Assembly: GCA_033178465.1 (NCBI GenBank)
Contig: GCA_033178465.1_4726.4
DNA: 37,920 nt
Direction: 5' to 3' (one strand)
DNA from: a phage
Part shown: piece by piece, positions 1 through 37,920 of the stretch
Position numbering within the stretch: position 1 is the first letter of the stretch
Layout of the letters: the number at the start of each line of letters is the position of its first letter
Notes under the pieces: model-generated
The model's database searches: none
What the model saw: the letters and a program-made list of their open reading frames with translations, nothing else
What the model was told of the DNA's origin: nothing
Translations under genes and position numbers: made by a program

Positions 1-3
1 ACA

Positions 4-25
4 GGCTCTCCAATGAAGGAGAGCC
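4..25 (-). terminator. Hairpin downstream of minus-strand gene 38-739
   Basis: Perfect inverted repeat GGCTCTCC / GGAGAGCC with 6-nt loop directly after the stop at 38; any U-tract would lie beyond the window edge. Confidence 0.3.
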
Positions 26-37
26 GTGACCGTCAGT

Positions 38-739
38 TTAAGATGCAGATAATCTCGCGTACTTCTGGCGAACATGGTTCTTACGGCGAACTTCGTCGTC
101 CTCGTCACGCCATTCGAGGTAAGCAACGAATCGACGTAACTGCGCCGCCGTCATCGTTGACGAGCGGTCTTCTACGTCTAGAACAACGTAACGAACGTCA
201 CCAACACCATCGCAATCAACGTAACTGAATACCAAAAGACCATCACCGTATTCAACGATGGTAACTTCGAATCGTTTATTGAACAAATAAAACAGTTCCG
301 ATTCAATGATCATCGGAATGACGCATAAATCAGCACGATTGAGGATTTCCATCATCACCCGTAACGCGCGAGGAGTATGGCGAGCGAACTGGTCGTTAAA
401 ACGTTGTTTCATCGCTTGTTCCACGCCATCTGTTTTTGTTCCAAACCACGGACGTACTACAGATTTCGGTGGTGTAAGACGAAAGCGATATGCTTGTATA
501 AACAACAGAATATCAGCGACGTTGGGAAATTCTTCCTGGTCTTCGTATATCTTGCGGATAATATCCGGAATCGTAACCATCAAGTATTTCTTATCGCCTC
601 CTACTTTCTCGAGATTAGCAATATGTCCTTCTACCACCGGCTGGTAAATGAAATTATACCAATGACGGTATCTTGCAGTACGTTGGTAGTTTGGGATAAA
701 ATTAAGAATAATACTCACTGCGCGTTTTAACGGGTTCAT
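38..739 (-). CDS. Hypothetical protein (233 aa)
   Basis: Long ORF; ATG at 739 preceded by AAGGA about 7 nt upstream; no recognisable motifs. Confidence 0.6.
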   Translation of the reverse strand: MNPLKRAVSIILNFIPNYQRTARYRHWYNFIYQPVVEGHIANLEKVGGDKKYLMVTIPDIIRKIYEDQEEFPNVADILLFIQAYRFRLTPPKSVVRPWFGTKTDGVEQAMKQRFNDQFARHTPRALRVMMEILNRADLCVIPMIIESELFYLFNKRFEVTIVEYGDGLLVFSYVDCDGVGDVRYVVLDVEDRSSTMTAAQLRRFVAYLEWRDEDDEVRRKNHVRQKYARLSAS

Positions 740-753
740 CGAAAGGATCCTTC

Positions 754-1167
754 TTATGTTTTAATATGCACATCGTCAATCCCCTCGGTAATCCAGCCGA
801 TGGGAAGGACAATCGTTGTTATCGTGTTATGGGTGTAGTGGTTGAGAAAATGGAAATAGTAATTTTTGTTAGACTGTTCGATCCTTAGGTCGAGATGCGC
901 GTCTTCAGGTAACCGTAACCAAGCACCGTACAGTTCATTAAACTTACGCTGAATTTTACCGGGGTTCATTGGAACCCCACGACCACGACGATGTAGCTGA
1001 CGTAATGATTCAATCAAACACTCAGAGATACCCGTTGTCGTTCCGTTATCGCTTGTATCAATAACGATGAACTCTCGTGACCCACGACCGAGATAAAAGC
1101 CAGCGACAAAAGCTGCAGCAACAAAAATTATCGTACCGATACCAATATACCAATAGTAAGTATCCAT
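754..1167 (-). CDS. Hypothetical membrane protein with N-terminal transmembrane segment
   Basis: ORF 754-1188; preferred ATG at 1167 (MDTYYWY...) has GAGG 5 nt upstream and lies after the upstream stop at 1179; hydrophobic stretch YIGIGTIIFVAAAFVAGFYLG. Confidence 0.55.
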   Translation of the reverse strand: MDTYYWYIGIGTIIFVAAAFVAGFYLGRGSREFIVIDTSDNGTTTGISECLIESLRQLHRRGRGVPMNPGKIQRKFNELYGAWLRLPEDAHLDLRIEQSNKNYYFHFLNHYTHNTITTIVLPIGWITEGIDDVHIKT

Positions 1168-1178
1168 AACGACCTCAC

Positions 1179-1706
1179 TTATACCCAATAGTCGGCAAGC
1201 GGTTTTACCTTATTAATGGGCAACTGTACTTTACCGATGTTCTCTACATCCGCATCTGCGTAGAGAACAATTTTATCATCGTCTCTTTCCCAACGAATAA
1301 TAAATCGACCAGGAAGAAGATTACTCTGTTCAAGAGACGCAGTAACCTGCTGCGTCAAAACAGACAACCAAGCAGGCATCAATGTTGCAATATCTAAGTC
1401 ATTTGACCACTCAGCACGTTGCTCCACTGGACGTAACATACGTTCGACGGTGCGTTGAACCGTTGCGGTGATATAGCCTTTATCTTCGTCACTGATTGGA
1501 TCAGGACGAGACACAAAACGTTCAGCAGGCTTGTGGGTAATATATTCATGCAAATCGATGAGTGGTGTTGTCATAGTACTCGCTCCATCAGAATGTAATT
1601 GGGTAACCCGCAGGGTTGTCTGCATGCTATTCAGAAGCGCAAAAGCGCCATAAACAACAACGATACCAAGTACGACCAAAACAGAAATCATTAACGTGTA
1701 TTGCAT
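1179..1706 (-). CDS. Hypothetical membrane-anchored protein
   Basis: ORF 1179-1754; preferred ATG at 1706 (MQYT...) has GGGGAG 6 nt upstream; N-terminal hydrophobic segment LMISVLVVLGIVVVYGAFALL. Confidence 0.55.
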   Translation of the reverse strand: MQYTLMISVLVVLGIVVVYGAFALLNSMQTTLRVTQLHSDGASTMTTPLIDLHEYITHKPAERFVSRPDPISDEDKGYITATVQRTVERMLRPVEQRAEWSNDLDIATLMPAWLSVLTQQVTASLEQSNLLPGRFIIRWERDDDKIVLYADADVENIGKVQLPINKVKPLADYWV

Positions 1707-1774
1707 TGTCATCTCCCCTTCATACGCATCTTGAAGATCGGTTAAAAACAACAAAAGAAAAAACGATATAAAGC

Positions 1775-1800
1775 AAGGTCCTCTGATATCAGAGGACCTT
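1775..1800 (-). terminator. Intrinsic terminator candidate (perfect 12-bp inverted repeat)
   Basis: AAGGTCCTCTGA-TA-TCAGAGGACCTT; on the minus strand it is followed by a T-rich run (complement of 1741-1774); sits between gene 1808-2464 and gene 1179-1706. Confidence 0.45.
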
Positions 1801-1807
1801 GGATCAA

Positions 1808-2464
1808 TTAGCTTGCAGCTTCTTCATTTGTATCAGGTTTGCTTCCCCCTAACAAACCGTCAAACAGACCCGTATGTTTCAGGTAGAAGAGAGCGATAGC
1901 GCCCATTGCTGCTGCGCTCGTCGCCGTTAACGCAACCCCGGCACGATACTGCCATTTACGGTCAGGCTTTTGATCAAGAGCCATACGACGCATGTATTCA
2001 GCCTCTGCTTCATTCCGATGAATTTCGGATTCAGCCAAGCGGGCTAAGGTATCGCGGTCAAGGTTATCATAACGTACGTTCATGGTGGTTTCCTCTTGTT
2101 TGGAAGTTGATTGCTTAATGGATTCTTGGTCAACAGTCGTTTCAGATGGTTCAAACGGCTGGTTGTTCATTTTCTGATCTTTATTGGTCATGATAGACTC
2201 CTTCGATTTTTGAGATGAAATTGATTTAAACCATCGTGGATGGCGGTATTCTGTTTTACATGTACAGTTAAGTTTCTCGTGTAGGAAAGCGTAAAAACGT
2301 TTTGCGCCTACACGTAAGGCTTTCAGCATTACCCATCCACGAGCACTCAAACGGTGTAGCTGTTGCGGTATGTCTAGTTTCCTAGCCAAGCGAAAGTATC
2401 TTTCAATCACTTCGATAGGAAACCATTGTTGTTCCACATCGGTGAGACTGAAAGTCTTATCCAT
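1808..2464 (-). CDS. Hypothetical protein with C-terminal transmembrane segment; possible alternative internal start at 2191
   Basis: 218-aa ORF; basic N-terminal part; in-frame ATG at 2191 preceded by a strong AAGGAG 6 nt upstream; C-terminal hydrophobic stretch VALTATSAAAMGAIALFYL. Confidence 0.5.
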   Translation of the reverse strand: MDKTFSLTDVEQQWFPIEVIERYFRLARKLDIPQQLHRLSARGWVMLKALRVGAKRFYAFLHEKLNCTCKTEYRHPRWFKSISSQKSKESIMTNKDQKMNNQPFEPSETTVDQESIKQSTSKQEETTMNVRYDNLDRDTLARLAESEIHRNEAEAEYMRRMALDQKPDRKWQYRAGVALTATSAAAMGAIALFYLKHTGLFDGLLGGSKPDTNEEAAS

Positions 2465-2495
2465 GAATGAAATCTCGCTGGCTTACTTCACTTAA

Positions 2496-2512
2496 GTAAT
2501 ATAGCCGTGAAA
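2496..2512. promoter_or_regulatory. Conserved 17-mer GTAATATAGCCGTGAAA (copy 1), candidate phage promoter or operator
   Basis: Identical 17-mer recurs at 15029-15045; both copies lie in intergenic DNA upstream of a minus-strand operon start. Confidence 0.3.
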
Positions 2513-2614
2513 AATGTTGGATTAAGTTAAATACTGCAACCGTAACTGATTTTATGGGCTTTTAGCCTAAACCAATCATCTTCGGAATCATCATCTTTGA
2601 AACAGGAACCTATC

Positions 2615-3436
2615 ATGGAAAAAGTATTTGTTTGTAAGTTGTTTACTAACGGCAATAGCCAACCAATGTACCTGACCGATCCAGTTCTAGGTAATCGGAA
2701 CAGCACCGTATTCAAAGAAGCTTTTGAGTACGCTAAAAATAAAGCCGTGAGAACACTGACGTCCGATGACTGTATCAACGGTATCACGTGGGCAGAGTTA
2801 TTCGGTGATGCTGTTAGACACTTCGTTCGGGACGCAAGAAAACGGGAAATCTGTCTCACGACTATCGTTGTGCGCGAAAACGCAGAAATTTTATCAAACG
2901 TTTTGGTTGATTTTAATGACGTTTGCGTGTTTAATCCAGAGAACACGTTTGAACAATATCTTACTGCCCTGAACAACCAGCTCGGTAAAGATATTCATCC
3001 CGAATTCGCCAAGTTAACGTATCAAGTGCTTTTTAACGACGTCGATCCAAATACGAAGATCGATACCAGCTTATCGCCCCTGGTAAAGAAATACGGATCG
3101 GTTCTCGCTACGGCAACACCCACCACCGATGGCGGTTATGATATCGAATTGGATGGTCCATTAAAAGAACAAGAGCCTACTGGGGTTCGGGCGGTACATC
3201 ACAACCTCGTCGTTAAATCTGATGGATGCGATGAACATTACGCTATGATGAACGATGAAAACAATTACCGTTTAAGTCAAGCGATTGGTGTTCTACGCTA
3301 TACCGAACCAACCGTTGTAGACGATTATACATCGACAACAACACACACCACGTGTTTCATTTTCATCTATCCCAATGAAAGTGTGTACATTACCGACTGC
3401 TACGGCAACACCGTAGATAGCTTACGTCGTTATTGA
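2615..3436 (+). CDS. Hypothetical protein (274 aa from ATG 2615)
   Basis: ORF 2597-3436 in track begins with TTG; first ATG at 2615 has AGGA upstream; followed by a classic terminator. Confidence 0.6.
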   Translation: MEKVFVCKLFTNGNSQPMYLTDPVLGNRNSTVFKEAFEYAKNKAVRTLTSDDCINGITWAELFGDAVRHFVRDARKREICLTTIVVRENAEILSNVLVDFNDVCVFNPENTFEQYLTALNNQLGKDIHPEFAKLTYQVLFNDVDPNTKIDTSLSPLVKKYGSVLATATPTTDGGYDIELDGPLKEQEPTGVRAVHHNLVVKSDGCDEHYAMMNDENNYRLSQAIGVLRYTEPTVVDDYTSTTTHTTCFIFIYPNESVYITDCYGNTVDSLRRY

Positions 3437-3442
3437 TTATCG

Positions 3443-3469
3443 AGCCTGTCCTTCGGGGCAGGCTTTTTA
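3443..3469 (+). terminator. Rho-independent terminator
   Basis: Stem AGCCTGTCC / GGGCAGGCT with UUCG tetraloop followed by TTTTT, directly after the stop at 3436. Confidence 0.75.
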
Positions 3470-3545
3470 TGCTGTTAAATATCAGGAATAAGAATTAACA
3501 AAATAGGAAAATGGTGTGAATATAACACAAAGGAGGGAGATGATT

Positions 3546-3662
3546 ATGTTACTCATTCTAATGGAGAGAGCATTGCTGGCGGGTATCTGCGCATTCTCTG
3601 TTAAACACGCTGTTGCTATCATGGCTGAAGAAAGGCGTAATACGCATAATGTATTACGCTGA
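3546..3662 (+). CDS. Small ORF (39 aa), hydrophobic peptide candidate
   Basis: ATG at 3546 (in-frame ATG also at 3540) preceded by strong AAGGAGGGAG; translation MLLILMERALLAGICAFSVKHAVAIMAEERRNTHNVLR; below the 60-aa cutoff of the track. Confidence 0.3.
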   Translation: MLLILMERALLAGICAFSVKHAVAIMAEERRNTHNVLR

Positions 3663-3771
3663 AAACACTGTGTGCATTAGTGTATGACGAGAAATCGTCG
3701 AGGCCCCCGTCTTCACGAGGGCCAACACCTATGCATGATTATCCATCGTCTGTTAAACAAAGGTTATAAAC

Positions 3772-4080
3772 ATGAGCAATTTGAACGTTGAATTTACTTC
3801 AACAACGCCTGTCATGAATGGTGTTGGCACTGAAACCAAAATCGTATTAGAACCCATTCCGGGGTTACGCGATCTCGGTGATTTTTATCCACTGATGCCG
3901 CGTATACGGAAGGCCTTAAACAGTATCGATCTTGATTCCAATAAAGATTTCCAACACGATACAGAAAATACCGATCATGTATTGCTGCCATCAGGGATCG
4001 CAAAATTCACCTACACGCAAACATTGAAAGCCTCTGATGGTGAAATCCGTCGTTTTATCGTTGAAGTAGAAAGCGCATAA
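3772..4080 (+). CDS. Hypothetical protein (102 aa)
   Basis: ORF with ATG at 3772; weak AAAGG upstream; followed by a conserved hairpin. Confidence 0.55.
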   Translation: MSNLNVEFTSTTPVMNGVGTETKIVLEPIPGLRDLGDFYPLMPRIRKALNSIDLDSNKDFQHDTENTDHVLLPSGIAKFTYTQTLKASDGEIRRFIVEVESA

Positions 4081-4084
4081 AAAC

Positions 4085-4116
4085 CATCCTCCCAACCCGT
4101 AAGGGAAGGGAGGATG
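4085..4116. terminator. Conserved hairpin at convergent gene junction (loop AACCCGTAAGGGAA)
   Basis: Stem CATCCTCCC / GGGAGGATG (9 bp) enclosing a 14-nt loop with inner CCC-GUAA-GGG; an identical loop recurs at 28864-28877. Confidence 0.45.
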
Positions 4117-4133
4117 AAATATGCCGTTAAACG

Positions 4134-4763
4134 TTATTCAACAAACCCTGCATTCAACAGATTGTCGTAAACACGATTAGCGACATCAACAGGAGAATGT
4201 GTGTTACTGGTATCTATACGCAGCGTTTTCGCGTCGCCGAGATAGTCCATAAAATCCATGTAACGATAACGTCGTTTATTGAATGTCGCTTCATCGATGT
4301 TATCAAACATCTGATGTTTAGCGTGACGAACACGGAACCGTCTTAAATACGTAGGATAGTCGATATCCAGATAAACATAGTAAGACGGCATGATAATCGA
4401 CGGTAGGTTCGGCAACAATGCGTCAAACAACTTAACGTTAGCATCATTAACCTGATAAACATACGTCGAAGCAATCGAACGATCGCTAAGCACAGTCTTC
4501 CCTTCGTTAAGGGCTGGATGAATCACCTTGTTGAAGAGATGATTACGTTGCGACATCATCGCCAACAGCTCGGTTTCCGGATCGAATCTGTTTGTTGGTG
4601 TTTGGTCTTCCAGGATAAGTTTACGAATTGCTTCTCCGTAGAGCGTACCACCGGGTTCGCGTACAACACAGACATTGTTTAAACGGCTGTGTAAAGACGA
4701 GATAACCGAACTCTTTCCTGAATAATCCAAACCTTCAATAACGATATACTTATTACGAGACAT
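4134..4763 (-). CDS. tmk: Thymidylate kinase-like nucleotide kinase
   Basis: P-loop IVIEGLDYSGKSS, REPGGT motif and DRSIASTYVYQ motif in the order typical of thymidylate kinases; ATG at 4763 with GGAG 6 nt upstream (track ORF begins at a TTG at 4775). Confidence 0.7.
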   Translation of the reverse strand: MSRNKYIVIEGLDYSGKSSVISSLHSRLNNVCVVREPGGTLYGEAIRKLILEDQTPTNRFDPETELLAMMSQRNHLFNKVIHPALNEGKTVLSDRSIASTYVYQVNDANVKLFDALLPNLPSIIMPSYYVYLDIDYPTYLRRFRVRHAKHQMFDNIDEATFNKRRYRYMDFMDYLGDAKTLRIDTSNTHSPVDVANRVYDNLLNAGFVE

Positions 4764-4779
4764 TCCCCGCTCCAATTAA

Positions 4780-6009
4780 CTACTTCGTTTTTGCCGCCAA
4801 CGGCTGCGATACTGTAATCTCTACCCGATTCTCATCAGTACGTTTAACGGTGATAAGGCTGCGTTCATCACCGAATGGTTCTGCTACCTTGGAAGCCTCT
4901 TTAAGATTTTCAAGAATCTCGCCAGAGGGTTCAAACACCGCGAAACCGGAGCTGGTGTCGGTTCTTATTAAACCTACGCGCGTACCATTTACGGTAATGA
5001 TGTCATCCGTCTTGAACCCGCAGCAGGAGGGTAGACAGAACTGGCCGTTAACGCAGTTAGCTAGGTATGCCTCACCGCCGAACATTTCTATTAACGTTAC
5101 CGGTTTAAATGTTTTCTCTGGGAAAGCGCTATTAAGAGTATCGTTTCCATTTACGAACCAGATCATTACTTTATCTTCGGAATACGTTAGCCGGTACGGT
5201 TGGGTTGCGGACGCTTGCGCTTTATGCTGATTAAATAACTTTGATTTCGTCGCAAGCACAGCACGACCTTCAGCATCAAAGTACAGAACTTCATATCTAA
5301 CACATCCGATAAACACGCGACGGTTATTAAGTTCCGGAATTCTGACTAATAACGCATCACCGTTTTCAGTAGGAACGATACCCCGTAGGATGATCGATTC
5401 ATTGTTCAATACCGAGTTGTTCACGGCGATGCTTCGCATTACCGCTGGCGTCACTATTTTATCTACTGCAGGTTCAAGTTGCTCCGATGTTACAACCATG
5501 GAGCTTTCTTCGTTTTCAACCGACTGATTAAAGATTATTTTATTAAGACAAACAATCGGTAGAATCCGGTCTACCCGCACCATCTCATCGAAAATCGCAG
5601 GAAAGCGACAAATATACGGAACAAAAACATCAATATCGTCGGTTGCTTTTTCAAGCATATTAGCATATTCAATTGCTTTAGAACGACCGTTGAGAAGAAT
5701 AACCGCATAAATAACACTATCTTCCAACCATGCGTTAGTTGTACGTCCGATAATACGATGGGTGTCTATTTCCGCGCGCTGGGGCTCCGGCGACCACTTT
5801 ATTGAGTTAACGCCGTCTACAACCACGTCAGCGCCATCATCACACAAACTTCGTATGAACCGACTGACGGTTTCCACATCGATCTGAATCCCTGTCTCCT
5901 CAATTTTCATCAGTGGAATAATGAACTCATTGTTACCACACTTCTTTGCTCCGCGAATAACAGGAGTACTCTTCTTGTTTTTAAGAGATCCCCAGATAAC
6001 TTTAGTCAT
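4780..6009 (-). CDS. Hypothetical protein (409 aa)
   Basis: Long ORF; ATG at 6009 with AAGGA 7 nt upstream; no motif recognised. Confidence 0.6.
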   Translation of the reverse strand: MTKVIWGSLKNKKSTPVIRGAKKCGNNEFIIPLMKIEETGIQIDVETVSRFIRSLCDDGADVVVDGVNSIKWSPEPQRAEIDTHRIIGRTTNAWLEDSVIYAVILLNGRSKAIEYANMLEKATDDIDVFVPYICRFPAIFDEMVRVDRILPIVCLNKIIFNQSVENEESSMVVTSEQLEPAVDKIVTPAVMRSIAVNNSVLNNESIILRGIVPTENGDALLVRIPELNNRRVFIGCVRYEVLYFDAEGRAVLATKSKLFNQHKAQASATQPYRLTYSEDKVMIWFVNGNDTLNSAFPEKTFKPVTLIEMFGGEAYLANCVNGQFCLPSCCGFKTDDIITVNGTRVGLIRTDTSSGFAVFEPSGEILENLKEASKVAEPFGDERSLITVKRTDENRVEITVSQPLAAKTK

Positions 6010-6042
6010 TTTCTGTTTCCTTCTTGGGTTTTGTACGAGTTT

Positions 6043-6657
6043 CTAACGGCGTTTTGTACCGACCTTCCCATTTCGATGGTCATCAAGAATACGCCATTCT
6101 TCGAACAAGAGTTCAGCAGCGAAATAACCTACGGCAATGCTGTCTATCGCATGCTCATCGAGATTCGCTAACACAACACCATTCTTGGGTGTGATGTTCA
6201 TGAGGTTCAACACTTTCTGGCGGACATCGTCCTTACCAACACGGGATGTCATGATCCCAACGGCGCGTTTTGCGCTTCGGTTATCAACCCCTAAGAAAGA
6301 CACCGTAGGGTCAAAATCGATAACCGTTGTCTGAATCGCTGAAAACAGTTCGCTGAGCGCCATACCGCTTTGCTTGAAACGACCGATGAATGGTGTCTCA
6401 CAAGCAACCGCTTGCGGCTGGTACTCTTGCAATAACGTTGTCAGCGAACGACGGTGTTCTTGGATACGTGCGGCACGATTACCGTATCCAAGCGCAATAT
6501 CGCCATCGGGATCATATCGACGTGAAGCGTGCCATGTCCCTGCATACAGCAGTTCAATATCTTCGACACGCACGTCCAAACGTAGTAACGACGCACCGAG
6601 TGTATCGGTGCCAGGGTCGATTGCCAGAATATCGTAAGCGTATTCTGGTGGGATCAT
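6043..6657 (-). CDS. RuvC-like (RNase H fold) nuclease, putative Holliday junction resolvase
   Basis: N-terminal ILAIDPGTDTLGAS resembles the RuvC first acidic motif; later ACETPF and DEHAIDSIAVGYF acidic motifs; ATG at 6657 overlaps the upstream stop as ATGA (translational coupling). Confidence 0.5.
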   Translation of the reverse strand: MIPPEYAYDILAIDPGTDTLGASLLRLDVRVEDIELLYAGTWHASRRYDPDGDIALGYGNRAARIQEHRRSLTTLLQEYQPQAVACETPFIGRFKQSGMALSELFSAIQTTVIDFDPTVSFLGVDNRSAKRAVGIMTSRVGKDDVRQKVLNLMNITPKNGVVLANLDEHAIDSIAVGYFAAELLFEEWRILDDHRNGKVGTKRR

Positions 6658-7466
6658 GGTGTTACAACAGCCTCTACTGACCATGGGAAGGTTTTCGCAA
6701 CAACACCTTCCAGGAAGCGTTCAACTTCCGATTGCTCATACACCGAAAGCTTTTCGAACGGCGTTTGGTCTTCGGTTAAACCTACCGCATGAATAGGACC
6801 CAAATCTTTAACCAGGGTAACTTCGCCTTTAACGCCTTCACGTTTAACGATGACTGCATGGTCATTAACCTTGGGATCGTACAGCACGCGCATCATGGTT
6901 ACTGCATCATCCGGTTCATAACCGAAATCGATGGCAACACGAGCATTCGTCCCTTCATCGTCCAGAAGCTTGCTTAGCGCCTTACAACGGTCTTCAATCC
7001 AATCCAACGCAACCACGGTTTCTTGGCGTAGCTGAACCTCAACCTCTTTTCCTTGTTCATCGATACGTTTCACGGTAACAAAATCGTGTAATAAACGGTC
7101 AGGAAGGAGAGAAGCAATAAGTTCAACGTTGGGTTCAGGTTTATCGTTTTCCAGAATGATGGTCGCTTGTGCATCCAGATGTTCTTTAAAACGGATGTAG
7201 CGTGTTAATCGTAGAACTTCATCCTGGGATTTTGCATCTTCGGGAATAATCTCCGTCATGACGTTATAGATCTTTTCAGCGAACGTAGGAATTACGGTGA
7301 TGGTAATTCGTGCTGGTGTGCCACGCTCCTGGTACTCATCGGCTAACTTCTTTGCCATCCCGTTAAAGTAGGTTTGGAGAAACGGCTGCTGCGTTAAAAA
7401 CATTTTCTCCAGATCGGAATAGCGATGCTTGCGTGCATGGCCTAGCTTCTTCATGGGCTTTTTCAT
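6654..7466 (-). CDS. Hypothetical protein (about 270 aa), translationally coupled to the RuvC-like gene
   Basis: ORF 6654-7469 begins at TTG; ATG at 7466 has AAGGA 9 nt upstream; no Mre11/SbcD phosphoesterase motifs found. Confidence 0.55.
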   Translation of the reverse strand: MKKPMKKLGHARKHRYSDLEKMFLTQQPFLQTYFNGMAKKLADEYQERGTPARITITVIPTFAEKIYNVMTEIIPEDAKSQDEVLRLTRYIRFKEHLDAQATIILENDKPEPNVELIASLLPDRLLHDFVTVKRIDEQGKEVEVQLRQETVVALDWIEDRCKALSKLLDDEGTNARVAIDFGYEPDDAVTMMRVLYDPKVNDHAVIVKREGVKGEVTLVKDLGPIHAVGLTEDQTPFEKLSVYEQSEVERFLEGVVAKTFPWSVEAVVTP

Positions 7467-7487
7467 CAACAGAAATCCTTATTTGTC

Positions 7488-10007
7488 TTAAATAATCGTG
7501 ACGTGTTCGTTATATGTTTCAGGGAGAATGATGTTCGTTTTATCAAGAACCATACACTCGGCTTTACGGAATGATGCGTGGTTGATAACATAGTGGCTGA
7601 TGAACCACACTTGGCTTACACGGTGACCGTCAACCAAACGACGAACAAAATCCATGGCATTAGATTGGTGCTGCGGATCAAATGTTGATGCGAATTCATC
7701 TAACATCAACGGATAATCCGTGAACCCTTTGTAATGCATCATCGCGATGATGAACGCGATATTGATAATTTCCTTTTGTCCCTTACTCCCATAAACAATA
7801 TCTTTTCGCGGTGTCGGATACTTCTCAGTTAAAAGCGGAAAACGATAGTTCAATCCTTGCGCATCGATAGCACATGGGAGTATCTGAAGTTGGTATTCCC
7901 AAATACTCGCAATGATACCGTTCATGTACTCAACGAACGCGTTGATGGGACCCGCAATTGTTTCGGCAATCAGGCCGTTGGATGGACTTAACTCATCCAG
8001 AACAAGTTGTGCATAACCGAGTTGTTCTTCCACCTCTTTTTGTGTCGTTTCCAGCTGAGCCAGAAGCTGTTGGTCGGTTTTAGCTTCCTGTAACTGCTGT
8101 TCGACATGGCTTATTCGGCGAACCGTATCAGACATCGCAGCACGTAACGATTTCGTGTAGAGGTGTTGCAGATACTCTAGCCACAGTTGCGTTAACGCTT
8201 TATCGCTGTTATCAGAACGTACCCGATCTTCCATAATCGCCGTAATGGTTTCCAATCTACCTTCCGTAGCTGTGATGGCTTGTGTTAACCGCTCAACGGT
8301 TGTTAACAACTCTGTCCTGTTCTTATAAAGCAATTCTCGACGTTGCTGTAACGGTTCAACATCAACCGCTTGTACCCGTTCGAGCATACCTTGAAGATGC
8401 TTCCGTTCCTGTTCGGCTTGTGTGTAACGCGCAAGTTTCTCAAACGCAAGCAACCAATCATTAATGATTCCAATACTGCGAAACCCTAATCCGTTTTTAC
8501 GGCCTTCTTCCAGCAGATTATCCCACATGGGTTTAATGGCGTAATAATCCTTCGTCCAACGTGTTAACTGACGATGCTGTTCCATCCAGAGCGTATAGCG
8601 CTGCACCTTCTCGCTAAGCTCAGCTAACGATTTCTCTTGTTCTTCAACCCAAGCACGGCCCTTCTGAATACGTTGTTCAATACCCGCTTTGCTGGTCTTT
8701 TCTGTTTCACCAACGTGAAAGCGATAATTGCATTTTGGACAGCTGGTCTGGGGTTGATGATTCAGGTGGTCAAGATGCGCTTCCAAATCGGCTAACGCAT
8801 GTTTCGCGTTACGCAAACGCATTCTTGCTGCCTCTTCCTCCTTGATGTAAGCTTCAGCATCGTAAACATGATAGGTGTTGTCGGTATCAATCCATTCTTG
8901 CAATAGTTCTGTTAACGGAGCCTGAACTTGCGTGAGCTGTTGTAAACAAACCGCAGCGTCCAGATTCATTGTTAAAAGCTCACCTGGATGATCTTGCTGA
9001 AGTTGTTCGTCCAAACAGGCAAGGCGGGCTTTAATCTGATCGATATCACCTTCGCCAGACTGTTTCAACTGGTCAAGGATATTATCGATACCCAACAGCT
9101 CGTCAACCTGACTTTCGAGTTTCGCATTCGCATTCGCGAGTTGTTCTCTTAGTTCAGCCAGATTCTGCTGTTCTTGTTGCGATGTTCCTCCCTGGTAACG
9201 AACAACCGCACGAAGAAGTTCGCGATTAAAATGATGGGCACGTTGTGCGGATTCCAGAAGCTGTCGTTGATCAACATCGCTATCGAATAACGGCAATCCC
9301 ATCATCGCTTCGAGCGCTGAGCGTTGCTGCTTTAACTCTGCTTCCAATCCCTGGTGGTCGGTTCCGGTGTATTTCGCTTCAATGCGCTGTGATGTTTCAA
9401 CCAACTTATTCAGCGTGTGCTCATTCACCGCTTTCAGTGAACGTACTTGTTGCTTAACCACCTGAAACAACTCGAGTGCGTAATCGACGTTAACCGGACA
9501 TATCTGCGTTAATCGTTCGCGACGTTTCATCGGTCCCATTTCGGTGAACTGGTAAGCCGTTTCGTAACCTAACAACAAACGAATGGTGTCATCATTAAGT
9601 TCAAAATGTTCTTCGATCAGTTTCCACTGGGCCGGTTGTGTGCCACCACCATTCAGGTTCTCGCTGTCGTTAACGTAGAACTCATGCTTAAACCCTTTTT
9701 CTAAACGACTGATAAGACGGTATTGCTTATTACGGTGTTCGCAGCGGTACTCGTAATACCCGTCTTTATCAAAATCGGCACGCTCAGGAACGGTCGGATA
9801 CAGCAAAGGCAATAGACTACTCTTACCGGAACCATTACTACCTAAAATGAGTTGTACGGGATTATCTGGCCGGATGACCAGCTCCCGAATCATCCCGGTA
9901 TCAAAACGATTGAATCCACGTAAGTGGAGATAGGTGCATCGCATGCTATGATAATCCTTCTTCGATACCTTCTGAACCACGGGTTCAGAATGCGAAGCTG
10001 AAGCCAT
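7488..10007 (-). CDS. Rad50/SbcC-family recombination ATPase (T4 gp46-like architecture)
   Basis: Walker A GSNGSGKSS near N-terminus, long coiled-coil-like Q/E/L-rich middle with a CPKC zinc-hook-like motif, signature-like GSKGQKE, Walker B LMLDEFA and H-loop ISH near C-terminus; start uncertain (ATG 10007 lacks an SD; ATG 9944 has AAGGA upstream). Confidence 0.75.
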   Translation of the reverse strand: MASASHSEPVVQKVSKKDYHSMRCTYLHLRGFNRFDTGMIRELVIRPDNPVQLILGSNGSGKSSLLPLLYPTVPERADFDKDGYYEYRCEHRNKQYRLISRLEKGFKHEFYVNDSENLNGGGTQPAQWKLIEEHFELNDDTIRLLLGYETAYQFTEMGPMKRRERLTQICPVNVDYALELFQVVKQQVRSLKAVNEHTLNKLVETSQRIEAKYTGTDHQGLEAELKQQRSALEAMMGLPLFDSDVDQRQLLESAQRAHHFNRELLRAVVRYQGGTSQQEQQNLAELREQLANANAKLESQVDELLGIDNILDQLKQSGEGDIDQIKARLACLDEQLQQDHPGELLTMNLDAAVCLQQLTQVQAPLTELLQEWIDTDNTYHVYDAEAYIKEEEAARMRLRNAKHALADLEAHLDHLNHQPQTSCPKCNYRFHVGETEKTSKAGIEQRIQKGRAWVEEQEKSLAELSEKVQRYTLWMEQHRQLTRWTKDYYAIKPMWDNLLEEGRKNGLGFRSIGIINDWLLAFEKLARYTQAEQERKHLQGMLERVQAVDVEPLQQRRELLYKNRTELLTTVERLTQAITATEGRLETITAIMEDRVRSDNSDKALTQLWLEYLQHLYTKSLRAAMSDTVRRISHVEQQLQEAKTDQQLLAQLETTQKEVEEQLGYAQLVLDELSPSNGLIAETIAGPINAFVEYMNGIIASIWEYQLQILPCAIDAQGLNYRFPLLTEKYPTPRKDIVYGSKGQKEIINIAFIIAMMHYKGFTDYPLMLDEFASTFDPQHQSNAMDFVRRLVDGHRVSQVWFISHYVINHASFRKAECMVLDKTNIILPETYNEHVTII

Positions 10008-10058
10008 ACTTCAGCGTTATTTTCTATATCGTTATTTAAATCAGTAGGAGATTACAGC

Positions 10059-11147
10059 ATGAGCGATCTGGCAACAGACAATCGCACAAAAGGGAGTCAG
10101 CTAGCTCCAGACAACAACGTAAGCGTTTTCCGTATCTATGCCTTGGGTACTGTTGCTGCCGACTTTTCCAATAAAAGTCTGGAGGAAGATCCTAACCAGA
10201 CGCTGGAGGTCTTTCTTGATGAGATGATGTCAGGCGCTGATGGGAAAGTTGAAGCGGCGGGAAGCGTTAAAGAAGTCAGTGCAACAGACGCTCAAGGGAA
10301 CAGCTATACGGCGAAAGCGGCAACAACAACCAGCGTACAGTGTTACTGGTTACCTTTCGGCAGTAACCGGATGACGGCACCTAACTTGAGGAAAGGTCAG
10401 CGTGTGGTGGTCTGGCGTACCGCTGATGAAGAACAGCTCTACTGGCAGCCCAAAGGAGGGGATAGTGAGCTGATGACCATGGAATCGGTTATCCTCACCG
10501 TCAGCGCACGTCCTAGCGCTAAGAAGGACCGTAAATCGATTTCAACGGAAGACTGCTATTACCTAATGGTTGATACCTTCCTCAAGAAAGCGGTTATCGG
10601 CACCAGCGCACAGCTTGGTGAAGTTACCCAAGTCTACATGGAACTTAATCTGGACGAGGGTTACCTACAGGTTGCGGACAGCGTCCATCAAAATCTGCTG
10701 TTACTCCATTTCGTTGAACATATGCTGCGTTATCAAAACCAGGATGACAGCATCATCGACGTGACAAAAAAGAACATCACATTCCAGTGCGAGGATACGC
10801 TCAAAGCAATCGCTAAGAACGATATCCGAATGAAAGCAAAAAATATTTATACGGAATGTGAGAACTTCGAGCGTACTAGCAAAACAGAAAGCGTTACGAG
10901 TCAGAATGTTTCTTTGAAGTGTGATCGTTACACCGCGCAAGTATCAGGACAGACCACGTTTAAATGTCCGAATACGGTATTCACTGGAGCTGTAAGCTTC
11001 ACAGGTGAAGACGGAAACACGATGACGCTGAATGGGAACTTCATACACATCGCAGGCTCTTGGCGTTCACCAACCGGAACAAACGTATACACCCACGATC
11101 ACGGTGGTGTAGATCGTGGCAGCGGTCGTACAGACCCGTTCCAATAA
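10059..11147 (+). CDS. Putative baseplate central spike protein (gpV-like), tentative
   Basis: ATG at 10059 with AGGAG 8 nt upstream; C-terminus YTHDHGGVDRGSGRTDP resembles the His-rich apex of gpV/gp45-type spikes as I recall them; not verified. Confidence 0.35.
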   Translation: MSDLATDNRTKGSQLAPDNNVSVFRIYALGTVAADFSNKSLEEDPNQTLEVFLDEMMSGADGKVEAAGSVKEVSATDAQGNSYTAKAATTTSVQCYWLPFGSNRMTAPNLRKGQRVVVWRTADEEQLYWQPKGGDSELMTMESVILTVSARPSAKKDRKSISTEDCYYLMVDTFLKKAVIGTSAQLGEVTQVYMELNLDEGYLQVADSVHQNLLLLHFVEHMLRYQNQDDSIIDVTKKNITFQCEDTLKAIAKNDIRMKAKNIYTECENFERTSKTESVTSQNVSLKCDRYTAQVSGQTTFKCPNTVFTGAVSFTGEDGNTMTLNGNFIHIAGSWRSPTGTNVYTHDHGGVDRGSGRTDPFQ

Positions 11148-11166
11148 AAAAGAAATGCTATACAAC

Positions 11167-11200
11167 CTCCTTCCCTAGCCGTCAAGGCCGGGGAAGGAGG
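11167..11200. terminator. Conserved GGAGG-rich hairpin at convergent junction
   Basis: Stem CCTCCTTCCC / GGGAAGGAGG (10 bp), loop TAGCCGTCAAGGCC; between stop 11147 (plus) and stop 11216 (minus). Confidence 0.45.
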
Positions 11201-11215
11201 ATTATAGTTTATTTA

Positions 11216-11605
11216 TTAACGCGTTGCATTCTGGATGATTTCTTTTCCGATCTTAACCAAAGCGGGTATCTGTACAGCGGTTGCGCCTCGATGACGAAAC
11301 GCAGTCGTTAACGCGGTATCGATACTCACCGCACGTCCGTGAAGACGATCGAAATAGACTTGAGTGATTGCGGTAGCGTAATCCTTTCGCTGTTTCTTGG
11401 TTTGGCTCAACAGCGCCGCACTATGACTAACGATGAAGTAAGCGATTAAGAAGAACGCCGCTGACCGCGAACCAGGTAGAAAACCTTGTCGCTTAGGAAG
11501 CATCTCACAATCGCGAACACTATTATCGTTCGCCAGCTCTTCCATATCAACACAGCATAATTTTGCATAGGTGTGGAGATAGTGGGTAAAAGTTGAATTT
11601 AACAT
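11216..11605 (-). CDS. Hypothetical protein (129 aa from ATG 11605)
   Basis: Track ORF begins at GTG 11653; ATG at 11605 has GAGGAAAG upstream; hydrophobic central segment. Confidence 0.5.
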   Translation of the reverse strand: MLNSTFTHYLHTYAKLCCVDMEELANDNSVRDCEMLPKRQGFLPGSRSAAFFLIAYFIVSHSAALLSQTKKQRKDYATAITQVYFDRLHGRAVSIDTALTTAFRHRGATAVQIPALVKIGKEIIQNATR

Positions 11606-11711
11606 TTTTCTTTCCTCGATTACAATGAGTTCAATGTATAGCTTAAACGTCACAGAACGACGTATAACGGTTTGTTTTAATTTCTAATGGGTTTCCTTAT
11701 CTAAGATTGAA

Positions 11712-12074
11712 TTAAAGCGCTCTGAAGAGTTCTGTAGCGTTCTCGTCACGTAGACAGGCTTCGTTCAACAATTCAGCTAACAGCTTCGACCGAACTTCAA
11801 CAAATGTCCTGAGGCGATGCTCCCATTCTAAACGGATGGTGTAAGTATTATCCAGGTTTTTGTAATCAACGACAGATACCGAGCAGCGGGGTTCACGTTT
11901 GTTCACAGCACTCCAAACATCACGGATAACCGTCACGCCTTTCTTGGTGCATGTAAACGTTAAAATACAGCGGTTATTCGCAGCTTCTTCACGGACATGA
12001 CTAAATTCACTTCGTAACGATGAGACTTTGATCAGTCGGTCAATAGCTAACGATAAACCGATACGTTGTTGCAT
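11712..12074 (-). CDS. Hypothetical small protein (120 aa)
   Basis: ATG 12074 with AGAGGGGA 6 nt upstream; start lies 1 nt from the upstream stop. Confidence 0.55.
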   Translation of the reverse strand: MQQRIGLSLAIDRLIKVSSLRSEFSHVREEAANNRCILTFTCTKKGVTVIRDVWSAVNKREPRCSVSVVDYKNLDNTYTIRLEWEHRLRTFVEVRSKLLAELLNEACLRDENATELFRAL

Positions 12075-12075
12075 A

Positions 12076-12504
12076 TCAAATCCCCTCTTTCAGAATCTCA
12101 TCGAGGCTATTAGCAACCGCATCTAACTTCGTGCTGATTACTTTTGGTGTCAATCCGTATATTTTCCAAACTATCTGCGGTTGACGTATTCCATTTGTCT
12201 GACAATACATCTCGATCGACAACACCATATCGTCGGTGAACGTCGTGCTTTCGCAACAACGAAGATAGGCAGCCTCGAGCAACGTCTTTCCTAACGTGGT
12301 ACACACAAAAGTCAATCGAACGCAACGCATAGACAACGTGTTCGCATTCATTGATGCTGAGATCGGCTGAATGTGTTCACTCAGTTTTTCGTCTTCACGT
12401 AAAAGTGATAGGGTGCGATGTAAGCTGGTATGCTGAGCAACCAGCGAATGATAAAGACCAACGCGCGCTGCAGTTGCTGCTGATTCGGGCCATTTAATTT
12501 TCAT
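12076..12504 (-). CDS. Hypothetical small protein (142 aa)
   Basis: ATG 12504 with GAGGAA 6 nt upstream. Confidence 0.55.
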   Translation of the reverse strand: MKIKWPESAATAARVGLYHSLVAQHTSLHRTLSLLREDEKLSEHIQPISASMNANTLSMRCVRLTFVCTTLGKTLLEAAYLRCCESTTFTDDMVLSIEMYCQTNGIRQPQIVWKIYGLTPKVISTKLDAVANSLDEILKEGI

Positions 12505-12519
12505 GTTCGATTCCTCGTA

Positions 12520-12963
12520 TTAACACTGTGTTCCATTCGATAAGCGGGTGGTATCAAAACGATCCAGTTGGTGTACAATGCTATTAGCAACACGATGCAA
12601 ATAGTGTATTTTGTCCATTCGTGAAATCGCAGAAATCGTCCAGCAAGCCTCTGACGTCCAATAGGTGCCGTCTTCACTAAGGCTAACGTTATAAACTAAT
12701 TTCGTCATCACATTTCTCGCCTTATGCTCAGCAGACCAGAATATGTTTTCTAACACATCCTTCCCCGTTTGTGAAAACACGAACCCAAGCTTCACGTCGA
12801 AGTCGGATGCTTCAAGATTAACGAAGTGAAGATGATTCTCCAAAGGCGCAAAAGAGGCTAAACGTTCCAGCGCGTTTTGCAGCGTGGGATGATCGAGCTT
12901 TTCGAGATCATCTACAGGTTGTTCAGGTACAATCGCGATCGATTTACAGAATTTAATTTCCAT
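12520..12963 (-). CDS. Hypothetical small protein (147 aa)
   Basis: ATG 12963 with AAGAGGAA upstream. Confidence 0.55.
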   Translation of the reverse strand: MEIKFCKSIAIVPEQPVDDLEKLDHPTLQNALERLASFAPLENHLHFVNLEASDFDVKLGFVFSQTGKDVLENIFWSAEHKARNVMTKLVYNVSLSEDGTYWTSEACWTISAISRMDKIHYLHRVANSIVHQLDRFDTTRLSNGTQC

Positions 12964-12993
12964 GGTAGGTTCCTCTTGATAGATGGTAGTAAC

Positions 12994-13013
12994 GGGGATA
13001 CCGCGGTATCCCC
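12994..13013. promoter_or_regulatory. Perfect 20-bp palindrome GGGGATACCGCGGTATCCCC
   Basis: Exact palindrome about 30 nt upstream of the RBS of gene 12520-12963; a related palindrome occurs at 27492-27509. Confidence 0.35.
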
Positions 13014-13071
13014 TAAGTCTTTATAACACACCCCAAGCCATATTGGGTACAGGCTCGTTACGTTCGATGAA

Positions 13072-13473
13072 TCACATCAGTTGTTCTTTAAGTTGGGTTA
13101 ACTTATTTGCAACGATGTTCTCAACGTCGATCATCTTGTTCATGTTGTCGAGGGTATCCTGCCAGATGAAAATATCCACGGAACCGGTTCCGGCTAACGC
13201 GTTCTCAGGACGATGGTCGCGGGTCACGTAGCGTGGTCTCTGCGGGCAGGTTTGTAACTCGATCCAAAGCGCATCTAACGGACCGTGGTCCGTGACACCT
13301 AAGGCGAAGAATTCACCTCGTACGACCAGAACATCATCAGCCGTCCTGACACGGGTTGATCCTTCGTACACCAATTCCATCTTTGCTCGGCAGGACGGGT
13401 TCCCGTTCCACGCCTGGACGGCATCGGCAAGGGCTATTGACGTTGCGGTGGTGTTCGTTTGATCATGTTGCAT
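13072..13473 (-). CDS. Hypothetical small protein (133 aa)
   Basis: ATG 13473 with AGGAG 7 nt upstream. Confidence 0.55.
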   Translation of the reverse strand: MQHDQTNTTATSIALADAVQAWNGNPSCRAKMELVYEGSTRVRTADDVLVVRGEFFALGVTDHGPLDALWIELQTCPQRPRYVTRDHRPENALAGTGSVDIFIWQDTLDNMNKMIDVENIVANKLTQLKEQLM

Positions 13474-13550
13474 TCTAAGCTCCTGTAACGCTCTATAAGC
13501 GTCGTTTTAAGTTAAGGTATAGTTTCCCTTCTTTGGATTCGTTTATTGCG

Positions 13551-13826
13551 TTATACGGCTTTTCTGTGCGCGTAGAACGCCTTCGTTCCGTTGTTGATTG
13601 CTTCAACCACATCCGGGGTTAACACAACGGCGTTATCGCTTCGAGATGACGGTGCGTAATACCCTTCACCGTTCTCGGTAATCAGGCGATAACGGACTAA
13701 GCCTATGCTCGGTTCAACACGTAGCACCTTCTCAAGTTTGTATTTGATGATCTTCGTCAGGCTGACTGTGTCTGACGCGTAGATTGCTTTATAAACCTTG
13801 TTCTTTGCTGTCGGTTTCATCAACAT
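13551..13826 (-). CDS. Hypothetical small protein (91 aa)
   Basis: ORF with ATG 13826; weak RBS. Confidence 0.45.
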   Translation of the reverse strand: MLMKPTAKNKVYKAIYASDTVSLTKIIKYKLEKVLRVEPSIGLVRYRLITENGEGYYAPSSRSDNAVVLTPDVVEAINNGTKAFYAHRKAV

Positions 13827-13866
13827 GATTTCTGTTGTATTTTCCTTTTCGTTTGTTGGTGATGGA

Positions 13867-14166
13867 TTAAGGTTTAGGTTCCGTTTTGTGTTGTGCGAGT
13901 AGTGTGTTGATCTGCTCCCGTTGTTCTTTTAAGCATGCGGGAAGCTGGTCTTCCCGCACCGTTCCGATTTCCAACGTGATGTACCAACGTTGTTCGGAAG
14001 CCTGCCATTGAAAACTGCTCTGTAAACGTAGGATGTTAGGATCGTGTACCTTGCTTGCGCTGTAGCGGTTGAACCAATCCAGGTAAGCTGCTTTCCCCTC
14101 CTCATCGGCAACGTAACGCTGCACGCTGTTCTTCCCTTTGTTTTCGTATCCCGTTGCACGTATCAT
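13867..14166 (-). CDS. Hypothetical small protein (99 aa from ATG 14166)
   Basis: Track ORF 13867-14223 overlaps the upstream gene; the only in-frame ATG (14166) has AAGGAG upstream and removes the overlap. Confidence 0.5.
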   Translation of the reverse strand: MIRATGYENKGKNSVQRYVADEEGKAAYLDWFNRYSASKVHDPNILRLQSSFQWQASEQRWYITLEIGTVREDQLPACLKEQREQINTLLAQHKTEPKP

Positions 14167-14189
14167 GCGAATGTTTCTCCTTGGTTGTA

Positions 14190-14939
14190 TTAGGGATGGC
14201 GCAACATAGTCACATCCCAGCATACCAGCTTGCTTTTCTCAAGCATCTTCTGCGCGATATCGACGCTAACTCTAGGATGCATGACAGGTAGCCAACGTTC
14301 GTTAAGTACCTTCGCTTCCAGGCGTTGCTTGCGCTTATTGTAACGTACCTCGCTAACCCATGCGTAACCAAAAGGATGGATAACCCGTGGGTAGTAACGT
14401 TTAAGCATCATCAGTCTTTGCTGATAAAGTTTATCGGAACCCTCGCTAACGAATAAGGCAACCCGTTCCAACCGCTTGGTGTAATACGTTCCGGTGGTAT
14501 GATTGATCCAACCAGGAAGTGCGCGTACGTCATTTTCGAGTGTTCCTGATACGTTGTGCACTTCACCGCTATACACCGTCCCAACAACCTGATTCGCTGC
14601 GCCCACCATCGACCGTGGCAAAGCATCCGCGGTAGGATACAACCATGCGTCCCCAAGCTGCTCTCCCGACGCAAGTACGCGTAGTCCGCTTGCGCTCATC
14701 CGTTGCGGATGCTGGCTCTTATGCGCACGCAACTGCACCACAGATAAGTCCGCTGGATAGGCGACGCAACAACCTCGCTGACGGAACAGTCCAACCTCAC
14801 CATCCATCCCTTCGATCATGCTTCCTTCCGAACCGTTCCACCAACGCTTAACCTTCACGCATTCCGCTTGCACAGCCTCAGGCAACGTTAGATAATCGTG
14901 CTCGATAAACACCACATCAAAAATTAATTCATTGTTCAT
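14190..14939 (-). CDS. Hypothetical protein (249 aa), first gene of the small-gene cassette
   Basis: ATG 14939 with AGAGGA upstream; immediately downstream of the AT-rich regulatory region. Confidence 0.55.
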   Translation of the reverse strand: MNNELIFDVVFIEHDYLTLPEAVQAECVKVKRWWNGSEGSMIEGMDGEVGLFRQRGCCVAYPADLSVVQLRAHKSQHPQRMSASGLRVLASGEQLGDAWLYPTADALPRSMVGAANQVVGTVYSGEVHNVSGTLENDVRALPGWINHTTGTYYTKRLERVALFVSEGSDKLYQQRLMMLKRYYPRVIHPFGYAWVSEVRYNKRKQRLEAKVLNERWLPVMHPRVSVDIAQKMLEKSKLVCWDVTMLRHP

Positions 14940-15190
14940 TTAAAAAGATCCTCTGTTTCACGTTAATTAAACAACGTATTGATTTCTATTCGACAACAAT
15001 ACGAACATTGTCCGTATGCATCATAGAGGTAATATAGCCGTGAAAGGATTTGTGTTACAGAAAGGGTTTTGTTGTGTTTTAAGAAGGGATGGATTTAGAA
15101 GAGGTGTTTCAAGGAAGGTAAACGAGGATGGTTATTTTAATTTAAGTAAGTAAGATGTTATCTGTATTTGTTAAAAGTGTATTGTCCATG

Positions 15191-15254
15191 TTATCTTGTT
15201 TATCTTAGGTTTAATCGTTTTATCTTTGTATGTTTAAGTTGTTTTATTTATCTT
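15191..15254. repeat. Iteron-like TTATCTT heptamer repeats (4 copies)
   Basis: TTATCTT at 15191, 15200, 15220 and 15248. Confidence 0.4.
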
Positions 15255-15738
15255 GTTTGTATATTTAAATTAAATCAATAAGCGTATCTTCAAAACAATG
15301 GATAACATGTGTTTACTACCTTAATGGTAACACATGTCATCTGTGCATTACACTCCGTTATCACTTCGTTACATGCTTATATGTTGGATAACTCAAAAAA
15401 CCATTTGTGATACTCTTCTTCACGTTGTTCATCAGAGTATCTCGTCTATACTCATTGCATTCGTATACGACATAACCGTTATACGCTAACGCTACGCTTA
15501 TAGCTTGATAACTCTAAGGATAAAAACATAAACTCGCTTCGCTCGTTTAGTTTTTCTTTTTCTTAGAGTTATCCTGTTGCTCGTCTCTAAAGGACTTCGC
15601 TCCTCCCCCGTCCCCCGAAGGGGCCGAGGTCGTGGAAATTTTACTTTCCAAATACATTTACAACATCTGTAAACTTTTACTCCAGGTACTTAATCTTATC
15701 ATTAGAAATTATAAAGAGAAGAATAAACACAAACATAA

Positions 15739-15763
15739 ACCTTCCCCCGACCCAACAGGGAAG
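15739..15763 (-). terminator. Intrinsic terminator candidate after gene 15783-16676
   Basis: Stem CCTTCCC / GGGAAGG with 11-nt loop; on the minus strand it is followed by a T-rich tract (complement of 15721-15738). Confidence 0.45.
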
Positions 15764-15782
15764 GAGGAAGGGAGAGATTAAA

Positions 15783-16676
15783 TTATTCGGAAACGTTGTA
15801 ACCGAATACGGCTTTACCGTAGGTGTGGGTACCGTCAGCTAACGACACCACTAGCACATGGTTGTATGTGGCGTTAACACCCTTGTCGGTAGACTCGGTG
15901 GTAGCACCGTTATAGACAAAGGTAGCTGTTTGCAGATTGGCTTTCAGCTCGGTGATGATCTCCTCACTTACACCCGTCTGCTCTTTGATCAGCGTAGTCA
16001 GGTTACCTGCCAGGGTATCATCGATCTTGGTTTCATTACTGGTAATCGCCTGTAAGCCTACAGTGTAGGTGCTGAAGTCTAACGGATAGGTTAACAGACG
16101 TGCTGACGTTTTGGTACCATCGCCTTCATCAACGTAGGTTAAGTTACCCAGGTTGGTAACCTTGATGATGTTAGCCAGATCCAGCGTGGTGTTATAAACT
16201 TTAACTTGAACAGAACCATACCACGCCAACGAATCTTCTTTGGCTTCCAGGGTGATCGTCTGGATACCATGATCGTCGAAGGTAACAGGATTAGCTAACG
16301 TATCGGCTTTGATGTCTTTCGCTTTATCCAGGAACTTCTCACCGGAAGGCGTGATCATACCGTAGCGTTGAGCTACAAGGTCAACCACATCACCGATGGT
16401 GGTGTTCGCTTCAACGTTAACACGTACAGCGATCTTCTGGAACCACTTAGCCAGATCCAGACGATGGTAGGTAACATCGCGTTCATTGAAGTAAGGGGTA
16501 CCTTCACCAGGGCTAAGCGTTAAAGTTGCTTCTGGAGCAGAAGCGCTTTTGGATTTAAGAACGTATTTAAGATCACTGTATTGGAAGCTGGCACCAGTGT
16601 CGGCGTTGAGCTGGTTGATCTCATCAACGATAAGTTGCCAAGGTGTTTTTAAAGTAAGTGAAACTTGAGTTGCCAT
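15783..16676 (-). CDS. Paralog-family protein (297 aa), probable virion structural protein
   Basis: ATG 16676 with GAGGT upstream; shares the motifs TYHRLDL, LVAQRYGM and SLAWYGSVQV with the tandem paralogs at 28896-32515 and with the 180-aa protein; moderately optimised codon usage. Confidence 0.65.
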   Translation of the reverse strand: MATQVSLTLKTPWQLIVDEINQLNADTGASFQYSDLKYVLKSKSASAPEATLTLSPGEGTPYFNERDVTYHRLDLAKWFQKIAVRVNVEANTTIGDVVDLVAQRYGMITPSGEKFLDKAKDIKADTLANPVTFDDHGIQTITLEAKEDSLAWYGSVQVKVYNTTLDLANIIKVTNLGNLTYVDEGDGTKTSARLLTYPLDFSTYTVGLQAITSNETKIDDTLAGNLTTLIKEQTGVSEEIITELKANLQTATFVYNGATTESTDKGVNATYNHVLVVSLADGTHTYGKAVFGYNVSE

Positions 16677-16721
16677 TTTCTACCTCTATGGTTGTTACAT
16701 CACTCTCAAAAGATGTAAGTG

Positions 16722-16750
16722 TTTACAGAAATTAATATATTTTATATTAA
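16722..16750 (+). promoter_or_regulatory. Sigma70-like promoter candidate for gene 16819-17361
   Basis: TTTACA (16722-16727), 17-nt spacer, TATTAA (16745-16750); about 60 nt upstream of the ATG. Confidence 0.35.
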
Positions 16751-16818
16751 TGTAAATAATATGGAGAACGACTCCGAATCTCCTTTTCGACCATCAAAAA
16801 ATCAGAGGACACACAATC

Positions 16819-17361
16819 ATGGCCTTAGACTTTAACAAAGCAGCGAAATCCCTTCTGCTTGATCTTATCAACACCAAAGCGACCCGCACGCTGACCGAAG
16901 AAGAACTGCAGTTCGGTACTCCGGCGGCATCTTCCGAACATTCTAAGAACACCGTTATTCAGCTGGATGCTGCAGTTGGTGCAGAAAACCTGCAGGGTAC
17001 TCAGCAGTTCTACTACGATCGTCTGGCTCTGTCCGACGTTTTCGCTGATGTAACTGGCGATGTTACTTTCGAACTGCCGCACGGTACCGACAGCATCCAG
17101 GCTTCTGAACTGGTAAGCAAGCTGGTCACCAAATTCGGCCTGGCTTCCCTGAACGGTGAAATCAAAGAAGAAACCTTCCAGCTGTCTGCAGGTACTGTTG
17201 CTCAGGTAACTCTGAACGCGATCGAGAATGGCATGGTATATACCGGCACTCTGCAGGTTGCTCTGACCTATGCAGCAGCACCGAAAGATGACCTGGCAAC
17301 CGTTCTGGCGGATAACGTAGCCGATGGCTTCGTGAAACCGACCGTTAGCGTTGTTGGCTAA
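16819..17361 (+). CDS. Highly expressed small paralog-family protein (180 aa), probable major virion component
   Basis: ATG 16819 with AGAGGA upstream; strong bias to CTG, CCG, GGT, AAC and TTC codons (the most host-optimised gene in the window); contains family motifs FYYDRLAL, LVTKFGL and MVYTGTLQV. Confidence 0.75.
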   Translation: MALDFNKAAKSLLLDLINTKATRTLTEEELQFGTPAASSEHSKNTVIQLDAAVGAENLQGTQQFYYDRLALSDVFADVTGDVTFELPHGTDSIQASELVSKLVTKFGLASLNGEIKEETFQLSAGTVAQVTLNAIENGMVYTGTLQVALTYAAAPKDDLATVLADNVADGFVKPTVSVVG

Positions 17362-17560
17362 TAAGCACATAGAGCAATAGTATGGGTTTTGTACAGCTCG
17401 GCTATTGCTCTTCTACAATTTGGTTGTAACAATCTGCGTGGTTGCACGCTTATCTTTCTCATTGAGCGCTTCGTATGAAGCGTGGTGTTGAAAGGGTTGT
17501 GGATCTCCTCAAGCGGCCAGGGACCCAGACCAACCTGAATAAACACGAACACCTATTAAG

Positions 17561-17592
17561 CCCCTCCTCATCCGTTATTGGGTGAGGAGGGG
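17561..17592. terminator. Conserved GGAGG-rich hairpin at convergent junction
   Basis: Perfect 10-bp stem CCCCTCCTCA / TGAGGAGGGG with 12-nt loop; between stop 17361 (plus) and stop 17656 (minus). Confidence 0.45.
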
Positions 17593-17655
17593 TCTTATAC
17601 GTCTTTATGCGTTCCGTTCGTTCTGGAGCGTTTTAGGACGGTTTACTGCAAGGTT

Positions 17656-18291
17656 TTATTCAACACTGAAACCGTTCAAACAGATGGCTTCATAACGCTT
17701 ACGTTCACGACGTTTACGCGCCTGCCAGCCGTAAATGAACTTCTCGTCTTTCTCACGACGTTCCGCTAATTCGATGTAATAGGTGCTCTGCATGTCCAGC
17801 ATCGCATCGATGAGATAATCCTTACCGGTTGCGCCACGCTTAGCGATGTAGGCATCAAGAGCCGCCAGTGATTTGGGACCCATTGCACCATCGGCGTCAA
17901 TATCTTTCCAGTAAGTTTGACGGTTGTTCATGACGTTCAGGTAACGCTGAAGGTTCTTAACCGCAACCGTTTTACCTGCATTGATACCCAGGTCAAAGAG
18001 ACGGTCAGCTAAAAACACAGAACGTTTCATGACTTCGTCAAGTTTCATCTTATCCCAGAAGTGAGTCTTGTAGATAAAGAACGCCATTTCCGTGGTAAGG
18101 TTACGCATGTTACCGTTCCAGCCGAATTTCGTTTTCAGCGTGGTTTTATATTGGTTTGCTAAAGCTTGCGTAATGCCATGGTTCGTACATTTTCCGCTAT
18201 CATCTGGGTCATCAATATACCCGCCTTCAACATCGGTTTTGTCGCGGATGATAAATTCGCAGGTAAAATCTTTTTCAGTAATTTTAGCCAT
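17656..18291 (-). CDS. Endolysin, GH108-type muramidase-like with probable peptidoglycan-binding C-terminus
   Basis: N-terminal VEGGYIDDPDDSGKCTNHGIT matches the conserved EGGY..D..D.G..T..GIT motif of GH108 phage lysozymes; ATG 18291 with GAGGT upstream. Confidence 0.7.
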   Translation of the reverse strand: MAKITEKDFTCEFIIRDKTDVEGGYIDDPDDSGKCTNHGITQALANQYKTTLKTKFGWNGNMRNLTTEMAFFIYKTHFWDKMKLDEVMKRSVFLADRLFDLGINAGKTVAVKNLQRYLNVMNNRQTYWKDIDADGAMGPKSLAALDAYIAKRGATGKDYLIDAMLDMQSTYYIELAERREKDEKFIYGWQARKRRERKRYEAICLNGFSVE

Positions 18292-18302
18292 AGGAACCTC
18301 TA

Positions 18303-19412
18303 ATGGAGTTACGTGTTTGTAAATGTTGCGGAGTGGAGAAATCTATTATTGAGTTCAAACCTACCACATCCGGGTATTACACAAGAACGTGTAAAAAGTG
18401 TTTGGTGGCATACAAGAAACAATGGAGGAAACTCAACCCAGATAAAGAACGTGCACAAATCAAACGTTATATGGAGAAATGTAAAAACAGAACAGGAGAT
18501 GTTAAGCTGGCTTACATCAGATCGTTGCAACCGGCGCTGCGTGTTAAGGCAAAAATAGACTACCCTGAAAATATTCTTCTCTTACATTGCTTTAAATGCG
18601 ATGGAGTTAAGCCGGTGGATAGTTTTGCTTTGGCTGCTGCTAGACCAACCGGTAGGTCGAATATTTGTCGAGCATGTTTGCAACAACACACCCACAACAG
18701 GAAATATCTCCCTACGGAACAGTTTTATCGGTGCCAACGTTGTGGTAAAACGAAACCAGCCGATCAATTTAGAGATCGATCCTCTGTGATTCGTGGAAAA
18801 CATTCTTACTGTTTAGATTGTGAAAAAGACGTTAAAGAAGAATTGTTGCGACGCAGAACTCCTGAATATCAGATTGAGAAACTAAAAGAGAAAAGTGTAT
18901 TGCTTGCGTGTAAACATGGACTGGATCCGGATAAGCTCTGGAAGAAATGCTCGAGTTGCGGCGAGATAAAACGACCATCCGATTTTTCTCGCAATTGCCG
19001 TGCAATAGATGGATACCAGTCTATTTGTAAACACTGTCGCTCGGCCAGTAGCGAAACATTCGCTGGATTCAGGAGACGTATCCATGCCGCCGTCGGTCAT
19101 GCGACGACCGTTGGTAAACTAACACGTCCTGATACATGCGAAGAGTGTGGCTGTAACGCATACACTGAGGCACACCATGACAACTATCTTAAACCTTTCG
19201 ATGTTCGCTGGTTATGCCGTAGCTGCCATCGTAAAGTCCATTTGAATTACGTATTTGTTGAAATACGTTATTTCAAGGAAAAAGGTTTAACGGTTGAAGA
19301 AGTTGTGCGTCGAGCTTACCCTGACGCTTTTGATTGGGTGGTGGTTAACCCGGAAGATAAGAATGCGCTAGTTATCGTCCGAGTACCACCACAGTTACGA
19401 GAGTTAGATTAA
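18303..19412 (+). CDS. HNH endonuclease with four N-terminal zinc-ribbon-like repeats (homing-endonuclease-like)
   Basis: C-terminal CEECG...HHDNY...WLCRSCHRKVH HNH motif; four repeats of C-x2-C-G-x2-K-x4-F...C-x2-C; visibly AT-richer than neighbours; opposite orientation to both flanking genes; start only 11 bp from the endolysin start. Confidence 0.7.
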   Translation: MELRVCKCCGVEKSIIEFKPTTSGYYTRTCKKCLVAYKKQWRKLNPDKERAQIKRYMEKCKNRTGDVKLAYIRSLQPALRVKAKIDYPENILLLHCFKCDGVKPVDSFALAAARPTGRSNICRACLQQHTHNRKYLPTEQFYRCQRCGKTKPADQFRDRSSVIRGKHSYCLDCEKDVKEELLRRRTPEYQIEKLKEKSVLLACKHGLDPDKLWKKCSSCGEIKRPSDFSRNCRAIDGYQSICKHCRSASSETFAGFRRRIHAAVGHATTVGKLTRPDTCEECGCNAYTEAHHDNYLKPFDVRWLCRSCHRKVHLNYVFVEIRYFKEKGLTVEEVVRRAYPDAFDWVVVNPEDKNALVIVRVPPQLRELD

Positions 19413-19420
19413 TGTCGAAT

Positions 19421-19444
19421 AAGAGGGAGTGGCAGCTCCCTCTT
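19421..19444 (+). terminator. Terminator candidate after the HNH gene
   Basis: Stem AAGAGGGAG / CTCCCTCTT (9 bp) with 6-nt loop, followed by a partly T-rich run. Confidence 0.4.
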
Positions 19445-19488
19445 TATGCCGTGTTGTTAAATACTGGATTTAGAGGAACAGGAAGGGT

Positions 19489-19563
19489 CTAGAACGCGAT
19501 AAACGATTTAATCCAGGCAAACCCCAGGTTAAACTTTTCGAAGCGTTACAACGCGTTCTAGAG
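19489..19563. repeat. 11-bp perfect inverted repeat pair TCTAGAACGCG ... CGCGTTCTAGA separated by 52 bp
   Basis: Copies at 19489-19499 and 19553-19563, between the HNH gene and the stop of the tail-fibre gene at 19571. Confidence 0.4.
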
Positions 19564-19570
19564 CGCAATA

Positions 19571-21619
19571 TCAAATACCTTTGGTTCCCTTCACGTGATG
19601 TGCGATTTCTTCAACCATTGCACGCAGGGCACGAAGCTGTTGGTCGTGTTCGTACCAACCGCCTAACAGAACCCCGCTATACACCATGGTGTCAAGACTT
19701 AACAGTCCTTTATCTGATACGTTGATCATTTCAGGGAACTGTTCTTGAACACGCTGTGCGATAACACCGATCTTCTCGACATCAGGATCGTAGTTGTGAC
19801 GGAAACGGGCAAGCCCGCTGCGCGCCATTTCGCGTAAACGTTCACTGAGAGATTCCGGATGATCTTTCAGATAACGAATGTCGTGTTTACTACGCTCATC
19901 TGAACGGATGTAAGCGTTAGGAACATCGATGTTGCTGTTGAAGTACAGCGCACTACCACCGCCTGCAGAGTTCCCCCAATAGAAGCGTGTGATCTCACCG
20001 CCGCCATTTTCCGTGATGATAACATGTTTACCTAAACGCGTACCACCGTTACCATCAACGAAGACCAGTTTGTTTCCGCTGTAAGAACCCCAGAACAAGC
20101 GTGTATCGATGATGTGTGTTGCAGCGAGACGGGCGTTACGTGGTGTAGAATACACGGTGTTAACATCTTGCTGCGCATGTGCATCGGAAGCGATACCATA
20201 GTTCTGTACGTTACCCAATCCCACCTGCGCTTTTGTAACAGCATGCGGGTTATCCCGACGGTTAGCGTGAGCGTTAACCAGATCACCCGCTAATTTCTGA
20301 ATTGCCCAGTTGGTAGACTGTGGTGTCATGTAACGGTTCGTTGCAGAACCACCTTGCGCTTCAGCTTGGTTAGCGGTTGGGTAGTTCTCAACACTTCCTA
20401 ACCCTACTTGTGCCTTAGACACTTGGTGTGGGTTATTCTTATCGGCGATGTGTGCATTAAGCGGAACTAACGCAAAGGTCTCAATGGACGCTTTGGTTGT
20501 GTTCGGTGCCATTAATCGGTTAGCTGCAACACCAGCACGCGCTTCTTCTTCAGAAGCCATTGGGTAGTCTTGCACATTCCCTAACCCAACCTGTGCTTTG
20601 GTCACCCTGTGTGGGTTGTTGTAATCGGCTTTATGCGCATTAAGCGGAATCAGTGCGAACTGTTCAATCGCTGCAACAGTACGTAGCGGCGTCATGAAAC
20701 GGTTGTTCGCTGTACCCGCTTTTGCTTCAGAGTCCGACGCTGTCGGGAAGTTATCAACGTTCCCAAGGTTAACCTGTGCTTTGGTGACGCTATGCGGGTT
20801 ATCCCGGCGGTTAGCATGCGCGTCGACCAGATCGCCTGCCAGTTTAGCAATCGCCCAGCCAACCGTCTGTGCTGTCATGTAACGGTCAGGTGCAGTACCG
20901 GCTTCTGCCTCCGCCTTGTTTGCGGTAGGGTAGTTCTGTACGTTACCTAGTCCGACTTGGGCTTTTGTTACTTCGTGCGGGTTATCGGTACGGTTAGCAT
21001 GTGCGTAATGCAGATCGGTCAGATCTTTATCCGCCGCTTGCATGTCTTTGCGTAGCTGATCGATTGCCGCCCAGAGACGGTTATCGGACGCAGCATCACC
21101 GATAAGTATTGCAGCTTTTAACGAATAGATCGCTAAGCAAAGATGCTCGGTACCGTAGATGGCGCTAACGTGGTGGATGTGTGGTTCAGGCGGATAGAGT
21201 TCTGGTTTGTTCTTGATGTCGTCCCAGTTGATCGGACGATCGTCAAGTTTGAGTTCTTCGATAGCCTGATATAACGCGTCAATAAGACTTACGTAAACAC
21301 CACCGATGATACGATAGTCGTTAACTAACGTACCCTCGATATCATCGTTGATGATGGCGATGGCTGCACAGATTTCTTTACCAGCGTAAAGCGTAGCGTC
21401 CTGATACAAGAAGATGGGCTTATAATCCACGCCTCGTACCAGTGTCTTACCGGTAAGCTTTTCAGTGATGACCAGACTTTCGGTGAAGAACGGTCCGCCA
21501 TCAAGGGCGTAACATTTATTCTCGGTTCGTGGAACGGTATGCTCTTCACCAACGATGTGGTTGCTGGCGAGTGTACCGGTCCAGTCCTCGGGGTACTTCA
21601 GGGTAATTGGTGTCGACAT
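19571..21619 (-). CDS. Tail fibre protein with about five tandem 61-aa repeats and C-terminal intramolecular-chaperone (peptidase S74-like) domain
   Basis: Five repeats with core NPHxVTKAQVGLGNVxNY...YMTP; C-terminal SDERSKHDIRYLKD...GLLSLDTMVY matches the self-cleaving chaperone domain known from endosialidases and L-shaped tail fibres; N-terminus similar to gene 25306-27459. Confidence 0.8.
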   Translation of the reverse strand: MSTPITLKYPEDWTGTLASNHIVGEEHTVPRTENKCYALDGGPFFTESLVITEKLTGKTLVRGVDYKPIFLYQDATLYAGKEICAAIAIINDDIEGTLVNDYRIIGGVYVSLIDALYQAIEELKLDDRPINWDDIKNKPELYPPEPHIHHVSAIYGTEHLCLAIYSLKAAILIGDAASDNRLWAAIDQLRKDMQAADKDLTDLHYAHANRTDNPHEVTKAQVGLGNVQNYPTANKAEAEAGTAPDRYMTAQTVGWAIAKLAGDLVDAHANRRDNPHSVTKAQVNLGNVDNFPTASDSEAKAGTANNRFMTPLRTVAAIEQFALIPLNAHKADYNNPHRVTKAQVGLGNVQDYPMASEEEARAGVAANRLMAPNTTKASIETFALVPLNAHIADKNNPHQVSKAQVGLGSVENYPTANQAEAQGGSATNRYMTPQSTNWAIQKLAGDLVNAHANRRDNPHAVTKAQVGLGNVQNYGIASDAHAQQDVNTVYSTPRNARLAATHIIDTRLFWGSYSGNKLVFVDGNGGTRLGKHVIITENGGGEITRFYWGNSAGGGSALYFNSNIDVPNAYIRSDERSKHDIRYLKDHPESLSERLREMARSGLARFRHNYDPDVEKIGVIAQRVQEQFPEMINVSDKGLLSLDTMVYSGVLLGGWYEHDQQLRALRAMVEEIAHHVKGTKGI
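20190..21010 (-). repeat. Tandem in-frame repeats, about 183 bp period, 5 copies (tail-fibre repeat)
   Basis: Recurrent plus-strand block resembling GTTCTG-ACGTT-CC-A-CC-AC-TG-GCTTTGGT-AC at about 20198, 20383, 20567, 20750 and 20933. Confidence 0.75.
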
Positions 21620-21632
21620 AACCTGGAGGTCC

Positions 21633-24236
21633 TTATAACGTGACTGTACCTAATTTGGTTGTCTTATTGAGATTAATGACAGAGATCTGGGTATCGCTGG
21701 TCGTGATGGTGCCAATATTAACACGTTGTCCTTTATCATCTTCTTGCTTGTAGATGGTTAACTCCAGTTCTAACTGGTCGCCATTAGGAACAACGGAAAC
21801 GTACCATGTTTTATTACCCGGGGAGCTATTATAGTCTTTTAGGTTATAATGGCCTTTAGGTAAGGTCATGACCTTACCGGCAAACAAGCAAGTGATGTCT
21901 TCGTTGATGTAGATATCGTAGCCGGAAGCAGCAACGACCGTAGAAACCATGTAACGGTTTTTAACGGCGAGAGCTTTATATTCCGCGACGGAATTGCCCA
22001 CGACATTAAAGACTTGACCGCCATTTCCCATCACCGTAGAGACTGCGGTATCAACATAACCGATTCCCCACACCGGATGCACGTTCCAACGATAGCCGTT
22101 TGTCTGTAGGTAAGCATACATCCCTTCAAATGCGATGGTTGTCCAGTTTCCATCGTTCTGCCGTCCAGCTCGGAACTGATAGGTGTTTTGATTTCCTGCA
22201 GACTGACGGGAACACGGAACGTGCCCAGCAACAAGCCATCCATCACTCACCTTCTTGTACGCGAGTACGCCCCACGCAACATCTTGAGTTCCGATATTTG
22301 ATGTATCGCCGTCTTCGACATAACCCAGCAGTTTGGTTACGCCTGTCACGGTGATAGCGCCTTTACGTGCGGATACGGTAACCTCCGCGGCGATTCGTCC
22401 ATGTACGCGTGTTTCGGTATTACAACCAACAACAAACAGAATACAGGGTGCGTTCGTACCGTCTGGAGGTACCGCTAACGCATGCCGCCACCGACTTACC
22501 CCTGATAACTTAGATCCTGTATATGCGTTCCACACAAGCTGACCACCTGCTTGCAGATTCGCTGCGGTTATGCTGATAGCTTCTCCGGAAGGCGTAAGTT
22601 TGGTTGCGTCGTAACCTATTTTGTTTGTTAGGATCACATCGGTTAAATAAGACCCGCTAACTACCGTATTATCGTCGCTTAAATGCACGGTTAGGAAAGG
22701 TAACGACATTTGACCTGTTCTAACCACCACGTTGTTGGAAGGCGGGAAACCGTAAACATCAATACCCTCGCCTTGATAATGGTAGTTGAGGTCCCAGTCA
22801 TAGGTCACTAGACGAGCCTCAAAATTACCCTGTCCGCCACCCGTACGTGAGTTAACGAAAACCTTGTTTTTAGAAAAGAAACCCAGGTAACCATGGGACG
22901 CCAGTGCGCCTACGACACGATCACCGACGTTTTTCCAGTATGAATCGTACTGTATTCCACCAGTAGGACCGAGTTTGGCGAGTTCGTCGAACACGTTTCC
23001 AGAGAAACCGTTGATAGTGTACGATCGCGCTTGGGGGGCGGATAAGTTGTCGTTTTGGATAATGGCTACCTGACCACGTTCGTTGATTTCGATATTCCCG
23101 GTACCGTTACCCGAACCCCATTGCCAGAAACCGTCGTTATATCCGCTTGTCCCTTCCGTTGTGTTGGAAGGTCCTATCCAATCAATACCACTGCTGGTCG
23201 ATGTGTAGGTCGATTGTCCAGCGCCAGGGTTCATGCTGTAACTGTTGTTGGTGGTTTCAAAATCCAAATAGAACTGATGCAGCCCGTTTTTAGATCGGTT
23301 GTTACGGTTGTTCGTCCACCACGCCGAAGCAATCAGAATACGTGCTTTAGTACCTTTGGTTGCTGCGAACATACGAATCTGAGCACGCCAGACGGTTTGA
23401 CCGATCCCGTCAGAAGGGAAATCGTTCGTAGTTATACGGTTGCAGACAATCATCTCGGCACTGTTGCTTATCGCCGTTCCTTCTATCGTTCTACCGCTAA
23501 TATTCGTAAGCTGTGTAGCTGCTACGCTGCCACCGCTGGGACCGATGGAAGATTTCGTTACGGTATAAACATTTAAGTAGAGTTTATAACTGTTAGTGCC
23601 AGCAATAGCGATGTAGATTTTACCGTTAATTTCCCAACAGCAGACATTCGGTGACGTATCAACAAAGTTGGCAAGACTACCATCAAGATACATGGCGACA
23701 TGTTTGGATGCGTCAAACGTTCCGTCTGTCAATGCGATAAACATTTTAGGGCTGCTACCGTCTTCAAAAGCAGCTTGACCTAACATGATACCGTTCTGGT
23801 GACAGTATATCACCGTAGGAATACGATCGAGCGTTGCGGGCTCATAGCGACGGCTGGTTGGAATAACTTCAGTGATCTGTCCGTTTTGATTTGTTTTACA
23901 GATAACGTAGTAAACCCCTTTCTTTACGCTGTTCGTTGCCGAACGCAGTAACACGATAGTGCCGTCGGATTCACGGCATACGCCGTAACGACGGTATTTG
24001 TCGTTTAGACAGATAGCACCATCAGCGGAGCCTTCAATTGCCAGAGGAAAATAACTTTGGTCCCCAACCTGTTCGATATCGGTTACGCCAATATCGATAT
24101 ATTTTTCCATCTCAGCGTTGAACTCAGCGGTACTGTAGGCCCCAAGATCGCTCGCTTTCAGTCCCGTTGGGTTGTCGCGACTGGCGATACGCGTATTAAC
24201 GCTACTCACCAGTTCGCTGAACTTTTTCATTGCCAT
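21633..24236 (-). CDS. Large tail fibre or tailspike-like protein (867 aa), putative receptor-binding protein
   Basis: Lies between the fibre genes; N-terminal KKFSELVSSVNTRIASRDNPTGLKASD resembles the N-termini of the two small downstream genes; Gly/Ser/Thr/Asn-rich beta-type composition; ATG 24236 with GAGGTG upstream. Confidence 0.55.
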   Translation of the reverse strand: MAMKKFSELVSSVNTRIASRDNPTGLKASDLGAYSTAEFNAEMEKYIDIGVTDIEQVGDQSYFPLAIEGSADGAICLNDKYRRYGVCRESDGTIVLLRSATNSVKKGVYYVICKTNQNGQITEVIPTSRRYEPATLDRIPTVIYCHQNGIMLGQAAFEDGSSPKMFIALTDGTFDASKHVAMYLDGSLANFVDTSPNVCCWEINGKIYIAIAGTNSYKLYLNVYTVTKSSIGPSGGSVAATQLTNISGRTIEGTAISNSAEMIVCNRITTNDFPSDGIGQTVWRAQIRMFAATKGTKARILIASAWWTNNRNNRSKNGLHQFYLDFETTNNSYSMNPGAGQSTYTSTSSGIDWIGPSNTTEGTSGYNDGFWQWGSGNGTGNIEINERGQVAIIQNDNLSAPQARSYTINGFSGNVFDELAKLGPTGGIQYDSYWKNVGDRVVGALASHGYLGFFSKNKVFVNSRTGGGQGNFEARLVTYDWDLNYHYQGEGIDVYGFPPSNNVVVRTGQMSLPFLTVHLSDDNTVVSGSYLTDVILTNKIGYDATKLTPSGEAISITAANLQAGGQLVWNAYTGSKLSGVSRWRHALAVPPDGTNAPCILFVVGCNTETRVHGRIAAEVTVSARKGAITVTGVTKLLGYVEDGDTSNIGTQDVAWGVLAYKKVSDGWLVAGHVPCSRQSAGNQNTYQFRAGRQNDGNWTTIAFEGMYAYLQTNGYRWNVHPVWGIGYVDTAVSTVMGNGGQVFNVVGNSVAEYKALAVKNRYMVSTVVAASGYDIYINEDITCLFAGKVMTLPKGHYNLKDYNSSPGNKTWYVSVVPNGDQLELELTIYKQEDDKGQRVNIGTITTSDTQISVINLNKTTKLGTVTL

Positions 24237-24248
24237 TATTCACCTCGA

Positions 24249-24734
24249 TTAAATAGGCGAGTCGGGTAGCTGACCATCATCGATCTCGATGGTGGCCACC
24301 TTACGTGTTGCAGCAAGATGTGATGTACCCTGGATTTTGTTCCAGGTGCCGATACGCATGGCGTTTTTGTAGCTGCTATCGCTATCGTTCAGCGTGTAAA
24401 CAAAACCGCTATCGGTTACGGCAAGATAGATCCAGCCTACAGACTCACTGATGCCCGACACGTCCAAAGTTGCTGCTGGTACCGTCCCTACCACCGTGTT
24501 GTATTCCGCTGTACCTTGACCAATGCTGATCCGTCCGTTGCTGTAAGTGGCTGCCGGAAGCGTTTTATTTCGACTGAAGAAAAGAAACGGAAGGTAACGC
24601 TGAGTAACAAGCGGTGCAAGTTTAGAAGCCACTTCGGTCTTAACGTAGACATCTGTTTGTGCTGGCGTTACCTCGTGAGGGTTCTTTTGGGTAAGATACG
24701 TCCCCCATTCAGAAAGCAGTGTTGATAGCTTCAT
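24249..24734 (-). CDS. Small fibre-associated protein (161 aa) with N-terminal NPHEVTPAQ docking-like motif
   Basis: N-terminus MKLSTLLSEWGTYLTQKNPHEVTPAQTD copies the repeat core of the large fibres; paralog of 24739-25248. Confidence 0.55.
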   Translation of the reverse strand: MKLSTLLSEWGTYLTQKNPHEVTPAQTDVYVKTEVASKLAPLVTQRYLPFLFFSRNKTLPAATYSNGRISIGQGTAEYNTVVGTVPAATLDVSGISESVGWIYLAVTDSGFVYTLNDSDSSYKNAMRIGTWNKIQGTSHLAATRKVATIEIDDGQLPDSPI

Positions 24735-24738
24735 GCGG

Positions 24739-25248
24739 TTACCCCATGTAACGTTTTTGGCCGAGGATGAAGACTTTGTTAAATACCACCGAAGTGATTC
24801 CTGTTGCGTTACAGCTCACCTGCCCGACGCGAATTGCTGTTGATGTATCGACCCCAGCGCTACTCTGCCAGATCCAATCGATCGATCCGTCTTTCTGACG
24901 AATGAAAAGATAACCGGTTTTGTTCGCCCAGTCGGAAGTAAGTTTTTTGATGTCTAGCGTTCCTTTCGCCAGAATATAGTCGGTACCCGCAATCATGACG
25001 GGTATTTCAGGATACGAGATCACCGTACCGCTAGCAGTAACGTTGCTGATGCGATCACTACGAATATCGGTACAATCACCGAAATACGCTACGGGGAGTA
25101 TCCCCTTAGGTAGCTTTTTGCCGATTCTCGTATCGATCGTGTTTTTATCGGGTGCATCGATTTGTGCTGCGGTGACTTGGTTAGGGTTATCCTTCCTTGC
25201 GTACCATGTCGTCATGCGAGCACCCAATTCACTCATTTTTGTGCCCAT
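24739..25248 (-). CDS. Small fibre-associated protein (about 169 aa) with N-terminal DNPNQVTAAQ motif
   Basis: Track ORF begins at GTG 25254; ATG 25248 has AGGA upstream; N-terminus MSELGARMTTWYARKDNPNQVTAAQID. Confidence 0.55.
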   Translation of the reverse strand: MGTKMSELGARMTTWYARKDNPNQVTAAQIDAPDKNTIDTRIGKKLPKGILPVAYFGDCTDIRSDRISNVTASGTVISYPEIPVMIAGTDYILAKGTLDIKKLTSDWANKTGYLFIRQKDGSIDWIWQSSAGVDTSTAIRVGQVSCNATGITSVVFNKVFILGQKRYMG

Positions 25249-25261
25249 TTTCACATCCTAT

Positions 25262-25300
25262 CGAAAAATAAAAAGAAGGAAAGGTGGGTAGAACCCACCC
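25262..25300 (-). terminator. Rho-independent terminator after tail-fibre gene 25306-27459
   Basis: Stem GGTGGGT / ACCCACC with short loop; on the minus strand it is followed by a long T-rich tract (complement of 25262-25282). Confidence 0.7.
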
Positions 25301-25305
25301 ATCCG

Positions 25306-27459
25306 TTATAACGTTTCGAAGTCGGTTGCTTTGATAACCGCGTTGAAGTTGGCAAGGAATTCCTTAAGCAGTGCTTGGAAGACATCACGAAACGCCGTGT
25401 TCGTCTGCAAGCTGGTTAAATAATCGTTCTTAAGGTAATCACTCAGCTTACCGATCTTCTGCATCTTCTCGCCGTCTTGGTTCTCTCCAGGTTCTTGGCT
25501 GTTGATGTTAACCCATTTGATCCCTTCGAGATCGCCATCGGCAAGGAAGTTAGCGGGCGTCTCATCGTCGTTCAGGATTTTAATTGTGTCGCTGGATTCA
25601 ATGCCACCGTAAGCTTCCAGAAGCTGGTTGACTGTTAGCGTGTTGGTGTTGATTGAACCATTGACACCATCAATACCGATGCCTGCACCTGTGATGGATG
25701 TCGCCGAAAGATCGATCGGTCCGGTTAACTTACCACCGTTGATCGGTAACGCACCAACTTGCTCAGCGGTGTGGGTGTGGTTGGCTAACGCCGCAAATGC
25801 CACAATTGACTTGTAAGTCGAGTACGGTGTCATGTACGTCGTTTGGTTAGTCTTGTCGGCAGCTTGCGTGTCGGTGGCGACAGTAAAGTCCTGCACGTTC
25901 CCCAGACCAACTTGAGCCTTGGTTACACCATGGGGGTTGCTCTTATCGACAACGTGTGCTGCAAAACCATCACCTGCTAAAGCGATGATTGCCGCTTTTG
26001 TCGCAGCCGGTGTCATATAGCGGTTGGTTGCTTCACCCGTTTGCGCCTCTTCGTCGGAAGCAACAGGATAGTTCTCAACGCTCCCCAAACCGACCTGAGA
26101 TTTTGTTACTTGGTGTGGGTTTTCGGTATTCGCGATATGACTACTGAACCCTTGACCAGCCAGTTGCTCGATTGCGTAACGAACAAGTATTGGCGTCATG
26201 TACTTGTTGTTAACCTGACCATCGATAGCTTCTTGGGTGGTGGCAACCCCGAAGTTTTGCACGCTCCCCAACCCAACTTGAGCTTTCGTAACAGCGTGGG
26301 GGTTATTGGTGTTACCGATGTGATCGGTAACCGTTGGGGTGATTAATCCTGCGATAGCGGCTGCCGTGGTCGCAGGGGTCATGTATTTATCGTTAGCAAC
26401 ACCCGCAGCAGCTTCTACGTTAGATGCTACACCGTAGTTCAATACATTTCCTAACCCAACTTGAGCTTTGGTTACCCCGTGGGGGTTGTTCTTGTCTCCG
26501 GTATGGGTTGTCAACGTAGCGTTAACGTTATCGATACGCGTGCTTAAGCCATCGGTGATTGCTTTGATTGCGGCTCGTACACCCGCTGGTGTCGTGTACA
26601 GATTGGTGGCCGTACCGGTAATGGTTGCATTACTATCGGCTGTACCGTAGTTCTCAACGTTTCCGAGTCCCACCTGGGCTTTAGTTACCTTGTGTGGGTT
26701 GTTGTAGTTGCTGATGTGCGCAGCAGCACTATCACCACTCAGGTTAGCGATCATCTTACGCGTCATCGCCAACGTCATGTACAGATTTTCACCGATGGTT
26801 TCCAGATCGCTCTCGGTCGCCGTTGTGAAGTTCTGAACATTCCCCAATCCAACTTGAGCCTTGGTTACACCATGGGGGTTATCGCGACGATTCTCGTGTT
26901 GTAGCAATGCGGTCATTGCTTTATTGAACCCTTCTTCAAGCGGTTCTTTCAATGATTCGATTGCCGCCACCACATCGTCCCACGTCATTGTGTCGGTTTC
27001 GACATTATGTTGGTGGTTGATTGGCGGGAATACGGAAGGAACGTCAGCAACCTTTTCCCAGAACGTAACGCGGGGATCGTAAAGGTTGTTGGCTAAAACG
27101 TTAAGAATTTGTTGTTGATCAAGTGTAAACTCACCCCCCAGTGAATAGTAGTTCAGTTGCAACTGTCCACTGAATGCGGTGTCCAACAGCATGATGGAAC
27201 CGTATAATTCCAGGCCGGTCAGCGCAGCCATGGCACGGAAGGGGTGAGTGCATAAAAAGTCAACGCCTTCTTCCAGATACGCGTTTGTTTCAGGGTTGTA
27301 GATCTTTAACCCATTACGAAAATATGGCGCGTATTTAGGAACGAGAAAGTTAAATCCGGTCCCCGTGGAAGGACGGACAGTGACGAGTTCTTCTGGAACC
27401 CATGCGCCATCCAAATTCCCCTGCGGGTTATACGGAAGGCGTTTAATTTCATCTGTCAT
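25306..27459 (-). CDS. Tail fibre protein with about six tandem 61-aa repeats (717 aa)
   Basis: Six repeats with core NPHxVTKAQVGLGNVxN...YMTP; N-terminal domain similar to gene 19571-21619; no S74 domain at the C-terminus. Confidence 0.75.
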   Translation of the reverse strand: MTDEIKRLPYNPQGNLDGAWVPEELVTVRPSTGTGFNFLVPKYAPYFRNGLKIYNPETNAYLEEGVDFLCTHPFRAMAALTGLELYGSIMLLDTAFSGQLQLNYYSLGGEFTLDQQQILNVLANNLYDPRVTFWEKVADVPSVFPPINHQHNVETDTMTWDDVVAAIESLKEPLEEGFNKAMTALLQHENRRDNPHGVTKAQVGLGNVQNFTTATESDLETIGENLYMTLAMTRKMIANLSGDSAAAHISNYNNPHKVTKAQVGLGNVENYGTADSNATITGTATNLYTTPAGVRAAIKAITDGLSTRIDNVNATLTTHTGDKNNPHGVTKAQVGLGNVLNYGVASNVEAAAGVANDKYMTPATTAAAIAGLITPTVTDHIGNTNNPHAVTKAQVGLGSVQNFGVATTQEAIDGQVNNKYMTPILVRYAIEQLAGQGFSSHIANTENPHQVTKSQVGLGSVENYPVASDEEAQTGEATNRYMTPAATKAAIIALAGDGFAAHVVDKSNPHGVTKAQVGLGNVQDFTVATDTQAADKTNQTTYMTPYSTYKSIVAFAALANHTHTAEQVGALPINGGKLTGPIDLSATSITGAGIGIDGVNGSINTNTLTVNQLLEAYGGIESSDTIKILNDDETPANFLADGDLEGIKWVNINSQEPGENQDGEKMQKIGKLSDYLKNDYLTSLQTNTAFRDVFQALLKEFLANFNAVIKATDFETL
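25880..26930 (-). repeat. Tandem in-frame repeats, about 180-190 bp period, 6 copies (tail-fibre repeat)
   Basis: Recurrent plus-strand block at about 25888, 26075, 26253, 26438, 26650 and 26830; source of the repeated antisense pseudo-ORFs in the track. Confidence 0.75.
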
Positions 27460-27491
27460 GATGCGCCCTTTACAAGTTGTTAGTAAGTATG

Positions 27492-27509
27492 GGATACCCT
27501 GGGGTATCC
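27492..27509. promoter_or_regulatory. Near-perfect palindrome GGATACCC-TG-GGGTATCC in divergent intergenic region
   Basis: 8-bp arms; related to the perfect palindrome at 12994-13013; lies between the divergent starts at 27459 and 27564. Confidence 0.35.
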
Positions 27510-27563
27510 TGTGTTAACAGCGGTAAAATATTACTGTAACTATAAAATAAGGGGGCCTCTCCC

Positions 27564-28844
27564 ATGTATACATTGGTAAAAACTTACGGATTACCCGTAG
27601 GTTCTGGCACGGCCTGGACAGCGCTTGAGGCGGGTGAAAGTGTCCTGAGTACGTTGTTCTCAACGTATCAAAAACTCAAGATCCAGGTCCATGAAAGTTA
27701 TGCTGATCAGCAACAAGTTATTGATCTGTACGCGTTCCAATCCGAGCTTCAAAACAGTAGCGATACGCTTAATGCGTGGCTGAAGGCGAAATCGGATGCG
27801 CACACCAACCTTCGAGGACAGCCTGGTGAACTGTCGATTAAAACCCACAAGCTTTATTGCCATGACGTTGTTACTGTAGGCTTTCTCCCTAAAGTCGGTA
27901 ATAGCGGTTATCATCCGAGCAACGCGATCCCTGAGTCGGAACGCACCGATATCCTGTTGACGAAAGCGAATACGAATTACGAAAATATCGGCAAACACTG
28001 CTTGTTCACCGTAGGCGGTTATGTTCATCCTCACGTCTACGGTAAAGACGTTGGTGTCTATATCCAAGGTGGGTTCAAGACGGCACAGCGTAGCCAAGAA
28101 AACGATATCGGCATGATTGATTTTAGCCGTATCGGGAGTTTGGAAATCCATGCTATCACAGAAGAGATGATTGCTGATTCCACGAAGCTCTTGCCGTATA
28201 AGGACGAGATGTACTTGCGGTTACCGCGAAAGGTCGCCGAAGATGAAACCGTCGCGCTGGTGTTCGGGGGATATTTACATCTTCTTGACGATTGTTACAC
28301 GATCGTTAGTGACACGACAGCGAAAATAAACTGCATTAACATGTTTCTTTATGAAAGATACTTCCGTTCCCGCAAATACCTTGATCTAACATCTCTTGGT
28401 ATTCTGTTGACTGAGGAAGACCCACAGTCCGACATTGTTGCCAATCGTTTATTGTCCGATAAAGCATTAAAAGCGTGGGTGACGCATCCTTGCAGTTTCT
28501 GGGTGTATATCAAAGCAACATCAATTCAGGTTACACAAGAACCTTTGCCACGAAGTGGTGTACCAGGACAATATTTCTTAGGTAAGAAACCGGAAGGATT
28601 GATTCGAGCTGATCTCGGCGAGTTACCGGCTTACGTGCAGACCTATGAAAAACCGTTATGGGTACTTCACTCGCGCTGGGGACTTCGTAAAAACATGCTG
28701 TTTGAAAACACATTGTACAAACATACCCGCGTTAAGCGGCTTAACGATACGCCTTATCTTCACCAGGTCTGGTTGGAAACGCATGCAACGTTGCAGACAG
28801 TACACAAGCTTGAATTGATCGATTCCAGTCAGAAAAACAAATAA
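27564..28844 (+). CDS. Hypothetical protein (426 aa), lone plus-strand gene inside the structural block
   Basis: ATG 27564 with AGGGGG about 9 nt upstream; no motif recognised. Confidence 0.6.
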   Translation: MYTLVKTYGLPVGSGTAWTALEAGESVLSTLFSTYQKLKIQVHESYADQQQVIDLYAFQSELQNSSDTLNAWLKAKSDAHTNLRGQPGELSIKTHKLYCHDVVTVGFLPKVGNSGYHPSNAIPESERTDILLTKANTNYENIGKHCLFTVGGYVHPHVYGKDVGVYIQGGFKTAQRSQENDIGMIDFSRIGSLEIHAITEEMIADSTKLLPYKDEMYLRLPRKVAEDETVALVFGGYLHLLDDCYTIVSDTTAKINCINMFLYERYFRSRKYLDLTSLGILLTEEDPQSDIVANRLLSDKALKAWVTHPCSFWVYIKATSIQVTQEPLPRSGVPGQYFLGKKPEGLIRADLGELPAYVQTYEKPLWVLHSRWGLRKNMLFENTLYKHTRVKRLNDTPYLHQVWLETHATLQTVHKLELIDSSQKNK

Positions 28845-28854
28845 CCAAACATAA

Positions 28855-28886
28855 CCCTCCTCCAACCCGTAAGGGAAGGAGGAGGG
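28855..28886. terminator. Conserved hairpin at convergent gene junction (loop AACCCGTAAGGGAA)
   Basis: Stem CCCTCCTCC / GGAGGAGGG (9 bp); 14-nt loop identical to the one at 4094-4107. Confidence 0.45.
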
Positions 28887-28895
28887 AATATGCTG

Positions 28896-29801
28896 TTATG
28901 CTACATATAACGTTAGATAACCATCGATGAGCGTATTCATCACACTGAGTTGGAGTACGACAGCTTTACTAACATCCGTACGTACACCGAACGGTAGTGT
29001 TTTGAATTGCTCTGGATCGGCTATTACTTGCGCATTCTGCAAGTTGAGCGGTCCAGGCACTGCTGACAGTACCCAGCGATCGTTGACCATAAGGCCGTCG
29101 ATCTCTTCAGAGAGACCCAATTGCAGTGTGTTCATTTCTGCGATTAGTGCCTCCGATTGCGTATCGCCCGAGGTTAACGTATATCCATCGGTAAGTGATG
29201 CCAGAACACCAGCAGATACGAACCAGTTGTACGAAACAATAGCGCCTGGGAGTTTACTGCTATCTCGATCGATGATATAATTCAACCCAGCCAACATATT
29301 GTTGCGAACGAGGTTGTTGAGGTCGTTATGTCCTGAGGTTAACTCAACAAGTAACTGACCAACCCATACTTGGTTACCGGGTTTAGGTGTTATCACAACC
29401 TGTATCGGTGACTTGGACTTATCCAGATCCGCGTCGACAATCTCGGTTTTGTTGAGAAGGATACCGTACGTCGATGCTAAGACAGGTAATATCTCAGAGA
29501 CCTTGGTTAATGCATCTAAGGTTTCGATCTCGATGGGCCAGTGGTGCTGTCCGCCAGACCAAGTACCCAGTTTACCAAGATCGATGCGGTTATAATAGAT
29601 GTCGACAGAGTTCACCAGCCCTGAACCCGGTTGGGGATGCACGGTTAACTTGCTGTTACGCTTGTACCCTGTGCTTTCAGAAGCTTCACCGATAACCAGT
29701 TTATCCAGCGTTACGCCTCGAGCATCGAAATCGCTATGCTTTCGAATCAGCCGAAAGAGGATTTCTTTCGATTCTAACCCCAGGATTTCACTGTACTCCA
29801 T
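28896..29801 (-). CDS. Paralog-family protein (301 aa), probable structural
   Basis: ATG 29801 with AAGGGG upstream; family motifs YYNRIDLG, LASTYGILL and VWVGQLLV. Confidence 0.65.
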   Translation of the reverse strand: MEYSEILGLESKEILFRLIRKHSDFDARGVTLDKLVIGEASESTGYKRNSKLTVHPQPGSGLVNSVDIYYNRIDLGKLGTWSGGQHHWPIEIETLDALTKVSEILPVLASTYGILLNKTEIVDADLDKSKSPIQVVITPKPGNQVWVGQLLVELTSGHNDLNNLVRNNMLAGLNYIIDRDSSKLPGAIVSYNWFVSAGVLASLTDGYTLTSGDTQSEALIAEMNTLQLGLSEEIDGLMVNDRWVLSAVPGPLNLQNAQVIADPEQFKTLPFGVRTDVSKAVVLQLSVMNTLIDGYLTLYVA

Positions 29802-29816
29802 TTAACACCCCTTAGG

Positions 29817-30701
29817 TTACGGTAGGATTTCTGCGCCCGTCGGGCCTGCCTTACGAGCTTCCAACGCACCAAGGTCGTATTTCAATGTCAGCGTATCGTT
29901 GGTAGTATAAAGGTTGTGGTAAGTCGAAATCAGATCGGTAACCTGCGCACCGACGATTTCGTTCATGTCGAAGGCCGAACCTTGACCATCATCAGCACGA
30001 ATGATTTTATCGCCCGCAGAGACCATCCCAATTTCAGAAATAACCGCGTACTCTTCACCACCTTCGGTGAGTTTAGCCACATTGAGATATTCGTTAATAT
30101 CCCACGGCGTCCAAACCAAAGAGACTTTACAGCTGTAGTCGTAGTACTCTCCGGTCGCTACCAGAATTCCGGTTGTTGGAATATCTGGTCGGGTGGGGTT
30201 GAGGTTTGCGTCGGTTGGATGCCATTCGATGGTCTGAGCGACGCCGTCGACGTATTTGGTATAACGCATGGAGCGGACAACGTTATCGAAATCGATGCGA
30301 CGACCGTAATAACAGATATACTTTTTACCGCTTTCCAGTGTCTCAATACGACGTAACCCAAATTTAGCGCGTTCGTCTGTGGTCAAATCGTTACCAACTT
30401 CACGCATCACGAACGGCTTGATTTTCCACGGTGAAAGATCGCTTGCTTCGTGAGCGATCGGCATCGAGGAAGGGATACCGTTAGCGTTGCGGATAAATTC
30501 ATGACCTTGGTTGCCGATACAGAAGTAACGTACAGCAGGATTACCCTCGGGGTAAACCTTTGATTGAATCTGAAGCTTTTCATTCAAGGTGCTGTGTTCT
30601 TCCCATGCATGAGGAAGACCGAGCGTAAGGTTAGTTTGTACTTGACCGCCGATAATCGTACGGACGATACGATCGGTAGCACGGATTTGTGTAGAAGCCA
30701 T
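29817..30701 (-). CDS. Hypothetical protein (294 aa), possibly a divergent member of the paralog family
   Basis: ATG 30701 with AGGAAA upstream; weak family-like motifs YYGRRIDFDNV and VSLVWTPW at similar spacing; membership uncertain. Confidence 0.55.
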   Translation of the reverse strand: MASTQIRATDRIVRTIIGGQVQTNLTLGLPHAWEEHSTLNEKLQIQSKVYPEGNPAVRYFCIGNQGHEFIRNANGIPSSMPIAHEASDLSPWKIKPFVMREVGNDLTTDERAKFGLRRIETLESGKKYICYYGRRIDFDNVVRSMRYTKYVDGVAQTIEWHPTDANLNPTRPDIPTTGILVATGEYYDYSCKVSLVWTPWDINEYLNVAKLTEGGEEYAVISEIGMVSAGDKIIRADDGQGSAFDMNEIVGAQVTDLISTYHNLYTTNDTLTLKYDLGALEARKAGPTGAEILP

Positions 30702-30717
30702 GTCTTTTCCTATTTAA

Positions 30718-31569
30718 TCAGTTGTATTGCATCAACAGGATACCGCCGTAGTTCGTGCAGTAATCTTGGCTAAGCGTAACGATAACAGCGTTAGCAAACG
30801 CAGGGTTAACAGGATAACCCTGTGCGATAAGTTCTGTTGTTTTACCGGTCGCGAGCACGGTGGCTCCGTAAAGGTTGTTTTCGTCTTCACGGCCGTTATA
30901 AACCCATGGGGTTGGTGCAACGTTGTTGAATAAGCTAACCAATGCGCTTAAGTTACCGCCAACTTTTAACCCAGCAAGATCGGAACGGATCGCCGTACAG
31001 TCTATAGCGTAACTGTAGACCAGTGCTTGGATACGATTTGCGGTGTAGTACGGGAAATTGAGACCGGTCATCACCGAAGTCTTCATCATCCCCGCAATAT
31101 CGTGGGCACTATCGAGGAGATAGAACGTAACACTTCCCGTCCAAGCCAATCCGGTTGTTTTCAACTCTACGGTGTGAGGGAACGGATATTCATCACCTCG
31201 TACAATCGGAGAATCGACGCAGCTATCCTGATCGATAACGATTCCGTACGTTGATTGAATCAGAGGGATAAGATCGTGCGTCGTTTTAACCCCAGCATCG
31301 ATAGCAAGCTTCGGTTCCATTCCCAAGAAGAAGTCTTGAATAGGGATACGATCGTACCACACGTAGCTGCTTTCACGGTATTGTGCTGGTGTTACTGTTG
31401 CCGAAGGCGATACCTTAGCGCGTGTGTTCCGTTTATACGCATGGTTTCCGTTTTCAGCAACATCCGTGATATCAAGTGCATCGAAGTTAAAGTCGAAGTC
31501 AGGATTGGCCGCCTGAATAAGTTCAGCGACCAGTACTTTAGGACTTTTGTTTAACAATTTCTGACTCAT
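30718..31569 (-). CDS. Paralog-family protein (283 aa), probable structural
   Basis: ATG 31569 with AAGGAA upstream; motifs WYDRIPIQDF, LIQSTYGIV, GLAWTGSVTF and DYCTNYGG. Confidence 0.65.
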   Translation of the reverse strand: MSQKLLNKSPKVLVAELIQAANPDFDFNFDALDITDVAENGNHAYKRNTRAKVSPSATVTPAQYRESSYVWYDRIPIQDFFLGMEPKLAIDAGVKTTHDLIPLIQSTYGIVIDQDSCVDSPIVRGDEYPFPHTVELKTTGLAWTGSVTFYLLDSAHDIAGMMKTSVMTGLNFPYYTANRIQALVYSYAIDCTAIRSDLAGLKVGGNLSALVSLFNNVAPTPWVYNGREDENNLYGATVLATGKTTELIAQGYPVNPAFANAVIVTLSQDYCTNYGGILLMQYN

Positions 31570-31579
31570 TGTTTATTCC

Positions 31580-32515
31580 TTAGCCTTGTTCTTCTGGAGA
31601 ACGACCCTGGAGGCTTGCGGTATGTCCGTCGACGTTGTAATAGAAAATCAATGGACCGCCGACGGCAGTACAGTAGTTTTCATCCAGACCGATCTCGATA
31701 CCGTATTGGTAACCTGCTCGTGCTGGAATACGTCCGCCTAACTCGCCGTTGAAAGCCACTTTAGCGTTATACAGGTTATACGGTGCGATGTTGTCGTCTA
31801 ATACCCAACGATCGGCGGTCATTTCAGCCAGAAGATCGGCGACCACCACATCGCTAATGACCGTACCTGTTACCAGCGAAGCCAGCAGTTCACCGTAATC
31901 AGAAGTATCACGACTGTAACTGTAGATCTCACCGCTGGCACGTACGCCTTGACCGAAGAACTTAAGACCGTCCAGTTCCTTGATTGCGATAATATCATCA
32001 AGATTCGGTACACGCGACTTCATCAAGATACGAACACTTCCCGTCCAAGCCAGGCAATTAGATGCGACACGAAGCAATTGTCCGTTAACGGTATCCCAGT
32101 TAAGTTCGTCGTTGACAATTTCTTCTGCGGTAAGGCCGAGACCGAAACGTTCTTTGATGATAGGCCAGATATCACGCATCTTGGTGGCGTCTGGTGCATC
32201 GATAAGAATAGGTGCTACGTTACGCAGATACGCACCGATGTTAATACGATCGTAATACAGCGTCGTCGAACCTTCGTAATCGTCTAACTCAGTAAGCTTA
32301 GCGGTTGCTGTCGCCGTAATCTGGGTGTCGCGCTCGTAGGCGCTTTGGTTGGTGGTTGGTGTTCCTAAAACCAATAATTCAGGGGTTAGAACATGCTCTC
32401 CGTTCTGAGGTGGGTTATCGTGGTTGATAAGACCATACACGAGATCGGATGAGGGTAAAGAGACGTCGACCGGGTAAAGTTCGGTGTCGTCAATAGTTGT
32501 TACCGTATCACTCAC
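31580..32515 (-). CDS. Paralog-family protein (311 aa), probable structural
   Basis: GTG start at 32515 with strong GAGGAGG 5 nt upstream; motifs YYDRINIG, IKERFGLGL, LAWTGSVRI and NYCTAVGG. Confidence 0.65.
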   Translation of the reverse strand: MSDTVTTIDDTELYPVDVSLPSSDLVYGLINHDNPPQNGEHVLTPELLVLGTPTTNQSAYERDTQITATATAKLTELDDYEGSTTLYYDRINIGAYLRNVAPILIDAPDATKMRDIWPIIKERFGLGLTAEEIVNDELNWDTVNGQLLRVASNCLAWTGSVRILMKSRVPNLDDIIAIKELDGLKFFGQGVRASGEIYSYSRDTSDYGELLASLVTGTVISDVVVADLLAEMTADRWVLDDNIAPYNLYNAKVAFNGELGGRIPARAGYQYGIEIGLDENYCTAVGGPLIFYYNVDGHTASLQGRSPEEQG

Positions 32516-32574
32516 GGTGACCTCCTCGCCGGGAATTAGATAAAAAAGACTTTACGATTTGCTGCGCTATCACG

Positions 32575-34986
32575 TTAAACGTCCTCGATAGGCAAAGGTT
32601 TAACAATCAAACGATTGAGCGGATTCGATAGACGCATACTGATAGGCTTATACGCAACATGATTCGTCTCACTTAGAGCCACTGATCTGAAACGACCGTT
32701 CAACTGTTTGTAAATCGGTTCTATCCAAAGACCTCGAAGGTCGTGTTTGCGGAAACGTTGTTCGAACGGTTTGATCGGAGTTACAGTCAACCCACGCAAC
32801 GACTCTGCCGGTAAACGCTCACGAAGGTCGCGTGGTGCCCGACCTGGGAACGGTGCAAGCCACAAACCATCGAGCGGATTTTTACGGAAACGCAACGAGA
32901 CAGGATCGCTAATGACTTGTGCCCAATATTGCGTACTGAATCGAACCGTTTGGGTATTCTCGTAACCGCTACAATCGCACCAGGTTGGTTTCGGAGGCGC
33001 TTCCAAACTTTCAACCGCTGATTCACGCCAGTTCGTCATCGGGTTGTTATCATGCACGAATTTGATAACTTCCGTAGCCTGGTTATCCGTATCATGAACG
33101 TTTGCTTGCGCCCAGTCTTCCCACAGTTCTTCACTACCGCTTACTAAACTCGAACCAAGACGAACGGCGATTTTGTTTAGTGGTTTGATTGGATCGCTGT
33201 TGATTGTCTGGATAAAATGGATGGTGTAACTGCTCAATGTCTTAAGCAGCTGCAGCATTCCGTATTGAATATCCTTAAGACTGGTAACATCTTCCAAATC
33301 TTGACCGGTGGCCTTTGTGAAGATATCGAGAGCCAGAATTCCCGCCTCTTCTTGACTGATTGCGTCAAGCTCCCAATCCATCGCTAAGAACCATTCCTTG
33401 TAAAGCTGCCCAATACCGAAGTCGACACCAACATCCATGTAGAAATTCTCAACGATCGCTTCAGCCATGCCTCGAGCTTGATAATGCTCTTGGAGCTGAT
33501 ACATGAATTGATGGCGACGCCAGCCCTGGTAGATCTCGGTAACGGCGTTGAGAAACTCTTCAGTGCTGACGACCGGACGCAATGTTACTTGCTTATCCAA
33601 ACACCACCAGATCAGTTTATCGGGAATGATAGCCGGATCGGTAATGCTACGGAGATGGTCGAATGTCGGTAGTGTTAACACCCTGACATGGTTAGCATGG
33701 ATCTTAGGTACTTCAATCAGCGTCATGCCCATCGAATAGTTCAGCAAGTACAAGAACAGCTTGTATGCATCTTTCATCGACATCGTCATGGCATCACCCG
33801 TCACCGGGTTGGTTGTCGTTAACCGTGACTGATACATGCCTATTGCGCTAAGATGAATCCATTCATTCAGCAGGAAATCGTACTTAGGATACAATTCACT
33901 GTCTGTAAGGTCTTCGGCTTCACTTTCCAACACCTTGGTCGTTAAGGTATTGTTGTCATGCATCGACATCTTCTCTATCGTGCGGTTAAGCTCGGTATAA
34001 TACTCCGCCTCGTTATCCCGCGCTAAAGGGAACTGTTGCTGCATCACGGTGGTGACCTTACGTCTTACCGTGCCATTACCGACGATCTCTTGAAGGTTAA
34101 GCGGTTTACGCTCCATGTAAACTGCAGGTTTTAACGTCTGGGGTATCTCGGAAGCGTCTTGTTTGATCGAGAACGCACCGATTGGAATCCCACGATCGGT
34201 TAATACCTTTTGAATGAGCTTATCGTAGTTTTCCGTTCTGCCCATGTTTCTTTCAACGTAAGCGATGTTACGATAGAACCAGAGCATTTGGGATTCGGTC
34301 ATGTATCGCTTGAATCGATCGAGACCTTGATGGCTTGCCAGATAACTCCAGATATGGAAGCTATGGGCATAATGGGTATGACAGTTTTCCCAACGAATAC
34401 CTTTTATCATCTCAGGTATTTGTGTGAATAGGATGGCGTATAGCGCAGGCCAATGAAGCATATCGACGCTCTCATATGCCGGATGTTCCCAGCGTCTGAA
34501 GTAATCGTCGATTTCTTGCTGTAAACGTGGAATAAGATTGGCCTCGCGTGACTCAACCTCTTGTGTATCGTACCAGAGAATCTCATGATTGCGTGCCGCA
34601 ATTGCTTTCTCGATATCGATGGGGTTAAGGATACCCAAGATCAACATACGTTGTTCCGGGTACCGCGCAATTAAACGATTGAAATAATCTCCACCATACG
34701 CGTATTCCCTTGCCGTCATGCGATGCCGTAACATGTTTTCCTTGGTGAACTCGATCTCTTCGAGCGTATCCAGGGAATTTACGGTCATCATTGTCTGACA
34801 AGGATGATACTCGCCAGCGAGATTCATGTAGTATAACCACGTGCGTGGGTCGTCCCCGACGGCCATCTGGTAGACTTCGGAAACCTTGAGGTTTAACCGT
34901 TCTGCCGTGATGTCGCTTTTAATAATCAGGGTGTCCGTTAGACGCTGCACGCTTTCCGAATAAAGCTGATAGTCAGTGTTGGACAC
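32575..34986 (-). CDS. Large hypothetical protein (about 800 aa), probable structural
   Basis: Uninterrupted frame 32575-35055; proposed GTG start at 34986 has GGAGG 7 nt upstream, whereas the track start at 35055 is TTG with no SD; no motif recognised. Confidence 0.55.
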   Translation of the reverse strand: MSNTDYQLYSESVQRLTDTLIIKSDITAERLNLKVSEVYQMAVGDDPRTWLYYMNLAGEYHPCQTMMTVNSLDTLEEIEFTKENMLRHRMTAREYAYGGDYFNRLIARYPEQRMLILGILNPIDIEKAIAARNHEILWYDTQEVESREANLIPRLQQEIDDYFRRWEHPAYESVDMLHWPALYAILFTQIPEMIKGIRWENCHTHYAHSFHIWSYLASHQGLDRFKRYMTESQMLWFYRNIAYVERNMGRTENYDKLIQKVLTDRGIPIGAFSIKQDASEIPQTLKPAVYMERKPLNLQEIVGNGTVRRKVTTVMQQQFPLARDNEAEYYTELNRTIEKMSMHDNNTLTTKVLESEAEDLTDSELYPKYDFLLNEWIHLSAIGMYQSRLTTTNPVTGDAMTMSMKDAYKLFLYLLNYSMGMTLIEVPKIHANHVRVLTLPTFDHLRSITDPAIIPDKLIWWCLDKQVTLRPVVSTEEFLNAVTEIYQGWRRHQFMYQLQEHYQARGMAEAIVENFYMDVGVDFGIGQLYKEWFLAMDWELDAISQEEAGILALDIFTKATGQDLEDVTSLKDIQYGMLQLLKTLSSYTIHFIQTINSDPIKPLNKIAVRLGSSLVSGSEELWEDWAQANVHDTDNQATEVIKFVHDNNPMTNWRESAVESLEAPPKPTWCDCSGYENTQTVRFSTQYWAQVISDPVSLRFRKNPLDGLWLAPFPGRAPRDLRERLPAESLRGLTVTPIKPFEQRFRKHDLRGLWIEPIYKQLNGRFRSVALSETNHVAYKPISMRLSNPLNRLIVKPLPIEDV

Positions 34987-35013
34987 GATCGGTCCTCCAA
35001 GGAGCCAGTGTAA

Positions 35014-37920
35014 ATGAACGATATAAATAAAGGGCGCGTCGCCCTCGAACGTCAAATGAGCAATAATGACGTTGCGAAGGCACTCATGAACAAATTTGTC
35101 GCTCCTGCTCCGCAGTCACGTCTTTATAATACACGTGATGCGGAAGGAGCGAACGGTCGTTTCGGGTTAGTTGTTCCCGACCAAATGACGATGAACACGG
35201 TTACGCGTGCGACCGCGACAAACATCGAGGATAATAAAAACATCCTCGAGTTGTTCCCTGAACTTAAACGCGTGATGCAGATCTATGTTGCCGCGTTGAC
35301 GAACCCTAACGATCTTAAGACGGTCGAGATGTTTATCGACAGCGAAGATTTCCCCGGCAGAGTCGCAGAAATCGTTCAGCCGATGATCGATACCATCGAC
35401 ACGCATTTTAAGAATATCTATAAAATAAAGACGCTTATCCCTCGTATCATCGAAGACGTCTTCTTTATCAAGGGCAGTTATAACTTCGTTGTTCTGCCAG
35501 AAAGCACGCTCGACCGCGCCATTAATGGTAACGGTCAACTGAAACTTGAAGAATACGGTTTTAAAGACAACCATTTTGCAAGTTGGGGACTTTTAGGTAA
35601 CGACAGTCGCAAACGCCACGAAAATCAATTACCTGCAACAGTTTCGATGGAAGATTATTTCTCAGGCGTTAATGAAACCATACCGTACGATCCTGTTGTT
35701 CGCATAGACAGCATTAAATTTACCAATACCCTGCTTCGTGATAAGGATGGTAAATTCATTGAAGCGAAGATCGATATTCCGGATATGGTTACGGTTGTCG
35801 ATAACCCAGATATCCTCCGCATGCCCATTCTGCATCAACGTCGAGCAGCGACCGCGGTACAACGTGCGTTACGCGCAAACACGTTAGGAGGTAGTGGTTT
35901 GGTAACGCTGTCAGGCGATCCGACCCTAACCGCTAACCGACGTGAGCTGACGCAAGAACAGGTTAATGAGATCTGGAATAAACTCAACATCCAGCGTCAC
36001 ACCAAGATATCTCCCGTTTACGCGCTGGCAACCCCAGATACACTCGATCGTCAAAGCGTCGGTCATCCTGGTGTGATGCACGTACCACCTGAGGCATTAG
36101 AACCTGTACATGCGCCTGGTGATCCGGAGAACCATATCGGATATTTGGTTCAGTTGGATGAGTTTGGTTATCCGGTGCGTTTGGTTGAAGATGCTGCGTA
36201 TTACAAGCAGTTGGAAGGTCGGTTGTCGAAGATCACCGCGGATATCGCGGGTACTTCAAGCAACGGCATGGCGAGCGAGATGATCGGTGCAGCCAAGAAC
36301 ATGATCCAAGGTACGTCATGTAATCAGGTAGACATGTCGGCCTTCGTATCGTCGTACGAATCGCTGATGCAACGTTACATCGTTGAACGTATTGTCAACG
36401 GTTATCTTGGTAGTGCGGTGGAAATCGGCGCGACATCATCGTTTTATCTGTCGATGCTTGCCCGTAGCCTCGCTCACAAGCAGACCCGTGTTTTGTTTAT
36501 TCCTCGAGAGATGGTGACTTACATCGCTTATGAATACAACAAATACGGTATCGGTCGTTCGCTGCTTGAAAGTACGAAGATGATCTCGTCGCAACGAGCC
36601 ATGCTCATGGTTCAAGAACTGATGGCAAAAATCAAAAGTTCGTTGAACTATACGACGCTAAGCGTAATGCTTGAAGACACCGACAGAAACCCGGTCGATA
36701 CCGTCGAACAAGCGCTGCATAGTTTCGCTCGCGTCTACCAGTCTGGTTTCCCGTTGGGTGAAACTAACCCAATGGATATCATCAACGCGTATGAACGAAG
36801 CTCGATTCGATTGAAGGTTGAGGGGAATAACCCACGCTTCCCGAAATTGAATACAGACGTCAGTGTTGAGCAGCGTAACTATCAGTCTCCTGATAATGAG
36901 CTGATGGATCGTTACCGTCGTGACCATTTCATGGGTTTGGGTGTGTCTCCGGAGATTATCGATACTTCCTACCAATCTGAATTCGCAGCTTCTGTGATTA
37001 CAGCTAACGCGATGCAAGAGAAACAGTTCACGGTTTGTCGTGAGGTGATCACGAATGGATTATCGGACCACATCAAGAAATATACGGCATACAGTCCCGT
37101 GTTGTTGACGTCGTTACGAAACACGGTTCGTGCGAACATGTCTAAGCTTTCCCAGGCGCAATTGAAGCAGCTTTTTGGTAGCGATTTCGAAAACGGTGTT
37201 ATCCGTAACGTTAACGCCTATCAGGAGATTGACGACCAATCAGCAACAATGGATCTGGATTACACTAAACCAGAAGTCCAGGAAGTTATTGCCGATGCTT
37301 ATGTGTCCATGTTCTTAAACAGCCTGCGTGTGCGTTTACCGGACAGCAATGCTCGTCGCCTTGAAGATCAGGTACGCGAATATAATCAGTACAAGGAAGC
37401 GATTACTGCGCAACTTGATGATTATTTAACGCCTGATTACGTCATGGGTCTGGGTGGGGTTGATGAAACAACGCTGCAGATGATCCGCGCATGCATTATT
37501 GGTACCGCGATGCGTACGTGGGCAAAAGAGAACAACTTCAATCAGGAGCTGGCTGATCTCTTCAGTCTTGACGATAAGAAGAATGCCGTGCAAGATTGGA
37601 AACGTATGTCCATGGAGCATATTGAAGTCATGGGTAAATGCATGGGTGATTTTGCATTGTATATTCAGAATCTGACGAAGAAGATTGAAGAGAAGATGGG
37701 AGCTCAAGCACAGGACGGTAGCGTTTCATCTGATGGTTCGTGGTCATCCGATTCAAGTAGCGATACCGGTTCTTCTGATGACTTCGGTGGCGGTGACGAT
37801 TTCGGAGATACCGATTTCGATACCGAAACGATGGAGGAAACCTCAACAGAAGAAACAACTACATCTGAGGAAACGACGACCGACACAACGTCAGAAGACG
37901 ATACTTCAGGTGACATTGTC
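35014..37920 (+). CDS. Large hypothetical protein, 3'-truncated by the window edge (at least 969 aa), with acidic Ser/Thr/Asp/Glu-rich C-terminal region
   Basis: Open frame from ATG 35014 (AAGGAG 9 nt upstream) to position 37920 with no stop; absent from the track because it has no stop in the window; spot-checked in frame at 35401, 36001, 36301, 37021, 37681 and 37861; no P-loop seen. Confidence 0.6.
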   Translation, partial: MNDINKGRVALERQMSNNDVAKALMNKFVAPAPQSRLYNTRDAEGANGRFGLVVPDQMTMNTVTRATATNIEDNKNILELFPELKRVMQIYVAALTNPNDLKTVEMFIDSEDFPGRVAEIVQPMIDTIDTHFKNIYKIKTLIPRIIEDVFFIKGSYNFVVLPESTLDRAINGNGQLKLEEYGFKDNHFASWGLLGNDSRKRHENQLPATVSMEDYFSGVNETIPYDPVVRIDSIKFTNTLLRDKDGKFIEAKIDIPDMVTVVDNPDILRMPILHQRRAATAVQRALRANTLGGSGLVTLSGDPTLTANRRELTQEQVNEIWNKLNIQRHTKISPVYALATPDTLDRQSVGHPGVMHVPPEALEPVHAPGDPENHIGYLVQLDEFGYPVRLVEDAAYYKQLEGRLSKITADIAGTSSNGMASEMIGAAKNMIQGTSCNQVDMSAFVSSYESLMQRYIVERIVNGYLGSAVEIGATSSFYLSMLARSLAHKQTRVLFIPREMVTYIAYEYNKYGIGRSLLESTKMISSQRAMLMVQELMAKIKSSLNYTTLSVMLEDTDRNPVDTVEQALHSFARVYQSGFPLGETNPMDIINAYERSSIRLKVEGNNPRFPKLNTDVSVEQRNYQSPDNELMDRYRRDHFMGLGVSPEIIDTSYQSEFAASVITANAMQEKQFTVCREVITNGLSDHIKKYTAYSPVLLTSLRNTVRANMSKLSQAQLKQLFGSDFENGVIRNVNAYQEIDDQSATMDLDYTKPEVQEVIADAYVSMFLNSLRVRLPDSNARRLEDQVREYNQYKEAITAQLDDYLTPDYVMGLGGVDETTLQMIRACIIGTAMRTWAKENNFNQELADLFSLDDKKNAVQDWKRMSMEHIEVMGKCMGDFALYIQNLTKKIEEKMGAQAQDGSVSSDGSWSSDSSSDTGSSDDFGGGDDFGDTDFDTETMEETSTEETTTSEETTTDTTSEDDTSGDIV

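Follow-up and report, generated by a model that had tools for sequence, protein, structure and literature searches.

The window analysed here, a 37,920-nt stretch of phage DNA, contains two exact copies of a 17-mer (GTAATATAGCCGTGAAA) that are very probably the conserved centres of two early-class promoters for the virion-borne RNA polymerase (vRNAP) in a Goslar-like chimallivirus. We assign them to this class because they share the octamer, the six-base spacing to a G and the TTT and A-rich upstream parts that are seen in promoters of the phiKZ type. The motif forms a family of defined orientation and placement that shares sequence identity with experimentally mapped phiKZ-type early promoters, and in Goslar its sites coincide with the starts of blocks that are transcribed when only the vRNAP is active; we infer direct recognition by the vRNAP and the exact start nucleotide. 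Judged from the alignment, the functional element is about 37 nt and longer than the 17-mer.

A blastn comparison aligned positions 1-37920 of the window colinearly, at 93-97% identity (~94% overall), with Escherichia phage vB_EcoM_Goslar (positions 65-36811); the two sequences differed by two divergent patches and one 1.17-kb insertion. Goslar is a 237-kb nucleus-forming jumbo phage of E. coli (Chimalliviridae). Its genome carries split RNAP beta/beta' genes, and no RNAP genes were found in the 38-kb window itself. We used the whole Goslar genome and its annotation for a genome-wide motif test. A search of the window against Rfam gave no match.

An exact pattern search of the window confirmed the identical 17-mers that the initial annotation had reported at 2496-2512 and 15029-15045, and found no third match when up to three mismatches were allowed. 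Read on the minus strand, the 17-mer is TTTCACGGCTATATTAC. The window ORFs likewise bore out the statement that both copies are intergenic and stand ahead of minus-strand blocks: the copies are located 31 nt (copy 1) and 89 nt (copy 2) upstream of the ATGs at 2464 (218-aa ORF) and 14939 (249-aa ORF), each of which heads a run of minus-strand ORFs. The remaining exact repeats of at least 17 nt in the window were all found in paralogous coding repeats. An exact match of the 17-mer in an unrelated 42-kb contig was judged to be a chance occurrence. The features discussed below are collected in Table 1.

Table 1. Promoters, transcription units and associated hairpins in the 37,920-nt window
Feature	Position	Strand	Basis and remarks
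gp003-gp001 orthologues	38..1754	-	ORFs
Terminator-like hairpin, 12 bp, strong intrinsic type	1774..1801	-	Directly after gp004 orthologue; Goslar annotates a terminator in the same place
First gene of unit 1	1808..2464	-	ORF; orthologue of Goslar gp004, 218 aa
Full early promoter 1	2488..2524	-	-35 to +2; 50.0 bits; A-34, A-29, TAYATTAC and T-1/G+1 present
17-mer copy 1	2496..2512	-	-23 to -7 of early promoter 1 (TTTCACGGC + TATATTAC); exact match; register from the 13-site Goslar alignment
Terminator-like hairpin CCTCCTTCCC...GGGAAGGAGG with T-run	11166..11200	-	End of early operon; Goslar annotates a terminator here
Eight-gene early operon	11216..14939	-	ORFs; orthologues of Goslar gp021-gp014; small proteins
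5'-terminal stem-loop of transcript 2, predicted	14992..15022	-	Starts at +1; RNA fold -8.8 kcal/mol, z = -1.9
Full early promoter 2	15021..15057	-	-35 to +2; 40.8 bits; orthologous to Goslar site 15053
17-mer copy 2	15029..15045	-	-23 to -7 of early promoter 2; exact match
Terminator-like hairpin, same family	15738..15771	-	After late structural gene (gp022 orthologue)

The genome-wide check for enrichment that had been proposed for the motif was run on the close relative Goslar and gave 13 sites, each of them on the minus strand and ahead of a gene. This genome contains 13 minus-strand matches to the pattern TAYATTAC-N5-TG and no plus-strand match, and all 13 sites were intergenic, 25-205 nt before a minus-strand start codon. 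The resulting Goslar element comprises 37 nt from -35 to +2 (tAAnncA - A/T-rich - TTTCACGRC-TAYATTAC-YTnnn-TG(+1)A). A-34, A-29, the octamer at -14 to -7, T-5, T-1 and G+1 were invariant in 13/13 sites, where the octamer TAYATTAC has a pyrimidine at -12 and its other seven bases are fixed. Conservation was strong but not invariant for the TTT at -23 to -21, C-A-C-G at -20 to -17, C-15 and A+2, and positions -28 to -24 were A/T-rich. Both window sites carry TAYATTAC and T-1/G+1.

We built a scoring matrix spanning -35 to +2 from the Goslar sites and used 20 shuffled Goslar genomes as background. Twelve Goslar sites scored 40-51 bits (top score 50.9) and the thirteenth 28.5 bits, compared with a maximum of 15.7 bits in the shuffled genomes. 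The two window sites reached the scores given in Table 1, and no further site of at least 6 bits was found in the window. Near-misses of the core were rarer in the real Goslar genome than in the shuffles (one non-family match of at least 12 bits versus 2-8), and sigma-70-like sites were depleted at positions 1-16000 of the window (18 versus 27.5 expected). Both depletions point to selection against spurious sites of initiation. The motif was also present at orthologous places in two further Goslar-like viral contigs, and the gp021 promoter in these relatives varied only at positions that are variable in the family. When viral contigs were scanned with TTT-N6-TATATTAC-N5-TGA, the matches listed were mostly chance; by eye, contigs of >200 kb that carry TTTCAG-type sites were over-represented among them.

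Two observations on individual Goslar loci were also made. A weak fourteenth match (18.4 bits, cctacataacctaaggG) is found on the minus strand at genome position 151620 (L004:1620), 89 nt ahead of gp165, an RNAP beta-like gene, where a small expression step occurs from ~0.07 (gp166) to ~+0.5 (gp165). For gp047 (L001:49584-49772), the annotated start at 49772 falls within the promoter, upstream of the start site predicted at 49718, and either this ORF start or the gene itself is probably misannotated.

According to a review, every RNAP-encoding jumbo phage has a highly conserved AT-rich early motif of ~10 nt near -10, and such motifs are detectable bioinformatically upstream of early operons; transcription of phiKZ-type phages is independent of the host RNAP. 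The published early core of phiKZ is TATATTAC, and the consensus for 201phi2-1 is TTAWTAVAA_HYWTTTRARR_BTATATTACDWHDGTG. The core of the vRNAP early promoters in phiKZ, 201phi2-1 and AR9 has been given as TATATTAC or TATATTAT, with the start site 6 nt downstream; the early consensus of AR9 is AAATATATATTAT-(6N)-G+1, and phiKZ and phiR1-37 also start 6 nt past the element. The phiKZ element has been described as an extended -10 box that is T-rich upstream of -19, and conservation at -10, -20 and -30 has been described for the early motif of 201phi2-1. The early motif of phiKZ gp054 has been experimentally linked to a primary start site. Goslar encodes a virion-packaged multisubunit RNAP, and its sites combine a core near -10 with T-rich -20 and A-rich -30 conservation, both of which characterize the phiKZ type.

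The chimallin promoters of phiKZ (gp054, tgaaaaaaatttgagatttatattactaaattGaat) and Goslar (tgaaaaaaatttcagggttatattacctaggtGaat) were nearly identical, and the distance from the G to the ATG was 66 nt in both phages. When applied to positions 1-50 kb of phiKZ, the Goslar matrix found six intergenic plus-strand sites, each 28-45 nt or more ahead of a gene. The Goslar type thus resembles the published phiKZ early promoters (Ceyssens 2014, Wicke 2021) in its identical octamer, in the equal distance to the conserved TG, in the TTT block ~6 nt before the octamer with an A-tract farther upstream, and in its intergenic sites that are co-oriented with early operons. It differs from them in that phiKZ has TTTAAACAG or TTTGAGAT where most Goslar-type sites read TTTCACGRC, in the invariant A-34/A-29 and the tolerance of TACATTAC variants, and in the number of sites (13-14 in Goslar versus 28-32 early promoters in phiKZ); moreover, the Goslar-type start sites are predictions from sequence. 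The middle (an A-rich run followed by TACT near -22) and late (TATG, G at +1) patterns of phiKZ were absent from the conserved columns.

With AR9, the Goslar type shares an AT-rich element that ends at about -7, six bases and G+1, and both phages have an injected multisubunit vRNAP. However, AR9 reads T at -7, where the Goslar type has C, its alternating AT run is longer, and it has uracil-containing DNA, a Bacillus host and no nucleus. For 201phi2-1, OBP, EL and N1M2 (predicted promoters; Lewis 2020, Table 2; ONT-cappable-seq for 201phi2-1), the pattern TTTxAxx-(T/K)ATATTA(C/T)-N5-GTG is shared with the Goslar type, whereas the upstream halves are lineage-specific and the hosts are Pseudomonas or Klebsiella. 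The promoters of N4 are analogous in function, as they are read by an injected virion polymerase, but this polymerase is a single-subunit enzyme that uses DNA-hairpin promoters, and no hairpin was predicted at the window sites. A partial inverted repeat (TCAC...GTGA) that flanks the octamer had suggested a hairpin promoter of the N4 type, which we rejected; DNA folding of the window sites gave -1.7 and 0 kcal/mol, not more stable than shuffled sequences, and TCAC/GTGA showed no consistent covariation across the aligned Goslar sites.

Expression data for Goslar were available from Armbruster et al. (bioRxiv 10.1101/2023.09.20.558163), who reported that the vRNAP protein gp196 is packaged and enters a membrane vesicle with the injected DNA, and that chimallin knockdown arrests the phage at the vesicle stage with a transcriptome that matches early infection. 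We compared the per-gene RNA-seq table for ChmA knockdown versus control with the 13 motif sites. The first gene after the motif was retained at 13/13 sites with log2FC values of ~+0.5 to +1.4 (gp004, gp021, gp040, gp047, gp075, gp105, gp159, gp175, gp182, gp246 (chmA), gp225, gp214 and gp200), while the neighbour on the upstream side was lost (-3 to -8) at 8/13 sites (gp005, gp022, gp041, gp048, gp076, gp160, gp224 and gp213). At gp200, a ninth site, the plus-strand neighbour gp199 was lost as well. Within long early regions, the retained signal faded to ~0 and, where the next motif stands, stepped up again to ~+1 (gp106 to gp105, gp176 to gp175). The motif sites head early operons in Goslar that include chmA-gp247 and gp175-gp171; the phiKZ type is defined by sites ahead of early operons, among them those of chimallin and non-virion RNAP genes. 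Retention in vesicle-arrested Goslar lends indirect support to initiation that would need neither host RNAP nor new protein synthesis, and we infer that the Goslar expression data carry over to the 94%-identical phage of the window.

Steps up in retained expression at the vesicle stage were also observed at Goslar gp183 and gp236 (L004 ~16088-16924 and 30244-30564), for which scans with core-only matrices revealed no further convincing site in Goslar. Some early initiation may use a divergent or different signal, and the motif may not account for all of it.

In the mechanism that we propose, a multisubunit vRNAP injected with the DNA would act alone or with a virion-borne specificity factor and would recognize the asymmetric element of ~37 bp through tAAnncA (-35 to -29), the A/T-rich stretch, TTTCACGRC (-23 to -15), TAYATTAC (-14 to -7), YT (-6/-5) and TG(+1)A. 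Initiation is predicted at the conserved G on the minus strand of the window, at 2489 for promoter 1 and at 15022 for promoter 2. Promoter 1 would then drive the gp004 orthologue, with part of the transcription running on into gp003-gp001, and promoter 2 the eight-gene gp021-gp014 operon up to its conserved hairpin terminator.

Promoter 1 is orthologous to the Goslar site at 2553, and its predicted leader to the gp004 orthologue is 25 nt long. In vesicle-arrested Goslar infection, gp004 was retained with log2FC values of +1.2 to +1.3 and gp001-gp003 with values of +0.2 to +0.6, while gp005-gp013 were lost. Read counts in Goslar fell ~two-fold past gp004. The matrix scan found no other motif site upstream of the gp003-gp001 orthologues, which are probably reached by read-through from promoter 1.

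Promoter 2 differs from its Goslar counterpart only at -16, -12 and -4/-3, all of which are variable across the family, and the predicted leader to its operon is 83 nt long. Goslar gp014-gp021 were all retained (log2FC +0.8 to +1.4), and the flanking genes gp013 and gp022 were lost (-4 to -6.6), as were gp022-gp036 as a whole in vesicle-arrested infection. Searches of ten proteins downstream of the two promoters, including the gp004 orthologue, against Pfam and PHROG gave no match; proteins without a known family have likewise been reported for the early genes of 201phi2-1.

The hairpin at 15738-15771 is predicted to insulate promoter 2 from upstream transcription. Hairpins of this family, often followed by a T-run, were also observed at 4083-4116, 11166-11200 and 28853-28886; the copies stand at the ends of transcription units, several of them between convergent genes, and the family is probably the standard, partly bidirectional terminator of this lineage. 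Between the late-gene terminator and promoter 2 lies a gene-free AT-rich spacer of 680 nt (15058-15737), with a GC content of 33.5% versus 46.4% for the window and 92% identity in Goslar. Seven GATAAC/GTTATC hexamers were counted in 800 nt, compared with ~1.3 expected, and the spacer also contains an inverted repeat (CTTAGAGTTATC) at about 15504-15575. It may serve as an origin or a protein-binding array, or may encode a non-coding RNA.

In the alignment, T-1/G+1 stood exactly 6 nt past the core in 13/13 Goslar sites and in both window sites. The start site is likely this conserved G, the seventh base after ...TTAC, which would fall within the ~15 nt downstream of the motif that the initial annotation had set as the limit for a transcription start. 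A 'TSS' sequence for Goslar chmA, given in a figure legend (bioRxiv 10.1101/2023.09.20.558163), begins 91 nt before the ATG; this is 25 nt upstream of our predicted +1, and the coverage-based, ambiguous position does not confirm the predicted start.

We computed the folding of the predicted leaders and found that a stem of at least 4 bp begins at +1 or +2 in 10/13 predicted Goslar leaders, compared with 20% of random 40-mers (p = 1.8e-5). The predicted Goslar leaders were also more structured than shuffled sequences (Stouffer Z = -4.6). These 5' stems provide independent support for the predicted start site. At site 2, the pairing of the stem is kept relative to Goslar through a compensatory G:C to C:G swap. 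Among six phiKZ leaders checked, two had a stem from +1, which was strong only at chmA. It is conceivable, although we regard it as rather unlikely, that the vRNAP early promoter of the Goslar lineage is coupled to a stem-loop flush with the first transcribed nucleotide. If true, such a stem-loop could be a dedicated 5'-end signal, which might block 5'-end-dependent decay or mark transcripts for export from the vesicle. This enrichment is the sole mildly new element of the analysis, and no such feature has been reported for the early transcripts of phiKZ.

We considered the possibility that the motif is a promoter for the host enzyme. The initial annotation had pointed to a -10-like TATATT, and the hexamer is present, within the octamer TATATTAC at -14 to -7, but it is not a sigma-70 -10 box. 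TATATT matches TATAAT at 5/6 positions and site 2 offers a marginal 9/12 match to a sigma-70 promoter (GTAACA-16-TATATT); however, this match is at chance level (4 found versus 3.4 expected), site 1 has no sigma-70-like match at all (-35 TTGACA, 16-18-nt spacer, -10 TATAAT), and sigma-70-like sites are depleted in the window, as described above. The columns conserved in the family (TTTCACGRC at -23 to -15, C-7, T-5, T-1/G+1 and A-34/A-29) are not sigma-70 determinants, phiKZ-type transcription runs without host RNAP, and the early programme of Goslar proceeds in a membrane vesicle that contains the vRNAP. A sigma-70 promoter read by E. coli RNA polymerase is therefore highly improbable. A coincidental repeat, or the remnant of a small duplication without function, is less credible still. 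One exact 17-nt direct pair in a 37.9-kb sequence is only moderately improbable by chance (~0.04 expected by our estimate), but this reading is refuted because of the genome-wide distribution of the motif, with 13 oriented intergenic copies in Goslar. Orthologous copies are present in the two additional viral contigs, the flanks of the window copies are unrelated outside the motif columns, and the motif sites match expression boundaries in Goslar.

The element might instead be an operator or activator-binding site, or an RNA signal in the 5' UTR, with the true start upstream of the motif. If the chmA 'TSS' at 91 nt before the ATG were taken literally, TATATTAC would be placed inside the transcript, and the literature names no promoter-reading protein for this phage family. 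In contrast, the element is located at about -10 of mapped 5' ends in phiKZ, AR9, phiR1-37 and 201phi2-1, and the phiKZ gp054 promoter, which is tied to a primary start, is nearly identical to that of Goslar. The element is asymmetric, without a dyad and without a stable DNA hairpin, and the 5' stems begin at the predicted +1 in 10/13 cases. We consider this alternative improbable, if somewhat less so than a host promoter. Accordingly, of the phage-specific promoter or activator site originally suggested, the promoter part holds and can be made specific as the vRNAP early class, and a separate activator is not required.

We found no published description of a consensus for the Goslar lineage, and neither a promoter nor a motif is mentioned in the Goslar transcriptome paper. 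The early-class promoters described here provide a sequence-defined early-promoter map for an E. coli-infecting model chimallivirus lineage. The map accounts for the blocks in the published transcriptome of the vesicle stage, and its compact 37-bp elements are usable for in vitro study of promoter recognition by the vRNAP; the question of which factor reads such promoters can already be approached in phiKZ. Conceptually nothing is added, as the class, early promoters of phiKZ served by a virion RNAP, has reportedly been known since the work of Ceyssens in 2014.

Several further features of the window were observed in the comparison with Goslar. Two patches, 14397-14850 and 5485-6015, could not be aligned to Goslar by blastn, although their surroundings are 93-97% identical; the former falls within the gp021 orthologue, which heads the early operon. 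The 1.17-kb insertion (18298-19466) stands between the endolysin and a structural gene and encodes a plus-strand ORF of 369 aa with a Pfam Stc1 (zinc-finger) domain, which is possibly a mobile or homing-type gene. Periodic repeats of 183 nt (61 aa) were found at 19571-21619 and 25306-27459; two large virion structural genes (orthologues of Goslar gp025 and gp029) share them, both internally and with each other.

What the first reader, a model, noticed from the sequence alone, without database searches (positions are those of the whole stretch)
4085..4116. Family of GGAGG-rich hairpins at every convergent gene junction, two with an identical 14-nt loop
Hairpins at 4085-4116 and 28855-28886 share the exact loop AACCCGTAAGGGAA, which can itself fold as CCC-GUAA-GGG with a GNRA-type tetraloop on the plus strand. 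Related hairpins occur at 11167-11200 and 17561-17592. All lie where plus and minus genes converge. They probably act as bidirectional terminators but lack canonical U-tracts on the plus strand, so they may also be RNA stability or processing elements.
Basis: seen in the sequence. Interest (0 to 1): 0.45.

Follow-up and report, generated by a model that had tools for sequence, protein, structure and literature searches.

The report
Jumbo-phage two-way transcription terminator hairpins
The hairpins are real and very probably are this nucleus-forming jumbo phage's version of a transcription stop signal already mapped in its relatives phiKZ and 201phi2-1 (a CCUCC/GGAGG hairpin followed by UAUG-YY-GU instead of a U-run), so the finding is largely ordinary.

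Summary
The window is about 96% identical to Escherichia phage Goslar, a 237-kb nucleus-forming jumbo phage (Chimalliviridae). All four hairpins exist as described, fold stably on both strands (-23 to -32 kcal/mol, z -5 to -8) and far exceed chance.

They belong to a genome-wide family. Goslar has 20 two-tier copies. They fill 13 of 17 convergent gaps against 6 of 209 co-directional junctions.

(T/A)TATG-YY-GT lies 1-3 nt after the stem on each transcribed strand, on both sides at convergent junctions. This matches the terminator motif mapped by ONT-cappable-seq in phiKZ (BCCYCCCCHWWDGGGRRGGBYTTATKYYGT). I found the same design directly in phiKZ and 201phi2-1 sequence.

The shared loop AACCCGTAAGGGAA is a lineage-specific apical mini-hairpin. 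Its GNRA reading is not functional: orthologous copies in close relatives carry the loop exactly reverse-complemented, and the tetraloop varies.

Verdict: two-way intrinsic terminators, a new member of a known kind. Three of the four are already annotated as putative terminators in the Goslar record.

The open question is whether the terminator's TATG is read by the same polymerase pocket that reads the TATG late promoter.

The parts
4085..4116 (.). Two-tier palindromic terminator hairpin 1: 9-bp CATCCTCCC/GGGAGGATG stem, AA/AA internal loop, CCC-GTAA-GGG cap. It lies between the + stop (4078-4080) and the - stop (4134-4136).
   Evidence: -23.5 kcal/mol on +, -25.8 on -. Model R1 scores 55 bits.
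4120..4127 (+). 3' terminator motif TATGCCGT for + strand transcripts, 3 nt after the stem.
   Evidence: It matches the phiKZ consensus TTATKYYGT and the Goslar/phiKZ position table.
4076..4084 (-). 3' flank for - strand transcripts: GUUUUUAUG. It combines a U-run with TTATG and overlaps the + ORF stop codon.
11166..11200 (.). Two-tier hairpin 3, the TA-GCC-GTCAA-GGC-CG variant. Its flanks are TATAG-type on both strands (ATTATAGTTTAT on +, TTGTATAGCAT on -).
   Evidence: -32.3/-30.3 kcal/mol; 19 bits. The orthologue in Goslar is annotated as a putative terminator.
15740..15771 (-). On the - strand it reads CCUUCCUCC-UU-CCC-UGUU-GGG-UC-GGGGGAAGG with one G.U pair (a C.A mismatch on +), followed by UUUAUGUUUGUG (15728-15739).
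   Evidence: -22.6 kcal/mol, z -4.6; 42 bits.
17561..17592 (.). Hairpin 4 with a near-continuous 13-bp stem, followed on + by CTTATACGTCTTTATGCG (17594-17611).
   Evidence: -31.5/-28.5 kcal/mol; 18 bits. The orthologue in Goslar is annotated as a putative terminator.
19421..19452 (+). Terminator of the inserted endonuclease gene. The hairpin AAGAGGGAG-TGGCAG-CTCCCTCTT has the purine arm first and is followed directly by TATGCCGT.
   Evidence: -16.6 kcal/mol, z -3.2.
28855..28886 (.). Two-tier hairpin 2: CCCTCCTCC/GGAGGAGGG stem with the same cap as hairpin 1. It is the commonest copy type in Goslar.
   Evidence: -26.8/-30.7 kcal/mol; 62 bits. Annotated as a putative terminator in Goslar.
28889..28896 (+). 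3' motif TATGCTGT for + strand transcripts.
28846..28854 (-). 3' motif for - strand transcripts: UUAUGUUUG, the reverse complement of CAAACATAA.
3442..3475 (+). One-way terminator with an ordinary GC stem (GAGCCTGTCC-TTCG-GGGCAGGCTT) and the same 3' motif TTTATGCTGT. It shows the 3' motif is shared beyond CCTCC stems.
   Evidence: Annotated in Goslar.
1764..1801 (-). One-way terminator CAAGGTCCTCTGAT/ATCAGAGGACCTTG followed by CTTTATATCG.
   Evidence: Annotated in Goslar.

Best explanation
Each element is a DNA palindrome. Transcribed from either side, it gives a very stable RNA hairpin with a C/U-rich 5' arm and a G/A-rich 3' arm, followed 1-3 nt later by (U/A)UAUG-YY-GU. This is the intrinsic terminator design of nucleus-forming jumbo phages (Chimalliviridae), which transcribe with their own split multisubunit RNA polymerases.

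Between convergent genes the palindrome carries the 3' motif on both sides (CATAA...hairpin...TTATG). It therefore stops polymerases arriving from both directions and prevents antisense read-through into the opposing gene. The hairpin stays at the RNA 3' end.

The 14-nt loop shared by two copies is a lineage-specific apical extension: an AA/AA internal loop plus a CCC-tetraloop-GGG cap. It lengthens the stem, and its orientation and tetraloop sequence vary freely between copies and between orthologues.

Shown here: structure, excess over chance, genome-wide distribution, strand-specific 3' motif, pairing-preserving changes, and the same design in phiKZ and 201phi2-1 DNA.
Taken from papers: RNA 3' ends map to this motif in phiKZ and 201phi2-1, and eight 201phi2-1 terminators work in a reporter assay.
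Inferred: the Goslar-lineage copies terminate, which polymerase they stop, and the exact release point.
For: - Identity of the genome: 95.7-96.1% identical to Goslar over 94-95% of the queries. The Goslar record annotates phiKZ-type RNA polymerase beta/beta' fragments.
- Stability on both strands and excess over shuffles.
- Every one of the 17 convergent gaps in Goslar holds a hairpin with a pyrimidine 5' arm. Two-tier copies fill 13 of 17 convergent gaps against 6 of 209 co-directional junctions, Fisher p = 1.3e-13.
- TATG lies within 10 nt 3' of such hairpins in 26 of 45 cases on the - strand and 14 of 45 on the + strand, against a 1.4-2.3% background. By my reading of the list, about 12 of the 14-15 + strand cases lie at convergent junctions (exceptions 63715 and 153135), whereas hairpins at -/- junctions carry TATG on the - strand only.
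- The downstream consensus (T/A)TATG-Y-Y-G-T and the 1-2 nt spacing are the same in Goslar (n=55) and in phiKZ 1-50 kb (n=19).
- phiKZ convergent junctions (25214, 34917, 43768, 12171) and the 201phi2-1 gp192/gp193 junction show the same two-sided arrangement.
- Published motif: BCCYCCCCHWWDGGGRRGGBYTTATKYYGT in 61 phiKZ terminators at mapped 3' ends, with 6 bidirectional regions between convergent genes (PMC10914365). 201phi2-1 motif A (n=59) resembles it, 15 sites are bidirectional and 8 terminators were validated in vivo (PMC11512511).
- Paralogues keep pairing through C-G to U-A double changes at 5 of 12 pairs, with 99% of cells paired.
- The one-way copy at 15740-15771 has a G.U pair only on the transcribed strand.
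- Three of the four are already annotated as putative terminators in MK327938.
Against: - No transcript 3' ends exist for this phage or for Goslar in what I could search.
- Hairpins 3 and 4 have TATAG / TTATACGT rather than TATG-YY-GT.
- The two-tier stem differs from the 7-bp, 4-nt-loop phiKZ consensus.
- The published in vivo validation used a host-polymerase reporter in Pseudomonas, not a phage polymerase.
- The supplementary tables with exact 3'-end positions were not held, so the release point relative to TATG is unknown.
Confidence: 0.85

Rival explanations
1. The hairpins are mainly RNA 3'-end stability or processing elements. Transcripts are cut, for example by RNase III or RNase E, or trimmed back to the hairpin. 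The hairpin does not itself release the polymerase.
For: The total helix (lower CAUA/UAUG pairs, a 9-10 bp stem and a 3-bp cap with a symmetric internal loop) approaches 18-20 bp and resembles phage RNase III sites in outline. The + strand has no U-run. ONT 3'-end mapping in relatives cannot by itself separate termination from processing.
Against: The conserved strand-specific 3' motif lies outside the helix and only on transcribed strands, as expected of a polymerase signal. Eight 201phi2-1 terminators of this class reduce downstream reporter expression in vivo. The phiKZ motif copies were classed as intrinsic terminators.
Confidence: 0.07
2. They are DNA-level elements: dispersed palindromic repeats (REP- or MITE-like) that spread or recombine. 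Their position at gene ends would only reflect where insertions are tolerated.
For: Copies of 50-55 nt are near-identical at different loci. Loops invert in place between close relatives, and one orthologous stem is replaced by the commonest copy type, which shows active DNA-level turnover.
Against: All copies sit within a few to about 20 nt of stop codons and fill every convergent gap. The 3' motif follows the transcription direction. Stems differ between copies through compensated changes rather than being one repeated sequence. The same design recurs with unrelated sequences in phiKZ and 201phi2-1.
Confidence: 0.04
3. They are translation signals. The GGAGG 3' arm is a Shine-Dalgarno sequence and the AUG of UAUG is a start codon. 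The CCUCC arm masks it, so the hairpin controls translation of a downstream (small) ORF.
For: GGAGG-N5-7-AUG spacing is ideal. In Goslar the hairpin-proximal ATG is the annotated start of Goslar_00111, 00183 and 00047, and an in-frame upstream ATG of 00234 and 00071.
Against: In 41 of 55 Goslar cases and in all 8 window cases the ORF from that ATG is under 40 codons, with a median near 10. At convergent junctions it runs antisense into the opposing gene. The phiKZ consensus allows T in place of the G.
Confidence: 0.04

Closest known systems
Conserved intrinsic terminator motif of phiKZ (Putzeys et al. 2024, microLife, PMC10914365) and motif A/B terminators of 201phi2-1 (PMC11512511)
   Same: C/T-rich 5' arm and G/A-rich 3' arm. 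(T/A)TATG-YY-GT lies 1-3 nt after the stem. They sit just 3' of stop codons. At convergent junctions the motif is on both sides. The genomes are transcribed by phage-encoded split multisubunit RNA polymerases.
   Different: phiKZ and 201phi2-1 stems are 7-8 bp with a 4-5 nt loop. The Goslar lineage has a 9-10 bp stem, an AA/AA (or TA/CG) internal loop and a CCC-tetraloop-GGG cap. In the window the first T of TTAT is often A (ATATG). No 3'-end mapping exists for this lineage.
Terminator hairpins of the enterobacterial jumbo phages Klebsiella phage Miami and Serratia phage Totoro
   Same: CCTCC...GGAGG arms with a CCC-GTAA-GGG or CC-CGTTAA-GG apex. The Miami copy lies between convergent genes and is annotated as a terminator. 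The Totoro copy is followed by GATATGTCAG.
   Different: The stem is continuous (TA/TA pairs where Goslar has AA/AA), so there is no internal loop. Only one copy of each was examined.
Canonical bacterial bidirectional intrinsic terminators (GC hairpin flanked by an A-tract and a U-tract)
   Same: One palindrome between convergent genes serves both strands. Several Goslar copies have an A-run upstream on +, which is a U-run on -.
   Different: There is no U-run directly after the stem on +, and the consensus scan did not call them. A specific TATG-containing motif is present instead, and the polymerase is not the host enzyme.
phiKZ late promoter TATG (Yakunina et al. 2015, PMC4666361; structure PMC12809450)
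   Same: The same four bases, TATG, lie on the non-template strand.
   Different: In promoters the G is the transcription start and no hairpin is described upstream. Here TATG follows a hairpin at gene ends. Any mechanistic link is my inference.

Membership tests
Chimalliviridae (phiKZ-type) conserved intrinsic terminator | Hairpin with a C/T-rich 5' arm and a G/A-rich 3' arm (CCYCCCC...GGGRRGG) | tested here: met
   All four reported hairpins and the copy at 15740-15771. The exception is 19421-19444, which has the reverse polarity.
Chimalliviridae (phiKZ-type) conserved intrinsic terminator | 3' flank BYTTATKYYGT starting 1-3 nt after the stem on the transcribed strand | tested here: met
   Present at 4120 TATGCCGT, 28889 TATGCTGT, 19445 TATGCCGT, 3468 TATGCTGT, and on the - strand as TTATGCGC, TTATGTTTGG and TTTATGTTTG. 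The position table is the same in Goslar and phiKZ. Hairpins 3 and 4 match only loosely (TATAG, TTATACGT).
Chimalliviridae (phiKZ-type) conserved intrinsic terminator | Short stem (about 7 bp) closed by a 4-nt loop (HWWD) | tested here: not met
   The window copies have a 9-10 bp stem plus internal loop plus 3-bp cap. Simple phiKZ-like copies do exist elsewhere in Goslar, such as 117670 and 140971. I treat this as a lineage variant of the stem, not as exclusion from the class.
Chimalliviridae (phiKZ-type) conserved intrinsic terminator | Location just 3' of stop codons, with bidirectional copies between convergent genes | tested here: met
Chimalliviridae (phiKZ-type) conserved intrinsic terminator | The genome encodes phiKZ-type virion and non-virion multisubunit RNA polymerases | tested here: met
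   The window is 96% identical to Goslar. The Goslar record annotates several RNA polymerase beta/beta' fragments, and Goslar is called Chimalliviridae. The polymerase genes lie outside the window.
Chimalliviridae (phiKZ-type) conserved intrinsic terminator | RNA 3' ends accumulate at the motif during infection | not testable with these tools
   No transcriptome of Goslar-like phages was found. The supplementary tables for phiKZ and 201phi2-1 were not held.
Canonical bacterial intrinsic (Rho-independent) terminator | Run of U directly after a GC-rich stem | tested here: not met
   Not met on the + strand of any of the four, and none was called by the consensus scan. It is partly met on the - strand of hairpin 1 (GUUUUUAUG).
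GNRA-tetraloop structured RNA motif | A conserved GNRA loop on a defined strand | tested here: not met
   Paralogues have AACA, AGCA, GTCA, ATCA and GATGA. Orthologues vary among GTGA, GTCA and GTAA, and the loop is reverse-complemented in place at four loci. No Rfam family matches.
REP/MITE-like dispersed palindromic repeats | Copies distributed independently of transcription-unit ends, sharing one repeat sequence | tested here: not met
   Copies are tied to stop codons and to all convergent gaps. Stems differ through compensated changes.

The most novel reading that the evidence does not exclude
The TATG that follows every terminator hairpin may be the same 4-bp element as the chimallivirus late promoter. 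In phiKZ, non-template-strand TATG is bound by a pocket in the beta-like core subunit gp123, with G as +1.

That pocket is part of the core enzyme, so an elongating polymerase would re-bind TATG exactly when the RNA 3' end reaches the G, 6-7 nt after the stem. This would create a sequence-specific pause that replaces the U-tract and lets the hairpin release the RNA. The same site could also serve for re-initiation.

This would be a promoter-element-dependent termination mechanism with no bacterial counterpart except sigma-dependent pausing.
Probability: 0.2. Interest if true: 0.6.

Novelty: new member of a known kind. Interest (0 to 1): 0.25.

Why it matters
For annotation, it gives a simple rule for finding transcription-unit ends in Goslar-like and other nucleus-forming jumbo phages: a CCYCC/GGRGG hairpin followed by TATG-YY-GT on the transcribed strand. 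Standard terminator finders miss these because there is no U-run. The Goslar record lacks the copy at 4149-4180.

For engineering, the two-tier palindromes are candidate compact two-way insulators.

For mechanism, the same 3' motif occurs in E. coli, Klebsiella, Serratia and Pseudomonas chimalliviruses, and it is identical to the late-promoter core. This makes one question directly testable: how do these sigma-less, split RNA polymerases terminate?

The frequent in-place loop inversions are a clean natural example of hairpin-mediated micro-inversion. They also warn against reading function into loop sequences.

Tried and rejected
- GNRA tetraloop or loop-specific recognition: rejected because of tetraloop variants and exact in-place loop inversions in orthologues.
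- Restriction to convergent junctions: rejected. There is a one-way copy at 15740-15771, and six two-tier copies lie at -/- junctions in Goslar.
- Known RNA family: Rfam at gathering thresholds found nothing in the window or in two unrelated contigs carrying the 18-mer. There are no tRNAs in the window.
- Small ORFs starting at the hairpin-proximal AUG: mostly under 40 codons and not conserved in length.
- The lower CATAA/TTATG pairing as a mere stem extension: RNAfold does pair it. However, the sequence is conserved rather than covarying, and one-way copies have it only on the 3' side, so I read it as the 3' signal.
- Exact 3'-end positions in phiKZ and 201phi2-1: the supplementary tables are not held.
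- Literature linking terminator TTATG to promoter TATG: none found.
- TATG promoters in Goslar: only a mild excess of TATG in 20 divergent regions (17 against about 9.5 expected, often 36-76 nt before + genes). This is suggestive only.
- The consensus sigma-70 promoter and terminator scans were uninformative for this phage.

Full report
**What the window is.** The window is 95.7-96.1% identical, over 94-95% of the queried stretches, to Escherichia phage vB_EcoM_Goslar (MK327938, 237,307 bp). Goslar is a member of the nucleus-forming Chimalliviridae. Its record annotates several fragments of phiKZ-type RNA polymerase beta/beta' subunits. Window position 1 corresponds to Goslar position 64. Two further Goslar-like genomes exist in IMG/VR (IMGVR_UViG_3300011560_000001 and IMGVR_UViG_3300045988_173921). 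They are 93-96% identical to the window, so the window is a fourth member of this lineage.

**Checking the observation.**
- The 14-mer AACCCGTAAGGGAA occurs only at 4094 and 28864.
- As RNA, each folds on both strands at -23.5 to -32.3 kcal/mol with z-scores of -5.2 to -8.1.
- Perfect hairpins with a pyrimidine-rich 5' arm number 5 in the window, 4 of them with arms of 9 nt or more. Dinucleotide shuffles give 0.33 and 0.02.
- All four lie between the stop codons of converging ORFs.
- A fifth convergent junction (19412/19571) has a hairpin of opposite polarity, AAGAGGGAG...CTCCCTCTT at 19421-19444.
- A fifth true family member at 15740-15771 lies behind a - strand gene at a co-directional junction.

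**The family genome-wide.** I assembled the Goslar genome and folded all of its convergent junctions.
- All 17 junctions that have an intergenic gap carry a hairpin whose 5' arm is C/T-rich and whose 3' arm is G/A-rich.
- Twenty copies share a two-tier architecture: a 9-10 bp stem, an AA/AA (or TA/CG) internal loop, CCC (or GCC), a 4-6 nt loop, GGG, and the 3' arm.
- Eight of them carry the exact 14-mer, all on the + strand.
- Two-tier copies occupy 13 of 17 convergent gaps but only 6 of 209 co-directional junctions, Fisher p = 1.3e-13.
- A covariance model built from 11 Goslar copies finds the window copies at 62, 55, 42, 19 and 18 bits.
- Across paralogues 99% of cells are paired, and 5 of 12 pairs change on both sides. 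The change is always C-G to U-A, so the pyrimidine/purine polarity is kept.

- TATG lies within 10 nt after hairpins with a pyrimidine 5' arm far more often than the 1.4-2.3% background: 26 of 45 on the - strand and 14 of 45 on the + strand.
- By my reading of the list, about 12 of the 14-15 + strand cases lie at convergent junctions (the exceptions are 63715 and 153135). Hairpins at -/- junctions carry the motif on the - strand only.
- In the window the + strand has TATGCCGT at 4120, TATGCTGT at 28889, TATGCCGT at 19445 and TATGCTGT at 3468, each right after a strong hairpin.
- The - strand has GUUUUUAUGCGC after hairpin 1, UUAUGUUUGG after hairpin 2 and UUUAUGUUUG after the 15740 copy.
- Hairpins with ordinary GC stems (3442-3465, 1774-1801) carry the same flank, so the 3' motif is the common denominator of this phage's terminators.

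**Comparison with what is known.**
- Putzeys et al. 2024 mapped transcript 3' ends in phiKZ by ONT-cappable-seq. They found 61 intrinsic terminators sharing 5'-BCCYCCCCHWWDGGGRRGGBYTTATKYYGT-3', plus six bidirectional terminator regions between convergent genes (PMC10914365).
- The 201phi2-1 study found a closely similar motif in 59 terminators and 15 bidirectional sites. It showed that eight terminators work in a reporter assay in P. chlororaphis (PMC11512511).
- I tested the resemblance directly. In phiKZ 1-50 kb and 201phi2-1 100-130 kb the same hairpins occur. At convergent junctions (phiKZ 12171, 25214, 34917, 43768; 201phi2-1 125157) TATG is present on both sides.
- Aligned on TATG, Goslar (n=55) and phiKZ (n=19) give the same consensus, (T/A)TATG-Y-Y-G-T, and the same modal spacing of 1-2 nt from the stem.
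- Klebsiella phage Miami and Serratia phage Totoro have CCTCC...GGAGG hairpins with a CCC-GTAA-GGG-type apex but a continuous stem.
- The Goslar record already labels the orthologues of three of the four hairpins as putative transcriptional terminators. The copy at 4149-4180 is not annotated.

**The shared loop.**
Paralogues carry GTAA, GTGA, AACA, AGCA, GATGA, GTCA and ATCA.
- In orthologous positions of the two IMG/VR relatives, the whole 14-nt loop is exactly reverse-complemented while stems and flanks stay the same. This occurs at Goslar 4149, 48106 and 174267 in one relative and at 63715 in the other, which is 4 of 21 comparisons.
- At Goslar 93445 the orthologous stem and loop are replaced by the commonest copy type.
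- Loop orientation and sequence are therefore not under strand-specific constraint. The apical mini-hairpin acts as a stem extension. These palindromes also undergo frequent micro-inversion and copy conversion at the DNA level.
- One thing is unexplained. Within Goslar itself the orientation is biased (about 17:3). I cannot separate shared ancestry from selection.

**Mechanism.**
- Best explanation: these are intrinsic terminators for the phage's own RNA polymerases, and they work in both directions where genes converge. The hairpin remains at the RNA 3' end.
- The one-way copy at 15740-15771 has a G.U pair on the transcribed strand that would be a C.A mismatch on the other strand. This fits action at the RNA level.
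- A speculative extension follows from two facts about phiKZ. Its late promoter is TATG with G as +1 (PMC4666361). Non-template-strand TATG is bound by a pocket of the beta-like core subunit gp123 (PMC12809450).
- In the terminator the G lies 6-7 nt after the stem, where release is expected. An elongating enzyme could therefore re-bind TATG and pause there.
- This is inference only. I found no paper proposing it. Evidence that Goslar uses TATG promoters is weak: 17 TATG against about 9.5 expected in 20 divergent regions.

**Rivals.**
- A pure processing or stability role is not excluded. It fits poorly with a conserved, strand-specific motif outside the helix and with the reporter data in 201phi2-1.
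- A purely DNA-level repeat is contradicted by the tie to stop codons and by the compensated stem changes.
- A translation signal (the GGAGG arm as ribosome-binding site plus AUG) fits a few Goslar junctions where that ATG is the annotated start. It does not fit the majority, where the ORF is a few codons long.

**Verdict.** The elements are the Goslar-lineage form of a terminator class already described in related jumbo phages. They are a new member of a known kind, of modest interest. One open and testable mechanistic question remains: whether the terminator TATG and the promoter TATG are read by the same pocket.

Noticed in passing
window 18303-19412 (+), with 19421-19452: A 369-aa ORF is absent from Goslar; it sits between the orthologues of Goslar_00024 and Goslar_00025. 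It matches PHROG endonuclease, endonuclease VII and HNH families plus a Lar-like segment, and the Pfam Stc1 zinc-finger domain. It looks like a free-standing homing-endonuclease insertion. It creates the fifth convergent junction and brings its own terminator of reversed stem polarity.
   Followed up: partly
Goslar 4149, 48106, 63715, 174267 and 93445 against loci L009, L020, L025, L018, L011: Between genomes about 95% identical, the 14-nt hairpin loop is exactly reverse-complemented in place at four loci. At a fifth locus the stem and loop are swapped for another copy type. This indicates hairpin-mediated micro-inversion and copy conversion.
   Followed up: yes
window 14940-15737: About 800 nt has no ORF longer than 51 aa and a GC content down to 29%, with short TTATCTT-like direct repeats and several inverted repeats. 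The same stretch is gene-free in Goslar (14971-15826). Its function is unknown; it could be regulatory or replication-related.
   Followed up: partly
window 2495-2512 and 15028-15045: A conserved 18-mer, (A/G)GTAATATAGCCGTGAAA, occurs twice against 0.04 expected. Each copy lies upstream, in the - direction, of a block of - strand genes. Similar copies occur in at least three Goslar divergent regions. Its reverse complement contains TATATTAC, which I recall (from memory, not checked) as resembling the phiKZ early promoter, so it is a candidate early promoter.
   Followed up: partly
Goslar 117666, 166924, 49772, 225525, 84361 (loci L004, L005, L002, L006, L003): At these one-way terminators the ATG of the TTATG motif is the annotated start codon of the next gene, or an in-frame upstream ATG. 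The GGAGG 3' arm then doubles as its ribosome-binding site.
   Followed up: partly
window about 27488-27510, about 16761 and about 2543: TATGG lies 55-76 nt upstream of + strand genes in divergent regions, so these are possible TATG-type late promoters. At 27491-27510 it is followed by the palindrome GGGATACCC-TG-GGGTATCC.
   Followed up: partly
Two other contigs carry the 18-mer inside a larger predicted structure (-59 kcal/mol over 137 nt) with no Rfam match.
   Followed up: no
window 17362-17560: A 200-nt spacer separates the + gene stop from hairpin 4. It contains further hairpins, including GCGTGGTTGCACGC followed by TTATCTTTCT at 17436-17449, which may be the actual + strand terminator. 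The ORF 17358..17552 (-) is probably spurious.
   Followed up: no
L002 1-28 and L006 37244-37280 (Goslar record ends): The Goslar record begins inside a second copy of the hairpin-plus-poly(A) segment that ends it. This is a short terminal duplication in the deposited sequence.
   Followed up: no

Follow-up and report, generated by a model that had tools for sequence, protein, structure and literature searches.

A Rad50/SbcC-like ATPase gene without an adjacent SbcD in a Goslar-like jumbo phage: a distant SbcD/Mre11 candidate and a clade-restricted gene overlapping a RuvC-like gene

Genes at the locus

The analyzed stretch of phage DNA (37,920 nucleotides, here called the window) carries three consecutive minus-strand genes, and reading of the open reading frames (7488..10007, 839 amino acids [aa]; 6654..7469; and 6043..6684) confirmed the positions at which the initial annotation had placed them. 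The window shares 96.2% DNA identity with Escherichia phage Goslar across this region, and its three genes correspond to Goslar gp012, gp011, and gp010, respectively. Judged by its sequence, the source is a Goslar-like, nucleus-forming jumbo phage of the Chimalliviridae. The middle gene, whose product we call X, would begin with the ATG at 7466, and the RuvC-like gene with the ATG at 6657. For the ATPase, the ATG at 9944 is the more likely start than that at 10007, because an AAGGA lies 9 nt upstream and both the Goslar annotation and the N termini of homologues agree with it. The features are as follows.

7488..9944 (longest open reading frame to 10007), minus strand: SbcC/Rad50-like ABC ATPase, 818 aa; homologue of Goslar gp012, phiKZ orf165, and SPN3US gp186
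9819..9842, minus strand: Walker A motif of the ATPase, GSNGSGKS, from the translation
8730..8741, minus strand: zinc hook of the ATPase, CPKC, at the coiled-coil apex, from the translation
7695..7700, minus strand: Walker B D-E of the ATPase, from the translation
6654..7466, minus strand: X, 270 aa, clade-restricted; homologue of Goslar gp011
6654..6657, minus strand: ATGA stop/start overlap of the X and RuvC-like genes, read from the sequence as ...ACA CCA TGA / ATG ATC CCA
6043..6657, minus strand: predicted RuvC-like Holliday junction resolvase, 204 aa (Pfam, phrog_159); homologue of Goslar gp010
4780..6009, minus strand: variable 409-aa gene 3' of the RuvC-like gene, at the Goslar gp009 position
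4134..4763, minus strand: thymidylate kinase (Pfam Thymidylate_kin, 1e-27), final gene of the same-strand cluster

The ATPase is 99.0% identical to Goslar gp012 and matches the PHROG profile phrog_77 (“SbcC-like”) at 4e-74, with a Pfam SMC_N score (38.5 bits) slightly under the cut-off of 40 and no match in the PDB by phmmer. Its ABC motifs (Walker A, Q-loop, signature, Walker B, and H-loop) are divided between the N- and C-terminal head halves, and the key residues N37, G38, G40, K41, Q106, S720, D749, E750, and H784 are invariant among eight homologues. The same eight proteins share C402, P403, and C405 of the CPKC at residues 402 to 405, which lies midway between the head halves in a stretch that matches NCBIfam model Rad50_Sulf over its hook region. 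These features bear out the Rad50/SbcC-like identity given in the initial annotation and characterize a putative Rad50/SbcC-type ATPase with a central CxxC hook and a predicted intervening coiled coil. Using tblastn, we found SbcC-like homologues in 289 phage records, all of phiKZ-type jumbo phages. The gene is essential in SPN3US; in phiKZ it is free of disruptive transposon insertions and has an antisense knock-down phenotype (PMC5105663, PMC12571901, PMC12676376).

The first gene in coordinate order, likewise called RuvC-like from the outset, encodes a protein that matches Pfam RuvC (PF02075) above the cut-off (6e-6; 26.7 bits versus 22.2) and phrog_159 at 2e-21. D14, E87, H169, and D172 are invariant in six family members from the Chimalliviridae, and E87 aligns to the catalytic Glu region of the solved RuvC structures 7w8d and 6lw3. 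Both the RNase H-like RuvC profile and this D/E/H/D catalytic set are shared with bacterial RuvC and with the PhiPA3 gp159 and phiKZ gp140 family. Because the NCBIfam equivalog scores fall under their cut-off, we describe the product as a predicted Holliday junction resolvase of RuvC-like type rather than as an orthologue of bacterial RuvC. The RuvAB partner is absent, as Iyer et al. (2021) noted for jumbo phages.

A distant SbcD/Mre11 gene

The initial annotation had noted that no Mre11/SbcD gene accompanies the ATPase and had offered two readings, either a partner nuclease encoded elsewhere or a noncanonical ATPase-plus-nuclease module. The observation holds for the whole window: a clade-specific SbcD HMM detected no phosphoesterase gene adjoining the ATPase or elsewhere in the 37.9 kb (best E-value, 5.4). 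In Goslar, the partner candidate is gp178, annotated as “hypothetical protein” and located at 162609..163751 of the record, ∼153 kb from SbcC. This protein matches SPN3US SbcD (BLASTP, 3e-24) and phrog_100 (“SbcD-like,” 1.8e-40), and it keeps all of phosphoesterase motifs I to V (DIH, GDVFD, GTxxHD, MHG, and GHIH), which are conserved across six family members. The family profile also matches Thermotoga maritima Mre11 (2q8u) at 1.2e-7, as well as Escherichia coli SbcD and Pyrococcus furiosus Mre11. Pfam Metallophos is matched by all six members, but Goslar gp178 itself scores 14.8 bits, under the cut-off of 21.5 (E = 0.04), so its assignment draws on phrog_100, the conserved motifs, and the matches of the family profile to Mre11 structures. 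By these sequence criteria, gp178 is a predicted divergent but motif-complete SbcD/Mre11.

The gene is easily missed. Neither a search with the regular expression D.H...GD..D...GNH[DE] nor phmmer with E. coli SbcD recovered it, and in a Pfam scan of 180 Goslar open reading frames, gp157 alone passed E ≤ 0.01; the published literature provided the lead once these searches had failed. We rejected gp157 (185 aa, Metallophos_2) as a surrogate partner, as it is sporadic, occurs mostly outside the Chimalliviridae, and has no PDB match. AgentSmith_171 (“putative phosphoesterase”) also returned nothing when used as a seed for the Goslar SbcD.

Homologues of gp178 occur in 315 phage records, and the counts by genus are equal for SbcD and the SbcC-like protein (Pseudomonas, 81; Erwinia, 62; Salmonella, 24; Serratia, 21; Aeromonas, 19; Klebsiella, 16; and Ralstonia, 13). 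A second Goslar-like genome or contig has a gp178 homologue at 99% identity. By extension from this contig and from Goslar (96% DNA identity to the window), the phage sampled here probably carries its cognate SbcD outside the window.

The separation of the two genes is directly supported across the family. According to Thomas et al. (2016; PMC5105663), the SbcC and SbcD genes of phiKZ-related phages, including SPN3US, lie far apart, and we found the same layout in Churi (SbcC at 97.7 to 100.2 kb and SbcD at 213.0 to 214.1 kb), RP12, EL, and Agricanvirus. SPN3US (gp186 and gp27) and phiKZ (orf165) share with the Goslar clade both the ATPase family and the remote, divergent SbcD. As in T4 gp46/gp47 and E. 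coli SbcCD, the two proteins combine an ABC ATPase head, predicted coiled coil, and CxxC hook with a calcineurin-like phosphoesterase that has motifs I to V. Unlike in those systems, the genes are not neighbors (∼153 kb separate them on the Goslar map), the two subunits have diverged strongly, and nuclease motif III reads GTxxHD rather than GNHD/E. Of the two readings offered initially, that of a partner encoded elsewhere therefore stands. An SbcD elsewhere in the genome had been named as evidence against the noncanonical module; its presence in the 96%-identical Goslar essentially undoes that proposal, making the module unnecessary and leaving it without positive support.

Protein X and the Goslar-clade operon

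The order SbcC-X-RuvC is kept in three lineages of the Goslar clade only, with gaps of 9 to 21 nt between SbcC and X and with thymidylate kinase downstream of RuvC in all three. The overlap of the X and RuvC-like genes is present in the window sequence as noted, bearing out the translational coupling proposed initially, and recurs in the other two lineages, L012 (4 nt) and L011 (50 nt). The slot 3' of RuvC is variable. In the window it is occupied by the 409-aa gene, which has no family match in Pfam or PHROG and whose 5' third (5485-6015) gives no DNA-level alignment with Goslar; an unrelated gene of 163 aa takes this place in L012, and L011 has no gene there. The 409-aa gene is an operon passenger outside the conserved module. 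We saw no convincing internal terminator in the operon, and a sigma-70 promoter scan was uninformative, as the phage uses its own RNA polymerases.

In most of the phiKZ-type family, SbcC stands alone beside a baseplate gene, and RuvC lies in a late structural/lysis cluster without X. The Goslar clade resembles RisingSun, Churi, Noxifer, and Totoro in that SbcC and a baseplate/structural gene are transcribed in divergent directions; downstream, however, X and RuvC follow SbcC in this clade, whereas other phiKZ-type phages have unrelated genes there. Similarly, RuvC follows an array of ∼290-aa structural paralogues in SPN3US, PhiPA3, and Ea35-70 but X and SbcC in the Goslar clade, and the PhiPA3 RuvC-like gene precedes a spanin, a location that differs from that in the window.

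X is confined to this small clade, within which the three lineages share 43 to 45% identity; IMG/VR and metagenome contigs added only near-identical homologues. X is an acidic protein (pI 5.2) whose N-terminal tail is basic. In the predicted structure, its confidently modeled N-terminal domain forms a small alpha-beta3-alpha module, whereas the C-terminal half is modeled poorly; X seems to be built from two of these modules in tandem, a pairing also seen in CheC and FliM. Superposition of the N-terminal domain on the FliM middle domain gave 2.5 Å over 76 residues, a likeness of structure alone. Profile comparisons gave no relationship to the phiKZ gp139-like structural paralogues found ahead of RuvC in other genomes (hhalign probability, 0.56%) or to a ∼265-aa SbcD-coupled protein (phrog_3229; 0.1%). 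A Pfam Ad_Cy_reg match (7.6e-4) was treated as spurious because it is confined to near-identical Goslar-type members and is absent in the two divergent lineages.

Interpretation and alternatives

We consider it highly probable, taking the explanation as a whole, that the locus combines the SbcC of the family, served by a distant SbcD, with a RuvC-like resolvase and a clade-specific X, perhaps of RuvC-accessory type. The ATPase is the core SbcC/Rad50 subunit of the family, its SbcD being encoded at a remote locus (gp178 in Goslar), and the two presumably form an ordinary Mre11-Rad50-type complex that may act on DNA ends and on hairpins, serving recombination-dependent replication as well as repair. 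The RuvC-like resolvase would most likely clear branched DNA ahead of packaging. In the Goslar clade alone, the RuvC gene appears to have moved beside SbcC, along with the lineage-specific X. We infer a tie between X and RuvC from the gene overlap and the co-conservation in three lineages, and in view of this conserved coupling the likeliest role for X is that of a RuvC accessory or regulator, although our confidence in it is low. More specifically, X may be an adaptor of new fold, restricted to the clade, that binds RuvC and, inside the phage nucleus, ties it to SbcCD or sets its timing with respect to that complex, an idea that we regard as improbable.

The remaining readings differ mainly in what they make of X. 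Its position directly 3' of SbcC, along with a size in the small-nuclease range, is all that would suggest a highly divergent Mre11/SbcD and hence a canonical pair. Mre11 needs several invariant histidines, and none is invariant in X across the three lineages; nor does X contain a GNH[DE]- or GTxxHD-type motif. Profile searches gave no match in Pfam (including Metallophos), PHROG (including SbcD), or the PDB, and hhalign against the clade SbcD profile returned a probability of 0.27%; the fold of X likewise showed no similarity to calcineurin-like phosphoesterases. The initial remark that the ∼270-aa protein lacks recognizable phosphoesterase motifs thus proved sound, and the check proposed with it for a divergent Mre11 gave no match. 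With the true SbcD located at gp178, this reading is effectively refuted and its chance is close to nil; as far as sequence comparison can tell, X is neither an Mre11 nor a nuclease of recognizable kind. A three-protein machine, in which RuvC is recruited through X and replaces or supplements Mre11, draws on the tight operon, with its short SbcC-X gaps and X/RuvC overlap in three lineages. The ATPase-adaptor-nuclease order is also superficially like that of SMC-type defense systems, and the ATPase matches PADLOC LmuB at 1.5e-12. That match is far weaker than the one to SbcC (4e-74), however, and a genuine SbcD accompanies SbcC throughout the family. Moreover, SbcC and RuvC lie apart and without X in most of the family, so their core functions are independent of X or of proximity, and we judge such a machine very improbable.

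Alternatively, X may be a passenger unrelated to DNA repair, such as a host-interaction, antidefense, or phage-nucleus-associated factor that shares the SbcC/RuvC/thymidylate kinase transcript. Consistent with this, X occurs in one small clade, its acidity is atypical of DNA-binding proteins, and the slot after RuvC is a demonstrable hotspot of variable genes; phiKZ-type genomes are also known to scatter related genes and mix unrelated ones (PMC5105663). Unlike the content of the variable slot, however, the position of X and its RuvC-overlapping start are kept in all three lineages despite ∼55% divergence, suggesting stoichiometric co-expression with RuvC. We therefore view a passenger role as a serious but doubtful alternative to the preferred one of a RuvC accessory.

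The main value of these findings lies in a caution and an annotation fix, as gp178 is still labeled “hypothetical protein” in Goslar. When the Rad50-like ATPase of a phiKZ-type phage seems to be an orphan, this should not be taken to indicate a new system, because the Mre11/SbcD gene of the family sits at a distant locus, and SbcD has diverged so far that it escapes both Pfam thresholds and simple motif searches. Given that the split of SbcC and SbcD was already published for phiKZ relatives, what remains, namely the Goslar-clade operon and the orphan X, is modest. The residual interest is that one small clade brought RuvC beside SbcC with a conserved orphan protein, which makes X a cheap candidate for functional tests, E. 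coli/Goslar being a tractable system. If the adaptor reading of X were true, break processing and junction resolution would be coupled in one machine.

Gene layout in the window and its relation to Goslar

ORF calling in the window recovered three successive ORFs at 6043-10007, all on the minus strand, followed by a gene that varies between relatives.

Genes of the region (coordinates, strand, identity)
7488-10007, minus: SbcC-like ATPase, longest ORF 839 aa; from ORF and start evidence, likely 7488-9944, 818 aa
6654-7466, minus: protein X, ORF from ATG at 7466 to stop at 6654, 270 aa
6043-6657, minus: RuvC-like resolvase, ORF from ATG at 6657 to 6043, 204 aa
4780-6009, minus: variable gene downstream of the RuvC-like gene, 409 aa

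The initial annotation had described an ATPase, a 270-aa protein, and a RuvC-like gene coupled by ATGA, and this was accurate: the ORFs and the overlap were read from the sequence, with the ATGA at 6654-6657 common to X and the RuvC-like ORF. The SbcC-like ORF and X are separated by 21 nt, including AAGGA. For the ATPase, the ATG at 9944 is the most likely start (818 aa), based on an AAGGA 9 nt upstream, the annotated start in Goslar, and the alignment of homologue N termini. A thymidylate kinase gene lies 3′ of the 409-aa gene on the same strand (window ORFs and Pfam).

The region shares 96.2% DNA identity with Escherichia phage vB_EcoM_Goslar, whose 237-kb jumbo genome carries genes for the nuclear-shell protein and PhuZ tubulin. 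The ATPase, X, and the resolvase correspond to Goslar gp012 (“putative SbcC-like”; 99.0% protein identity), gp011 (“hypothetical”; 98.5%), and gp010 (RuvC; 99.5%). Elsewhere in the window, positions 14388-14850 have no DNA alignment to Goslar within collinear surroundings (93-97% identical), and an insertion of ∼1.17 kb relative to Goslar (18292-19466) separates the endolysin gene from a large structural gene. This insertion carries a 369-aa ORF (18303-19412, plus strand) with an Stc1 zinc-finger domain (PF12898, 1.3e-7), possibly a mobile or homing-type gene.

The SbcC-like ATPase and a distant SbcD

The ATPase matched the phage SbcC family phrog_77 (4e-74) and scored 38.5 bits against Pfam SMC_N, slightly below the cutoff of 40. 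In an alignment of eight homologues spanning varied phiKZ-type phages, the invariant residues include those of Walker A (GxNGSGKS), the glutamine of the Q-loop, the serine of the signature, Walker B (D-E), the histidine of the H-loop, and a central CPxC zinc hook; the window translations bear out these motifs. A match to an archaeal Rad50 model covers the hook region as well. By all sequence criteria tested, this is a genuine Rad50/SbcC-type protein. The SbcC-like gene, found by tblastn in 289 phage records, is a core gene of the family; amber mutants showed it to be essential in SPN3US (PMC5105663), and in phiKZ it is free of disruptive transposon insertions (PMC12571901) and gives a phenotype upon antisense knockdown (PMC12676376).

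Neither a motif regex nor phmmer with Escherichia coli SbcD as the query detected an SbcD in the complete Goslar genome, and a Pfam scan for phosphoesterases (180 ORFs, E ≤ 0.01) flagged solely gp157, a 185-aa Metallophos_2 protein. We rejected gp157 as the SbcC partner; its family is sporadic and occurs mostly outside Goslar's phage family. Located outside the window (Goslar stretch L008:43002-43556, minus strand), gp157 has GNWD where GNHD is expected and a weak, partial match to the ligase-associated PdeM model. Its relatives are scattered across Enterococcus, Streptomyces, Bacillus, and Yoloswag-like phages, which suggests a horizontally mobile accessory gene rather than a component of SbcCD.

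The lead to the phage SbcD locus came from Thomas et al. (2016; PMC5105663), who described SbcC and SbcD genes as lying far apart in phiKZ-related phages. SPN3US gp27 (21,020-22,168) belongs to a conserved block flanked by nuclear-shell/RNAP genes on one side and a helicase gene on the other, and the syntenic Goslar gene is gp178 (162,609-163,751 in the record; L009:15609-16751, minus strand). The gp178 protein aligned with gp27 (3e-24) and with phrog_100, “SbcD-like subunit” (1.8e-40). Six SbcD-like family members have DIH, GDVFD, GTxxHD, MHG, and GHIH in common, and gp178 keeps motifs I to V, with motif III as GTxxHD, not GNHD. A profile of the six matched Thermotoga maritima Mre11 (2q8u; 1.2e-7), as well as Mre11 of the T. 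maritima Mre11-Rad50 complex, E. coli SbcD, and Pyrococcus furiosus Mre11. Pfam Metallophos touched all six, gp178 at just 14.8 bits (E = 0.04, below cutoff); this low score and the variant motif III explain why the regex and Pfam scans overlooked it. On these motif and profile matches, gp178 is the Goslar SbcD/Mre11 homologue. It is labeled “hypothetical protein” in the GenBank and RefSeq records, as are its equivalents in Churi (phiKZ-like) and EL.

Another Goslar-like genome encodes SbcD with 99% protein identity. The window itself yielded no SbcD to the clade HMM (best E value, 5.4), so we strongly infer, rather than observe, the gene in the window's own genome. The SbcD-like gene was found by tblastn in 315 phage records, and of the eight leading genera, seven have it in the same number as the SbcC-like gene (Pseudomonas, 81; Erwinia, 62; Salmonella, 24; Serratia, 21; Aeromonas, 19; Klebsiella, 16; Ralstonia, 13; for Vibrio, 23 SbcD-like versus 22 SbcC-like), indicating that the two genes co-occur. 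They are distant in every genome examined, ∼153 kb apart on the linear map in Goslar.

Positions of SbcC and SbcD genes in four further genomes
Churi (Phikzvirus): SbcC 97.7-100.2 kb; SbcD 213.0-214.1 kb
RP12: SbcC ∼75-77 kb; SbcD 271-272 kb
EL: SbcC ∼132 kb; SbcD 33 kb
Desertfox: SbcC ∼29-31 kb; SbcD 195 kb

An ATPase without an adjacent Mre11, initially regarded as striking, is thus explained by a documented family trait, the split of SbcC and SbcD. An SbcD elsewhere in the genome, which the initial annotation had listed as refuting evidence, was essentially found (gp178 in Goslar, divergent but motif-complete), whereas the 270-aa protein did not score as a divergent Mre11.

Directly downstream of gp178, gp177 (L009:14792-15589, minus strand) belongs to the ∼265- to 278-aa family phrog_3229 (7.6e-65). 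A member also follows the SbcD-like gene in SPN3US (L031:14166-15002), with counterparts in EL (ORF031, L036 from 1413) and RP12 (ORF281, L034 from 1444); the two ORFs share 4 nt in SPN3US and EL, and just 3 nt separate them in RP12. This protein could be an unrecognized SbcD-associated factor.

Protein X

X had no match in Pfam, PHROGs, NCBIfam, PADLOC, or PDB sequences. Across libraries of 5.8 and 1.8 billion proteins, IMG/VR, and metagenome contigs, homologues were limited to three lineages (Goslar-type, P0003, and P0004), which share 43 to 45% identity. No histidine occurs among the invariant columns of the three-lineage alignment, and X is therefore incompatible with an active calcineurin-like phosphoesterase. 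Together with the lack of a profile match and an hhalign probability of 0.27% against the Goslar-clade SbcD profile, this rules out X as Mre11 and bears out the initial reading that it lacks phosphoesterase motifs. X was also unrelated to the ∼265-aa SbcD-coupled protein phrog_3229 (hhalign probability, 0.1%) and to the ∼290-aa structural paralogues that precede RuvC elsewhere.

The full-length AlphaFold model was poor (pLDDT, 52.9); the conserved N-terminal 112 residues were modeled confidently (pLDDT, 84.3; pTM, 0.68) as a helix, a three-stranded meander, and a helix. Two observations point to tandem duplication of this module: the N- and C-terminal halves are weakly similar (hhalign E = 0.0098), and the secondary-structure pattern repeats. 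The protein as a whole is acidic (pI 5.2), and its N-terminal tail is basic.

The RuvC-like resolvase and the Goslar-clade operon

The resolvase exceeded the Pfam RuvC threshold (26.7 versus 22.2 bits) and matched phrog_159 (2e-21). Six Chimalliviridae homologues all carry D14, E87, H169, and D172, and the segment surrounding E87 can be aligned to solved RuvC structures. The resolvase has homologues in 213 phage records. In SPN3US (L020), PhiPA3 (L021), and Ea35-70 (L022), the gene comes at the end of an array of ∼290-aa structural paralogues; in PhiPA3, an Rz-like spanin gene lies directly 3′ of it. This position at the end of a virion-protein array or before a spanin makes it part of a late structural/lysis cluster, consistent with a resolvase that clears branched DNA for packaging. 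The ∼290-aa proteins are paralogous virion proteins. Several adjacent paralogous genes in the window (28896-32515, minus strand; 15783-17361, plus strand; ∼280 to 310 aa, Pfam DUF7941) correspond to this array; the first 79 kb of Goslar contain five DUF7941 members. According to Iyer et al. (2021), RusA displaces RuvC in phiKZ-like phages; because a similarity between PhiPA3 gp159 and phiKZ gp140 has been noted, these phages may have a RuvC-like gene despite that statement.

The order SbcC-X-RuvC was found in the Goslar clade only. In Noxifer, RisingSun, Churi, and Totoro, the SbcC-like gene diverges from a baseplate/structural gene, as in the window, but is followed by unrelated genes instead of X and RuvC; in SPN3US, PhiPA3, and Ea35-70, RuvC follows structural paralogues rather than X. 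All three Goslar-clade lineages keep the order, with 9 to 21 nt between SbcC and X and X/RuvC overlaps of 4 nt (window and L012) or 50 nt (L011; L011 and L012 are loci of the two divergent lineages). The slot after RuvC is occupied by the 409-aa gene in the window and by an unrelated gene of 163 aa in L012, and it is empty in L011. Within the window, 5485-6015, the 5′ third of the 409-aa gene, has no DNA alignment to Goslar between flanks that are 94 to 95% identical. Gene content at this slot appears hypervariable or mosaic. That the X-RuvC pair is fixed while the next slot varies is the sole argument that X works with RuvC, suggestive but not conclusive; that X modulates or localizes RuvC is speculative.

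The sequence evidence shows an SbcC/Rad50 ATPase whose motifs are intact, a distant SbcD/Mre11 with all its motifs, and a RuvC-like nuclease that keeps its catalytic residues. Judging from what is established for Mre11-Rad50/SbcCD, T4 gp46/47, and phage resolvases, the SbcC and SbcD proteins would form an ATP-dependent nuclease that processes ends and hairpins and would feed recombination-dependent replication and repair, and RuvC would remove junctions from concatemeric DNA before or during packaging. What is left as novel is X, an orphan restricted to one clade, within an operon that has been rearranged; this is ordinary for a jumbo phage.

Follow-up and report, generated by a model that had tools for sequence, protein, structure and literature searches.

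Two perfect hairpins ahead of the SbcC-like gene of a Goslar-type jumbo phage: a REP-like palindromic repeat in a putative mRNA leader

Two hairpins with perfect stems lie close to the beginning of an SbcC/Rad50-like gene, and the loop of one of them contains the first ATG of the reading frame. Do they govern translation from this ATG, do they precede a gene that starts further downstream, or did they come to this place for reasons of their own? The window, meaning the whole stretch of 37,920 nucleotides that was analyzed, is a 98.4% relative of Escherichia jumbo phage Goslar (Chimalliviridae). The hairpins, here called H1 and H2, sit in a 114-nt spacer between the SbcC-like gene on the minus strand and the divergent gene gp13 on the plus strand, whose assignment as baseplate central spike comes from cryo-EM (preprint 10.64898/2026.04.21.720040). 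After the SbcC-like gene, the minus-strand run continues with a gp011 homologue, a RuvC-like gene, a gp009 homologue and a thymidylate kinase gene. The nearest upstream genes on the plus strand end about 5.8 kb off, with only SbcC antisense in between. An earlier note on this DNA had described both hairpins, and their positions and perfect stems were confirmed on the plus strand; it had placed them at the 5´ end of the gene, while they actually lie upstream of it (Table 1).

Table 1. Positions of the SbcC-like gene, the hairpin block and neighbouring signals in the window
Feature	Position	Strand	Remark
SbcC/Rad50-like ATPase gene	7488..9944	-	first gene of minus-strand run
Start codon of SbcC-like gene, as predicted here	9942..9944	-	gives 818-aa protein
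Shine-Dalgarno sequence AAGGA	9955..9959	-	serves ATG 9944
Whole H1-spacer-H2 block	9963..10015	-	53 nt
Extended H2, GCAUUCUGAACC...GGUUCAGAAGGU	9967..9993	-	carries conserved family base CGCATTCT...AGAAGGTA
H2 core hairpin, TTCTGAACC-cgt-GGTTCAGAA (minus-strand reading)	9970..9990	-	9 bp stem, 3-nt loop
Spacer UUCGCA between H1 and H2	9991..9996	-	
H1 hairpin, GCTGAAG-tatgg-CTTCAGC	9997..10015	-	7 bp stem, 5-nt loop
TATG in H1 loop	10005..10008	-	its ATG (10007-10005) opens 839-codon ORF
AAATAAC-GATATAGA-AAATAAC (TAAC-n-TATAGA)	10016..10037	.	conserved core of divergent control region
Shine-Dalgarno sequence (GTAGGAGATTAC) and ATG of gp13, baseplate central spike gene	10044..10061	+	

Start codon of the SbcC-like gene

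Two in-frame ATG codons come into consideration. As the earlier note had observed, the first one lies within the H1 loop with no Shine-Dalgarno sequence ahead of it, while the second, at 9944, is served by AAGGA. Our reading of the sequence agrees on each count: the H1 loop is UAUGG when read in the minus-strand direction, this ATG is preceded by GCTGAAGT, and AAGGA (9959-9955) is placed 10 nt before ATG 9944. The same AAGGA is found in L176, which together with L177 represents two more distant relatives (49-51% identity) that we used for comparison.

The 23 homologues compared span at most 97% of the 839-aa ORF, and the N-termini of nearly all of them fall at or within a few residues of M-9944, so placed that the Walker A motif follows after about 35 residues. 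In four homologues the N-terminal lead is longer by 6-14 residues and one is truncated; none of these resembles the extension in the window, and the 21 residues that would be added by a start at 10007 are absent from all 23. The equivalent of 9944 is the annotated start in Goslar, and in a tblastn comparison with six annotated chimalliviruses, residue 1 likewise matched the annotated start. In L176 and L177 the protein begins with MRCTY and MKCTY, respectively, and the divergent genes are spaced by only 67 nt and 58 nt. Judging from these comparisons, the SbcC-like gene starts at ATG 9944, the second in-frame ATG. This was the first of two alternatives put forward in the earlier note, and apart from the homologues and the starts in L176 and L177 it is backed by a deletion variant described below.

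A copy of a dispersed palindromic repeat

On the plus strand, H1 reads GCTGAAG-CCATA-CTTCAGC and is followed by GTTATTTTCT, and H2 reads TTCTGAACC-ACG-GGTTCAGAA. Complementarity is 100% in either stem, and 6 nt separate the hairpins. When the 114-nt spacer was shuffled 20,000 times with dinucleotides preserved, two or more perfect hairpins including one of at least 9 bp appeared with a frequency of 0.0002, and a hairpin of at least 9 bp alone with a frequency of 0.003. The whole window harbors 26 perfect hairpins of at least 7 bp (13.2 +/- 3.6 expected) and seven of at least 9 bp (0.85 expected). In this phage, perfect hairpins are in general enriched in non-coding DNA: their density there is 2.98/kb versus 0.55/kb in coding DNA for stems of at least 7 bp, and 1.07/kb versus 0.068/kb for stems of at least 9 bp. 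The pair is unusual against random sequence and typical of the intergenic DNA of this genome, and as a whole we regard the feature as fairly ordinary.

Related sequences occur elsewhere. The pattern CATTCT-N-AGAA(A/G)GT has five occurrences in Goslar, all of them in non-coding DNA, which makes up only 7% of the genome, and a sixth H2-type copy lies at 60949. A second H1-H2 tandem (GCTGAAG..CTTCAGC-gccgCATTCT..AGAAAGT) is found within a group I intron, whose P8 loop it occupies; it lies on the minus strand, inside the intron RNA. Family members occur in both orientations with respect to flanking genes, and copies c and d run opposite to copies a, b, e and f. In a relative, copy b has 21 nt in common with the copy in the window (GCTTCAGCTTCGCATTCTGAA), and between near-identical genomes it shows a 13-nt flip. 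The family conserves the stem base CGCATTCT...AGAAGGTA, and its upper stem is variable and self-complementary. In a covariation set of only seven sequences, taken from paralogous copies, 97.3% of cells are paired, three pairs carry compensatory changes and none of 500 shuffles attained the covariation score. With six H2-type copies and two H1-H2 tandems confined to non-coding DNA, palindromes kept up by compensatory changes and both orientations represented, the block is, by its sequence, a copy from a small family of REP-like palindromic repeats in Goslar-type phages. An operator for a dimeric repressor would look different: TTCT/AGAA is kept, arm spacing ranges over 11-26 nt and the inner sequence varies, yet stays self-complementary. 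Because the family keeps its stem base and differs in arm spacing and upper stem, a palindromic dsDNA operator for a dimeric protein is unlikely.

Searches beyond this group of phages gave little. With an E cut-off of 10, positions 9850-10150 gave two chance-level hits only against Rfam 15 (E = 6.4 and 6.7), and a search of complete E. coli genomes and PLSDB plasmids returned no match. Pattern scans of IMG/VR (CGCATTCT-N-AGAAGGTA; H1-H2 tandem) found only Goslar-like genomes and chance-level matches; since by our own estimate the tandem pattern should be hit about 30 times by chance, these scans are uninformative on wider distribution.

The H1-H2 block is absent from L176 and L177, which keep gene order and TAAC-n-TATAGA. 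When the window is aligned with both, a gap of 36-46 columns exactly spans H1-H2, and its flanks are conserved (GTAATCTCCTAC, TAAC-n-TATAGA, AAGGA...CATAGCATG). No conserved two-hairpin structure was found in the homologous spacers of nine distant chimalliviruses, where perfect hairpins occur only in the long spacers of pEa_SNUABM_54 and Eowyn and are unrelated to H1 and H2; spacers of distant relatives measure 58-98 nt and lack H1 and H2. In phiKZ the homologous spacer is that of gp164/gp165 and in 201phi2-1 that of gp249/gp250. Within the Goslar-like group, 15 of 16 other genomes carry both stems unchanged, or 16 of 17 with the window included, and in Goslar the H2 loop is inverted by a 3-nt flip. 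In the remaining contig, whose reads are SRR7039243, 47 nt have been cleanly deleted between GAAG repeats. Most of the block is lost along with ATG 10007, but the SbcC protein is the same. This suggests that the block is not essential, provided that the contig is not an assembly artefact. Conservation of the hairpins, which the earlier note had named as a check, holds among Goslar-like genomes with one exception and is not seen in L176, L177 or the nine distant chimalliviruses. On the evidence of the alignment, the block is a lineage-specific insertion of a dispersed repeat, which would have entered the spacer in the Goslar lineage.

Several known systems invite comparison. REPs of enterobacteria, which are known to stabilise adjacent mRNA, and their BIME assemblies resemble the H1-H2 family in being short imperfect palindromes confined to transcribed non-coding DNA, with several copies per genome in both orientations, single or in tandem, and with a conserved base and a variable top. 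The H1-H2 family differs in residing in a phage genome, in its number of only about six copies, in the copy residing in a group I intron loop and in its unrelated sequence. Small inversions of hairpin loops are established for chloroplast intergenic spacers. There as here, genomes that are nearly identical differ by an inversion of the loop or upper stem, and the flanking inverted repeat is kept; the flips described here differ in affecting a phage genome, where the process is seen only as isolate variation. PeSL elements (promoter-early stem-loop), reportedly described by Arbiol et al. in Genome Biol Evol in 2010, are said to be mobile regulatory cassettes of T4-type phages. Like H1-H2, they are dispersed intergenic stem-loop modules of large lytic phages tied to genome plasticity, but the H1-H2 block lacks the early-promoter consensus of this phage (TTTCACGGCTATATTAC). 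Early promoters of Goslar are followed by 5´ hairpins other than H1 and H2. The motif GTAATATAG was considered as a plus-strand early promoter and rejected, being TTTCACGGCTATATTAC on the minus strand. Structures in 5´ UTRs and short RNAs derived from leaders are common in phiKZ-like phages (PMC10914365, PMC11512511). Stem-loops and conditional terminators of this kind share with H1-H2 the phage family, the structured nature and the position between promoter and start codon; they have mapped 5´ and 3´ ends and mostly U-tracts, whereas H1 and H2 have no U-tract on the SbcC strand.

We find a small REP-like family in a nucleus-forming jumbo phage to be of interest for having entered an mRNA leader, as it appears, and an intron loop, and for being strain-polymorphic and loop-flipping. 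It may offer a tractable natural system for palindrome dynamics, particularly beside a gene for a palindrome-cutting nuclease of SbcC type. The findings leave current understanding of the field unchanged.

A possible role in the leader

The reading we favor, with a probability of roughly 0.6, is that the SbcC-like gene starts at 9944 and that a REP-like copy resides in its leader, where it has a modest effect on mRNA stability or translation. The loop ATG at 10007, belonging to a repeat copy upstream of the gene, is accordingly not a start codon. The earlier note had proposed leader structures or an operator in the spacer of the divergent genes; the leader or intergenic placement stands and the dsDNA operator becomes improbable.

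The block is placed between a promoter-like core and the Shine-Dalgarno sequence of the SbcC-like gene. The TAAC-n-TATAGA core is common to the window, L176 and L177, and TATAGA-like motifs are also present upstream of SbcC in 201phi2-1, PhiPA3 and pEa_SNUABM_54. It is probably the promoter core for both divergent genes. Within it, AAAATAAC resembles the phiKZ middle-promoter motif AAanTTACc (PMC4666361). TATAG as a general sense-strand promoter motif had to be rejected, as it shows no enrichment (15 sense versus 23 antisense). No published transcript map of Goslar was found in the literature searched. Together with cassettes of a hairpin and TTTATGCCG, the core provides candidate promoter and terminator signals for this phage.

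From this arrangement we infer that the block is most likely transcribed in the 5´ leader of an SbcC-RuvC-thymidylate kinase mRNA. H2 would be part of the leader for every plausible start site, and H1 if transcription started at the TATAG core. Stable leader stem-loops can protect the 5´ end of mRNA, and the leader folds accordingly in silico: H1 and H2 are present in both the MFE and the centroid fold, and the leader fold has z = -2.99. A second effect would involve the spacer. The sequence UCGCAU (9995-9990, five spacer bases and the first base of H2) is complementary to AUGCGA at ATG 9944, within an inverted repeat of 83% complementarity (9936-9947 with 9987-9998), and this pairing could mildly dampen translation. 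AUG 9944 is predicted to be paired in part; its P(unpaired) varies over 0.15-0.7 with the start site that is assumed, and the helix closing it is missing from the centroid fold. GC[AT]TCGCAT is about 4-fold over-represented genome-wide (15 copies versus 3.7 expected), and the complementarity of spacer and start codon may be due to chance.

Other explanations

Occurrence in both orientations and flipping of loops fit a DNA-level or function-free palindrome as well as an RNA element. H1-H2 might accordingly be a selfish or neutral repeat of REP or MITE type, which spreads by template switching or recombination to places where non-coding DNA tolerates it, such as leaders, 3´ UTRs and the loop of an intron, and has no regulatory role. 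Its insertion specific to one lineage, its presence/absence polymorphism beside an unchanged SbcC protein, the copies in both orientations, the copy in a peripheral intron loop and the internal inversions among 98%-identical genomes would all be expected of such an element. Against this, the stems are invariant in all but one of the other Goslar-like genomes although flanking codons carry SNPs, and compensatory changes keep each paralogue folded; yet palindromes can maintain themselves by intrastrand correction. We hold a selfish or neutral repeat to be unlikely, but it deserves to be kept in mind.

Quite improbable, in our opinion, is a role of H1 on the plus strand, either as intrinsic terminator or insulator or as the upstream hairpin of a hairpin-plus-TATG cassette driving gp13. 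With a 7-bp stem, four GC pairs and seven T in the ten bases of its tail GTTATTTTCT, H1 passes a simple terminator scan and is the first listed of five terminator-like sites in 6 kb; no T-run follows H1 on the minus strand or H2 on either strand. The Goslar record annotates H1 as putative terminator (-10.4). In phiKZ and 201phi2-1, known terminators include some that lie within 5´ UTRs (PMC10914365, PMC11512511), and Goslar itself carries one upstream of helicase gp160. On the other hand, H1 does not lie downstream of any co-directional gene or transcript, and what it could terminate is SbcC antisense only. It belongs to the three weakest annotated terminators, at -10.0 to -10.4 kcal/mol versus -13.6 to -18.8 for the other 17, and terminator-like sites are not enriched in the region (five found versus 6.0 +/- 3.3 in shuffles). 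The cassette variant takes support from about 20 intergenic sites of Goslar where a GC-rich hairpin and TTTATGC(C/T)G precede the next gene by 16-130 nt; here H1 is followed on the plus strand by TCTATATCG and then by 29 nt to the gp13 ATG. We defined the cassette as a hairpin ending 1-5 nt before TATG, then C(C/T)G, upstream of a co-directional gene. H1 departs from this consensus: on the plus strand 9 nt separate it from the motif, which reads TATAT (TATATCG) instead of TATG, and on the minus strand TATG is inside the loop. Moreover, TCTATA(G/T)G is retained in L176 and L177, equally far from gp13 and with no hairpin beside it, so the promoter core is independent of H1, and the second tandem copy is on the minus strand within intron RNA.

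Alternatively, the palindromes might extrude from DNA as hairpins or cruciforms, to be bound by a phage protein or to show the loop TATG to the non-virion RNA polymerase (nvRNAP). TATG is the 4-nt late-promoter motif of phiKZ (PMC7598289, PMC4666361), and the nvRNAP of this phage binds it on the opened non-template strand (PMC12809450). Sense-strand TATG stands in or at the loop in three of nine family hairpins (H1, intron copy e and copy c, the last 38 nt upstream of gp227), and it is the fifth commonest 4-mer in non-coding hairpin loops (9 of 742), although these loop counts are post hoc. Loop flips show palindromes acting as structures in DNA, and orientation independence is consistent with this. 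Nevertheless, most TATG sites in Goslar come directly after a hairpin and outside loops, H2 has no TATG, and the phiKZ model late promoter p119L, when checked, has no hairpin around its TATG. Near the SbcC-like gene, TATG is found at 10008-10005 (minus) and 9947-9950 (plus), and the 4-mer alone is uninformative because it is merely about 2-fold enriched in non-coding DNA, much like TATA; in co-directional spacers its orientation is modestly biased (64 sense versus 41 antisense). Extruded palindromes of either kind are a very doubtful explanation. The specific version, in which H1 and H2 are structure-dependent promoter elements presenting single-stranded loop TATG to nvRNAP, is just as improbable; if true, it would help to explain how phiKZ-like phages derive promoter specificity from a 4-nt motif, and the SbcC operon would start at G10005.

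Finally, structure-regulated translation from ATG 10007, the second alternative of the earlier note, is hardly credible: the frame is open from there and the Goslar loop inversion preserves it, but this ATG lacks a Shine-Dalgarno sequence and is dispensable in the deletion variant, the 63-nt extension is unconserved, is barely exceeded by the spacers of the two relatives (58-67 nt) and is coded wholly by the repeat element, and L176 has an in-frame TAA seven codons upstream of its start. The 839-aa product, whose extension includes MASASHSEPVVQKVSKKDYHS, is nonetheless annotated in one NCBI record (P0031), so that at least one public record uses this form instead of a start at the second in-frame ATG.

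Start codon and surroundings of the SbcC-like gene

Over 9500-10600 the window matches Escherichia phage vB_EcoM_Goslar (MK327938 / NC_048170, 237 kb) at 98.4%. Goslar is a nucleus-forming jumbo phage of the Chimalliviridae; around 10 kb, subtracting 11 from a Goslar coordinate gives that of the window. The two perfect hairpins, H1 and H2, sit within the 114-nt spacer separating the divergent SbcC-like gene and gp013, the trimeric baseplate central spike according to a cryo-EM preprint (10.64898/2026.04.21.720040). On the minus strand, SbcC is followed by a homologue of gp011, a RuvC-like resolvase, a homologue of gp009 and a thymidylate kinase. The divergent spike/SbcC order is kept family-wide (phiKZ gp164/gp165, 201phi2-1 gp249/gp250, PhiPA3, Noxifer, RisingSun, Xanthomonas phages) and persists even among Chimalliviridae whose proteins share only about 24% identity. 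Most homologous spacers (window 9945-10058, L007-L015, and L176 and L177, from relatives at 51% and 49% identity) carry a TATAG(A)- or TATG-like motif 20-60 nt 5´ of SbcC.

Near-identical SbcC-like proteins form a cluster of 483 members on contigs of 235-244 kb. The assemblies are drafts and bear the labels E. coli O157, Shigella sonnei and flexneri and several Salmonella serovars, so carriage of Goslar-like phages by clinical Enterobacteriaceae isolates, or co-sequencing with them, seems to be widespread. A search of complete E. coli RefSeq genomes and PLSDB plasmids gave no match.

Re-examination upheld every sequence statement of the earlier note: both hairpins, the minus-strand ATG at 10007-10005 lying in the H1 loop without a Shine-Dalgarno sequence (SD), and the in-frame ATG at 9944 served by AAGGA (9959-9955). 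The case for 9944 as the SbcC start has five parts. Goslar annotators chose its equivalent, and in tblastn many chimallivirus SbcC genes match from residue 1 of the resulting 818-aa form, a position that is the annotated start in LucasX, RTH11, 201phi2-1, Noxifer, pEa_SNUABM_54 and Eowyn. When the 839-aa ORF opening at 10007 was used as query against 5.8 billion proteins, none of the 23 homologues covered its first 21 residues. M-9944 aligns within a few residues to the N-termini of nearly all of them, with Walker A (GSNGSGKSS) about 35 residues further; in four the lead is 6-14 residues longer, one is truncated, and none is similar to the extension in the window. The relatives' proteins begin MRCTY (P0002, 51%, L176) and MKCTY (P0003, 49%, L177), their spike/SbcC spacers measure just 67 and 58 nt, respectively, and in L176 the reading frame is closed by a TAA seven codons 5´ of the start. 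Finally, the SbcC protein of the Goslar-like locus L181 (SRR7039243) is identical, but ATG 10007 is lost there through a 47-nt deletion. Initiation at 10007 is thus very unlikely, and the structure-regulated translation that the earlier note had offered as its second alternative is rejected. The 63-nt "extension", annotated as part of an 839-aa product in one NCBI record (P0031), is just a repeat element that happens to be open in this frame.

Coordinates of the hairpins, repeat copies, genes and transcription motifs
Feature	Position	Strand	Sequence or remark
H1	window 9997-10015		GCTGAAG-CCATA-CTTCAGC
H2	window 9970-9990		TTCTGAACC-ACG-GGTTCAGAA
53-nt block (H1-spacer-H2)	window 9963-10015		GCTGAAGTATGGCTTCAGC-TTCGCA-TTCTGAACCCGTGGTTCAGAA-GGTATCG
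Inverted H2 loop, 3 nt	window 9979-9981 = Goslar 9990-9992		
Pattern copies	Goslar 9978, 160889, 211862	minus	
Pattern copies	Goslar 207152, 226613	plus	
Sixth, looser family copy	Goslar 60949		
Copy b	L021 1175-1203 (IMGVR_UViG_3300011560_000001); Goslar 160889-160914		directly 3´ of chmC/gp176 stop codon
Second full H1-H2 tandem	Goslar 211862-211907 (L019 ~23662-23707), outside window		GCTGAAG-aata-CTTCAGC-gccg-CATTCTCGA-tatga-TCGAGAAAGT
SbcC/Rad50-like ATPase (Goslar gp012)		minus	SMC_N match
gp013	start 10059	plus	
TTTCACGGCTATATTAC(C/T)T	window 2496-2504, 15029-15037	minus	
Hairpin + (G)TTTATGC(C/T)G	window 3455-3480, 19421-19460		

An inserted block and its repeat family

Alignment of the window spacer with those of L176 and L177 reveals two blocks common to all three, namely GTAATCTCCTAC, which is the gp13 SD seen from the opposite strand, and a core TAAC-(C/G)-(A)TATAGA; a third, AAGGA...CATAGCATG, is shared with L176 only. 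The sequence added in the window, the 53-nt block, falls exactly between core and SD. Since the H1-H2 pair is missing from all nine family spacers examined while gene arrangement is conserved, parsimony favours insertion of the block in the Goslar lineage.

Dinucleotide shuffling of the spacer yields two or more perfect hairpins, among them one of at least 9 bp, in 0.02% of cases, and the whole window holds 26 perfect hairpins of at least 7 bp (13.2 +/- 3.6 expected). Both H1 and H2 form in MFE and centroid folds of either strand. The pair is non-random, yet it matches the intergenic style of the Goslar genome, as non-coding Goslar DNA is 5- to 16-fold richer in perfect hairpins than coding DNA.

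The whole assembled Goslar genome (247 annotated CDS) contains five copies of CATTCT-N(5-25)-AGAA(A/G)GT, all of them within the 7% that is non-coding. Family copies have common flanks (GC(A/T)TCGCATTCT ... AGAAGGTA(A/T)CG), and their upper stems vary in sequence with complementarity retained. In an alignment of seven sequences, 97.3% of cells pair and three pairs are altered on both sides; its covariation score was reached by 0 of 500 shuffles, and slid controls drop to 25-52% paired. The second full tandem maps to the P8 loop of a group I intron (Rfam RF00028 alignment, 67.7 bits); this intron splits a large minus-strand gene adjoining virion-RNAP subunit genes. Copy b of the Goslar-like locus L021 and the window's copy have 21 nt in common, including the 3´ arm of H1, so the copies are related by descent rather than convergence. 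The 19 kb of L176 and L177 sequence examined held no family member, and no Rfam family matched the hairpin block. The feature is of a kind already known, a dispersed intergenic palindromic repeat and probable 5´-leader hairpins.

Both stems are unchanged in 15 of 16 other Goslar-like genomes (16 of 17 with the window), and two genomes carry a C-to-A spacer change. The L181 deletion (1434-1500 of a Logan contig, equivalent to window 9960-10006) takes out the H1 3´ arm, the spacer and H2 together with the upstream ATG and lies between direct repeats of GAAG. Slippage stimulated by a palindrome would have this outcome; alternatively, the deletion could be an assembly artefact. The H2 loop is exactly inverted, reading ACG on the minus strand of Goslar and CGT in the window and 14 other Goslar-like genomes, and this is the sole difference over a 201-nt alignment with Goslar. 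Small inversion mediated by a hairpin probably accounts for it. In copy b, 13 internal nt are inverted (GAGTCTTCGATTC vs GAATCGAAGACTC) between Goslar and L021, genomes 98% identical. As these two flips show, the palindromes act as structures in DNA, and neither loop sequence nor orientation is critical.

Proposed role of the block

The evidence best supports transcription of the block within the SbcC-operon 5´ leader. Predicted folding energies are about -9.6 kcal/mol for H1 and -11.7 kcal/mol for extended H2, with z = -2.99 for the whole leader. Stable 5´-proximal stem-loops are a classical means to slow 5´-end-dependent mRNA decay, and H1 and H2 would act likewise on SbcC-operon mRNA. In addition, inverted repeat I2 would allow the spacer UCGCAU to base-pair with the start-codon sequence AUGCGA. 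This helix is in the MFE fold and missing from the centroid, and the start AUG is unpaired with probability 0.15-0.7, varying with the start site assumed. The match may be coincidental, because GC[AT]TCGCAT is about 4-fold over-represented across the genome. Given one natural variant without the block, its effect, if any, is probably modest.

A function-free selfish palindrome would overlap with the anatomy found here; we consider this rather unlikely. From the first alternative of the earlier note, the 9944 start and the leader hairpins are supported, in more specific form; an operator in the form of double-stranded DNA is unlikely, since arm spacing varies.

Transcription signals

The motif TTTCACGGCTATATTAC(C/T)T occupies 13 sites in Goslar spacers on the minus strand, which bears most genes. 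It is usually followed by small 5´ hairpins, many of them with GTGA as the loop, and is probably the virion-RNAP early promoter consensus of Goslar-type phages (compare review PMC7598289). In about 20 Goslar spacers, a GC-rich hairpin precedes (G)TTTATGC(C/T)G, 16-130 nt before the next co-directional gene; the cassette is present also in the 51% relative L176 (2864-2897). The cassette probably joins a terminator to a phiKZ-type TATG promoter, in which the G of TATG is +1 (PMC4666361, PMC12809450). Neither signal occurs in its canonical form in the SbcC/gp13 spacer. The conserved core of this spacer, AAATAAC-GATATAGA-AAATAAC, looks like AAanTTACc, the middle-promoter motif of phiKZ, which is centred near -24 (PMC4666361), and a similar GATATAGAAA is located 5´ of gp068, the DNA polymerase gene.

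Transcription of SbcC could start at the TATAG (10024), at G10005 in the loop TATG, or at ~9996, 24 nt beyond AAAATAAC. H2 lies inside the leader for all three, H1 for the TATAG-10024 start only. That the hairpin loop itself offers TATG as a start motif is very improbable. Post hoc counts put TATG in or beside the loop in 3 of the 9 family hairpins and make it the 5th commonest of the loop 4-mers. Around the TATG of the phiKZ late promoter taken as model there is no hairpin. H1 as a plus-strand terminator, as in the Goslar annotation, does not suit its context, since upstream there is nothing that would need terminating, and the gp13 promoter core of relatives exists without H1.

Elsewhere in the window, ~14,960-15,815 (Goslar 14972-15825) comprises 854 nt without an annotated gene; with its TATG sites, several hairpins and a motif resembling the early promoter, it may be a source of small RNAs or unannotated small genes. 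Outside the window, Goslar 142889-142917 forms a strong terminator-type hairpin with a T-run in a divergent spacer, 35 nt 5´ of the helicase gene gp160, and resembles the 5´-UTR conditional terminators of phiKZ and 201phi2-1.

Follow-up and report, generated by a model that had tools for sequence, protein, structure and literature searches.

The DNA considered here, 'the window', is a 37,920-nucleotide stretch of phage sequence (contig GCA_033178465.1_4726.4 of NCBI GenBank assembly GCA_033178465.1). It comes from a relative of Goslar (Escherichia phage vB_EcoM_Goslar), which is a nucleus-forming jumbo phage of E. coli and a member of the Chimalliviridae, with a DNA identity to Goslar (11011-15814) of 90.6%. 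Eight minus-strand ORFs had been described in the initial annotation of this window, all of which are indeed found at the positions given there, and these are homologs, going from gene 1 to gene 8, of Goslar gp021 to gp014. Every one of the latter (HOV27_gp014 to gp021) is annotated as 'hypothetical protein'. Gene 1 spans 14190-14939 (249 aa; gp021 homolog, family F00) and is followed by gene 2 (13867-14166, 99 aa; gp020, F03), gene 3 (13551-13826, 91 aa; gp019, F04), gene 4 (13072-13473, 133 aa; gp018, F05), gene 5 (12520-12963, 147 aa; gp017, F01), gene 6 (12076-12504, 142 aa; gp016, F01), gene 7 (11712-12074, 120 aa; gp015, F02), and gene 8 (11216-11605, 129 aa; gp014, F06). Genes 2 and 8 as first called were longer, i.e., 13867-14223 (118 aa) and 11216-11653 (145 aa), respectively. 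Most likely gene 2 starts instead at the ATG at 14166, with AAGGAG 8 nt upstream, and gene 8 at the ATG at 11605, with GAGGAA upstream, rather than at the GTG at 11653. The lengths as corrected are those also of the Goslar annotation and of the gene calls in relatives, allowing for 96-aa variants of gene 2.

These eight ORFs are real genes rather than chance ORFs, as all have Goslar orthologs with dN/dS values of 0.00-0.45, that is, with purifying selection in each of the eight, as all eight orthologs are transcribed in Goslar (published RNA-seq), and as peptides of three of them, gp016, gp017, and gp018, have been seen by mass spectrometry. Protein identity to Goslar is ~45% for the gp021 homolog, ~55% for the gp016 homolog, and 94-100% for the other six. 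With starts corrected, the gaps at the seven junctions are 23, 40, 77, 108, 15, 1, and 106 nt, the start of gene 7 being coupled to the stop of gene 6 (TGAtATG). The earlier description of the junctions as mostly tight or coupled thus applies to four of the seven but not to the remaining three.

On the minus strand at 15029-15045, preceding the ATG of gene 1 by about 90 nt, is a motif of the early, i.e., virion RNA polymerase, promoter type, TTTCACGGCTATATTAC. The 5' untranslated leader includes a block, GAATAGAAATCAATACGTTGTTTAATTAACGTG (14951-14987, minus strand), which is conserved across nine genomes with a mean pairwise identity of 94%, and the adjoining leader carries indels. Upstream of the promoter is a spacer (15050-15385, minus strand) that is AT-rich, as had been noted of the region preceding the cassette (GC of 0.32 at 15001-15500), and that is highly variable, with mean pairwise identities of 0.32-0.68 and many indels among nine genomes. 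It carries same-orientation AAGATAA repeats, four of the window's 11 copies of AAGATAA falling within a 60-nt stretch of it. Just upstream as well is a 310-nt non-coding element (15395-15704) which is almost invariant and is predicted to be structured. At the opposite end of the cassette, a terminator hairpin, CCTCCTTCCC...GGGAAGGAGG and then a T-run (11143-11200, minus strand), is common to gene 8 and to a convergent baseplate gene, with the Goslar annotation placing a terminator at the equivalent site. A perfect, GC-rich hairpin, GGGGATACC-GC-GGTATCCCC, lies also in the 108 nt that separate gene 4 from gene 5 (12994-13013, minus strand), with no T-run after it and with an exact copy in only one relative's locus. 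As Goslar read density shows no drop across the gene 4/5 junction, this second hairpin is not a strong terminator.

The promoter motif TTTCACGGCTATATTAC is an exact 17-mer that is present in two copies in the whole window, the second of which (2496-2512) heads an early island, that of the gp004 homolog. It fits the chimallivirus early-promoter consensus, i.e., TTT..TA[T/C]ATTAC on the coding strand, as published in the forms TATATTAC for phiKZ and TTTRARR_BTATATTAC for 201phi2-1 (PMC7058600). The core itself is TATATTAC in this phage versus TACATTAC in Goslar. Over the first 50 kb of Goslar (1-50 kb), the derived promoter pattern matched four of four early-island starts versus 0.06 matches expected by chance, and in the held-out 50-100 kb the sole exact match is upstream of gp075, with which the one early island of that region begins. 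The pattern is present, that is, at the 5' end of five of five early islands over Goslar 1-100 kb. In each relative's cassette locus there is one promoter match, at a distance of 90-150 nt ahead of gene 1. The only second match among these loci is an extra one in two longer Goslar-type loci, which is the gp004 promoter. A pattern search of the eight-gene cassette found no second promoter match inside it. With a single promoter match upstream, none within, and a hairpin plus T-run terminator after gene 8, the cassette deserves the term 'operon-like' that it had been given.

Data on the timing of expression are those of the Goslar orthologs, not of this phage. Given blocking of the phage nucleus, Goslar gp014-gp021 keep 0.6-1.5 reads/nt, whereas flanking genes drop approximately 100-fold, to 0.005-0.03 reads/nt. 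Expressed as log2(ChmA-knockdown/control), values are +0.8 to +1.4 for gp014-gp021 versus -3.5 to -6.6 for the neighbours gp012-013 and gp022-023, and -2.8 to -7.6 for gp005-013 and gp022-036 overall. The authors of those RNA-seq data view such a knockdown profile as indicating an early programme that is transcribed by the virion RNA polymerase. Read density furthermore is even across the eight genes, going from 1.1 to 0.6 reads/nt in the 5' to 3' direction. The cassette had been proposed to be early, and both the promoter match and transcription in Goslar without nucleus formation, while flanks collapse, agree with that; these genes, in Goslar, are not expressed solely late. Goslar expression, promoter match, and anatomy in combination thus support the eight genes being one early-transcribed operon. 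Early timing alone nevertheless says little regarding function, as early genes make up ~58-70% of the genes of Goslar.

Gene 1 belongs to a gp021-like family which is found in one to four tandem copies in relatives, and whose members have a conserved N-terminus, a conserved C-terminal ~110 aa, and a variable middle. Identity of gene 1 to Goslar gp021 is about 42-44.7%, with dS ~1.4, versus 94% to the allele of contigs from Salmonella assemblies (94% in genome L017). Here gene 1 stops at a TAA, whereas longer alleles (258-263 aa, 260 aa in Goslar) add nine residues and overlap gene 2. Within its allele class dN/dS is 0.14-0.23, and 0.23-0.32 for the middle region, which is ordinary purifying selection, with no sign within that class of rapid positive selection. 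Divergence between allele classes of gene 1 is old, dS being saturated, and these classes have been spread by recombination. A gp021-family profile run against 1.84 billion representative proteins returned six matches only, all of sizes that fit cassette members of Goslar-like phages.

Genes 5, 6, and 7 are three tandem paralogs, as judged from their sequences, for which a dimerisation fold like that of RNA polymerase alpha, Rpb3, and Rpb11 was considered as a tentative candidate. Genes 5 and 6 are members of one family (F01) and gene 7, their distant paralog, is the member of a second (F02), with these families aligning at a probability of 87.7% (hhalign; E 3.4e-6, 85 columns) and their HMMs giving reciprocal cross-matches at E 1e-4 to 1e-3. 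The AlphaFold2 model of gene 5 (pLDDT 83.9, pTM 0.80) predicts two N-terminal helices and then a beta-beta-alpha-beta-beta-alpha sandwich. Weak structural matches to this predicted fold (E 7e-6 to 1e-3, TM 0.4-0.53) are with uncharacterised small proteins of PhiPA3, 201phi2-1, and Erwinia phages, and Foldseek found no match at E<=0.001 among PDB entries up to April 2026. Gene 5 is, for example, 100% identical in genome L010 and 45% in genome L006. Identity of gene 6 to its Goslar homolog gp016 is 55.3% (dS ~1.4), versus 95-96% to the allele of three other genomes.

Among the remaining members, gene 2 and Goslar gp020 are 97% identical at the amino acid level, gene 3, which encodes a basic protein (pI 9.7), is 98.9% identical to its Goslar counterpart despite synonymous change, and gene 4 has in relatives a 156-aa version that is ~30% identical. 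The protein of gene 8 is 100% identical to gp014, again despite synonymous change. It possesses one hydrophobic 19-residue segment (residues 48-66, Kyte-Doolittle mean 1.85), possibly a single membrane-spanning helix. Gene 8 (85-100% identity) and gene 2 (81-97%) are the most conserved members across relatives.

In 10 Goslar-like genomes this slot contains 7-11 genes that are drawn from eight families. It is anchored on one side by a DUF7941 virion gene (gp022 homolog) and on the other by a baseplate gene (gp013 homolog), and each of the 10 genomes has both anchors unless a short contig breaks off ahead of the baseplate gene. Copy numbers vary across relatives (1-4 for the family of gene 1 and 1-2 for that of genes 5 and 6), close relatives may possess or lack entire families, and alleles are mosaic gene by gene, every gene having its own identity pattern across genomes. 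Promoter, leader block, and the order of shared genes are kept in all 10. By sequence comparison the slot is a variable accessory-gene hotspot, i.e., flanks are constant while both content and alleles differ, and such reshuffling between related phages fits with genes for host interaction or counter-defence. The present analysis shows directly that the genes are real, how the operon is built, that the promoter motif matches, and that gene content varies, some genes are paralogs, and alleles are mosaic, with early expression shown in Goslar.

The initial annotation had reported no recognisable motifs, and Pfam, PHROGs, NCBIfam, and PADLOC indeed return nothing significant for all eight proteins, PADLOC giving chance-level matches only (Csx1, E 0.0044 over 35 residues; REase_II, E 0.012). 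PDB sequence profiles, as applied to the families of gene 1 and of genes 5-7, gave no match. There is likewise no significant similarity to known anti-defence or host-takeover families in Pfam, PHROGs, and NCBIfam, nor in PDB profiles for two families. A tblastn search of 50,697 phage records with each of the eight proteins matches only Goslar. Chimalliviridae core genes can be rejected as an identity for the cassette, as neither this search nor that with the gp021-family profile gave homologs in family members such as phiKZ, 201phi2-1, or the chimalliviruses of Erwinia and Vibrio.

The reading that we favour is of an early operon of plastic accessory proteins that is directed at the host, and as a whole we regard it as reasonably probable. 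The virion-carried RNA polymerase would start at the 15029-15045 promoter right after DNA injection, with the eight genes then transcribed as one message of ~3.9 kb that would end at the hairpin terminator at ~11143-11200. Its translation would take place in the cytoplasm of the host, ahead of any phage nucleus, yielding lineage-restricted accessory proteins which are neither core replication nor virion proteins. Related phages gain, lose, duplicate, and swap the genes of the slot by recombination, with the slot dominated by the gp021-like family along with the small alpha/beta family of gp015, gp016, and gp017. The proteins may bind host components early, either neutralising cytoplasmic (RNA- or protein-sensing) defences or taking over host functions, with different alleles and copy numbers perhaps suiting different E. 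coli or Salmonella hosts. It is this host-directed function and mode of action that we infer. A role in anti-defence or host takeover would be plausible, being in keeping with a gene content that varies, with expanded paralogs, and with alleles that are mosaic. Against a host-directed reading are the absence of resemblance, in Pfam, PHROGs, NCBIfam, and PADLOC, to any protein that has been characterised in anti-defence, host takeover, or defence, and the lack of rapid positive selection on gene 1.

The same proteins might instead serve the phage's own early biology, that is, the infection vesicle, mRNA export, or nucleus assembly and import. They share, after all, the early expression class of chmA, picA, and chmC, early infection takes place inside a lipid vesicle and gene 8 has its possible membrane-spanning segment, genes 8 and 2 are the most conserved of the set, and the fold of gene 5 is weakly matched by small proteins of other chimalliviruses. 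Family-wide conservation would be expected of such functions, yet for the eight no homolog by sequence turned up beyond Goslar-like phages, and gene number (7-11) and indeed whole families differ among close relatives, so we view this alternative as unlikely. Still less probable is a module of phage acting against phage, i.e., of self-protection via superinfection exclusion or of competition with co-infecting jumbo phages, for which allele classes would represent incompatibility groups. Old, discrete allele classes that purifying selection maintains and recombination moves between phages would fit with recognition or incompatibility systems, and an early membrane protein, as gene 8 might specify, is typical of exclusion functions. 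That candidate membrane protein is, however, the least variable member, and neither similarity to known exclusion proteins nor any experimental hint points in this direction.

Virion structural proteins were rejected as an identity for the cassette, transcription being early and nucleus-independent and five of the eight proteins being undetected in Goslar virions. The earlier account would have been countered by clear structural homologs, of which there are none, the proteins being absent from or at trace levels in virion mass spectrometry. Some cassette members nevertheless could be packaged, gp017 being estimated at ~12-29 copies per Goslar virion and adjoining, in the abundance list, the recognised minor structural protein gp030, with gp018 at a trace level of ~2.5-6 copies. 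On this alternative some members, gene 5 especially, would be packaged as virion proteins at low copy number and would enter the cell along with the DNA. We find this improbable, however, as gp016 is at less than 1 copy, the same level as the non-virion RNA polymerase subunit that adjoins it in the table, as all structural genes differ from these in expression, and as early proteins still present in the cell later on can be carried through virion purification. Scarcely credible is a largely neutral island of 'junk', i.e., of fast-turnover ORFan genes without selected function. Variable presence and the absence of homologs outside of the lineage would be in keeping with it, but all eight genes are under purifying selection, genes 8 and 3 are essentially unchanged as proteins, and promoter, leader block, and shared gene order persist in 10 of 10 genomes.

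Among known systems, Goslar gp014-gp021 are placed identically, flanked by baseplate gp013 and DUF7941 gp022, and comprise the same eight families in the same order, with the same promoter type and terminator, differing in that genes 1 and 6 here belong to other allele classes. The early operons of phiKZ-like phages similarly are same-strand clusters of small, lineage-specific genes, many of them encoding small ORFan proteins, whose expression does not depend on the phage nucleus, the virion RNA polymerase transcribing them from AT-rich promoters of the TATATTAC type, with the core and the upstream TTT-rich half agreeing with TTTCACGGCTATATTAC. Several phiKZ early ORFans inhibit host functions. 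The proteins of phiKZ, PhiPA3, 201phi2-1, and Erwinia phages nonetheless have no sequence homology to the eight, with weak fold resemblance for gene 5 only. T-even and T7-like phages possess hotspots in which conserved flanks surround swappable early genes, and the present slot is like such accessory or anti-defence hotspots in that its anchors are fixed, its 7-11 genes interchangeable, its paralogs expanded in tandem, and its alleles mosaic from gene to gene. None of the occupants known from elsewhere (Ocr, Arn, Acr-like proteins) is present here by sequence.

JADA (Pa36 gp316 / phiKZ gp124) is an early jumbo-phage protein that is sensed by Avs5, and is reported to be essential, chimallivirus-specific, of novel fold, and interacting with host immunity (PMC12931631). 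It is like the present proteins in its early expression and illustrates that early cytoplasmic proteins are an exposed surface of these phages. The eight differ in being restricted to Goslar-like phages and variably present, and no similarity to JADA was detected (gene 5, Foldseek versus PDB, E<=0.001). A more specific version of the host-directed reading, which we offer as a doubtful extension, is that the slot is a dedicated counter-defence arsenal against those cytoplasmic defences by which phage RNA or proteins are sensed early, as only such immunity can reach nucleus-forming phages. The gp021-like proteins, present in one to four copies, would then be new modular inhibitors, their conserved ends a scaffold and their swappable middle binding the target. 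The gp015, gp016, and gp017 proteins would represent a second new inhibitor fold, structurally common to small proteins of other chimalliviruses, and the 310-nt element might be a new phage RNA linked to the locus.

As the phage nucleus shields DNA from host defences, the contest of nucleus-forming jumbo phages with their hosts falls to proteins and RNAs that act early in the cytoplasm, of which only a few have a known role. Here a run of anonymous ORFs becomes a defined, testable unit, that is, one early promoter, one predicted transcript, and a fixed slot, with content that differs between otherwise near-identical phages and within which two lineage-specific families expand and swap alleles. 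The early-promoter pattern, which predicted every early island examined, is usable for Goslar-like phages generally. The eight genes likewise provide a short, ranked list for knockdown and expression screens, with RNA-targeting knockdown tools already in existence for Goslar.

All eight of the minus-strand ORFs called by the initial annotation at 11216-14939, here 'genes 1 to 8', are present where claimed. They pair one-to-one with gp021, gp020, gp019, gp018, gp017, gp016, gp015, and gp014, respectively, of Escherichia phage vB_EcoM_Goslar, a 237-kb nucleus-forming jumbo phage (Chimalliviridae). Positions 11000-15800 of the window and 11011-15814 of Goslar are 90.6% identical as DNA. Out of 50,697 phage records, Goslar alone matches the cassette region, and the cassette DNA matches nothing in complete E. 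coli genomes or in plasmids. Within Goslar, every one of gp014-gp021 is annotated as 'hypothetical protein', flanked by the baseplate gene gp013 and the DUF7941 virion gene gp022. These eight ORFs are genes, as their dN/dS versus Goslar is 0.00-0.45 across all eight, as gp014-gp021 are transcribed in Goslar, and as Goslar peptides have been detected for gp016, gp017, and gp018.

The 5' ends of genes 2 and 8 as first called probably are too long. Gene 2 has an AAGGAG 8 nt before the ATG at 14166, giving 99 aa, and gene 8 has a GAGGAA ahead of the ATG at 11605, giving 129 aa, with both revised lengths matching the Goslar annotation and the gene calls of relatives (some of which have a 96-aa gene 2). 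With these starts the intergenic gaps, from gene 1 to gene 8, are 23, 40, 77, 108, 15, 1, and 106 nt. The description of the junctions as mostly tight or coupled thus holds for four of seven, one of which is indeed coupled (TGAtATG), but not for the other three. At the junction of genes 1 and 2, the TAA stop of gene 1 (14190-14192) stands at the position of a glutamine codon in longer alleles (258-263 aa), which have nine extra residues (QH.TGETFA) running across the gene 2 ribosome-binding site and overlapping the gene 2 start. This sense/stop polymorphism (region 14164-14192) loses the tail only, leaving genes 1 and 2 uncoupled.

Upstream of gene 1 is a non-coding stretch of 843 nt, in the proximal part of which is found an early-promoter motif, i.e., the 17-mer TTTCACGGCTATATTAC (15029-15045, minus strand), 89 nt ahead of the gene 1 ATG. 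Its core, TATATTAC, is the motif published for phiKZ early promoters, and the extended form is consistent with the consensus of phages 201phi2-1, OBP, and N1M2 (PMC7058600). The exact 17-mer has one other copy in the window (2496-2512, minus strand), 31 nt before the gp004 homolog (ATG 2464). That copy heads the window's other early island (gp004 to gp001 homologs), the Goslar counterpart of which also resists knockdown of the nuclear-shell protein, ChmA. Sigma-70 promoter and terminator scans returned only background levels of hits.

Generalizing from the window and Goslar sites yields the pattern TTTSNCGNYTAYATTAC, which over Goslar 1-50 kb has four matches versus 0.06 expected: upstream of gp004, gp021, and gp040, and at the 5' end of gp047. 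The blocks of Goslar genes which are still transcribed upon ChmA knockdown, that is, with formation of the phage nucleus blocked, are gp001-004, gp014-021, gp037-040, and gp044-047 (bioRxiv 10.1101/2023.09.20.558163, supplementary table), and the four sites coincide exactly with the 5' ends of these four blocks. As the pattern had been built from the 1-50 kb sites, Goslar 50-100 kb was used as a hold-out. Here there is a single exact match, between gp075 and gp076 and upstream of gp075, and gp070-gp075 is the only knockdown-resistant block in that interval. Among relatives, all cassette loci have one match 90-150 nt before the first cassette gene, with a second match, the gp004 promoter, present only in two longer Goslar-type loci.

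In Goslar at 30 minutes, log2(knockdown/control) is +0.8 to +1.4 for gp014-gp021 versus -3.5 to -6.6 for the adjoining gp012-013 and gp022-023, and -2.8 to -7.6 over the wider flanks (gp005-013 and gp022-036). Read density per nt in the knockdown is 0.6-1.5 across gp014-gp021, declining gently from 5' to 3', versus 0.005-0.03 for adjoining genes. The authors of the knockdown study show this transcriptome to be equivalent to the 5-20 minute programme of the injected virion RNA polymerase, acting within the early infection vesicle. Gene 8 is followed by a GC-rich hairpin plus T-run (11143-11200), the counterpart of which is annotated as a terminator in Goslar. These data add up to a single early promoter, a single polycistronic message, and a single terminator for the cassette, with expression measured in Goslar rather than in this phage. 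The initial annotation's 'operon-like' and 'early' are both supported, that is, by the promoter match, the even Goslar reads, the knockdown resistance, and the terminator. Given this anatomy along with the Goslar expression data, we view the cassette, with good confidence, as an early, virion-polymerase-driven accessory operon. One caveat is that most Goslar genes belong to the early class (146-175 of 249).

A sister early small-gene cassette lies outside of the window, i.e., Goslar gp070-gp075 (record 83289-86622; 33289-36622 in our Goslar stretch, L020). It consists of six small minus-strand genes of about 141-200 aa, stays transcribed upon ChmA knockdown, and has the early-promoter pattern ahead of it; its gp071 is found at trace level in virions, similar to gp018. 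Two further features lie near the window's own promoter. Within the gene 1 leader, a 37-nt block (14951-14987, minus strand) is 94% conserved across nine genomes, with the rest of the leader displaying indels of up to about 40 nt among relatives. The block contains a short ACGTT...AACGT inverted repeat, and could play a part in translation or in message stability. The AT-rich spacer that precedes the promoter has four same-orientation copies of AAGATAA within 60 nt (15150-15260, minus strand), out of 11 copies window-wide. No other part of the upstream region is less conserved than this spacer, and repeat number varies among relatives. These copies could be protein-binding sites or simply slippage-prone sequence.

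Cassette proteins were clustered from ten genomes, window and Goslar included. In each genome the slot flanked by the two anchor genes contains 7 to 11 genes, which belong to eight families: F00 (gene 1, gp021-like, 249-297 aa), F01 (genes 5 and 6), F02 (gene 7), F03 (gene 2), F04 (gene 3), F05 (gene 4, with a 156-aa, about 30% identical version in other genomes), F06 (gene 8), and F07 (145 aa), the last with no member in the window. F00 is single copy in the window and is found in up to four tandem copies in other genomes. Profile comparison joins F01 with F02 (87.7% probability, E 3.4e-6, with reciprocal HMM matches), and genes 5, 6, and 7 therefore are three tandem paralogs. A search of the remainder of the window and of Goslar 1-100 kb turned up no additional copies of any of these eight families.

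Identity with Goslar is highly uneven across these proteins, i.e., 94-100% for six of the eight versus 44.7% for gene 1 and 55.3% for gene 6. For the latter two, dS versus Goslar is about 1.4, which is saturated, whereas that of their neighbours is 0.02-0.18. A related genome, L017, has the same alleles as the window of both gene 1 (94%) and gene 6 (96%). These divergences are allele replacements rather than fast local evolution. Over the ten genomes the pattern of near-identity and deep divergence differs gene by gene, and one database allele of gene 1, P0008, is chimeric, its N-terminal and middle parts belonging to one class and its final ~50 residues to the class found in the window. Within an allele class gene 1 dN/dS is 0.14-0.23, that is, ordinary purifying selection, and pervasive positive selection was looked for in this gene but not found (dN/dS 0.14-0.32). 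The picture, because of the sharing with L017, the gene-by-gene patterns, the P0008 chimera, and the within-class purifying selection, is of old, functional alleles and paralogs being shuffled by recombination within a fixed slot.

The claim that these proteins lack recognisable motifs stands, with Pfam, PHROGs, NCBIfam, and PADLOC (all eight proteins) along with PDB sequence profiles (the two main families) supplying nothing above chance. Scans against the first four gave sub-threshold matches only, including RseA_C, DUF2509, Csx1, REase_II, 4-oxalocrotonate tautomerase, and baseplate wedge phrog_43 (E 0.0024), all of which we regard as chance; the best PDB profile match, over three alignments, has an E of 0.44. 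Searched against 5.8 billion proteins, gene 1 returns 18 clusters, of which one is a 170-aa fragment and the other 17 are 249-263 aa long. Their source contigs, the longest about 250 kb, belong to Salmonella and E. coli assemblies and to metagenomes. The gene 1 family, as an HMM run exhaustively against 1.84 billion representative proteins, recovered six, all of cassette-member sizes, and tblastn with the eight proteins concatenated matched Goslar alone among the 50,697 phage records. As judged by these searches, none of the eight has a homolog outside of Goslar-like phages. Nor did we find a paper characterising Goslar gp014-gp021.

The F00 alignment is conserved at its N-terminus and over its C-terminal ~110 residues, is variable in the middle (about residues 30-140), and has as invariant residues W144, H188-P189, G191, W216, and W241-D242; no known catalytic motif was recognised. 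A 2H-phosphoesterase identity for gene 1, as based on 'AHKSQ' and 'NHT[T/V]G' motifs, was considered and rejected: its second histidine is not shared by all alleles (two have NQT), and the distance between motifs is incompatible with H-x-T/S. An AlphaFold2 model of gene 1 (17 sequences) was poor (mean pLDDT 48, pTM 0.38) and was kept out of fold searches. For gene 5, modelled along with its paralogs, confidence is high (pLDDT 83.9, pTM 0.80), and the model has two N-terminal helices followed by beta-beta-alpha-beta-beta-alpha. Its best matches among predicted viral structures are mostly uncharacterised chimallivirus proteins of 130-170 aa (E 7e-6 to 1e-3, TM 0.4-0.53), from PhiPA3, 201phi2-1, PA7, and several Erwinia phages, weakly suggesting a fold family common to chimalliviruses. 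Gene 8, with a single strongly hydrophobic segment of 19 residues, is possibly membrane-spanning.

Two neighbours deserve separate description. A nearly invariant non-coding element of ~310 nt (15395-15704, probably minus strand) separates the gp022 homolog from the AT-rich spacer, and may be the more unusual object of this neighbourhood. Among nine Goslar-like genomes it is 98.4-99.7% identical where adjoining genes are 84-94%, and third codon positions 74-90%, identical; for the most distant genome the figures are 94.8% for the element versus 80-85% for neighbours. Predicted folding is strong (z = -4.9 minus strand, z = -4.6 plus strand), including a CCCC-UUCG-GGGG hairpin (UUCG tetraloop) and a 12-bp long-range stem, GATAACTCTAAG/CTTAGAGTTATC, with the element terminating in a hairpin plus T6. 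Substitutions inside the predicted stems in the divergent genome mostly retain pairing, via G-U, on the minus strand. The element lacks an Rfam match and carries no annotation in Goslar, and neither the window nor Goslar 1-50 kb has another copy of it; Rfam and tRNA scanning, over both the window and the upstream region, likewise gave no hits. Possible identities are a new phage RNA, perhaps 3'UTR-derived from the late gp022 transcript, and a DNA site. Further along, between the endolysin gene and the gp025 homolog, is a plus-strand ORF of 369 aa (18303-19412), missing from Goslar and from every relative locus covering that junction. It matches the Stc1 zinc-finger domain (Pfam E 1.3e-7) and phage endonuclease, endonuclease VII, and HNH families (PHROGs E 3e-35 to 1e-14), and most likely is a mobile homing-endonuclease gene.

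As to what the cassette proteins do, we favour their being host-directed, i.e., counter-defence or takeover. This is because they are made first and act outside of protective compartments, because they are dispensable at the level of the viral family, and because presence, copy number, and allele vary among otherwise near-identical phages. It is also because host immunity meets these phages at early cytoplasmic proteins; in the Avs5-JADA case, an early cytoplasmic jumbo-phage protein is the contact point with host immunity (PMC12931631). These proteins might serve instead early functions internal to the phage, which we view as improbable, or might effect exclusion of one phage by another, to which we give still less credence. 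That some members are low-copy packaged proteins finds a point in its favour in Goslar gp017, at about 12-29 estimated copies per virion, but this too has only a slim chance of being the explanation. The cassette is unlikely to be neutral junk given purifying selection as well as its conserved regulatory signals.

Host-directed or otherwise, these genes are already known in databases as Goslar hypothetical proteins, and early ORFan operons are a known kind of object among phiKZ-like phages, of which the window's cassette is a further one. What is added here is the promoter assignment, the slot with its eight families, the two paralog families, and the mosaicism of alleles.

Follow-up and report, generated by a model that had tools for sequence, protein, structure and literature searches.

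Two GGATACC palindromes of a Goslar-like jumbo phage are probably independent intergenic RNA stem-loops and not a shared regulatory site

The two GGATACC palindromes in the window (the whole stretch of 37,920 nucleotides of phage DNA that was analyzed) are probably two independent intergenic RNA stem-loops with a role in transcript stability or punctuation, and the likeness of their arms is probably coincidental. The hairpins exist, their pairing has been kept through the turnover of their sequences, and a regulon is absent. That the acting molecule would be RNA and not DNA, that the plus strand would be the one used at the second locus, and that the role would be one of stability or punctuation are the interpretive parts of this reading. 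The main outcome is the removal of a false lead, as there is no GGATACC regulon, and each palindrome is a commonplace example of a type of element that is already known. What emerges is a Goslar-like picture of transcript punctuation, in which hairpins at cistron boundaries are conserved in structure and variable in sequence. Of what remains, the part of most interest is the structured, tightly conserved leader that precedes the virion gene at 27564–28844.

The window and its relationship to phage Goslar

The window is a contig of a phage that is ~90–97% identical to Escherichia phage vB_EcoM_Goslar, a 237-kb nucleus-forming jumbo phage. It is colinear with Goslar positions 65–36811, in blocks of 93–97% identity, apart from one 1.17-kb insertion, and the whole Goslar genome with its annotation was used as the reference for genome-wide tests. 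Goslar gene 36 appeared to be missing at the right end of the window; this was an artifact, as the ORFs run off the end there.

The insertion (18298–19466), which is not in Goslar, separates the homologues of Goslar genes 24 and 25. A plus-strand ORF of 369 aa within it (18303–19412) encodes a zinc-finger-like Stc1 domain (Pfam PF12898, E = 1.3e-7) and is possibly a mobile gene. A long minus-strand gene (19571–21619), for whose Goslar homologue a Peptidase_S74 domain is annotated, contains diverged internal repeats at 20190–21016 that match shifted positions in the homologous gene of Goslar with 67–79% identity. Three sharp mosaic patches (12061–12480, 12961–13127, and 14148–14946) had 40–75% identity to Goslar against a background of 95–100%, and these patches indicate module exchange within the early small-gene cassette. 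Proteins near-identical to those of the window carry Salmonella enterica and Shigella flexneri labels in NCBI (contigs of 83–236 kb), showing that Goslar-like phages are present in several enterobacterial isolate assemblies.

The two palindromes and the likelihood of their resemblance

Palindrome 1 (locus 1) is a perfect 20-bp palindrome at 12994–13013, GGGGATACCG/CGGTATCCCC (GGGGATACCGCGGTATCCCC). Palindrome 2 (locus 2), at 27492–27509, has 8-bp arms and a 2-nt spacer, GGATACCC-TG-GGGTATCC. They begin 31 and 33 nt upstream of minus-strand ORF starts at 12963 and 27459, respectively. The sequence and the ORF starts agree with the first-pass annotation, which had reported both palindromes at these coordinates near minus-strand ATGs. 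Its description of the setting as upstream of minus-strand genes was right as to the distances and incomplete for locus 2. There the intergenic region is divergent, separating a minus-strand gene (25306–27459) from a plus-strand gene (27564–28844), and palindrome 2 is equally upstream of the latter, at 55 nt.

The window contained two sequences of the form GGATACC-N0-6-GGTATCC, whereas 100 dinucleotide-preserving shuffles yielded none, from which we concluded that the individual dyads are not due to chance. The resemblance between the two palindromes is only weak evidence, much weaker than that for the dyads themselves. Monte Carlo estimates of the probability that some pair of hairpins has a 7-mer arm in common were p = 0.015–0.03 for the window's 8 intergenic perfect hairpins and p = 0.17–0.20 for all 32 perfect hairpins of the window. 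At the scale of the genome, with the 37 intergenic hairpins of Goslar, one such 7-mer coincidence would be expected, by extrapolation rather than computation.

Search for a GGATACC regulon

A shared operator had been proposed for the two sites, in which a dimeric phage regulator binds GGATACC-n-GGTATCC at both and co-regulates the two minus-strand genes. The attraction of this proposal is that two perfect dyads with the same 7–8-nt half-site are located 31 and 33 nt from a minus-strand ATG, with TTACTA after each, and that the coincidence has p = 0.015–0.03 when the window's intergenic hairpins alone are the reference set. However, the 237 kb of the Goslar genome contain exactly one GGATACC dyad, which is intergenic and is the locus 2 homologue. 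When up to two mismatches and spacers of 0–14 nt were allowed, Goslar had 22 matches, and the 21 others were all in coding sequence. The contexts also differ, since locus 1 is in a putative early small-gene operon and locus 2 is among virion structural genes. We consider the proposal very improbable, and the comparisons of relatives at each locus, described below, weigh further against it.

The TTACTA on the minus strand after both palindromes is unlinked to hairpins elsewhere. It was considered as a promoter element and judged coincidental, with 86 copies in Goslar, 12 of them intergenic, none of the others adjoining a hairpin. The 8 neighboring small proteins had no match to a DNA-binding domain or to any Pfam family, although novel folds may be present among them. 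The exact locus-1 palindrome was absent from 2.9 million IMG/VR contigs, and the exact locus-2 palindrome was identified in that database once each in three Goslar-like contigs.

Locus 1: a hairpin retained through replacement of its sequence

The features of locus 1 and of the gene run that contains it are as follows.

15027–15042, minus strand: early-promoter-like motif CACGGCTATATTACCT (phiKZ-type TATATTAC) that heads the locus-1 gene run
13072–13473, minus strand: upstream gene, Goslar gp18 homologue, 133 aa, no Pfam domain
13032–13047, minus strand: weaker terminator-like hairpin, CCCAA-tatggc-TTGGG, then GUGUGUUAUA
12994–13013, minus strand: palindrome 1, as RNA an 8-bp stem GGGGAUAC/GUAUCCCC with loop CGCG, about −14.7 kcal/mol
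12970–12977, minus strand: Shine-Dalgarno sequence AAGAGGAA of the downstream gene (ATG at 12963), conserved in all relatives
12520–12963, minus strand: downstream gene, Goslar gp17 homologue, 147 aa, no Pfam domain

Palindrome 1 is located between two co-directional minus-strand genes, within a run of small minus-strand genes that extends from 14939 down to 11216. The motif CACGGCTATATTACCT has 12 intergenic copies in Goslar, all of them on the minus strand. The window has a long conserved motif, (A/T-rich)TTTCACGnCTAyATTACyTnnGTGA, at 2494–2509 and 15027–15042, in both cases on the minus strand. Early and middle promoter motifs have been described for phiKZ, whose well-conserved extended early-promoter element is similar to the Goslar-like minus-strand motif (PMC4666361). 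The motif probably marks early (virion RNA polymerase) promoters of Goslar-like phages, and we infer that the small-gene run holding locus 1 is an early operon. The ~840-nt intergenic region at 14940–15782 (854 nt in Goslar) has no long ORF and holds the early-promoter-like motif together with a hairpin and TATG module.

We compared locus 1 in 11 sequences (the window and the loci of 10 relatives), which represent two haplotypes, and additionally in a more distant relative, L028. The stem GGGGATAC-CGCG-GTATCCCC was present in the window, L011, and L019, and L012 differed from it by a G-to-T change in the loop only. The stem in the other seven of the 11 sequences (Goslar and six others) was GGGGAC-ATCGCC-GTCCCC. 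What the two haplotypes share is limited to the stem base GGGGA/TCCCC and, downstream, GTTACTA...AAGAGGAA. L028, whose gp18 is 58% identical, has a third, unrelated stem, GGGAGGG-TAA-CCCTCCC, which is 8 nt past the stop codon in an intergenic region of 46 nt. Folding energies for all versions of the stem were between −12 and −15.6 kcal/mol (z-scores between −2.7 and −3.6).

The identity profile of the window against Goslar showed that 12961–13127 is ~30% divergent in a background that is ~98% identical. As this divergent patch still has a hairpin, the hairpin survived the replacement of the whole locus-1 intergenic region. Based on these comparisons, what is conserved at the gp18/gp17 junction is a predicted stable stem-loop and not the GGATACC sequence. 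A shared operator fits poorly with this, as the locus-1 half-site has been swapped for unrelated stems in most relatives despite a flanking gene that is 97% identical.

The weaker hairpin at 13032–13047 follows closely on the stop codon of the upstream gene, and 18 nt separate it from palindrome 1. Among the relatives, one of its C-G pairs is a T-A pair in L011, a compensatory change, and L012 has a coding-strand U.G wobble. The Shine-Dalgarno sequence of the downstream gene is free of the palindrome 1 hairpin, that is, it is not sequestered. In L028 the stop codon and the hairpin are too close together to accommodate a promoter, from which we infer that the hairpin is part of a polycistronic RNA. 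Palindrome 1 would thus be an intercistronic hairpin in the polycistronic transcript of the early operon, between the gp18 and gp17 homologues.

Locus 2: a hairpin at the start of a conserved leader

The features of locus 2 are as follows.

25306–27459, minus strand: Goslar gp29 homologue, YomR-like
27492–27509, plus strand: palindrome 2, whose plus-strand RNA stem extends over 27488–27513, with 11 pairs including G.U
27505–27563, plus strand: conserved non-coding block, TATCCTGTGTTAA...GTAAnnnnTTAC...TAACTATAnAATAAGGGGG
27520–27537, plus strand: second small stem-loop, GCGGUAA-AAUA-UUACUGU, in the conserved block
27564–28844, plus strand: virion structural gene, Goslar gp30 homologue, PhiPA3 gp149 family

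In close relatives the locus-2 intergenic region was identical throughout and hence uninformative. The informative lineages were L014, L015, and L026, whose gp30 is 48–50% identical. In these three, the block from the right arm TATCC to the ATG was strikingly conserved, far better than the gp30 protein. This block of 59 nt begins within the right arm of palindrome 2 and ends at the start codon of the plus-strand gene. The left arm of palindrome 2 and the sequence toward the minus-strand gene were not conserved in the same lineages, and conservation in the leader of that gene was limited to its Shine-Dalgarno sequence.

Pairing at locus 2 was taken from the folds of individual sequences because the MAFFT alignment of the left arm was unreliable. 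The left arm and the top of the stem, though replaced, still pair, as ATGCGCC-ggacat-GGCGTAT in L014 and GGATAaGCC-ggacat-GGCgTATCC in L026; the hairpin of L015 is weak (−5.1 kcal/mol). Several A-to-G changes opposite T keep G.U pairing on the plus strand and give a C.A mismatch on the minus strand, and the plus strand folded better than the minus strand in five of five lineages. The second stem-loop (27520–27537) contains two G.U pairs and so would form on the plus strand only; 94% of its cells were paired, and one pair had changed on both sides. These observations on covariation come from few independent lineages, with three stem variants at locus 1 and four to five at locus 2.

The conserved block and the plus-strand-only pairing led us to assign palindrome 2 to the leader of gene 27564–28844 and not to the minus-strand gene. 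With moderate confidence, palindrome 2 is most likely the 5'-proximal stem-loop of this conserved leader. The block at 27505–27563 may be a promoter, a cis-regulatory leader, or both.

The locus-2 relatives are also relevant to the question of a shared operator. In the window 8 nt separate GGATA from TATCC; in L026 the gap is 14 nt, with extra bases that can pair with one another. Such a change in spacing is no obstacle to a hairpin, but a rigid dimeric DNA-binding protein would not accommodate it. The first-pass annotation had suggested a genome-wide motif search and a comparison with related phages as checks on a regulatory motif, and neither supports one. With a half-site that is not conserved in relatives, a single intergenic copy in Goslar, and variable spacing at locus 2, its dimeric-regulator site was set aside. 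This phage appears to have no GGATACC regulon, and the shared arm would be a coincidence of one sub-lineage. Its second suggestion, a conserved RNA processing hairpin, held in that pairing is kept at both loci; it did not hold as a single recurrent element, and a role in processing is conjectural. Classical RNase III sites have about two helical turns of double-stranded RNA, usually with an internal loop, for which 8–11 bp is too short. The palindrome stems are only 8–11 bp and do not have this feature of a T7-type RNase III site.

RNA or DNA as the acting molecule

The late-promoter motif of phiKZ is TATG, with its G as +1, and single substitutions in it strongly reduce late transcription (PMC4666361). 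On the plus strand, a TATG adjoins palindrome 2 both in the window and in Goslar, and a start at this site would put the palindrome 2 hairpin exactly at the 5' terminus. However, the motif is TGTG or GATG in relatives, and for this reason we regard a start there as a minor possibility only.

Perfect DNA palindromes could work equally well as DNA, for example in cruciform or hairpin structures associated with promoters of a phage RNA polymerase, or as hot spots of recombination at the limits of exchangeable modules. In addition to the TATG at palindrome 2, a TATGCYG motif closely accompanies other hairpins of Goslar, and palindrome 1 lies inside the small mosaic patch 12961–13127, whose boundaries are close to the hairpin. 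We think it improbable that the palindromes are DNA-level elements. Neither TATG nor the early motif adjoins locus 1, the TATG at palindrome 2 is changed in relatives, and the mosaic patch may reflect no more than relaxed constraint between genes. Moreover, pairing that is kept on one strand only, via G.U-type substitutions, points to RNA.

A more specific version of the RNA reading, which we put forward tentatively and hold to be doubtful, is that palindrome 2 is the first stem-loop of a ~75-nt leader RNA that acts as a cis-regulatory element or gives rise to a 5'UTR-derived small RNA. The proposed RNA would comprise the stem-loop at 27488–27513, the stem-loop at 27520–27537, and an A-rich single-stranded Shine-Dalgarno region. 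If this is correct, candidate roles include late translation control, mRNA export, or stability. A homologue of the sRNA upstream of phiKZ gp182 and 201phi2-1 gp277 was considered for the locus-2 leader and rejected, as the gp30 family differs (PhiPA3 gp149). The more distant chimalliviruses (pEa_SNUABM_54, Proteus phage 10, KpHz_2, FLC4-3B, Psa21, RAY, and one metagenomic relative of 27% identity) have kept the divergent gene arrangement without a common leader sequence or structure. Conservation of the locus-2 leader is confined to the Goslar-like clade.

Intergenic hairpins and the question of termination

GC-rich perfect hairpins were denser in intergenic than in coding sequence of Goslar, by 5.8-fold for stems of at least 6 bp and 16.6-fold for stems of at least 8 bp. 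There are 37 intergenic GC-rich hairpins with stems of at least 7 bp in Goslar, and a catalogue of its intergenic regions showed that most of those between co-directional genes carry a GC-rich hairpin. The dominant family has CCCTCC...GGAGGG arms and then, directly, (T)TATGC(C/T)G. Palindromes 1 and 2 are outside this family, having neither its arms nor a downstream TATGCYG.

Goslar has 27 intergenic copies of a C/T-rich hairpin family (CCCTCCTCCTTCCCT-loop-GGGTTGGAGGAGGG, with variants) that has (T)TATGC(C/T)G directly after the hairpin. The family was found in the window at 28848–28902, 11168–11215, and 15743–15762 (minus strand), and in Goslar at L001–L005. The TATG of this family resembles the phiKZ late-promoter start, and the annotated ATG of some genes is the ATG of the motif. 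This suggests that the hairpins with TATGC(C/T)G are compact terminator-promoter modules. The early-promoter-like motif and the combination of hairpin and TATGCYG recur through the genome.

With hairpins this frequent, and the likeness of the two palindromes compatible with chance, the palindromes might be functionless chance occurrences. We give this explanation little credence: hairpin potential is kept at both loci despite complete turnover of the stem sequence in diverged lineages, and the intergenic enrichment of GC-rich hairpins is strong.

Both palindromes are GC-rich stem-loops of −11 to −15 kcal/mol, and an Rfam search of the whole window gave no match at the gathering score. Their stability, the position of locus 1 downstream of a stop codon (in a run of co-directional genes), and the terminator annotation on many Goslar hairpins would be in keeping with canonical intrinsic (Rho-independent) terminators of the upstream transcription units. 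However, a U-tract is absent on both strands, the stems being followed by GUUACUA, CAUACUU, UAAGUCU, or UGUGUUAAC, and a terminator consensus scan flagged neither palindrome. At locus 2 the flanking genes diverge, and no annotated transcript should end there. Canonical terminators at these loci are therefore unlikely. Of 132 termination sites mapped in 201phi2-1, only 52 are predicted intrinsic terminators (PMC11512511). As most of these sites are without a predicted intrinsic terminator, structure-only signals are plausible in this phage family.

In our preferred reading, of two independent RNA stem-loops, the locus-2 stem-loop would be in the untranslated leader of the plus-strand virion structural gene, just as palindrome 1 would be between two cistrons. 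Both hairpins would be untranslated and would leave the ribosome-binding sites unoccluded. They could act as barriers that protect the adjacent mRNA from exonucleolytic or 5'-end-dependent decay, and/or as leaky stop or pause signals, lacking a U-tract, for the phage RNA polymerases. The outcome would be tuning of the relative expression of neighboring cistrons.

Comparison with known systems

The palindromes are like lambda/P22-type repressor operators in their perfect dyad symmetry and their proximity to start codons. They differ from such operators in having no genome recurrence, no half-site conservation, and no fixed spacing, and no cognate regulator was found among the neighboring small proteins. 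The PeSL cassettes of T4-type phages are modules of an early promoter and a stem-loop that mediate gene shuffling. The locus-1 stem-loop is similar to these in its position between small early genes and in the mosaic replacement patches; unlike PeSL cassettes, it has no adjoining early promoter motif, and there is no cassette sequence repeated between intergenic regions.

The palindromes belong with the terminator hairpins of chimalliviruses (phiKZ, 201phi2-1; PMC11512511) and the CCCTCC...GGAGGG modules of Goslar in the class of intergenic GC-rich stem-loops, although they are without the family arm, the T-run, and TATGCYG, and locus 2 is divergent. The locus-2 leader is like the 5'UTR-derived RNAs of phiKZ and 201phi2-1 (sRNA005 and sRNAgp182; PMC11512511) in being a conserved structured leader before a virion gene, with conservation beyond that of the protein. 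It differs in that gp30 is of the PhiPA3 gp149 family and not gp182/gp214, and in that the leader is known from its sequence alone. We consider it analogous to the sRNA upstream of phiKZ gp182 and unrelated to it in sequence.

Stem-loops that stabilize mRNA include the 5' hairpin of E. coli ompA and the intercistronic hairpins of the malEFG and puf operons. The present setting is unlike theirs, as it is a nucleus-forming phage with its own RNA polymerases, in which the hairpins are seen in the genome sequence only. Like the ompA, malEFG, and puf hairpins, however, the two palindromes form short, stable, GC-rich stem-loops at untranslated cistron boundaries, leave the Shine-Dalgarno sequence free, and are conserved in structure and not in sequence.

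Follow-up and report, generated by a model that had tools for sequence, protein, structure and literature searches.

The 843-bp gap between the gp021 and gp022 homologs of a Goslar-like phage is a composite of several elements read on the minus strand, and we favor, at a probability of about 55%, its reading as a transcription-control region that contains the gene of a stable, structured non-coding RNA (ncRNA). The candidate gene is a block of about 300 nt that is non-coding yet conserved well above its flanking genes, appears to be under far stronger purifying selection than any neighboring gene, and is read as a new structured ncRNA gene matching no Rfam family. It is on its minus strand that we infer this RNA to be expressed, with the ends given below. 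The original prediction had allowed for an ncRNA hidden in the gap; comparative evidence supports one, but places it at 15401-15700, outside the repeats that had been stressed and in the gap's most striking feature, the near-invariant block, which had gone unnoticed.

Setting of the gap

The window, that is, the whole 37,920-nt stretch of phage DNA analyzed, is colinear with Goslar, a nucleus-forming E. coli jumbo phage, and the gap lies between gp021 and gp022 in both (Table 1). All features that had been listed lie at the positions given for them, and the description of the gap as the longest non-coding stretch was borne out. In Goslar (NC_048170) its counterpart, of 854 bp at 14972-15825, exceeds every other ORF-free gap of the 237-kb genome in length and also holds the lowest-GC 400-bp segment of that genome (28.5%, the next lowest having 35.0%). 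Within the window, GC content is 32% at 15001-15500 compared with about 46% elsewhere. No ORF longer than 51 aa is found inside the gap, and its small ORFs are disrupted by indels among relatives. The genes upstream encode DUF7941 virion proteins, while the eight ORFs downstream gave no Pfam or PHROG match. ARAGORN returned no match, and a sigma-70 promoter scan detected no more sites than in shuffled sequence. Searches of IMG/VR for the locus with single proteins retrieved only three Goslar-like contigs, the same each time. The homologs of gp022 in isolated phages share at most 31% identity with it and are too distant for a synteny test.

Table 1. Features of the gap and its borders (positions in the window; elements are listed from left to right, with parts of the block following the block itself)
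Feature	Position	Strand	Basis and remarks
gp021-homolog side ORF	14190-14939	-	249 aa; its ATG bounds the gap
Gap	14940-15782		843 bp; flanked by two minus-strand genes, the gp021 and gp022 homologs
5′ leader of gp021 homolog	14940-15028	-	small hairpins (inverted repeat I9, fold); GAGGA Shine-Dalgarno from 14953 down to 14949
Putative early promoter for virion RNA polymerase, TTTCACGGCTATATTAC (17-mer)	15029-15045	-	motif match to phiKZ-like phages
Pyrimidine-rich block upstream of promoter	15077-15126	-	50-nt run invariant in four genomes
AT-rich tract with five same-strand AGATAA repeats	15158-15253	-	TTATCT on plus strand at 15158, 15191, 15200, 15220, 15248
Accessory hairpin (dyad), then CAUUGUUUUG	15301-15341	-	inverted repeat I8, fold
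Near-invariant block	15401-15700	read on -	about 300 nt, then U-tract
Core of candidate structured ncRNA	15395-15680	-	280-nt near-invariant stretch (15680 down to 15401) and U6 tract (15400-15395)
3′ hairpin P12	15409-15441	-	8-bp stem GAUACUCU/AGAGUAUC, invariant 17-nt loop; then ACAAAUGG and U-tract
Hairpin P11	15444-15471	-	apex 15452-15462, sole hypervariable spot of the core
Long hairpin P7/P8	15508-15572	-	12-bp perfect basal stem, A/U helix, tandem G.A pairs, GCGAAGC apex; inverted repeat I1
Hairpin P4, CCUCG-G-CCCC-UUCG-GGGG-A-CGGGG	15606-15629	-	C(UUCG)G tetraloop
Near-palindrome GTAAAAGTTTAC	15669-15680		start of the invariant core
Box GAUAAGAUUAAGUA at block 5′ edge	15687-15700	-	ATAAGATTARGTA across relatives
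UUUAUG after gp022 terminator hairpin	15734-15739	-	terminator U-tract; also resembles phiKZ TATG late-promoter/TSS motif
Intrinsic-terminator hairpin of gp022 homolog, CCUUCCUCCUUCCCUGUUGGGUCGGGGGAAGG	15740-15771	-	terminator scan and fold
gp022-homolog side ORF	15783-16676	-	297 aa; its stop bounds the gap

Conservation and occurrence of the block

Over 22 genomes the block retains 93-99.7% identity, whereas the flanking genes show 75-84%. The longest run invariant in four genomes falls here (299 nt, 15402-15700), the next within 9 kb being 107 nt, and among 14 genomes 19 of the 280 core columns vary (6.8%) as compared with 48.8% of those of gp022. The variable gp022 columns of these 14 genomes lie at third codon positions in 229 of 443 cases, which is about three-quarters of all such positions; the variable sites of the block display no three-base periodicity, and those of the core are concentrated at one hairpin apex. 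Conservation stops exactly at the U-tract, which has five to nine U residues (U5-U9) in relatives.

The block is single-copy in Goslar, and a profile-HMM search detected no second copy there and none in the more distant relatives L014 and L018, whose gp022 counterparts are 51% and 56% identical. A motif scan of metagenome and genome contigs added eight further Goslar-like copies in metagenome contigs; the remaining 14 loci that it flagged lie in unrelated genes and MAGs and match by chance. A covariance model of the 5′ domain weakly recovers, at full length, a syntenic site in L018 (15.6 bits, E = 0.016), where the related element sits after a different gene. A BLAST search of 50,697 phage records with the block retrieved only Goslar, together with chance 22-nt matches in Staphylococcus phages, and since the block has no match among 5,426 E. 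coli genomes it is not host-derived. The covariance search for known structured RNAs that had been suggested returned nothing in the window at the gathering score (Rfam 15), and only chance-level snoR28 and U6 at E up to 10 over 14900-15800.

Predicted fold

The core folds with a z-score of -5.1 on the minus strand, with a well-defined centroid, and -4.0 on the plus strand, the consensus fold energies being -78.9 and -61.3 kcal/mol, respectively. Across the alignment, the 84 predicted pairs are paired in 99.7% of pair cells, a value reached by none of 500 column shuffles, although related sequences lacking structure can also exceed shuffle values; sliding the partners by 1-3 columns lowers pairing to 36-53%. 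Compensatory changes on both sides are seen in only 3 of the 84 pairs, and most pairs never vary. Several changes in the core, from U.A to U.G or between C.G and U.G, maintain pairing on the minus strand only.

In hairpin P4 a CU/UC swap preserves pairing through G.U, and the relative L042 has the top of this hairpin flipped (loop CGAA), with both bulges closed and a U.G pair turned into U.A, while the stem is retained; the matching position of L018 reads CCUG-A-CCCG-AUUC-CGGG-G-CAGG. The long hairpin P7/P8 is invariant in all sequences except for one internal-loop change in L029. The P11 apex occurs as AAUGCAAUG, CGCGAAGCA, AGCGCAGUG, and AACGCAGUG, and all four variants retain two base pairs (AU/UA, GC/CG, GU/CG, and AU/CG, respectively). 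An extended hairpin over 15444-15503 was rejected, as it keeps 94.4% of pairs compared with 98.7% for the two-hairpin consensus. P12 is AU-rich, lies 8 nt from the U-tract, and is unlike the standard terminators of the Goslar-like phage.

At the other end of the block, no recognizable promoter precedes it. The box GAUAAGAUUAAGUA has no second copy in Goslar and may be a promoter or the 5′ part of the candidate RNA. The adjacent 12-mer GTAAAAGTTTAC, a candidate operator or promoter element, recurs in five Goslar intergenic regions with one mismatch allowed, and a looser sixth match lies in another; these include regions adjoining chmA and DNA-polymerase genes, and the exact 16-mer AGTAAAAGTTTACAGA is also present upstream of chmA (Goslar 173099).

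Transcription signals on either side

The conserved 17-mer reported for the gap is present as GTAATATAGCCGTGAAA, which reads TTTCACGGCTATATTAC on the minus strand, and recurs unchanged at 2496-2512, ahead of the gp004 homolog; 0.10 matches are expected by chance with three mismatches allowed. Published early-promoter motifs are TATATTAC in phiKZ and TTTRARR_BTATATTACDWHDGTG in 201phi2-1 (PMC7058600, Table 2), and TTTCACGGCTATATTAC contains the former and fits the extended pattern of the latter. It combines an AT-rich core of about 10 nt with an extended upstream half of the TTTCA.. type, and is multi-copy, intergenic, and on the gene strand: in Goslar the motif is found at at least 12 intergenic sites of the minus (gene) strand, one of them 73-89 nt upstream of chmA. 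The chmA transcription-start sequence displayed in a published figure, from RNA-seq at 5 min post-infection according to the legend, begins 91 nt upstream of the ATG, and the region so delimited includes the motif. The element in the gap is kept in all 14 genomes and recurs in the distant relatives L014 and L018. Its assignment as a phiKZ-type early promoter of the virion RNA polymerase is supported by these likenesses. The early promoter cluster that had been envisaged finds support in part: the phiKZ-type motif is there, but in a single copy, and the TTATCTT repeats do not resemble it.

At the right edge, where a terminator had been noted, the minus-strand hairpin of the gp022 homolog was recovered with a folding energy of -22.6 kcal/mol (z = -4.5). 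It is a stable, GC-rich hairpin that starts 11 nt after the stop codon of the same-strand gene and is followed by UUUAUGUUUG, the U-run being short (3 U). An A-to-G change in the hairpin of the window yields a U.G pair, and does so only when the minus strand is read. Further copies of this hairpin family lie at 4083 and 28853 of the window, and Goslar has 15 minus-strand hairpins of the kind, each followed by TTTATG; the element is thus predicted to be the terminator form used genome-wide in the Goslar-like phage. The phiKZ late motif is T(-3)ATG(+1) (PMC7598289), and its counterpart here is not conserved in L016, L020, and L024, which read TATAC.

The AGATAA tract and neighboring repeats

The four TTATCTT heptamers were confirmed on the plus strand (15191, 15200, 15220, and 15248); these 4 of the 11 matches in the window fall within 64 bp, where about 0.02 would be expected. 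The unit measures 6-8 nt and is irregularly spaced (9, 20, and 28 bp). In Goslar the AGATAA cluster is the densest genome-wide, with six copies in 200 bp compared with three in the next densest, and each of 14 genomes, indels notwithstanding, keeps 4-7 identically oriented copies at a GC content of 27-31%. We infer the tract to be a putative multi-site binding region for a DNA-binding protein. A DnaA-box reading of TTATCTT was dropped, as by eye only the TTATC half fits the consensus.

The direct repeats AATGGATAACA and AATGGTAACA are likewise present, as is the inverted repeat formed by GATAACATGTGTT (15301-15313) and AACACATGTCATC (15329-15341). The resulting accessory hairpin, with a conserved stem and a variable loop across relatives, may be a second terminator and is dispensable; the relative L004 is without the whole segment 15290-15385 that includes it.

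Alternative explanations

The near-total invariance of the bases in the block exceeds structural need and is also what a DNA-level element or a recent recombinational sweep could produce. Recombinant haplotypes do occur both inside the block and next to it (a G/T and a C/gap difference in all four combinations, and mosaics in L024 and L026), and perfect runs of 322-532 nt are found elsewhere in the window when Goslar alone is compared, as expected if a block without its own function had recently spread by recombination or gene conversion among co-infecting Goslar-like phages. Such a spread is nevertheless very unlikely, given that the uniformity holds in 22 genomes whose lineages are 16-25% apart in the flanking genes, that the four-genome comparison has no second run above 107 nt, and that the rare changes respect base pairing; a sweep limited to 300 nt would itself imply selection. 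Unlikely, though less so, is a cis-acting role in read-through mRNA, either as a structured 3′ extension of gp022 or as an RNase III/E processing or stability hub. The block does lie on the same strand, 40 nt downstream of the gp022 terminator, with no recognizable promoter of its own, and has long imperfect hairpins of the kind that RNase III cuts in T7. It is, however, separated from gp022 by a strong terminator belonging to a genome-wide family, its relative in L018 follows a different gene, and it is conserved far above the gene that it would serve. The least probable reading, hardly credible on present evidence, is that short ORFs on both strands of the block encode small proteins, a 36-aa minus-strand ORF (15547-15657) being one example: none of them has a Shine-Dalgarno sequence, L042 alters three residues of the 36-aa ORF yet preserves the hairpin, neither three-base periodicity nor the expected synonymous change is seen, and indels in relatives disrupt other ORFs of the gap, including 45-aa and 37-aa ones on the plus strand.

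A unique cis-acting DNA site, serving as a replication origin or else in packaging or maintenance, is the most serious of the competing readings, though itself doubtful. In the origin version, an initiator would bind the AGATAA repeats, unwinding would take place at the 28%-GC tract, and the block would either belong to the DNA site or specify a pre-primer or origin transcript of the ColE1 or T4 type that enters the AT-rich tract. The gap is at once the longest and the lowest-GC segment genome-wide; a minus-strand transcript would run from the block toward the AT tract, and GTAAAAGTTTAC at the block start also adjoins DNA-polymerase genes and chmA. Recent reviews of nucleus-forming jumbo phages make no mention of a replication origin, and Goslar-like phages, which have no known genes for plasmid replication or partition, persist in bacterial isolates. 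Because the AGATAA cluster is genome-unique and its copy number and orientation are conserved in 14 genomes despite sequence turnover, the origin reading remains a candidate. The origin that had been proposed nonetheless finds no support in GC skew, repeat geometry, or neighboring genes. Over the whole Goslar genome, cumulative GC skew reaches a minimum at 215,114 and, after detrending, a maximum at 98,175; it is flat over 10-100 kb and does not turn near 15 kb, which is weak evidence in that phages replicating by recombination may show no skew. The repeats differ from phased iterons of 17-22 bp, the flanking ORFs have no Pfam or PHROG initiator match, one relative has lost the dyad region, and changes in the block that preserve pairing on one strand only point to RNA-level selection. 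An R-loop is disfavored at the AT tract because the RNA-like strand is A-rich and would give only a weak hybrid. A union of the two ideas, in which the frozen RNA of about 300 nt and the AGATAA/AT-rich tract would form a replication-start or maintenance module composed of a pre-primer or copy-control RNA and an iteron-like array, is rather improbable.

Proposed arrangement and significance

In the favored reading, that of a control region with an ncRNA gene, the gp022 homolog, a late virion gene, would terminate at the hairpin and UUUAUG, and the early promoter would drive the leader and the fast-evolving genes without database matches, from the gp021 to the gp014 homolog. Between terminator and promoter, a single-copy ncRNA gene of about 300 nt would extend from 15700 or 15680 down to 15401 and then into the U-tract. 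Its product would be a stable, highly structured minus-strand RNA acting in trans as a protein-bound (RNP-type) RNA; this is preferred to an antisense role because stems, loops, and linkers are all near-invariant and there is no long complementarity to phage transcripts, a search for complementary sites having found no match longer than 16 nt in either orientation. The GTAAAAGTTTAC element, common to the intergenic regions by chmA and a DNA-polymerase gene, may co-regulate the candidate RNA. RNA-seq data for Goslar have been published, with counts given per annotated gene (10.1101/2023.09.20.558163).

Nucleus-forming jumbo phages are the subject of intense study, yet the literature searched makes no mention of ncRNAs in Goslar or of replication origins in its family. 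The block is by far the most conserved DNA of its 9-kb neighborhood, in a group of phages with otherwise freely diverging genes, and it adjoins a repeat array that has no second occurrence genome-wide. As an RNA, the block would found a new family and might give access to gene timing, mRNA handling, or persistence; as a DNA site, it could represent the missing origin. The combined module, if real, would be the first replication origin to be defined in Chimalliviridae, and it might account for the so far unexplained way in which these ‘virulent’ jumbo phages persist in bacterial isolates. The promoter and terminator are ordinary parts, yet improve the annotation of Goslar-like genomes. Goslar is an existing test system, and Cas13 (CRISPRi-ART) and antisense-oligomer tools have already been applied to nucleus-forming jumbo phages.

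Comparison with known systems

The early promoters of phiKZ-like phages (phiKZ, 201phi2-1, OBP, and N1M2) share with the present element the motif, its multiple copies, its location on the gene strand, and its position ahead of chmA and small-gene operons; they differ in that the gap holds one copy and no cluster. With the origins of lambda (ori), P1 (oriR), and plasmids (oriV) the gap has in common same-strand direct repeats beside an AT-rich stretch (28.5% GC over 400 bp in Goslar) and a cluster unique in its genome, but long phased repeats, an adjacent initiator gene, and a skew switch are all absent from it. Transcript-primed origins, such as ColE1 RNA II/RNA I, T4 ori(uvsY) and ori(34), and the T7 primary origin, have a layout similar to that predicted for the gap, in which a transcript that is structured or promoter-proximal enters the replicon's most AT-rich DNA, and Goslar encodes an RNase H (gp190). 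In the gap, a U-tract and a hairpin intervene between block and AT tract, and no GC-skew signal is associated with it.

Among phage RNAs, the non-coding and antisense RNAs of phiKZ, found by RNA-seq and dRNA-seq (Ceyssens 2014 and Wicke 2021, as cited in PMC11077065 and PMC13282480), likewise come from a nucleus-forming jumbo phage. They were defined by expression, whereas the block is defined by extreme conservation; it is intergenic rather than antisense, measures about 300 nt, and bears no sequence or Rfam relationship to them. The phi29 pRNA, T4 species 1 and 2 RNAs, GOLLD, and ROOL resemble the candidate as discrete, highly structured, intergenic phage RNAs, a few hundred nucleotides long, that are presumably protein-bound. 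GOLLD and ROOL are both in Rfam and neither matched the block, and no homology to any of these RNAs was found. Relatives of phi29 pRNA keep their structure while the sequence drifts, whereas the block is near-frozen at the level of the bases themselves.

Setting of the Gap

The region resembles Escherichia phage vB_EcoM_Goslar (Goslarvirus, Chimalliviridae; about 90%), with which the window is colinear over its entire length (first 37 kb of Goslar, 95.5% identity). The equivalent Goslar gap (854 bp) is the longest of 115 ORF-free gaps in that genome, and its 400-bp window of 28.5% GC is the lowest of the 237 kb, followed by 35.0%. The features named in the original prediction were all recovered, namely low GC, four TTATCTT heptamers within 64 bp (of 11 across the window), the AATGG(A)TAACA repeats with a 13-nt inverted repeat, a 17-mer that recurs unchanged at 2496-2512, and a strong minus-strand terminator hairpin. 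With a probability of roughly 0.55, the gap is a composite region that includes a non-coding RNA.

Coordinates of the gap and of related features
Feature	Sequence	Position	Strand	Remark
gp021 homologue	window	14190-14939	minus	249 aa, no family match
Gap	window	14940-15782		non-coding
gp022 homologue	window	15783-16676	minus	DUF7941 virion protein
Conserved core	window	15401-15680	minus	to 15700 with 5′ box
P11 hairpin	window	15444-15471	minus	predicted
Long hairpin (P7/P8)	window	15508-15572	minus	predicted
P4 hairpin	window	15606-15629	minus	predicted
Terminator hairpin family	window	4083-4116; about 15740-15771; 28853-28886		three copies
Near-palindromes	window	15669-15680; 16715-16726; 27523-27534		
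Near-palindromes	Goslar	173087-173098; 176758-176769; 81200-81211; 188961-188972; 16758-16769		
Repeat arrays	window	20184-20985; 25871-26880		183-nt period

Elsewhere in the window, a 369-aa ORF (18303-19412, plus strand) with HNH, endonuclease VII and Stc1-like matches sits in a segment of about 1.2 kb without Goslar counterpart (18298-19466 unaligned); it resembles the insertion of a free-standing homing endonuclease between the endolysin and tail-fibre-like genes, and a similar ORF occurs in contig L028. Two large minus-strand tail-fibre-like genes (Peptidase_S74-type) share diverged repeat arrays. In Goslar, the second-longest gap (82470-83288 in locus L010, 819 bp) follows a NUMOD1/HNH gene after a DNA-polymerase fragment; the probable explanation is a homing-endonuclease intron for which the downstream exon or RNA is missing from the annotation.

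A Conserved Candidate RNA

The comparison covered the homologous gap in Goslar, in three IMG/VR contigs, in eight metagenome contigs and in ten contigs encoding a gp022 homologue with 76-92% protein identity. The portions highlighted originally proved the least conserved: relatives show many indels in the TTATCTT tract, and the dyad segment (15290-15385) is entirely absent from one genome, L004. A run of 299 nt at 15402-15700 is invariant in the first four genomes, the next longest within 9 kb being 107 nt. Across 14 genomes, 19 of the 280 core columns vary, eight of them in one hairpin apex, whereas the neighbouring gp022 gene varies in 49% of its columns and at roughly three in four third codon positions; the core matches the window at 93-99.7% identity, the flanking genes at 75-84%. 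Conservation stops exactly at a U5-U9 tract.

The element is present in one copy, and was found neither in the 5,426 E. coli genomes searched nor, by BLAST of 50,697 phage records, in any sequenced phage isolate besides Goslar. In contig L018 (56% gp022 identity), the syntenic spot (1983-2075) is matched full length by the covariance model of the 5′ domain (15.6 bits, E = 0.016), with compensatory differences in its P4 hairpin; in the more distant L014 the element is absent and the terminator directly abuts the promoter. Several Logan contigs (among L019, L021, L023, L025 and L027) break 35-50 nt past the gp022 stop, at the repeated terminator hairpin, and because short-read assemblies break there the gap is often missing from fragmented assemblies.

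Both strands of the block fold better than shuffled sequence (z = -5.1 minus, -4.0 plus), with a consensus energy of -78.9 kcal/mol on the minus strand versus -61.3 on the plus, and on the minus strand, the coding strand of nearly all genes, centroid and MFE structures are almost identical. The minus-strand consensus comprises 12 helices and 84 pairs, with standard pairs in 99.7% of sequence-by-pair cells, a value equalled by no column shuffle and reduced to 36-53% when partners were slid by 1-3 columns. Variation is scarce yet compatible with pairing: the P11 apex keeps two pairs through four sequence variants (AU/UA, GC/CG, GU/CG, AU/CG), CU and UC alternate opposite GG in P4, and contig L042 has the top of P4 flipped (loop UUCG to CGAA), both bulges closed and U.G changed to U.A. 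Four transitions turn a minus-strand pair into U.G and would leave an A.C mismatch on the plus strand; no transition shows the reverse. Invariant G.U pairs, a C(UUCG)G tetraloop and tandem G.A pairs in the long hairpin likewise favour an RNA from the minus strand. Short ORFs in the block are without a ribosome-binding site, and the observed substitutions keep hairpins, not codons; the block is non-coding.

Covariation is thin, and loops are invariant along with stems, which is more than structure alone demands. No Rfam family matches the block, and no promoter is recognisable for it: its 5′ box has no second copy in the genome, and three genomes lack the TATG that follows the terminator. The suggestion of a hidden non-coding RNA likely holds, judged from sequence comparison, but for the 15401-15700 block and not for the repeats.

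Promoter, Terminator and Candidate Operator

Read on the minus strand, the 17-mer is TTTCACGGCTATATTAC; it includes the phiKZ early-promoter core TATATTAC and agrees with the extended motifs reported from 201phi2-1, OBP and N1M2 (PMC7058600). According to a review of these polymerases (PMC7598289), motifs of this kind mark the early promoters of the virion RNA polymerase. Goslar has at least 12 sites, all on the gene strand, one of them 73-89 nt upstream of chmA; for that gene, a published figure legend has the TSS sequence begin 91 nt before the ATG. Of the proposed early promoter cluster, one early promoter is present but no cluster. The genes that it would drive encode eight small, fast-evolving proteins, none with a family match; fast evolution is typical of early genes. 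Genome L004 has a 43-nt insertion (about 2900-2950, opposite window ~15010-15020 in the alignment) in which some of the early promoter and leader sequence is repeated (TTACCTTCATGATGC...), so that a long inverted repeat follows immediately after the promoter.

The right-edge hairpin conforms to a genome-wide pattern: at 15 sites on the Goslar minus strand (L002, L010-L013), a GC-rich hairpin has TTTATGC(C/T)GT after it in nearly every case. Because the TATG late-promoter/TSS motif of phiKZ overlaps this sequence, the module may be a combined terminator and restart element rather than a plain U-tract.

The invariant core opens with the near-palindrome GTAAAAGTTTAC, of GTAAA-N2-TTTAC type. With one mismatch allowed, Goslar has six copies of this 12-mer, of which five are intergenic, intergenic DNA being about 7% of the genome; among the sites are those upstream of chmA/gp245 and of DNA polymerase gp244 and one beside the polymerase gp068 fragment. 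A sixth, looser intergenic match lies between gp022 and gp023. Near-palindromes of this type lie nearly always between genes, and they also adjoin divergent virion-gene promoters. No description of such an element was found in the literature searched. As a candidate operator or promoter element, it may tie the RNA to replication-phase genes.

Putative Binding-Site Array or Possible Origin

On the minus strand the heptamers are AGATAA repeats, in a cluster unique in Goslar (six in 200 bp; next densest three). All 14 genomes hold 4-7 copies in one orientation at 27-31% GC despite changing surrounding sequence and length, where a rough hand estimate from tract base composition gives about 0.4 by chance; the tract is read as a putative array of protein-binding sites. 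The hexamer GATAAC occurs 60 times in the whole window (about 21.6 expected; 0 of 100 shuffles reached 60), seven copies falling within 15157-15573. In L018, four tiny hydrophobic ORFs (25-32 aa, head to tail, 2351-2724, strand opposite the RNA-like element) sit between that element and the early promoter, the position held by the AGATAA tract in Goslar-like phages.

A unique repeat array within the genome's most AT-rich DNA, beside a transcript-like element, could belong to a transcript-primed or otherwise unusual origin, or to a packaging or maintenance site, and Goslar-like phages reportedly persist in bacterial isolates while carrying no replication or partition genes of plasmid type. This main rival is nevertheless unlikely. 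Cumulative GC skew over the full assembled Goslar genome stays level between 10 and 100 kb and declines steadily thereafter, reaching its minimum at 215,114, at the start of a large plus-strand gene; the skew test proposed for an origin in the gap shows no turn at 15 kb and lends it no support. With short repeats at uneven spacing and no initiator-like gene next to the gap, most hallmarks of an iteron origin are missing. The reviews searched make no mention of a replication origin for Chimalliviridae. The skew slope changes near 98-100 kb, though genes stay on one strand throughout, which could reflect gene class or replication.

Taken as a composite region, the gap combines a promoter and a terminator of known kinds with an element of about 300 nt, a candidate RNA family that is new, unclassified and confined to Goslar-like phages.
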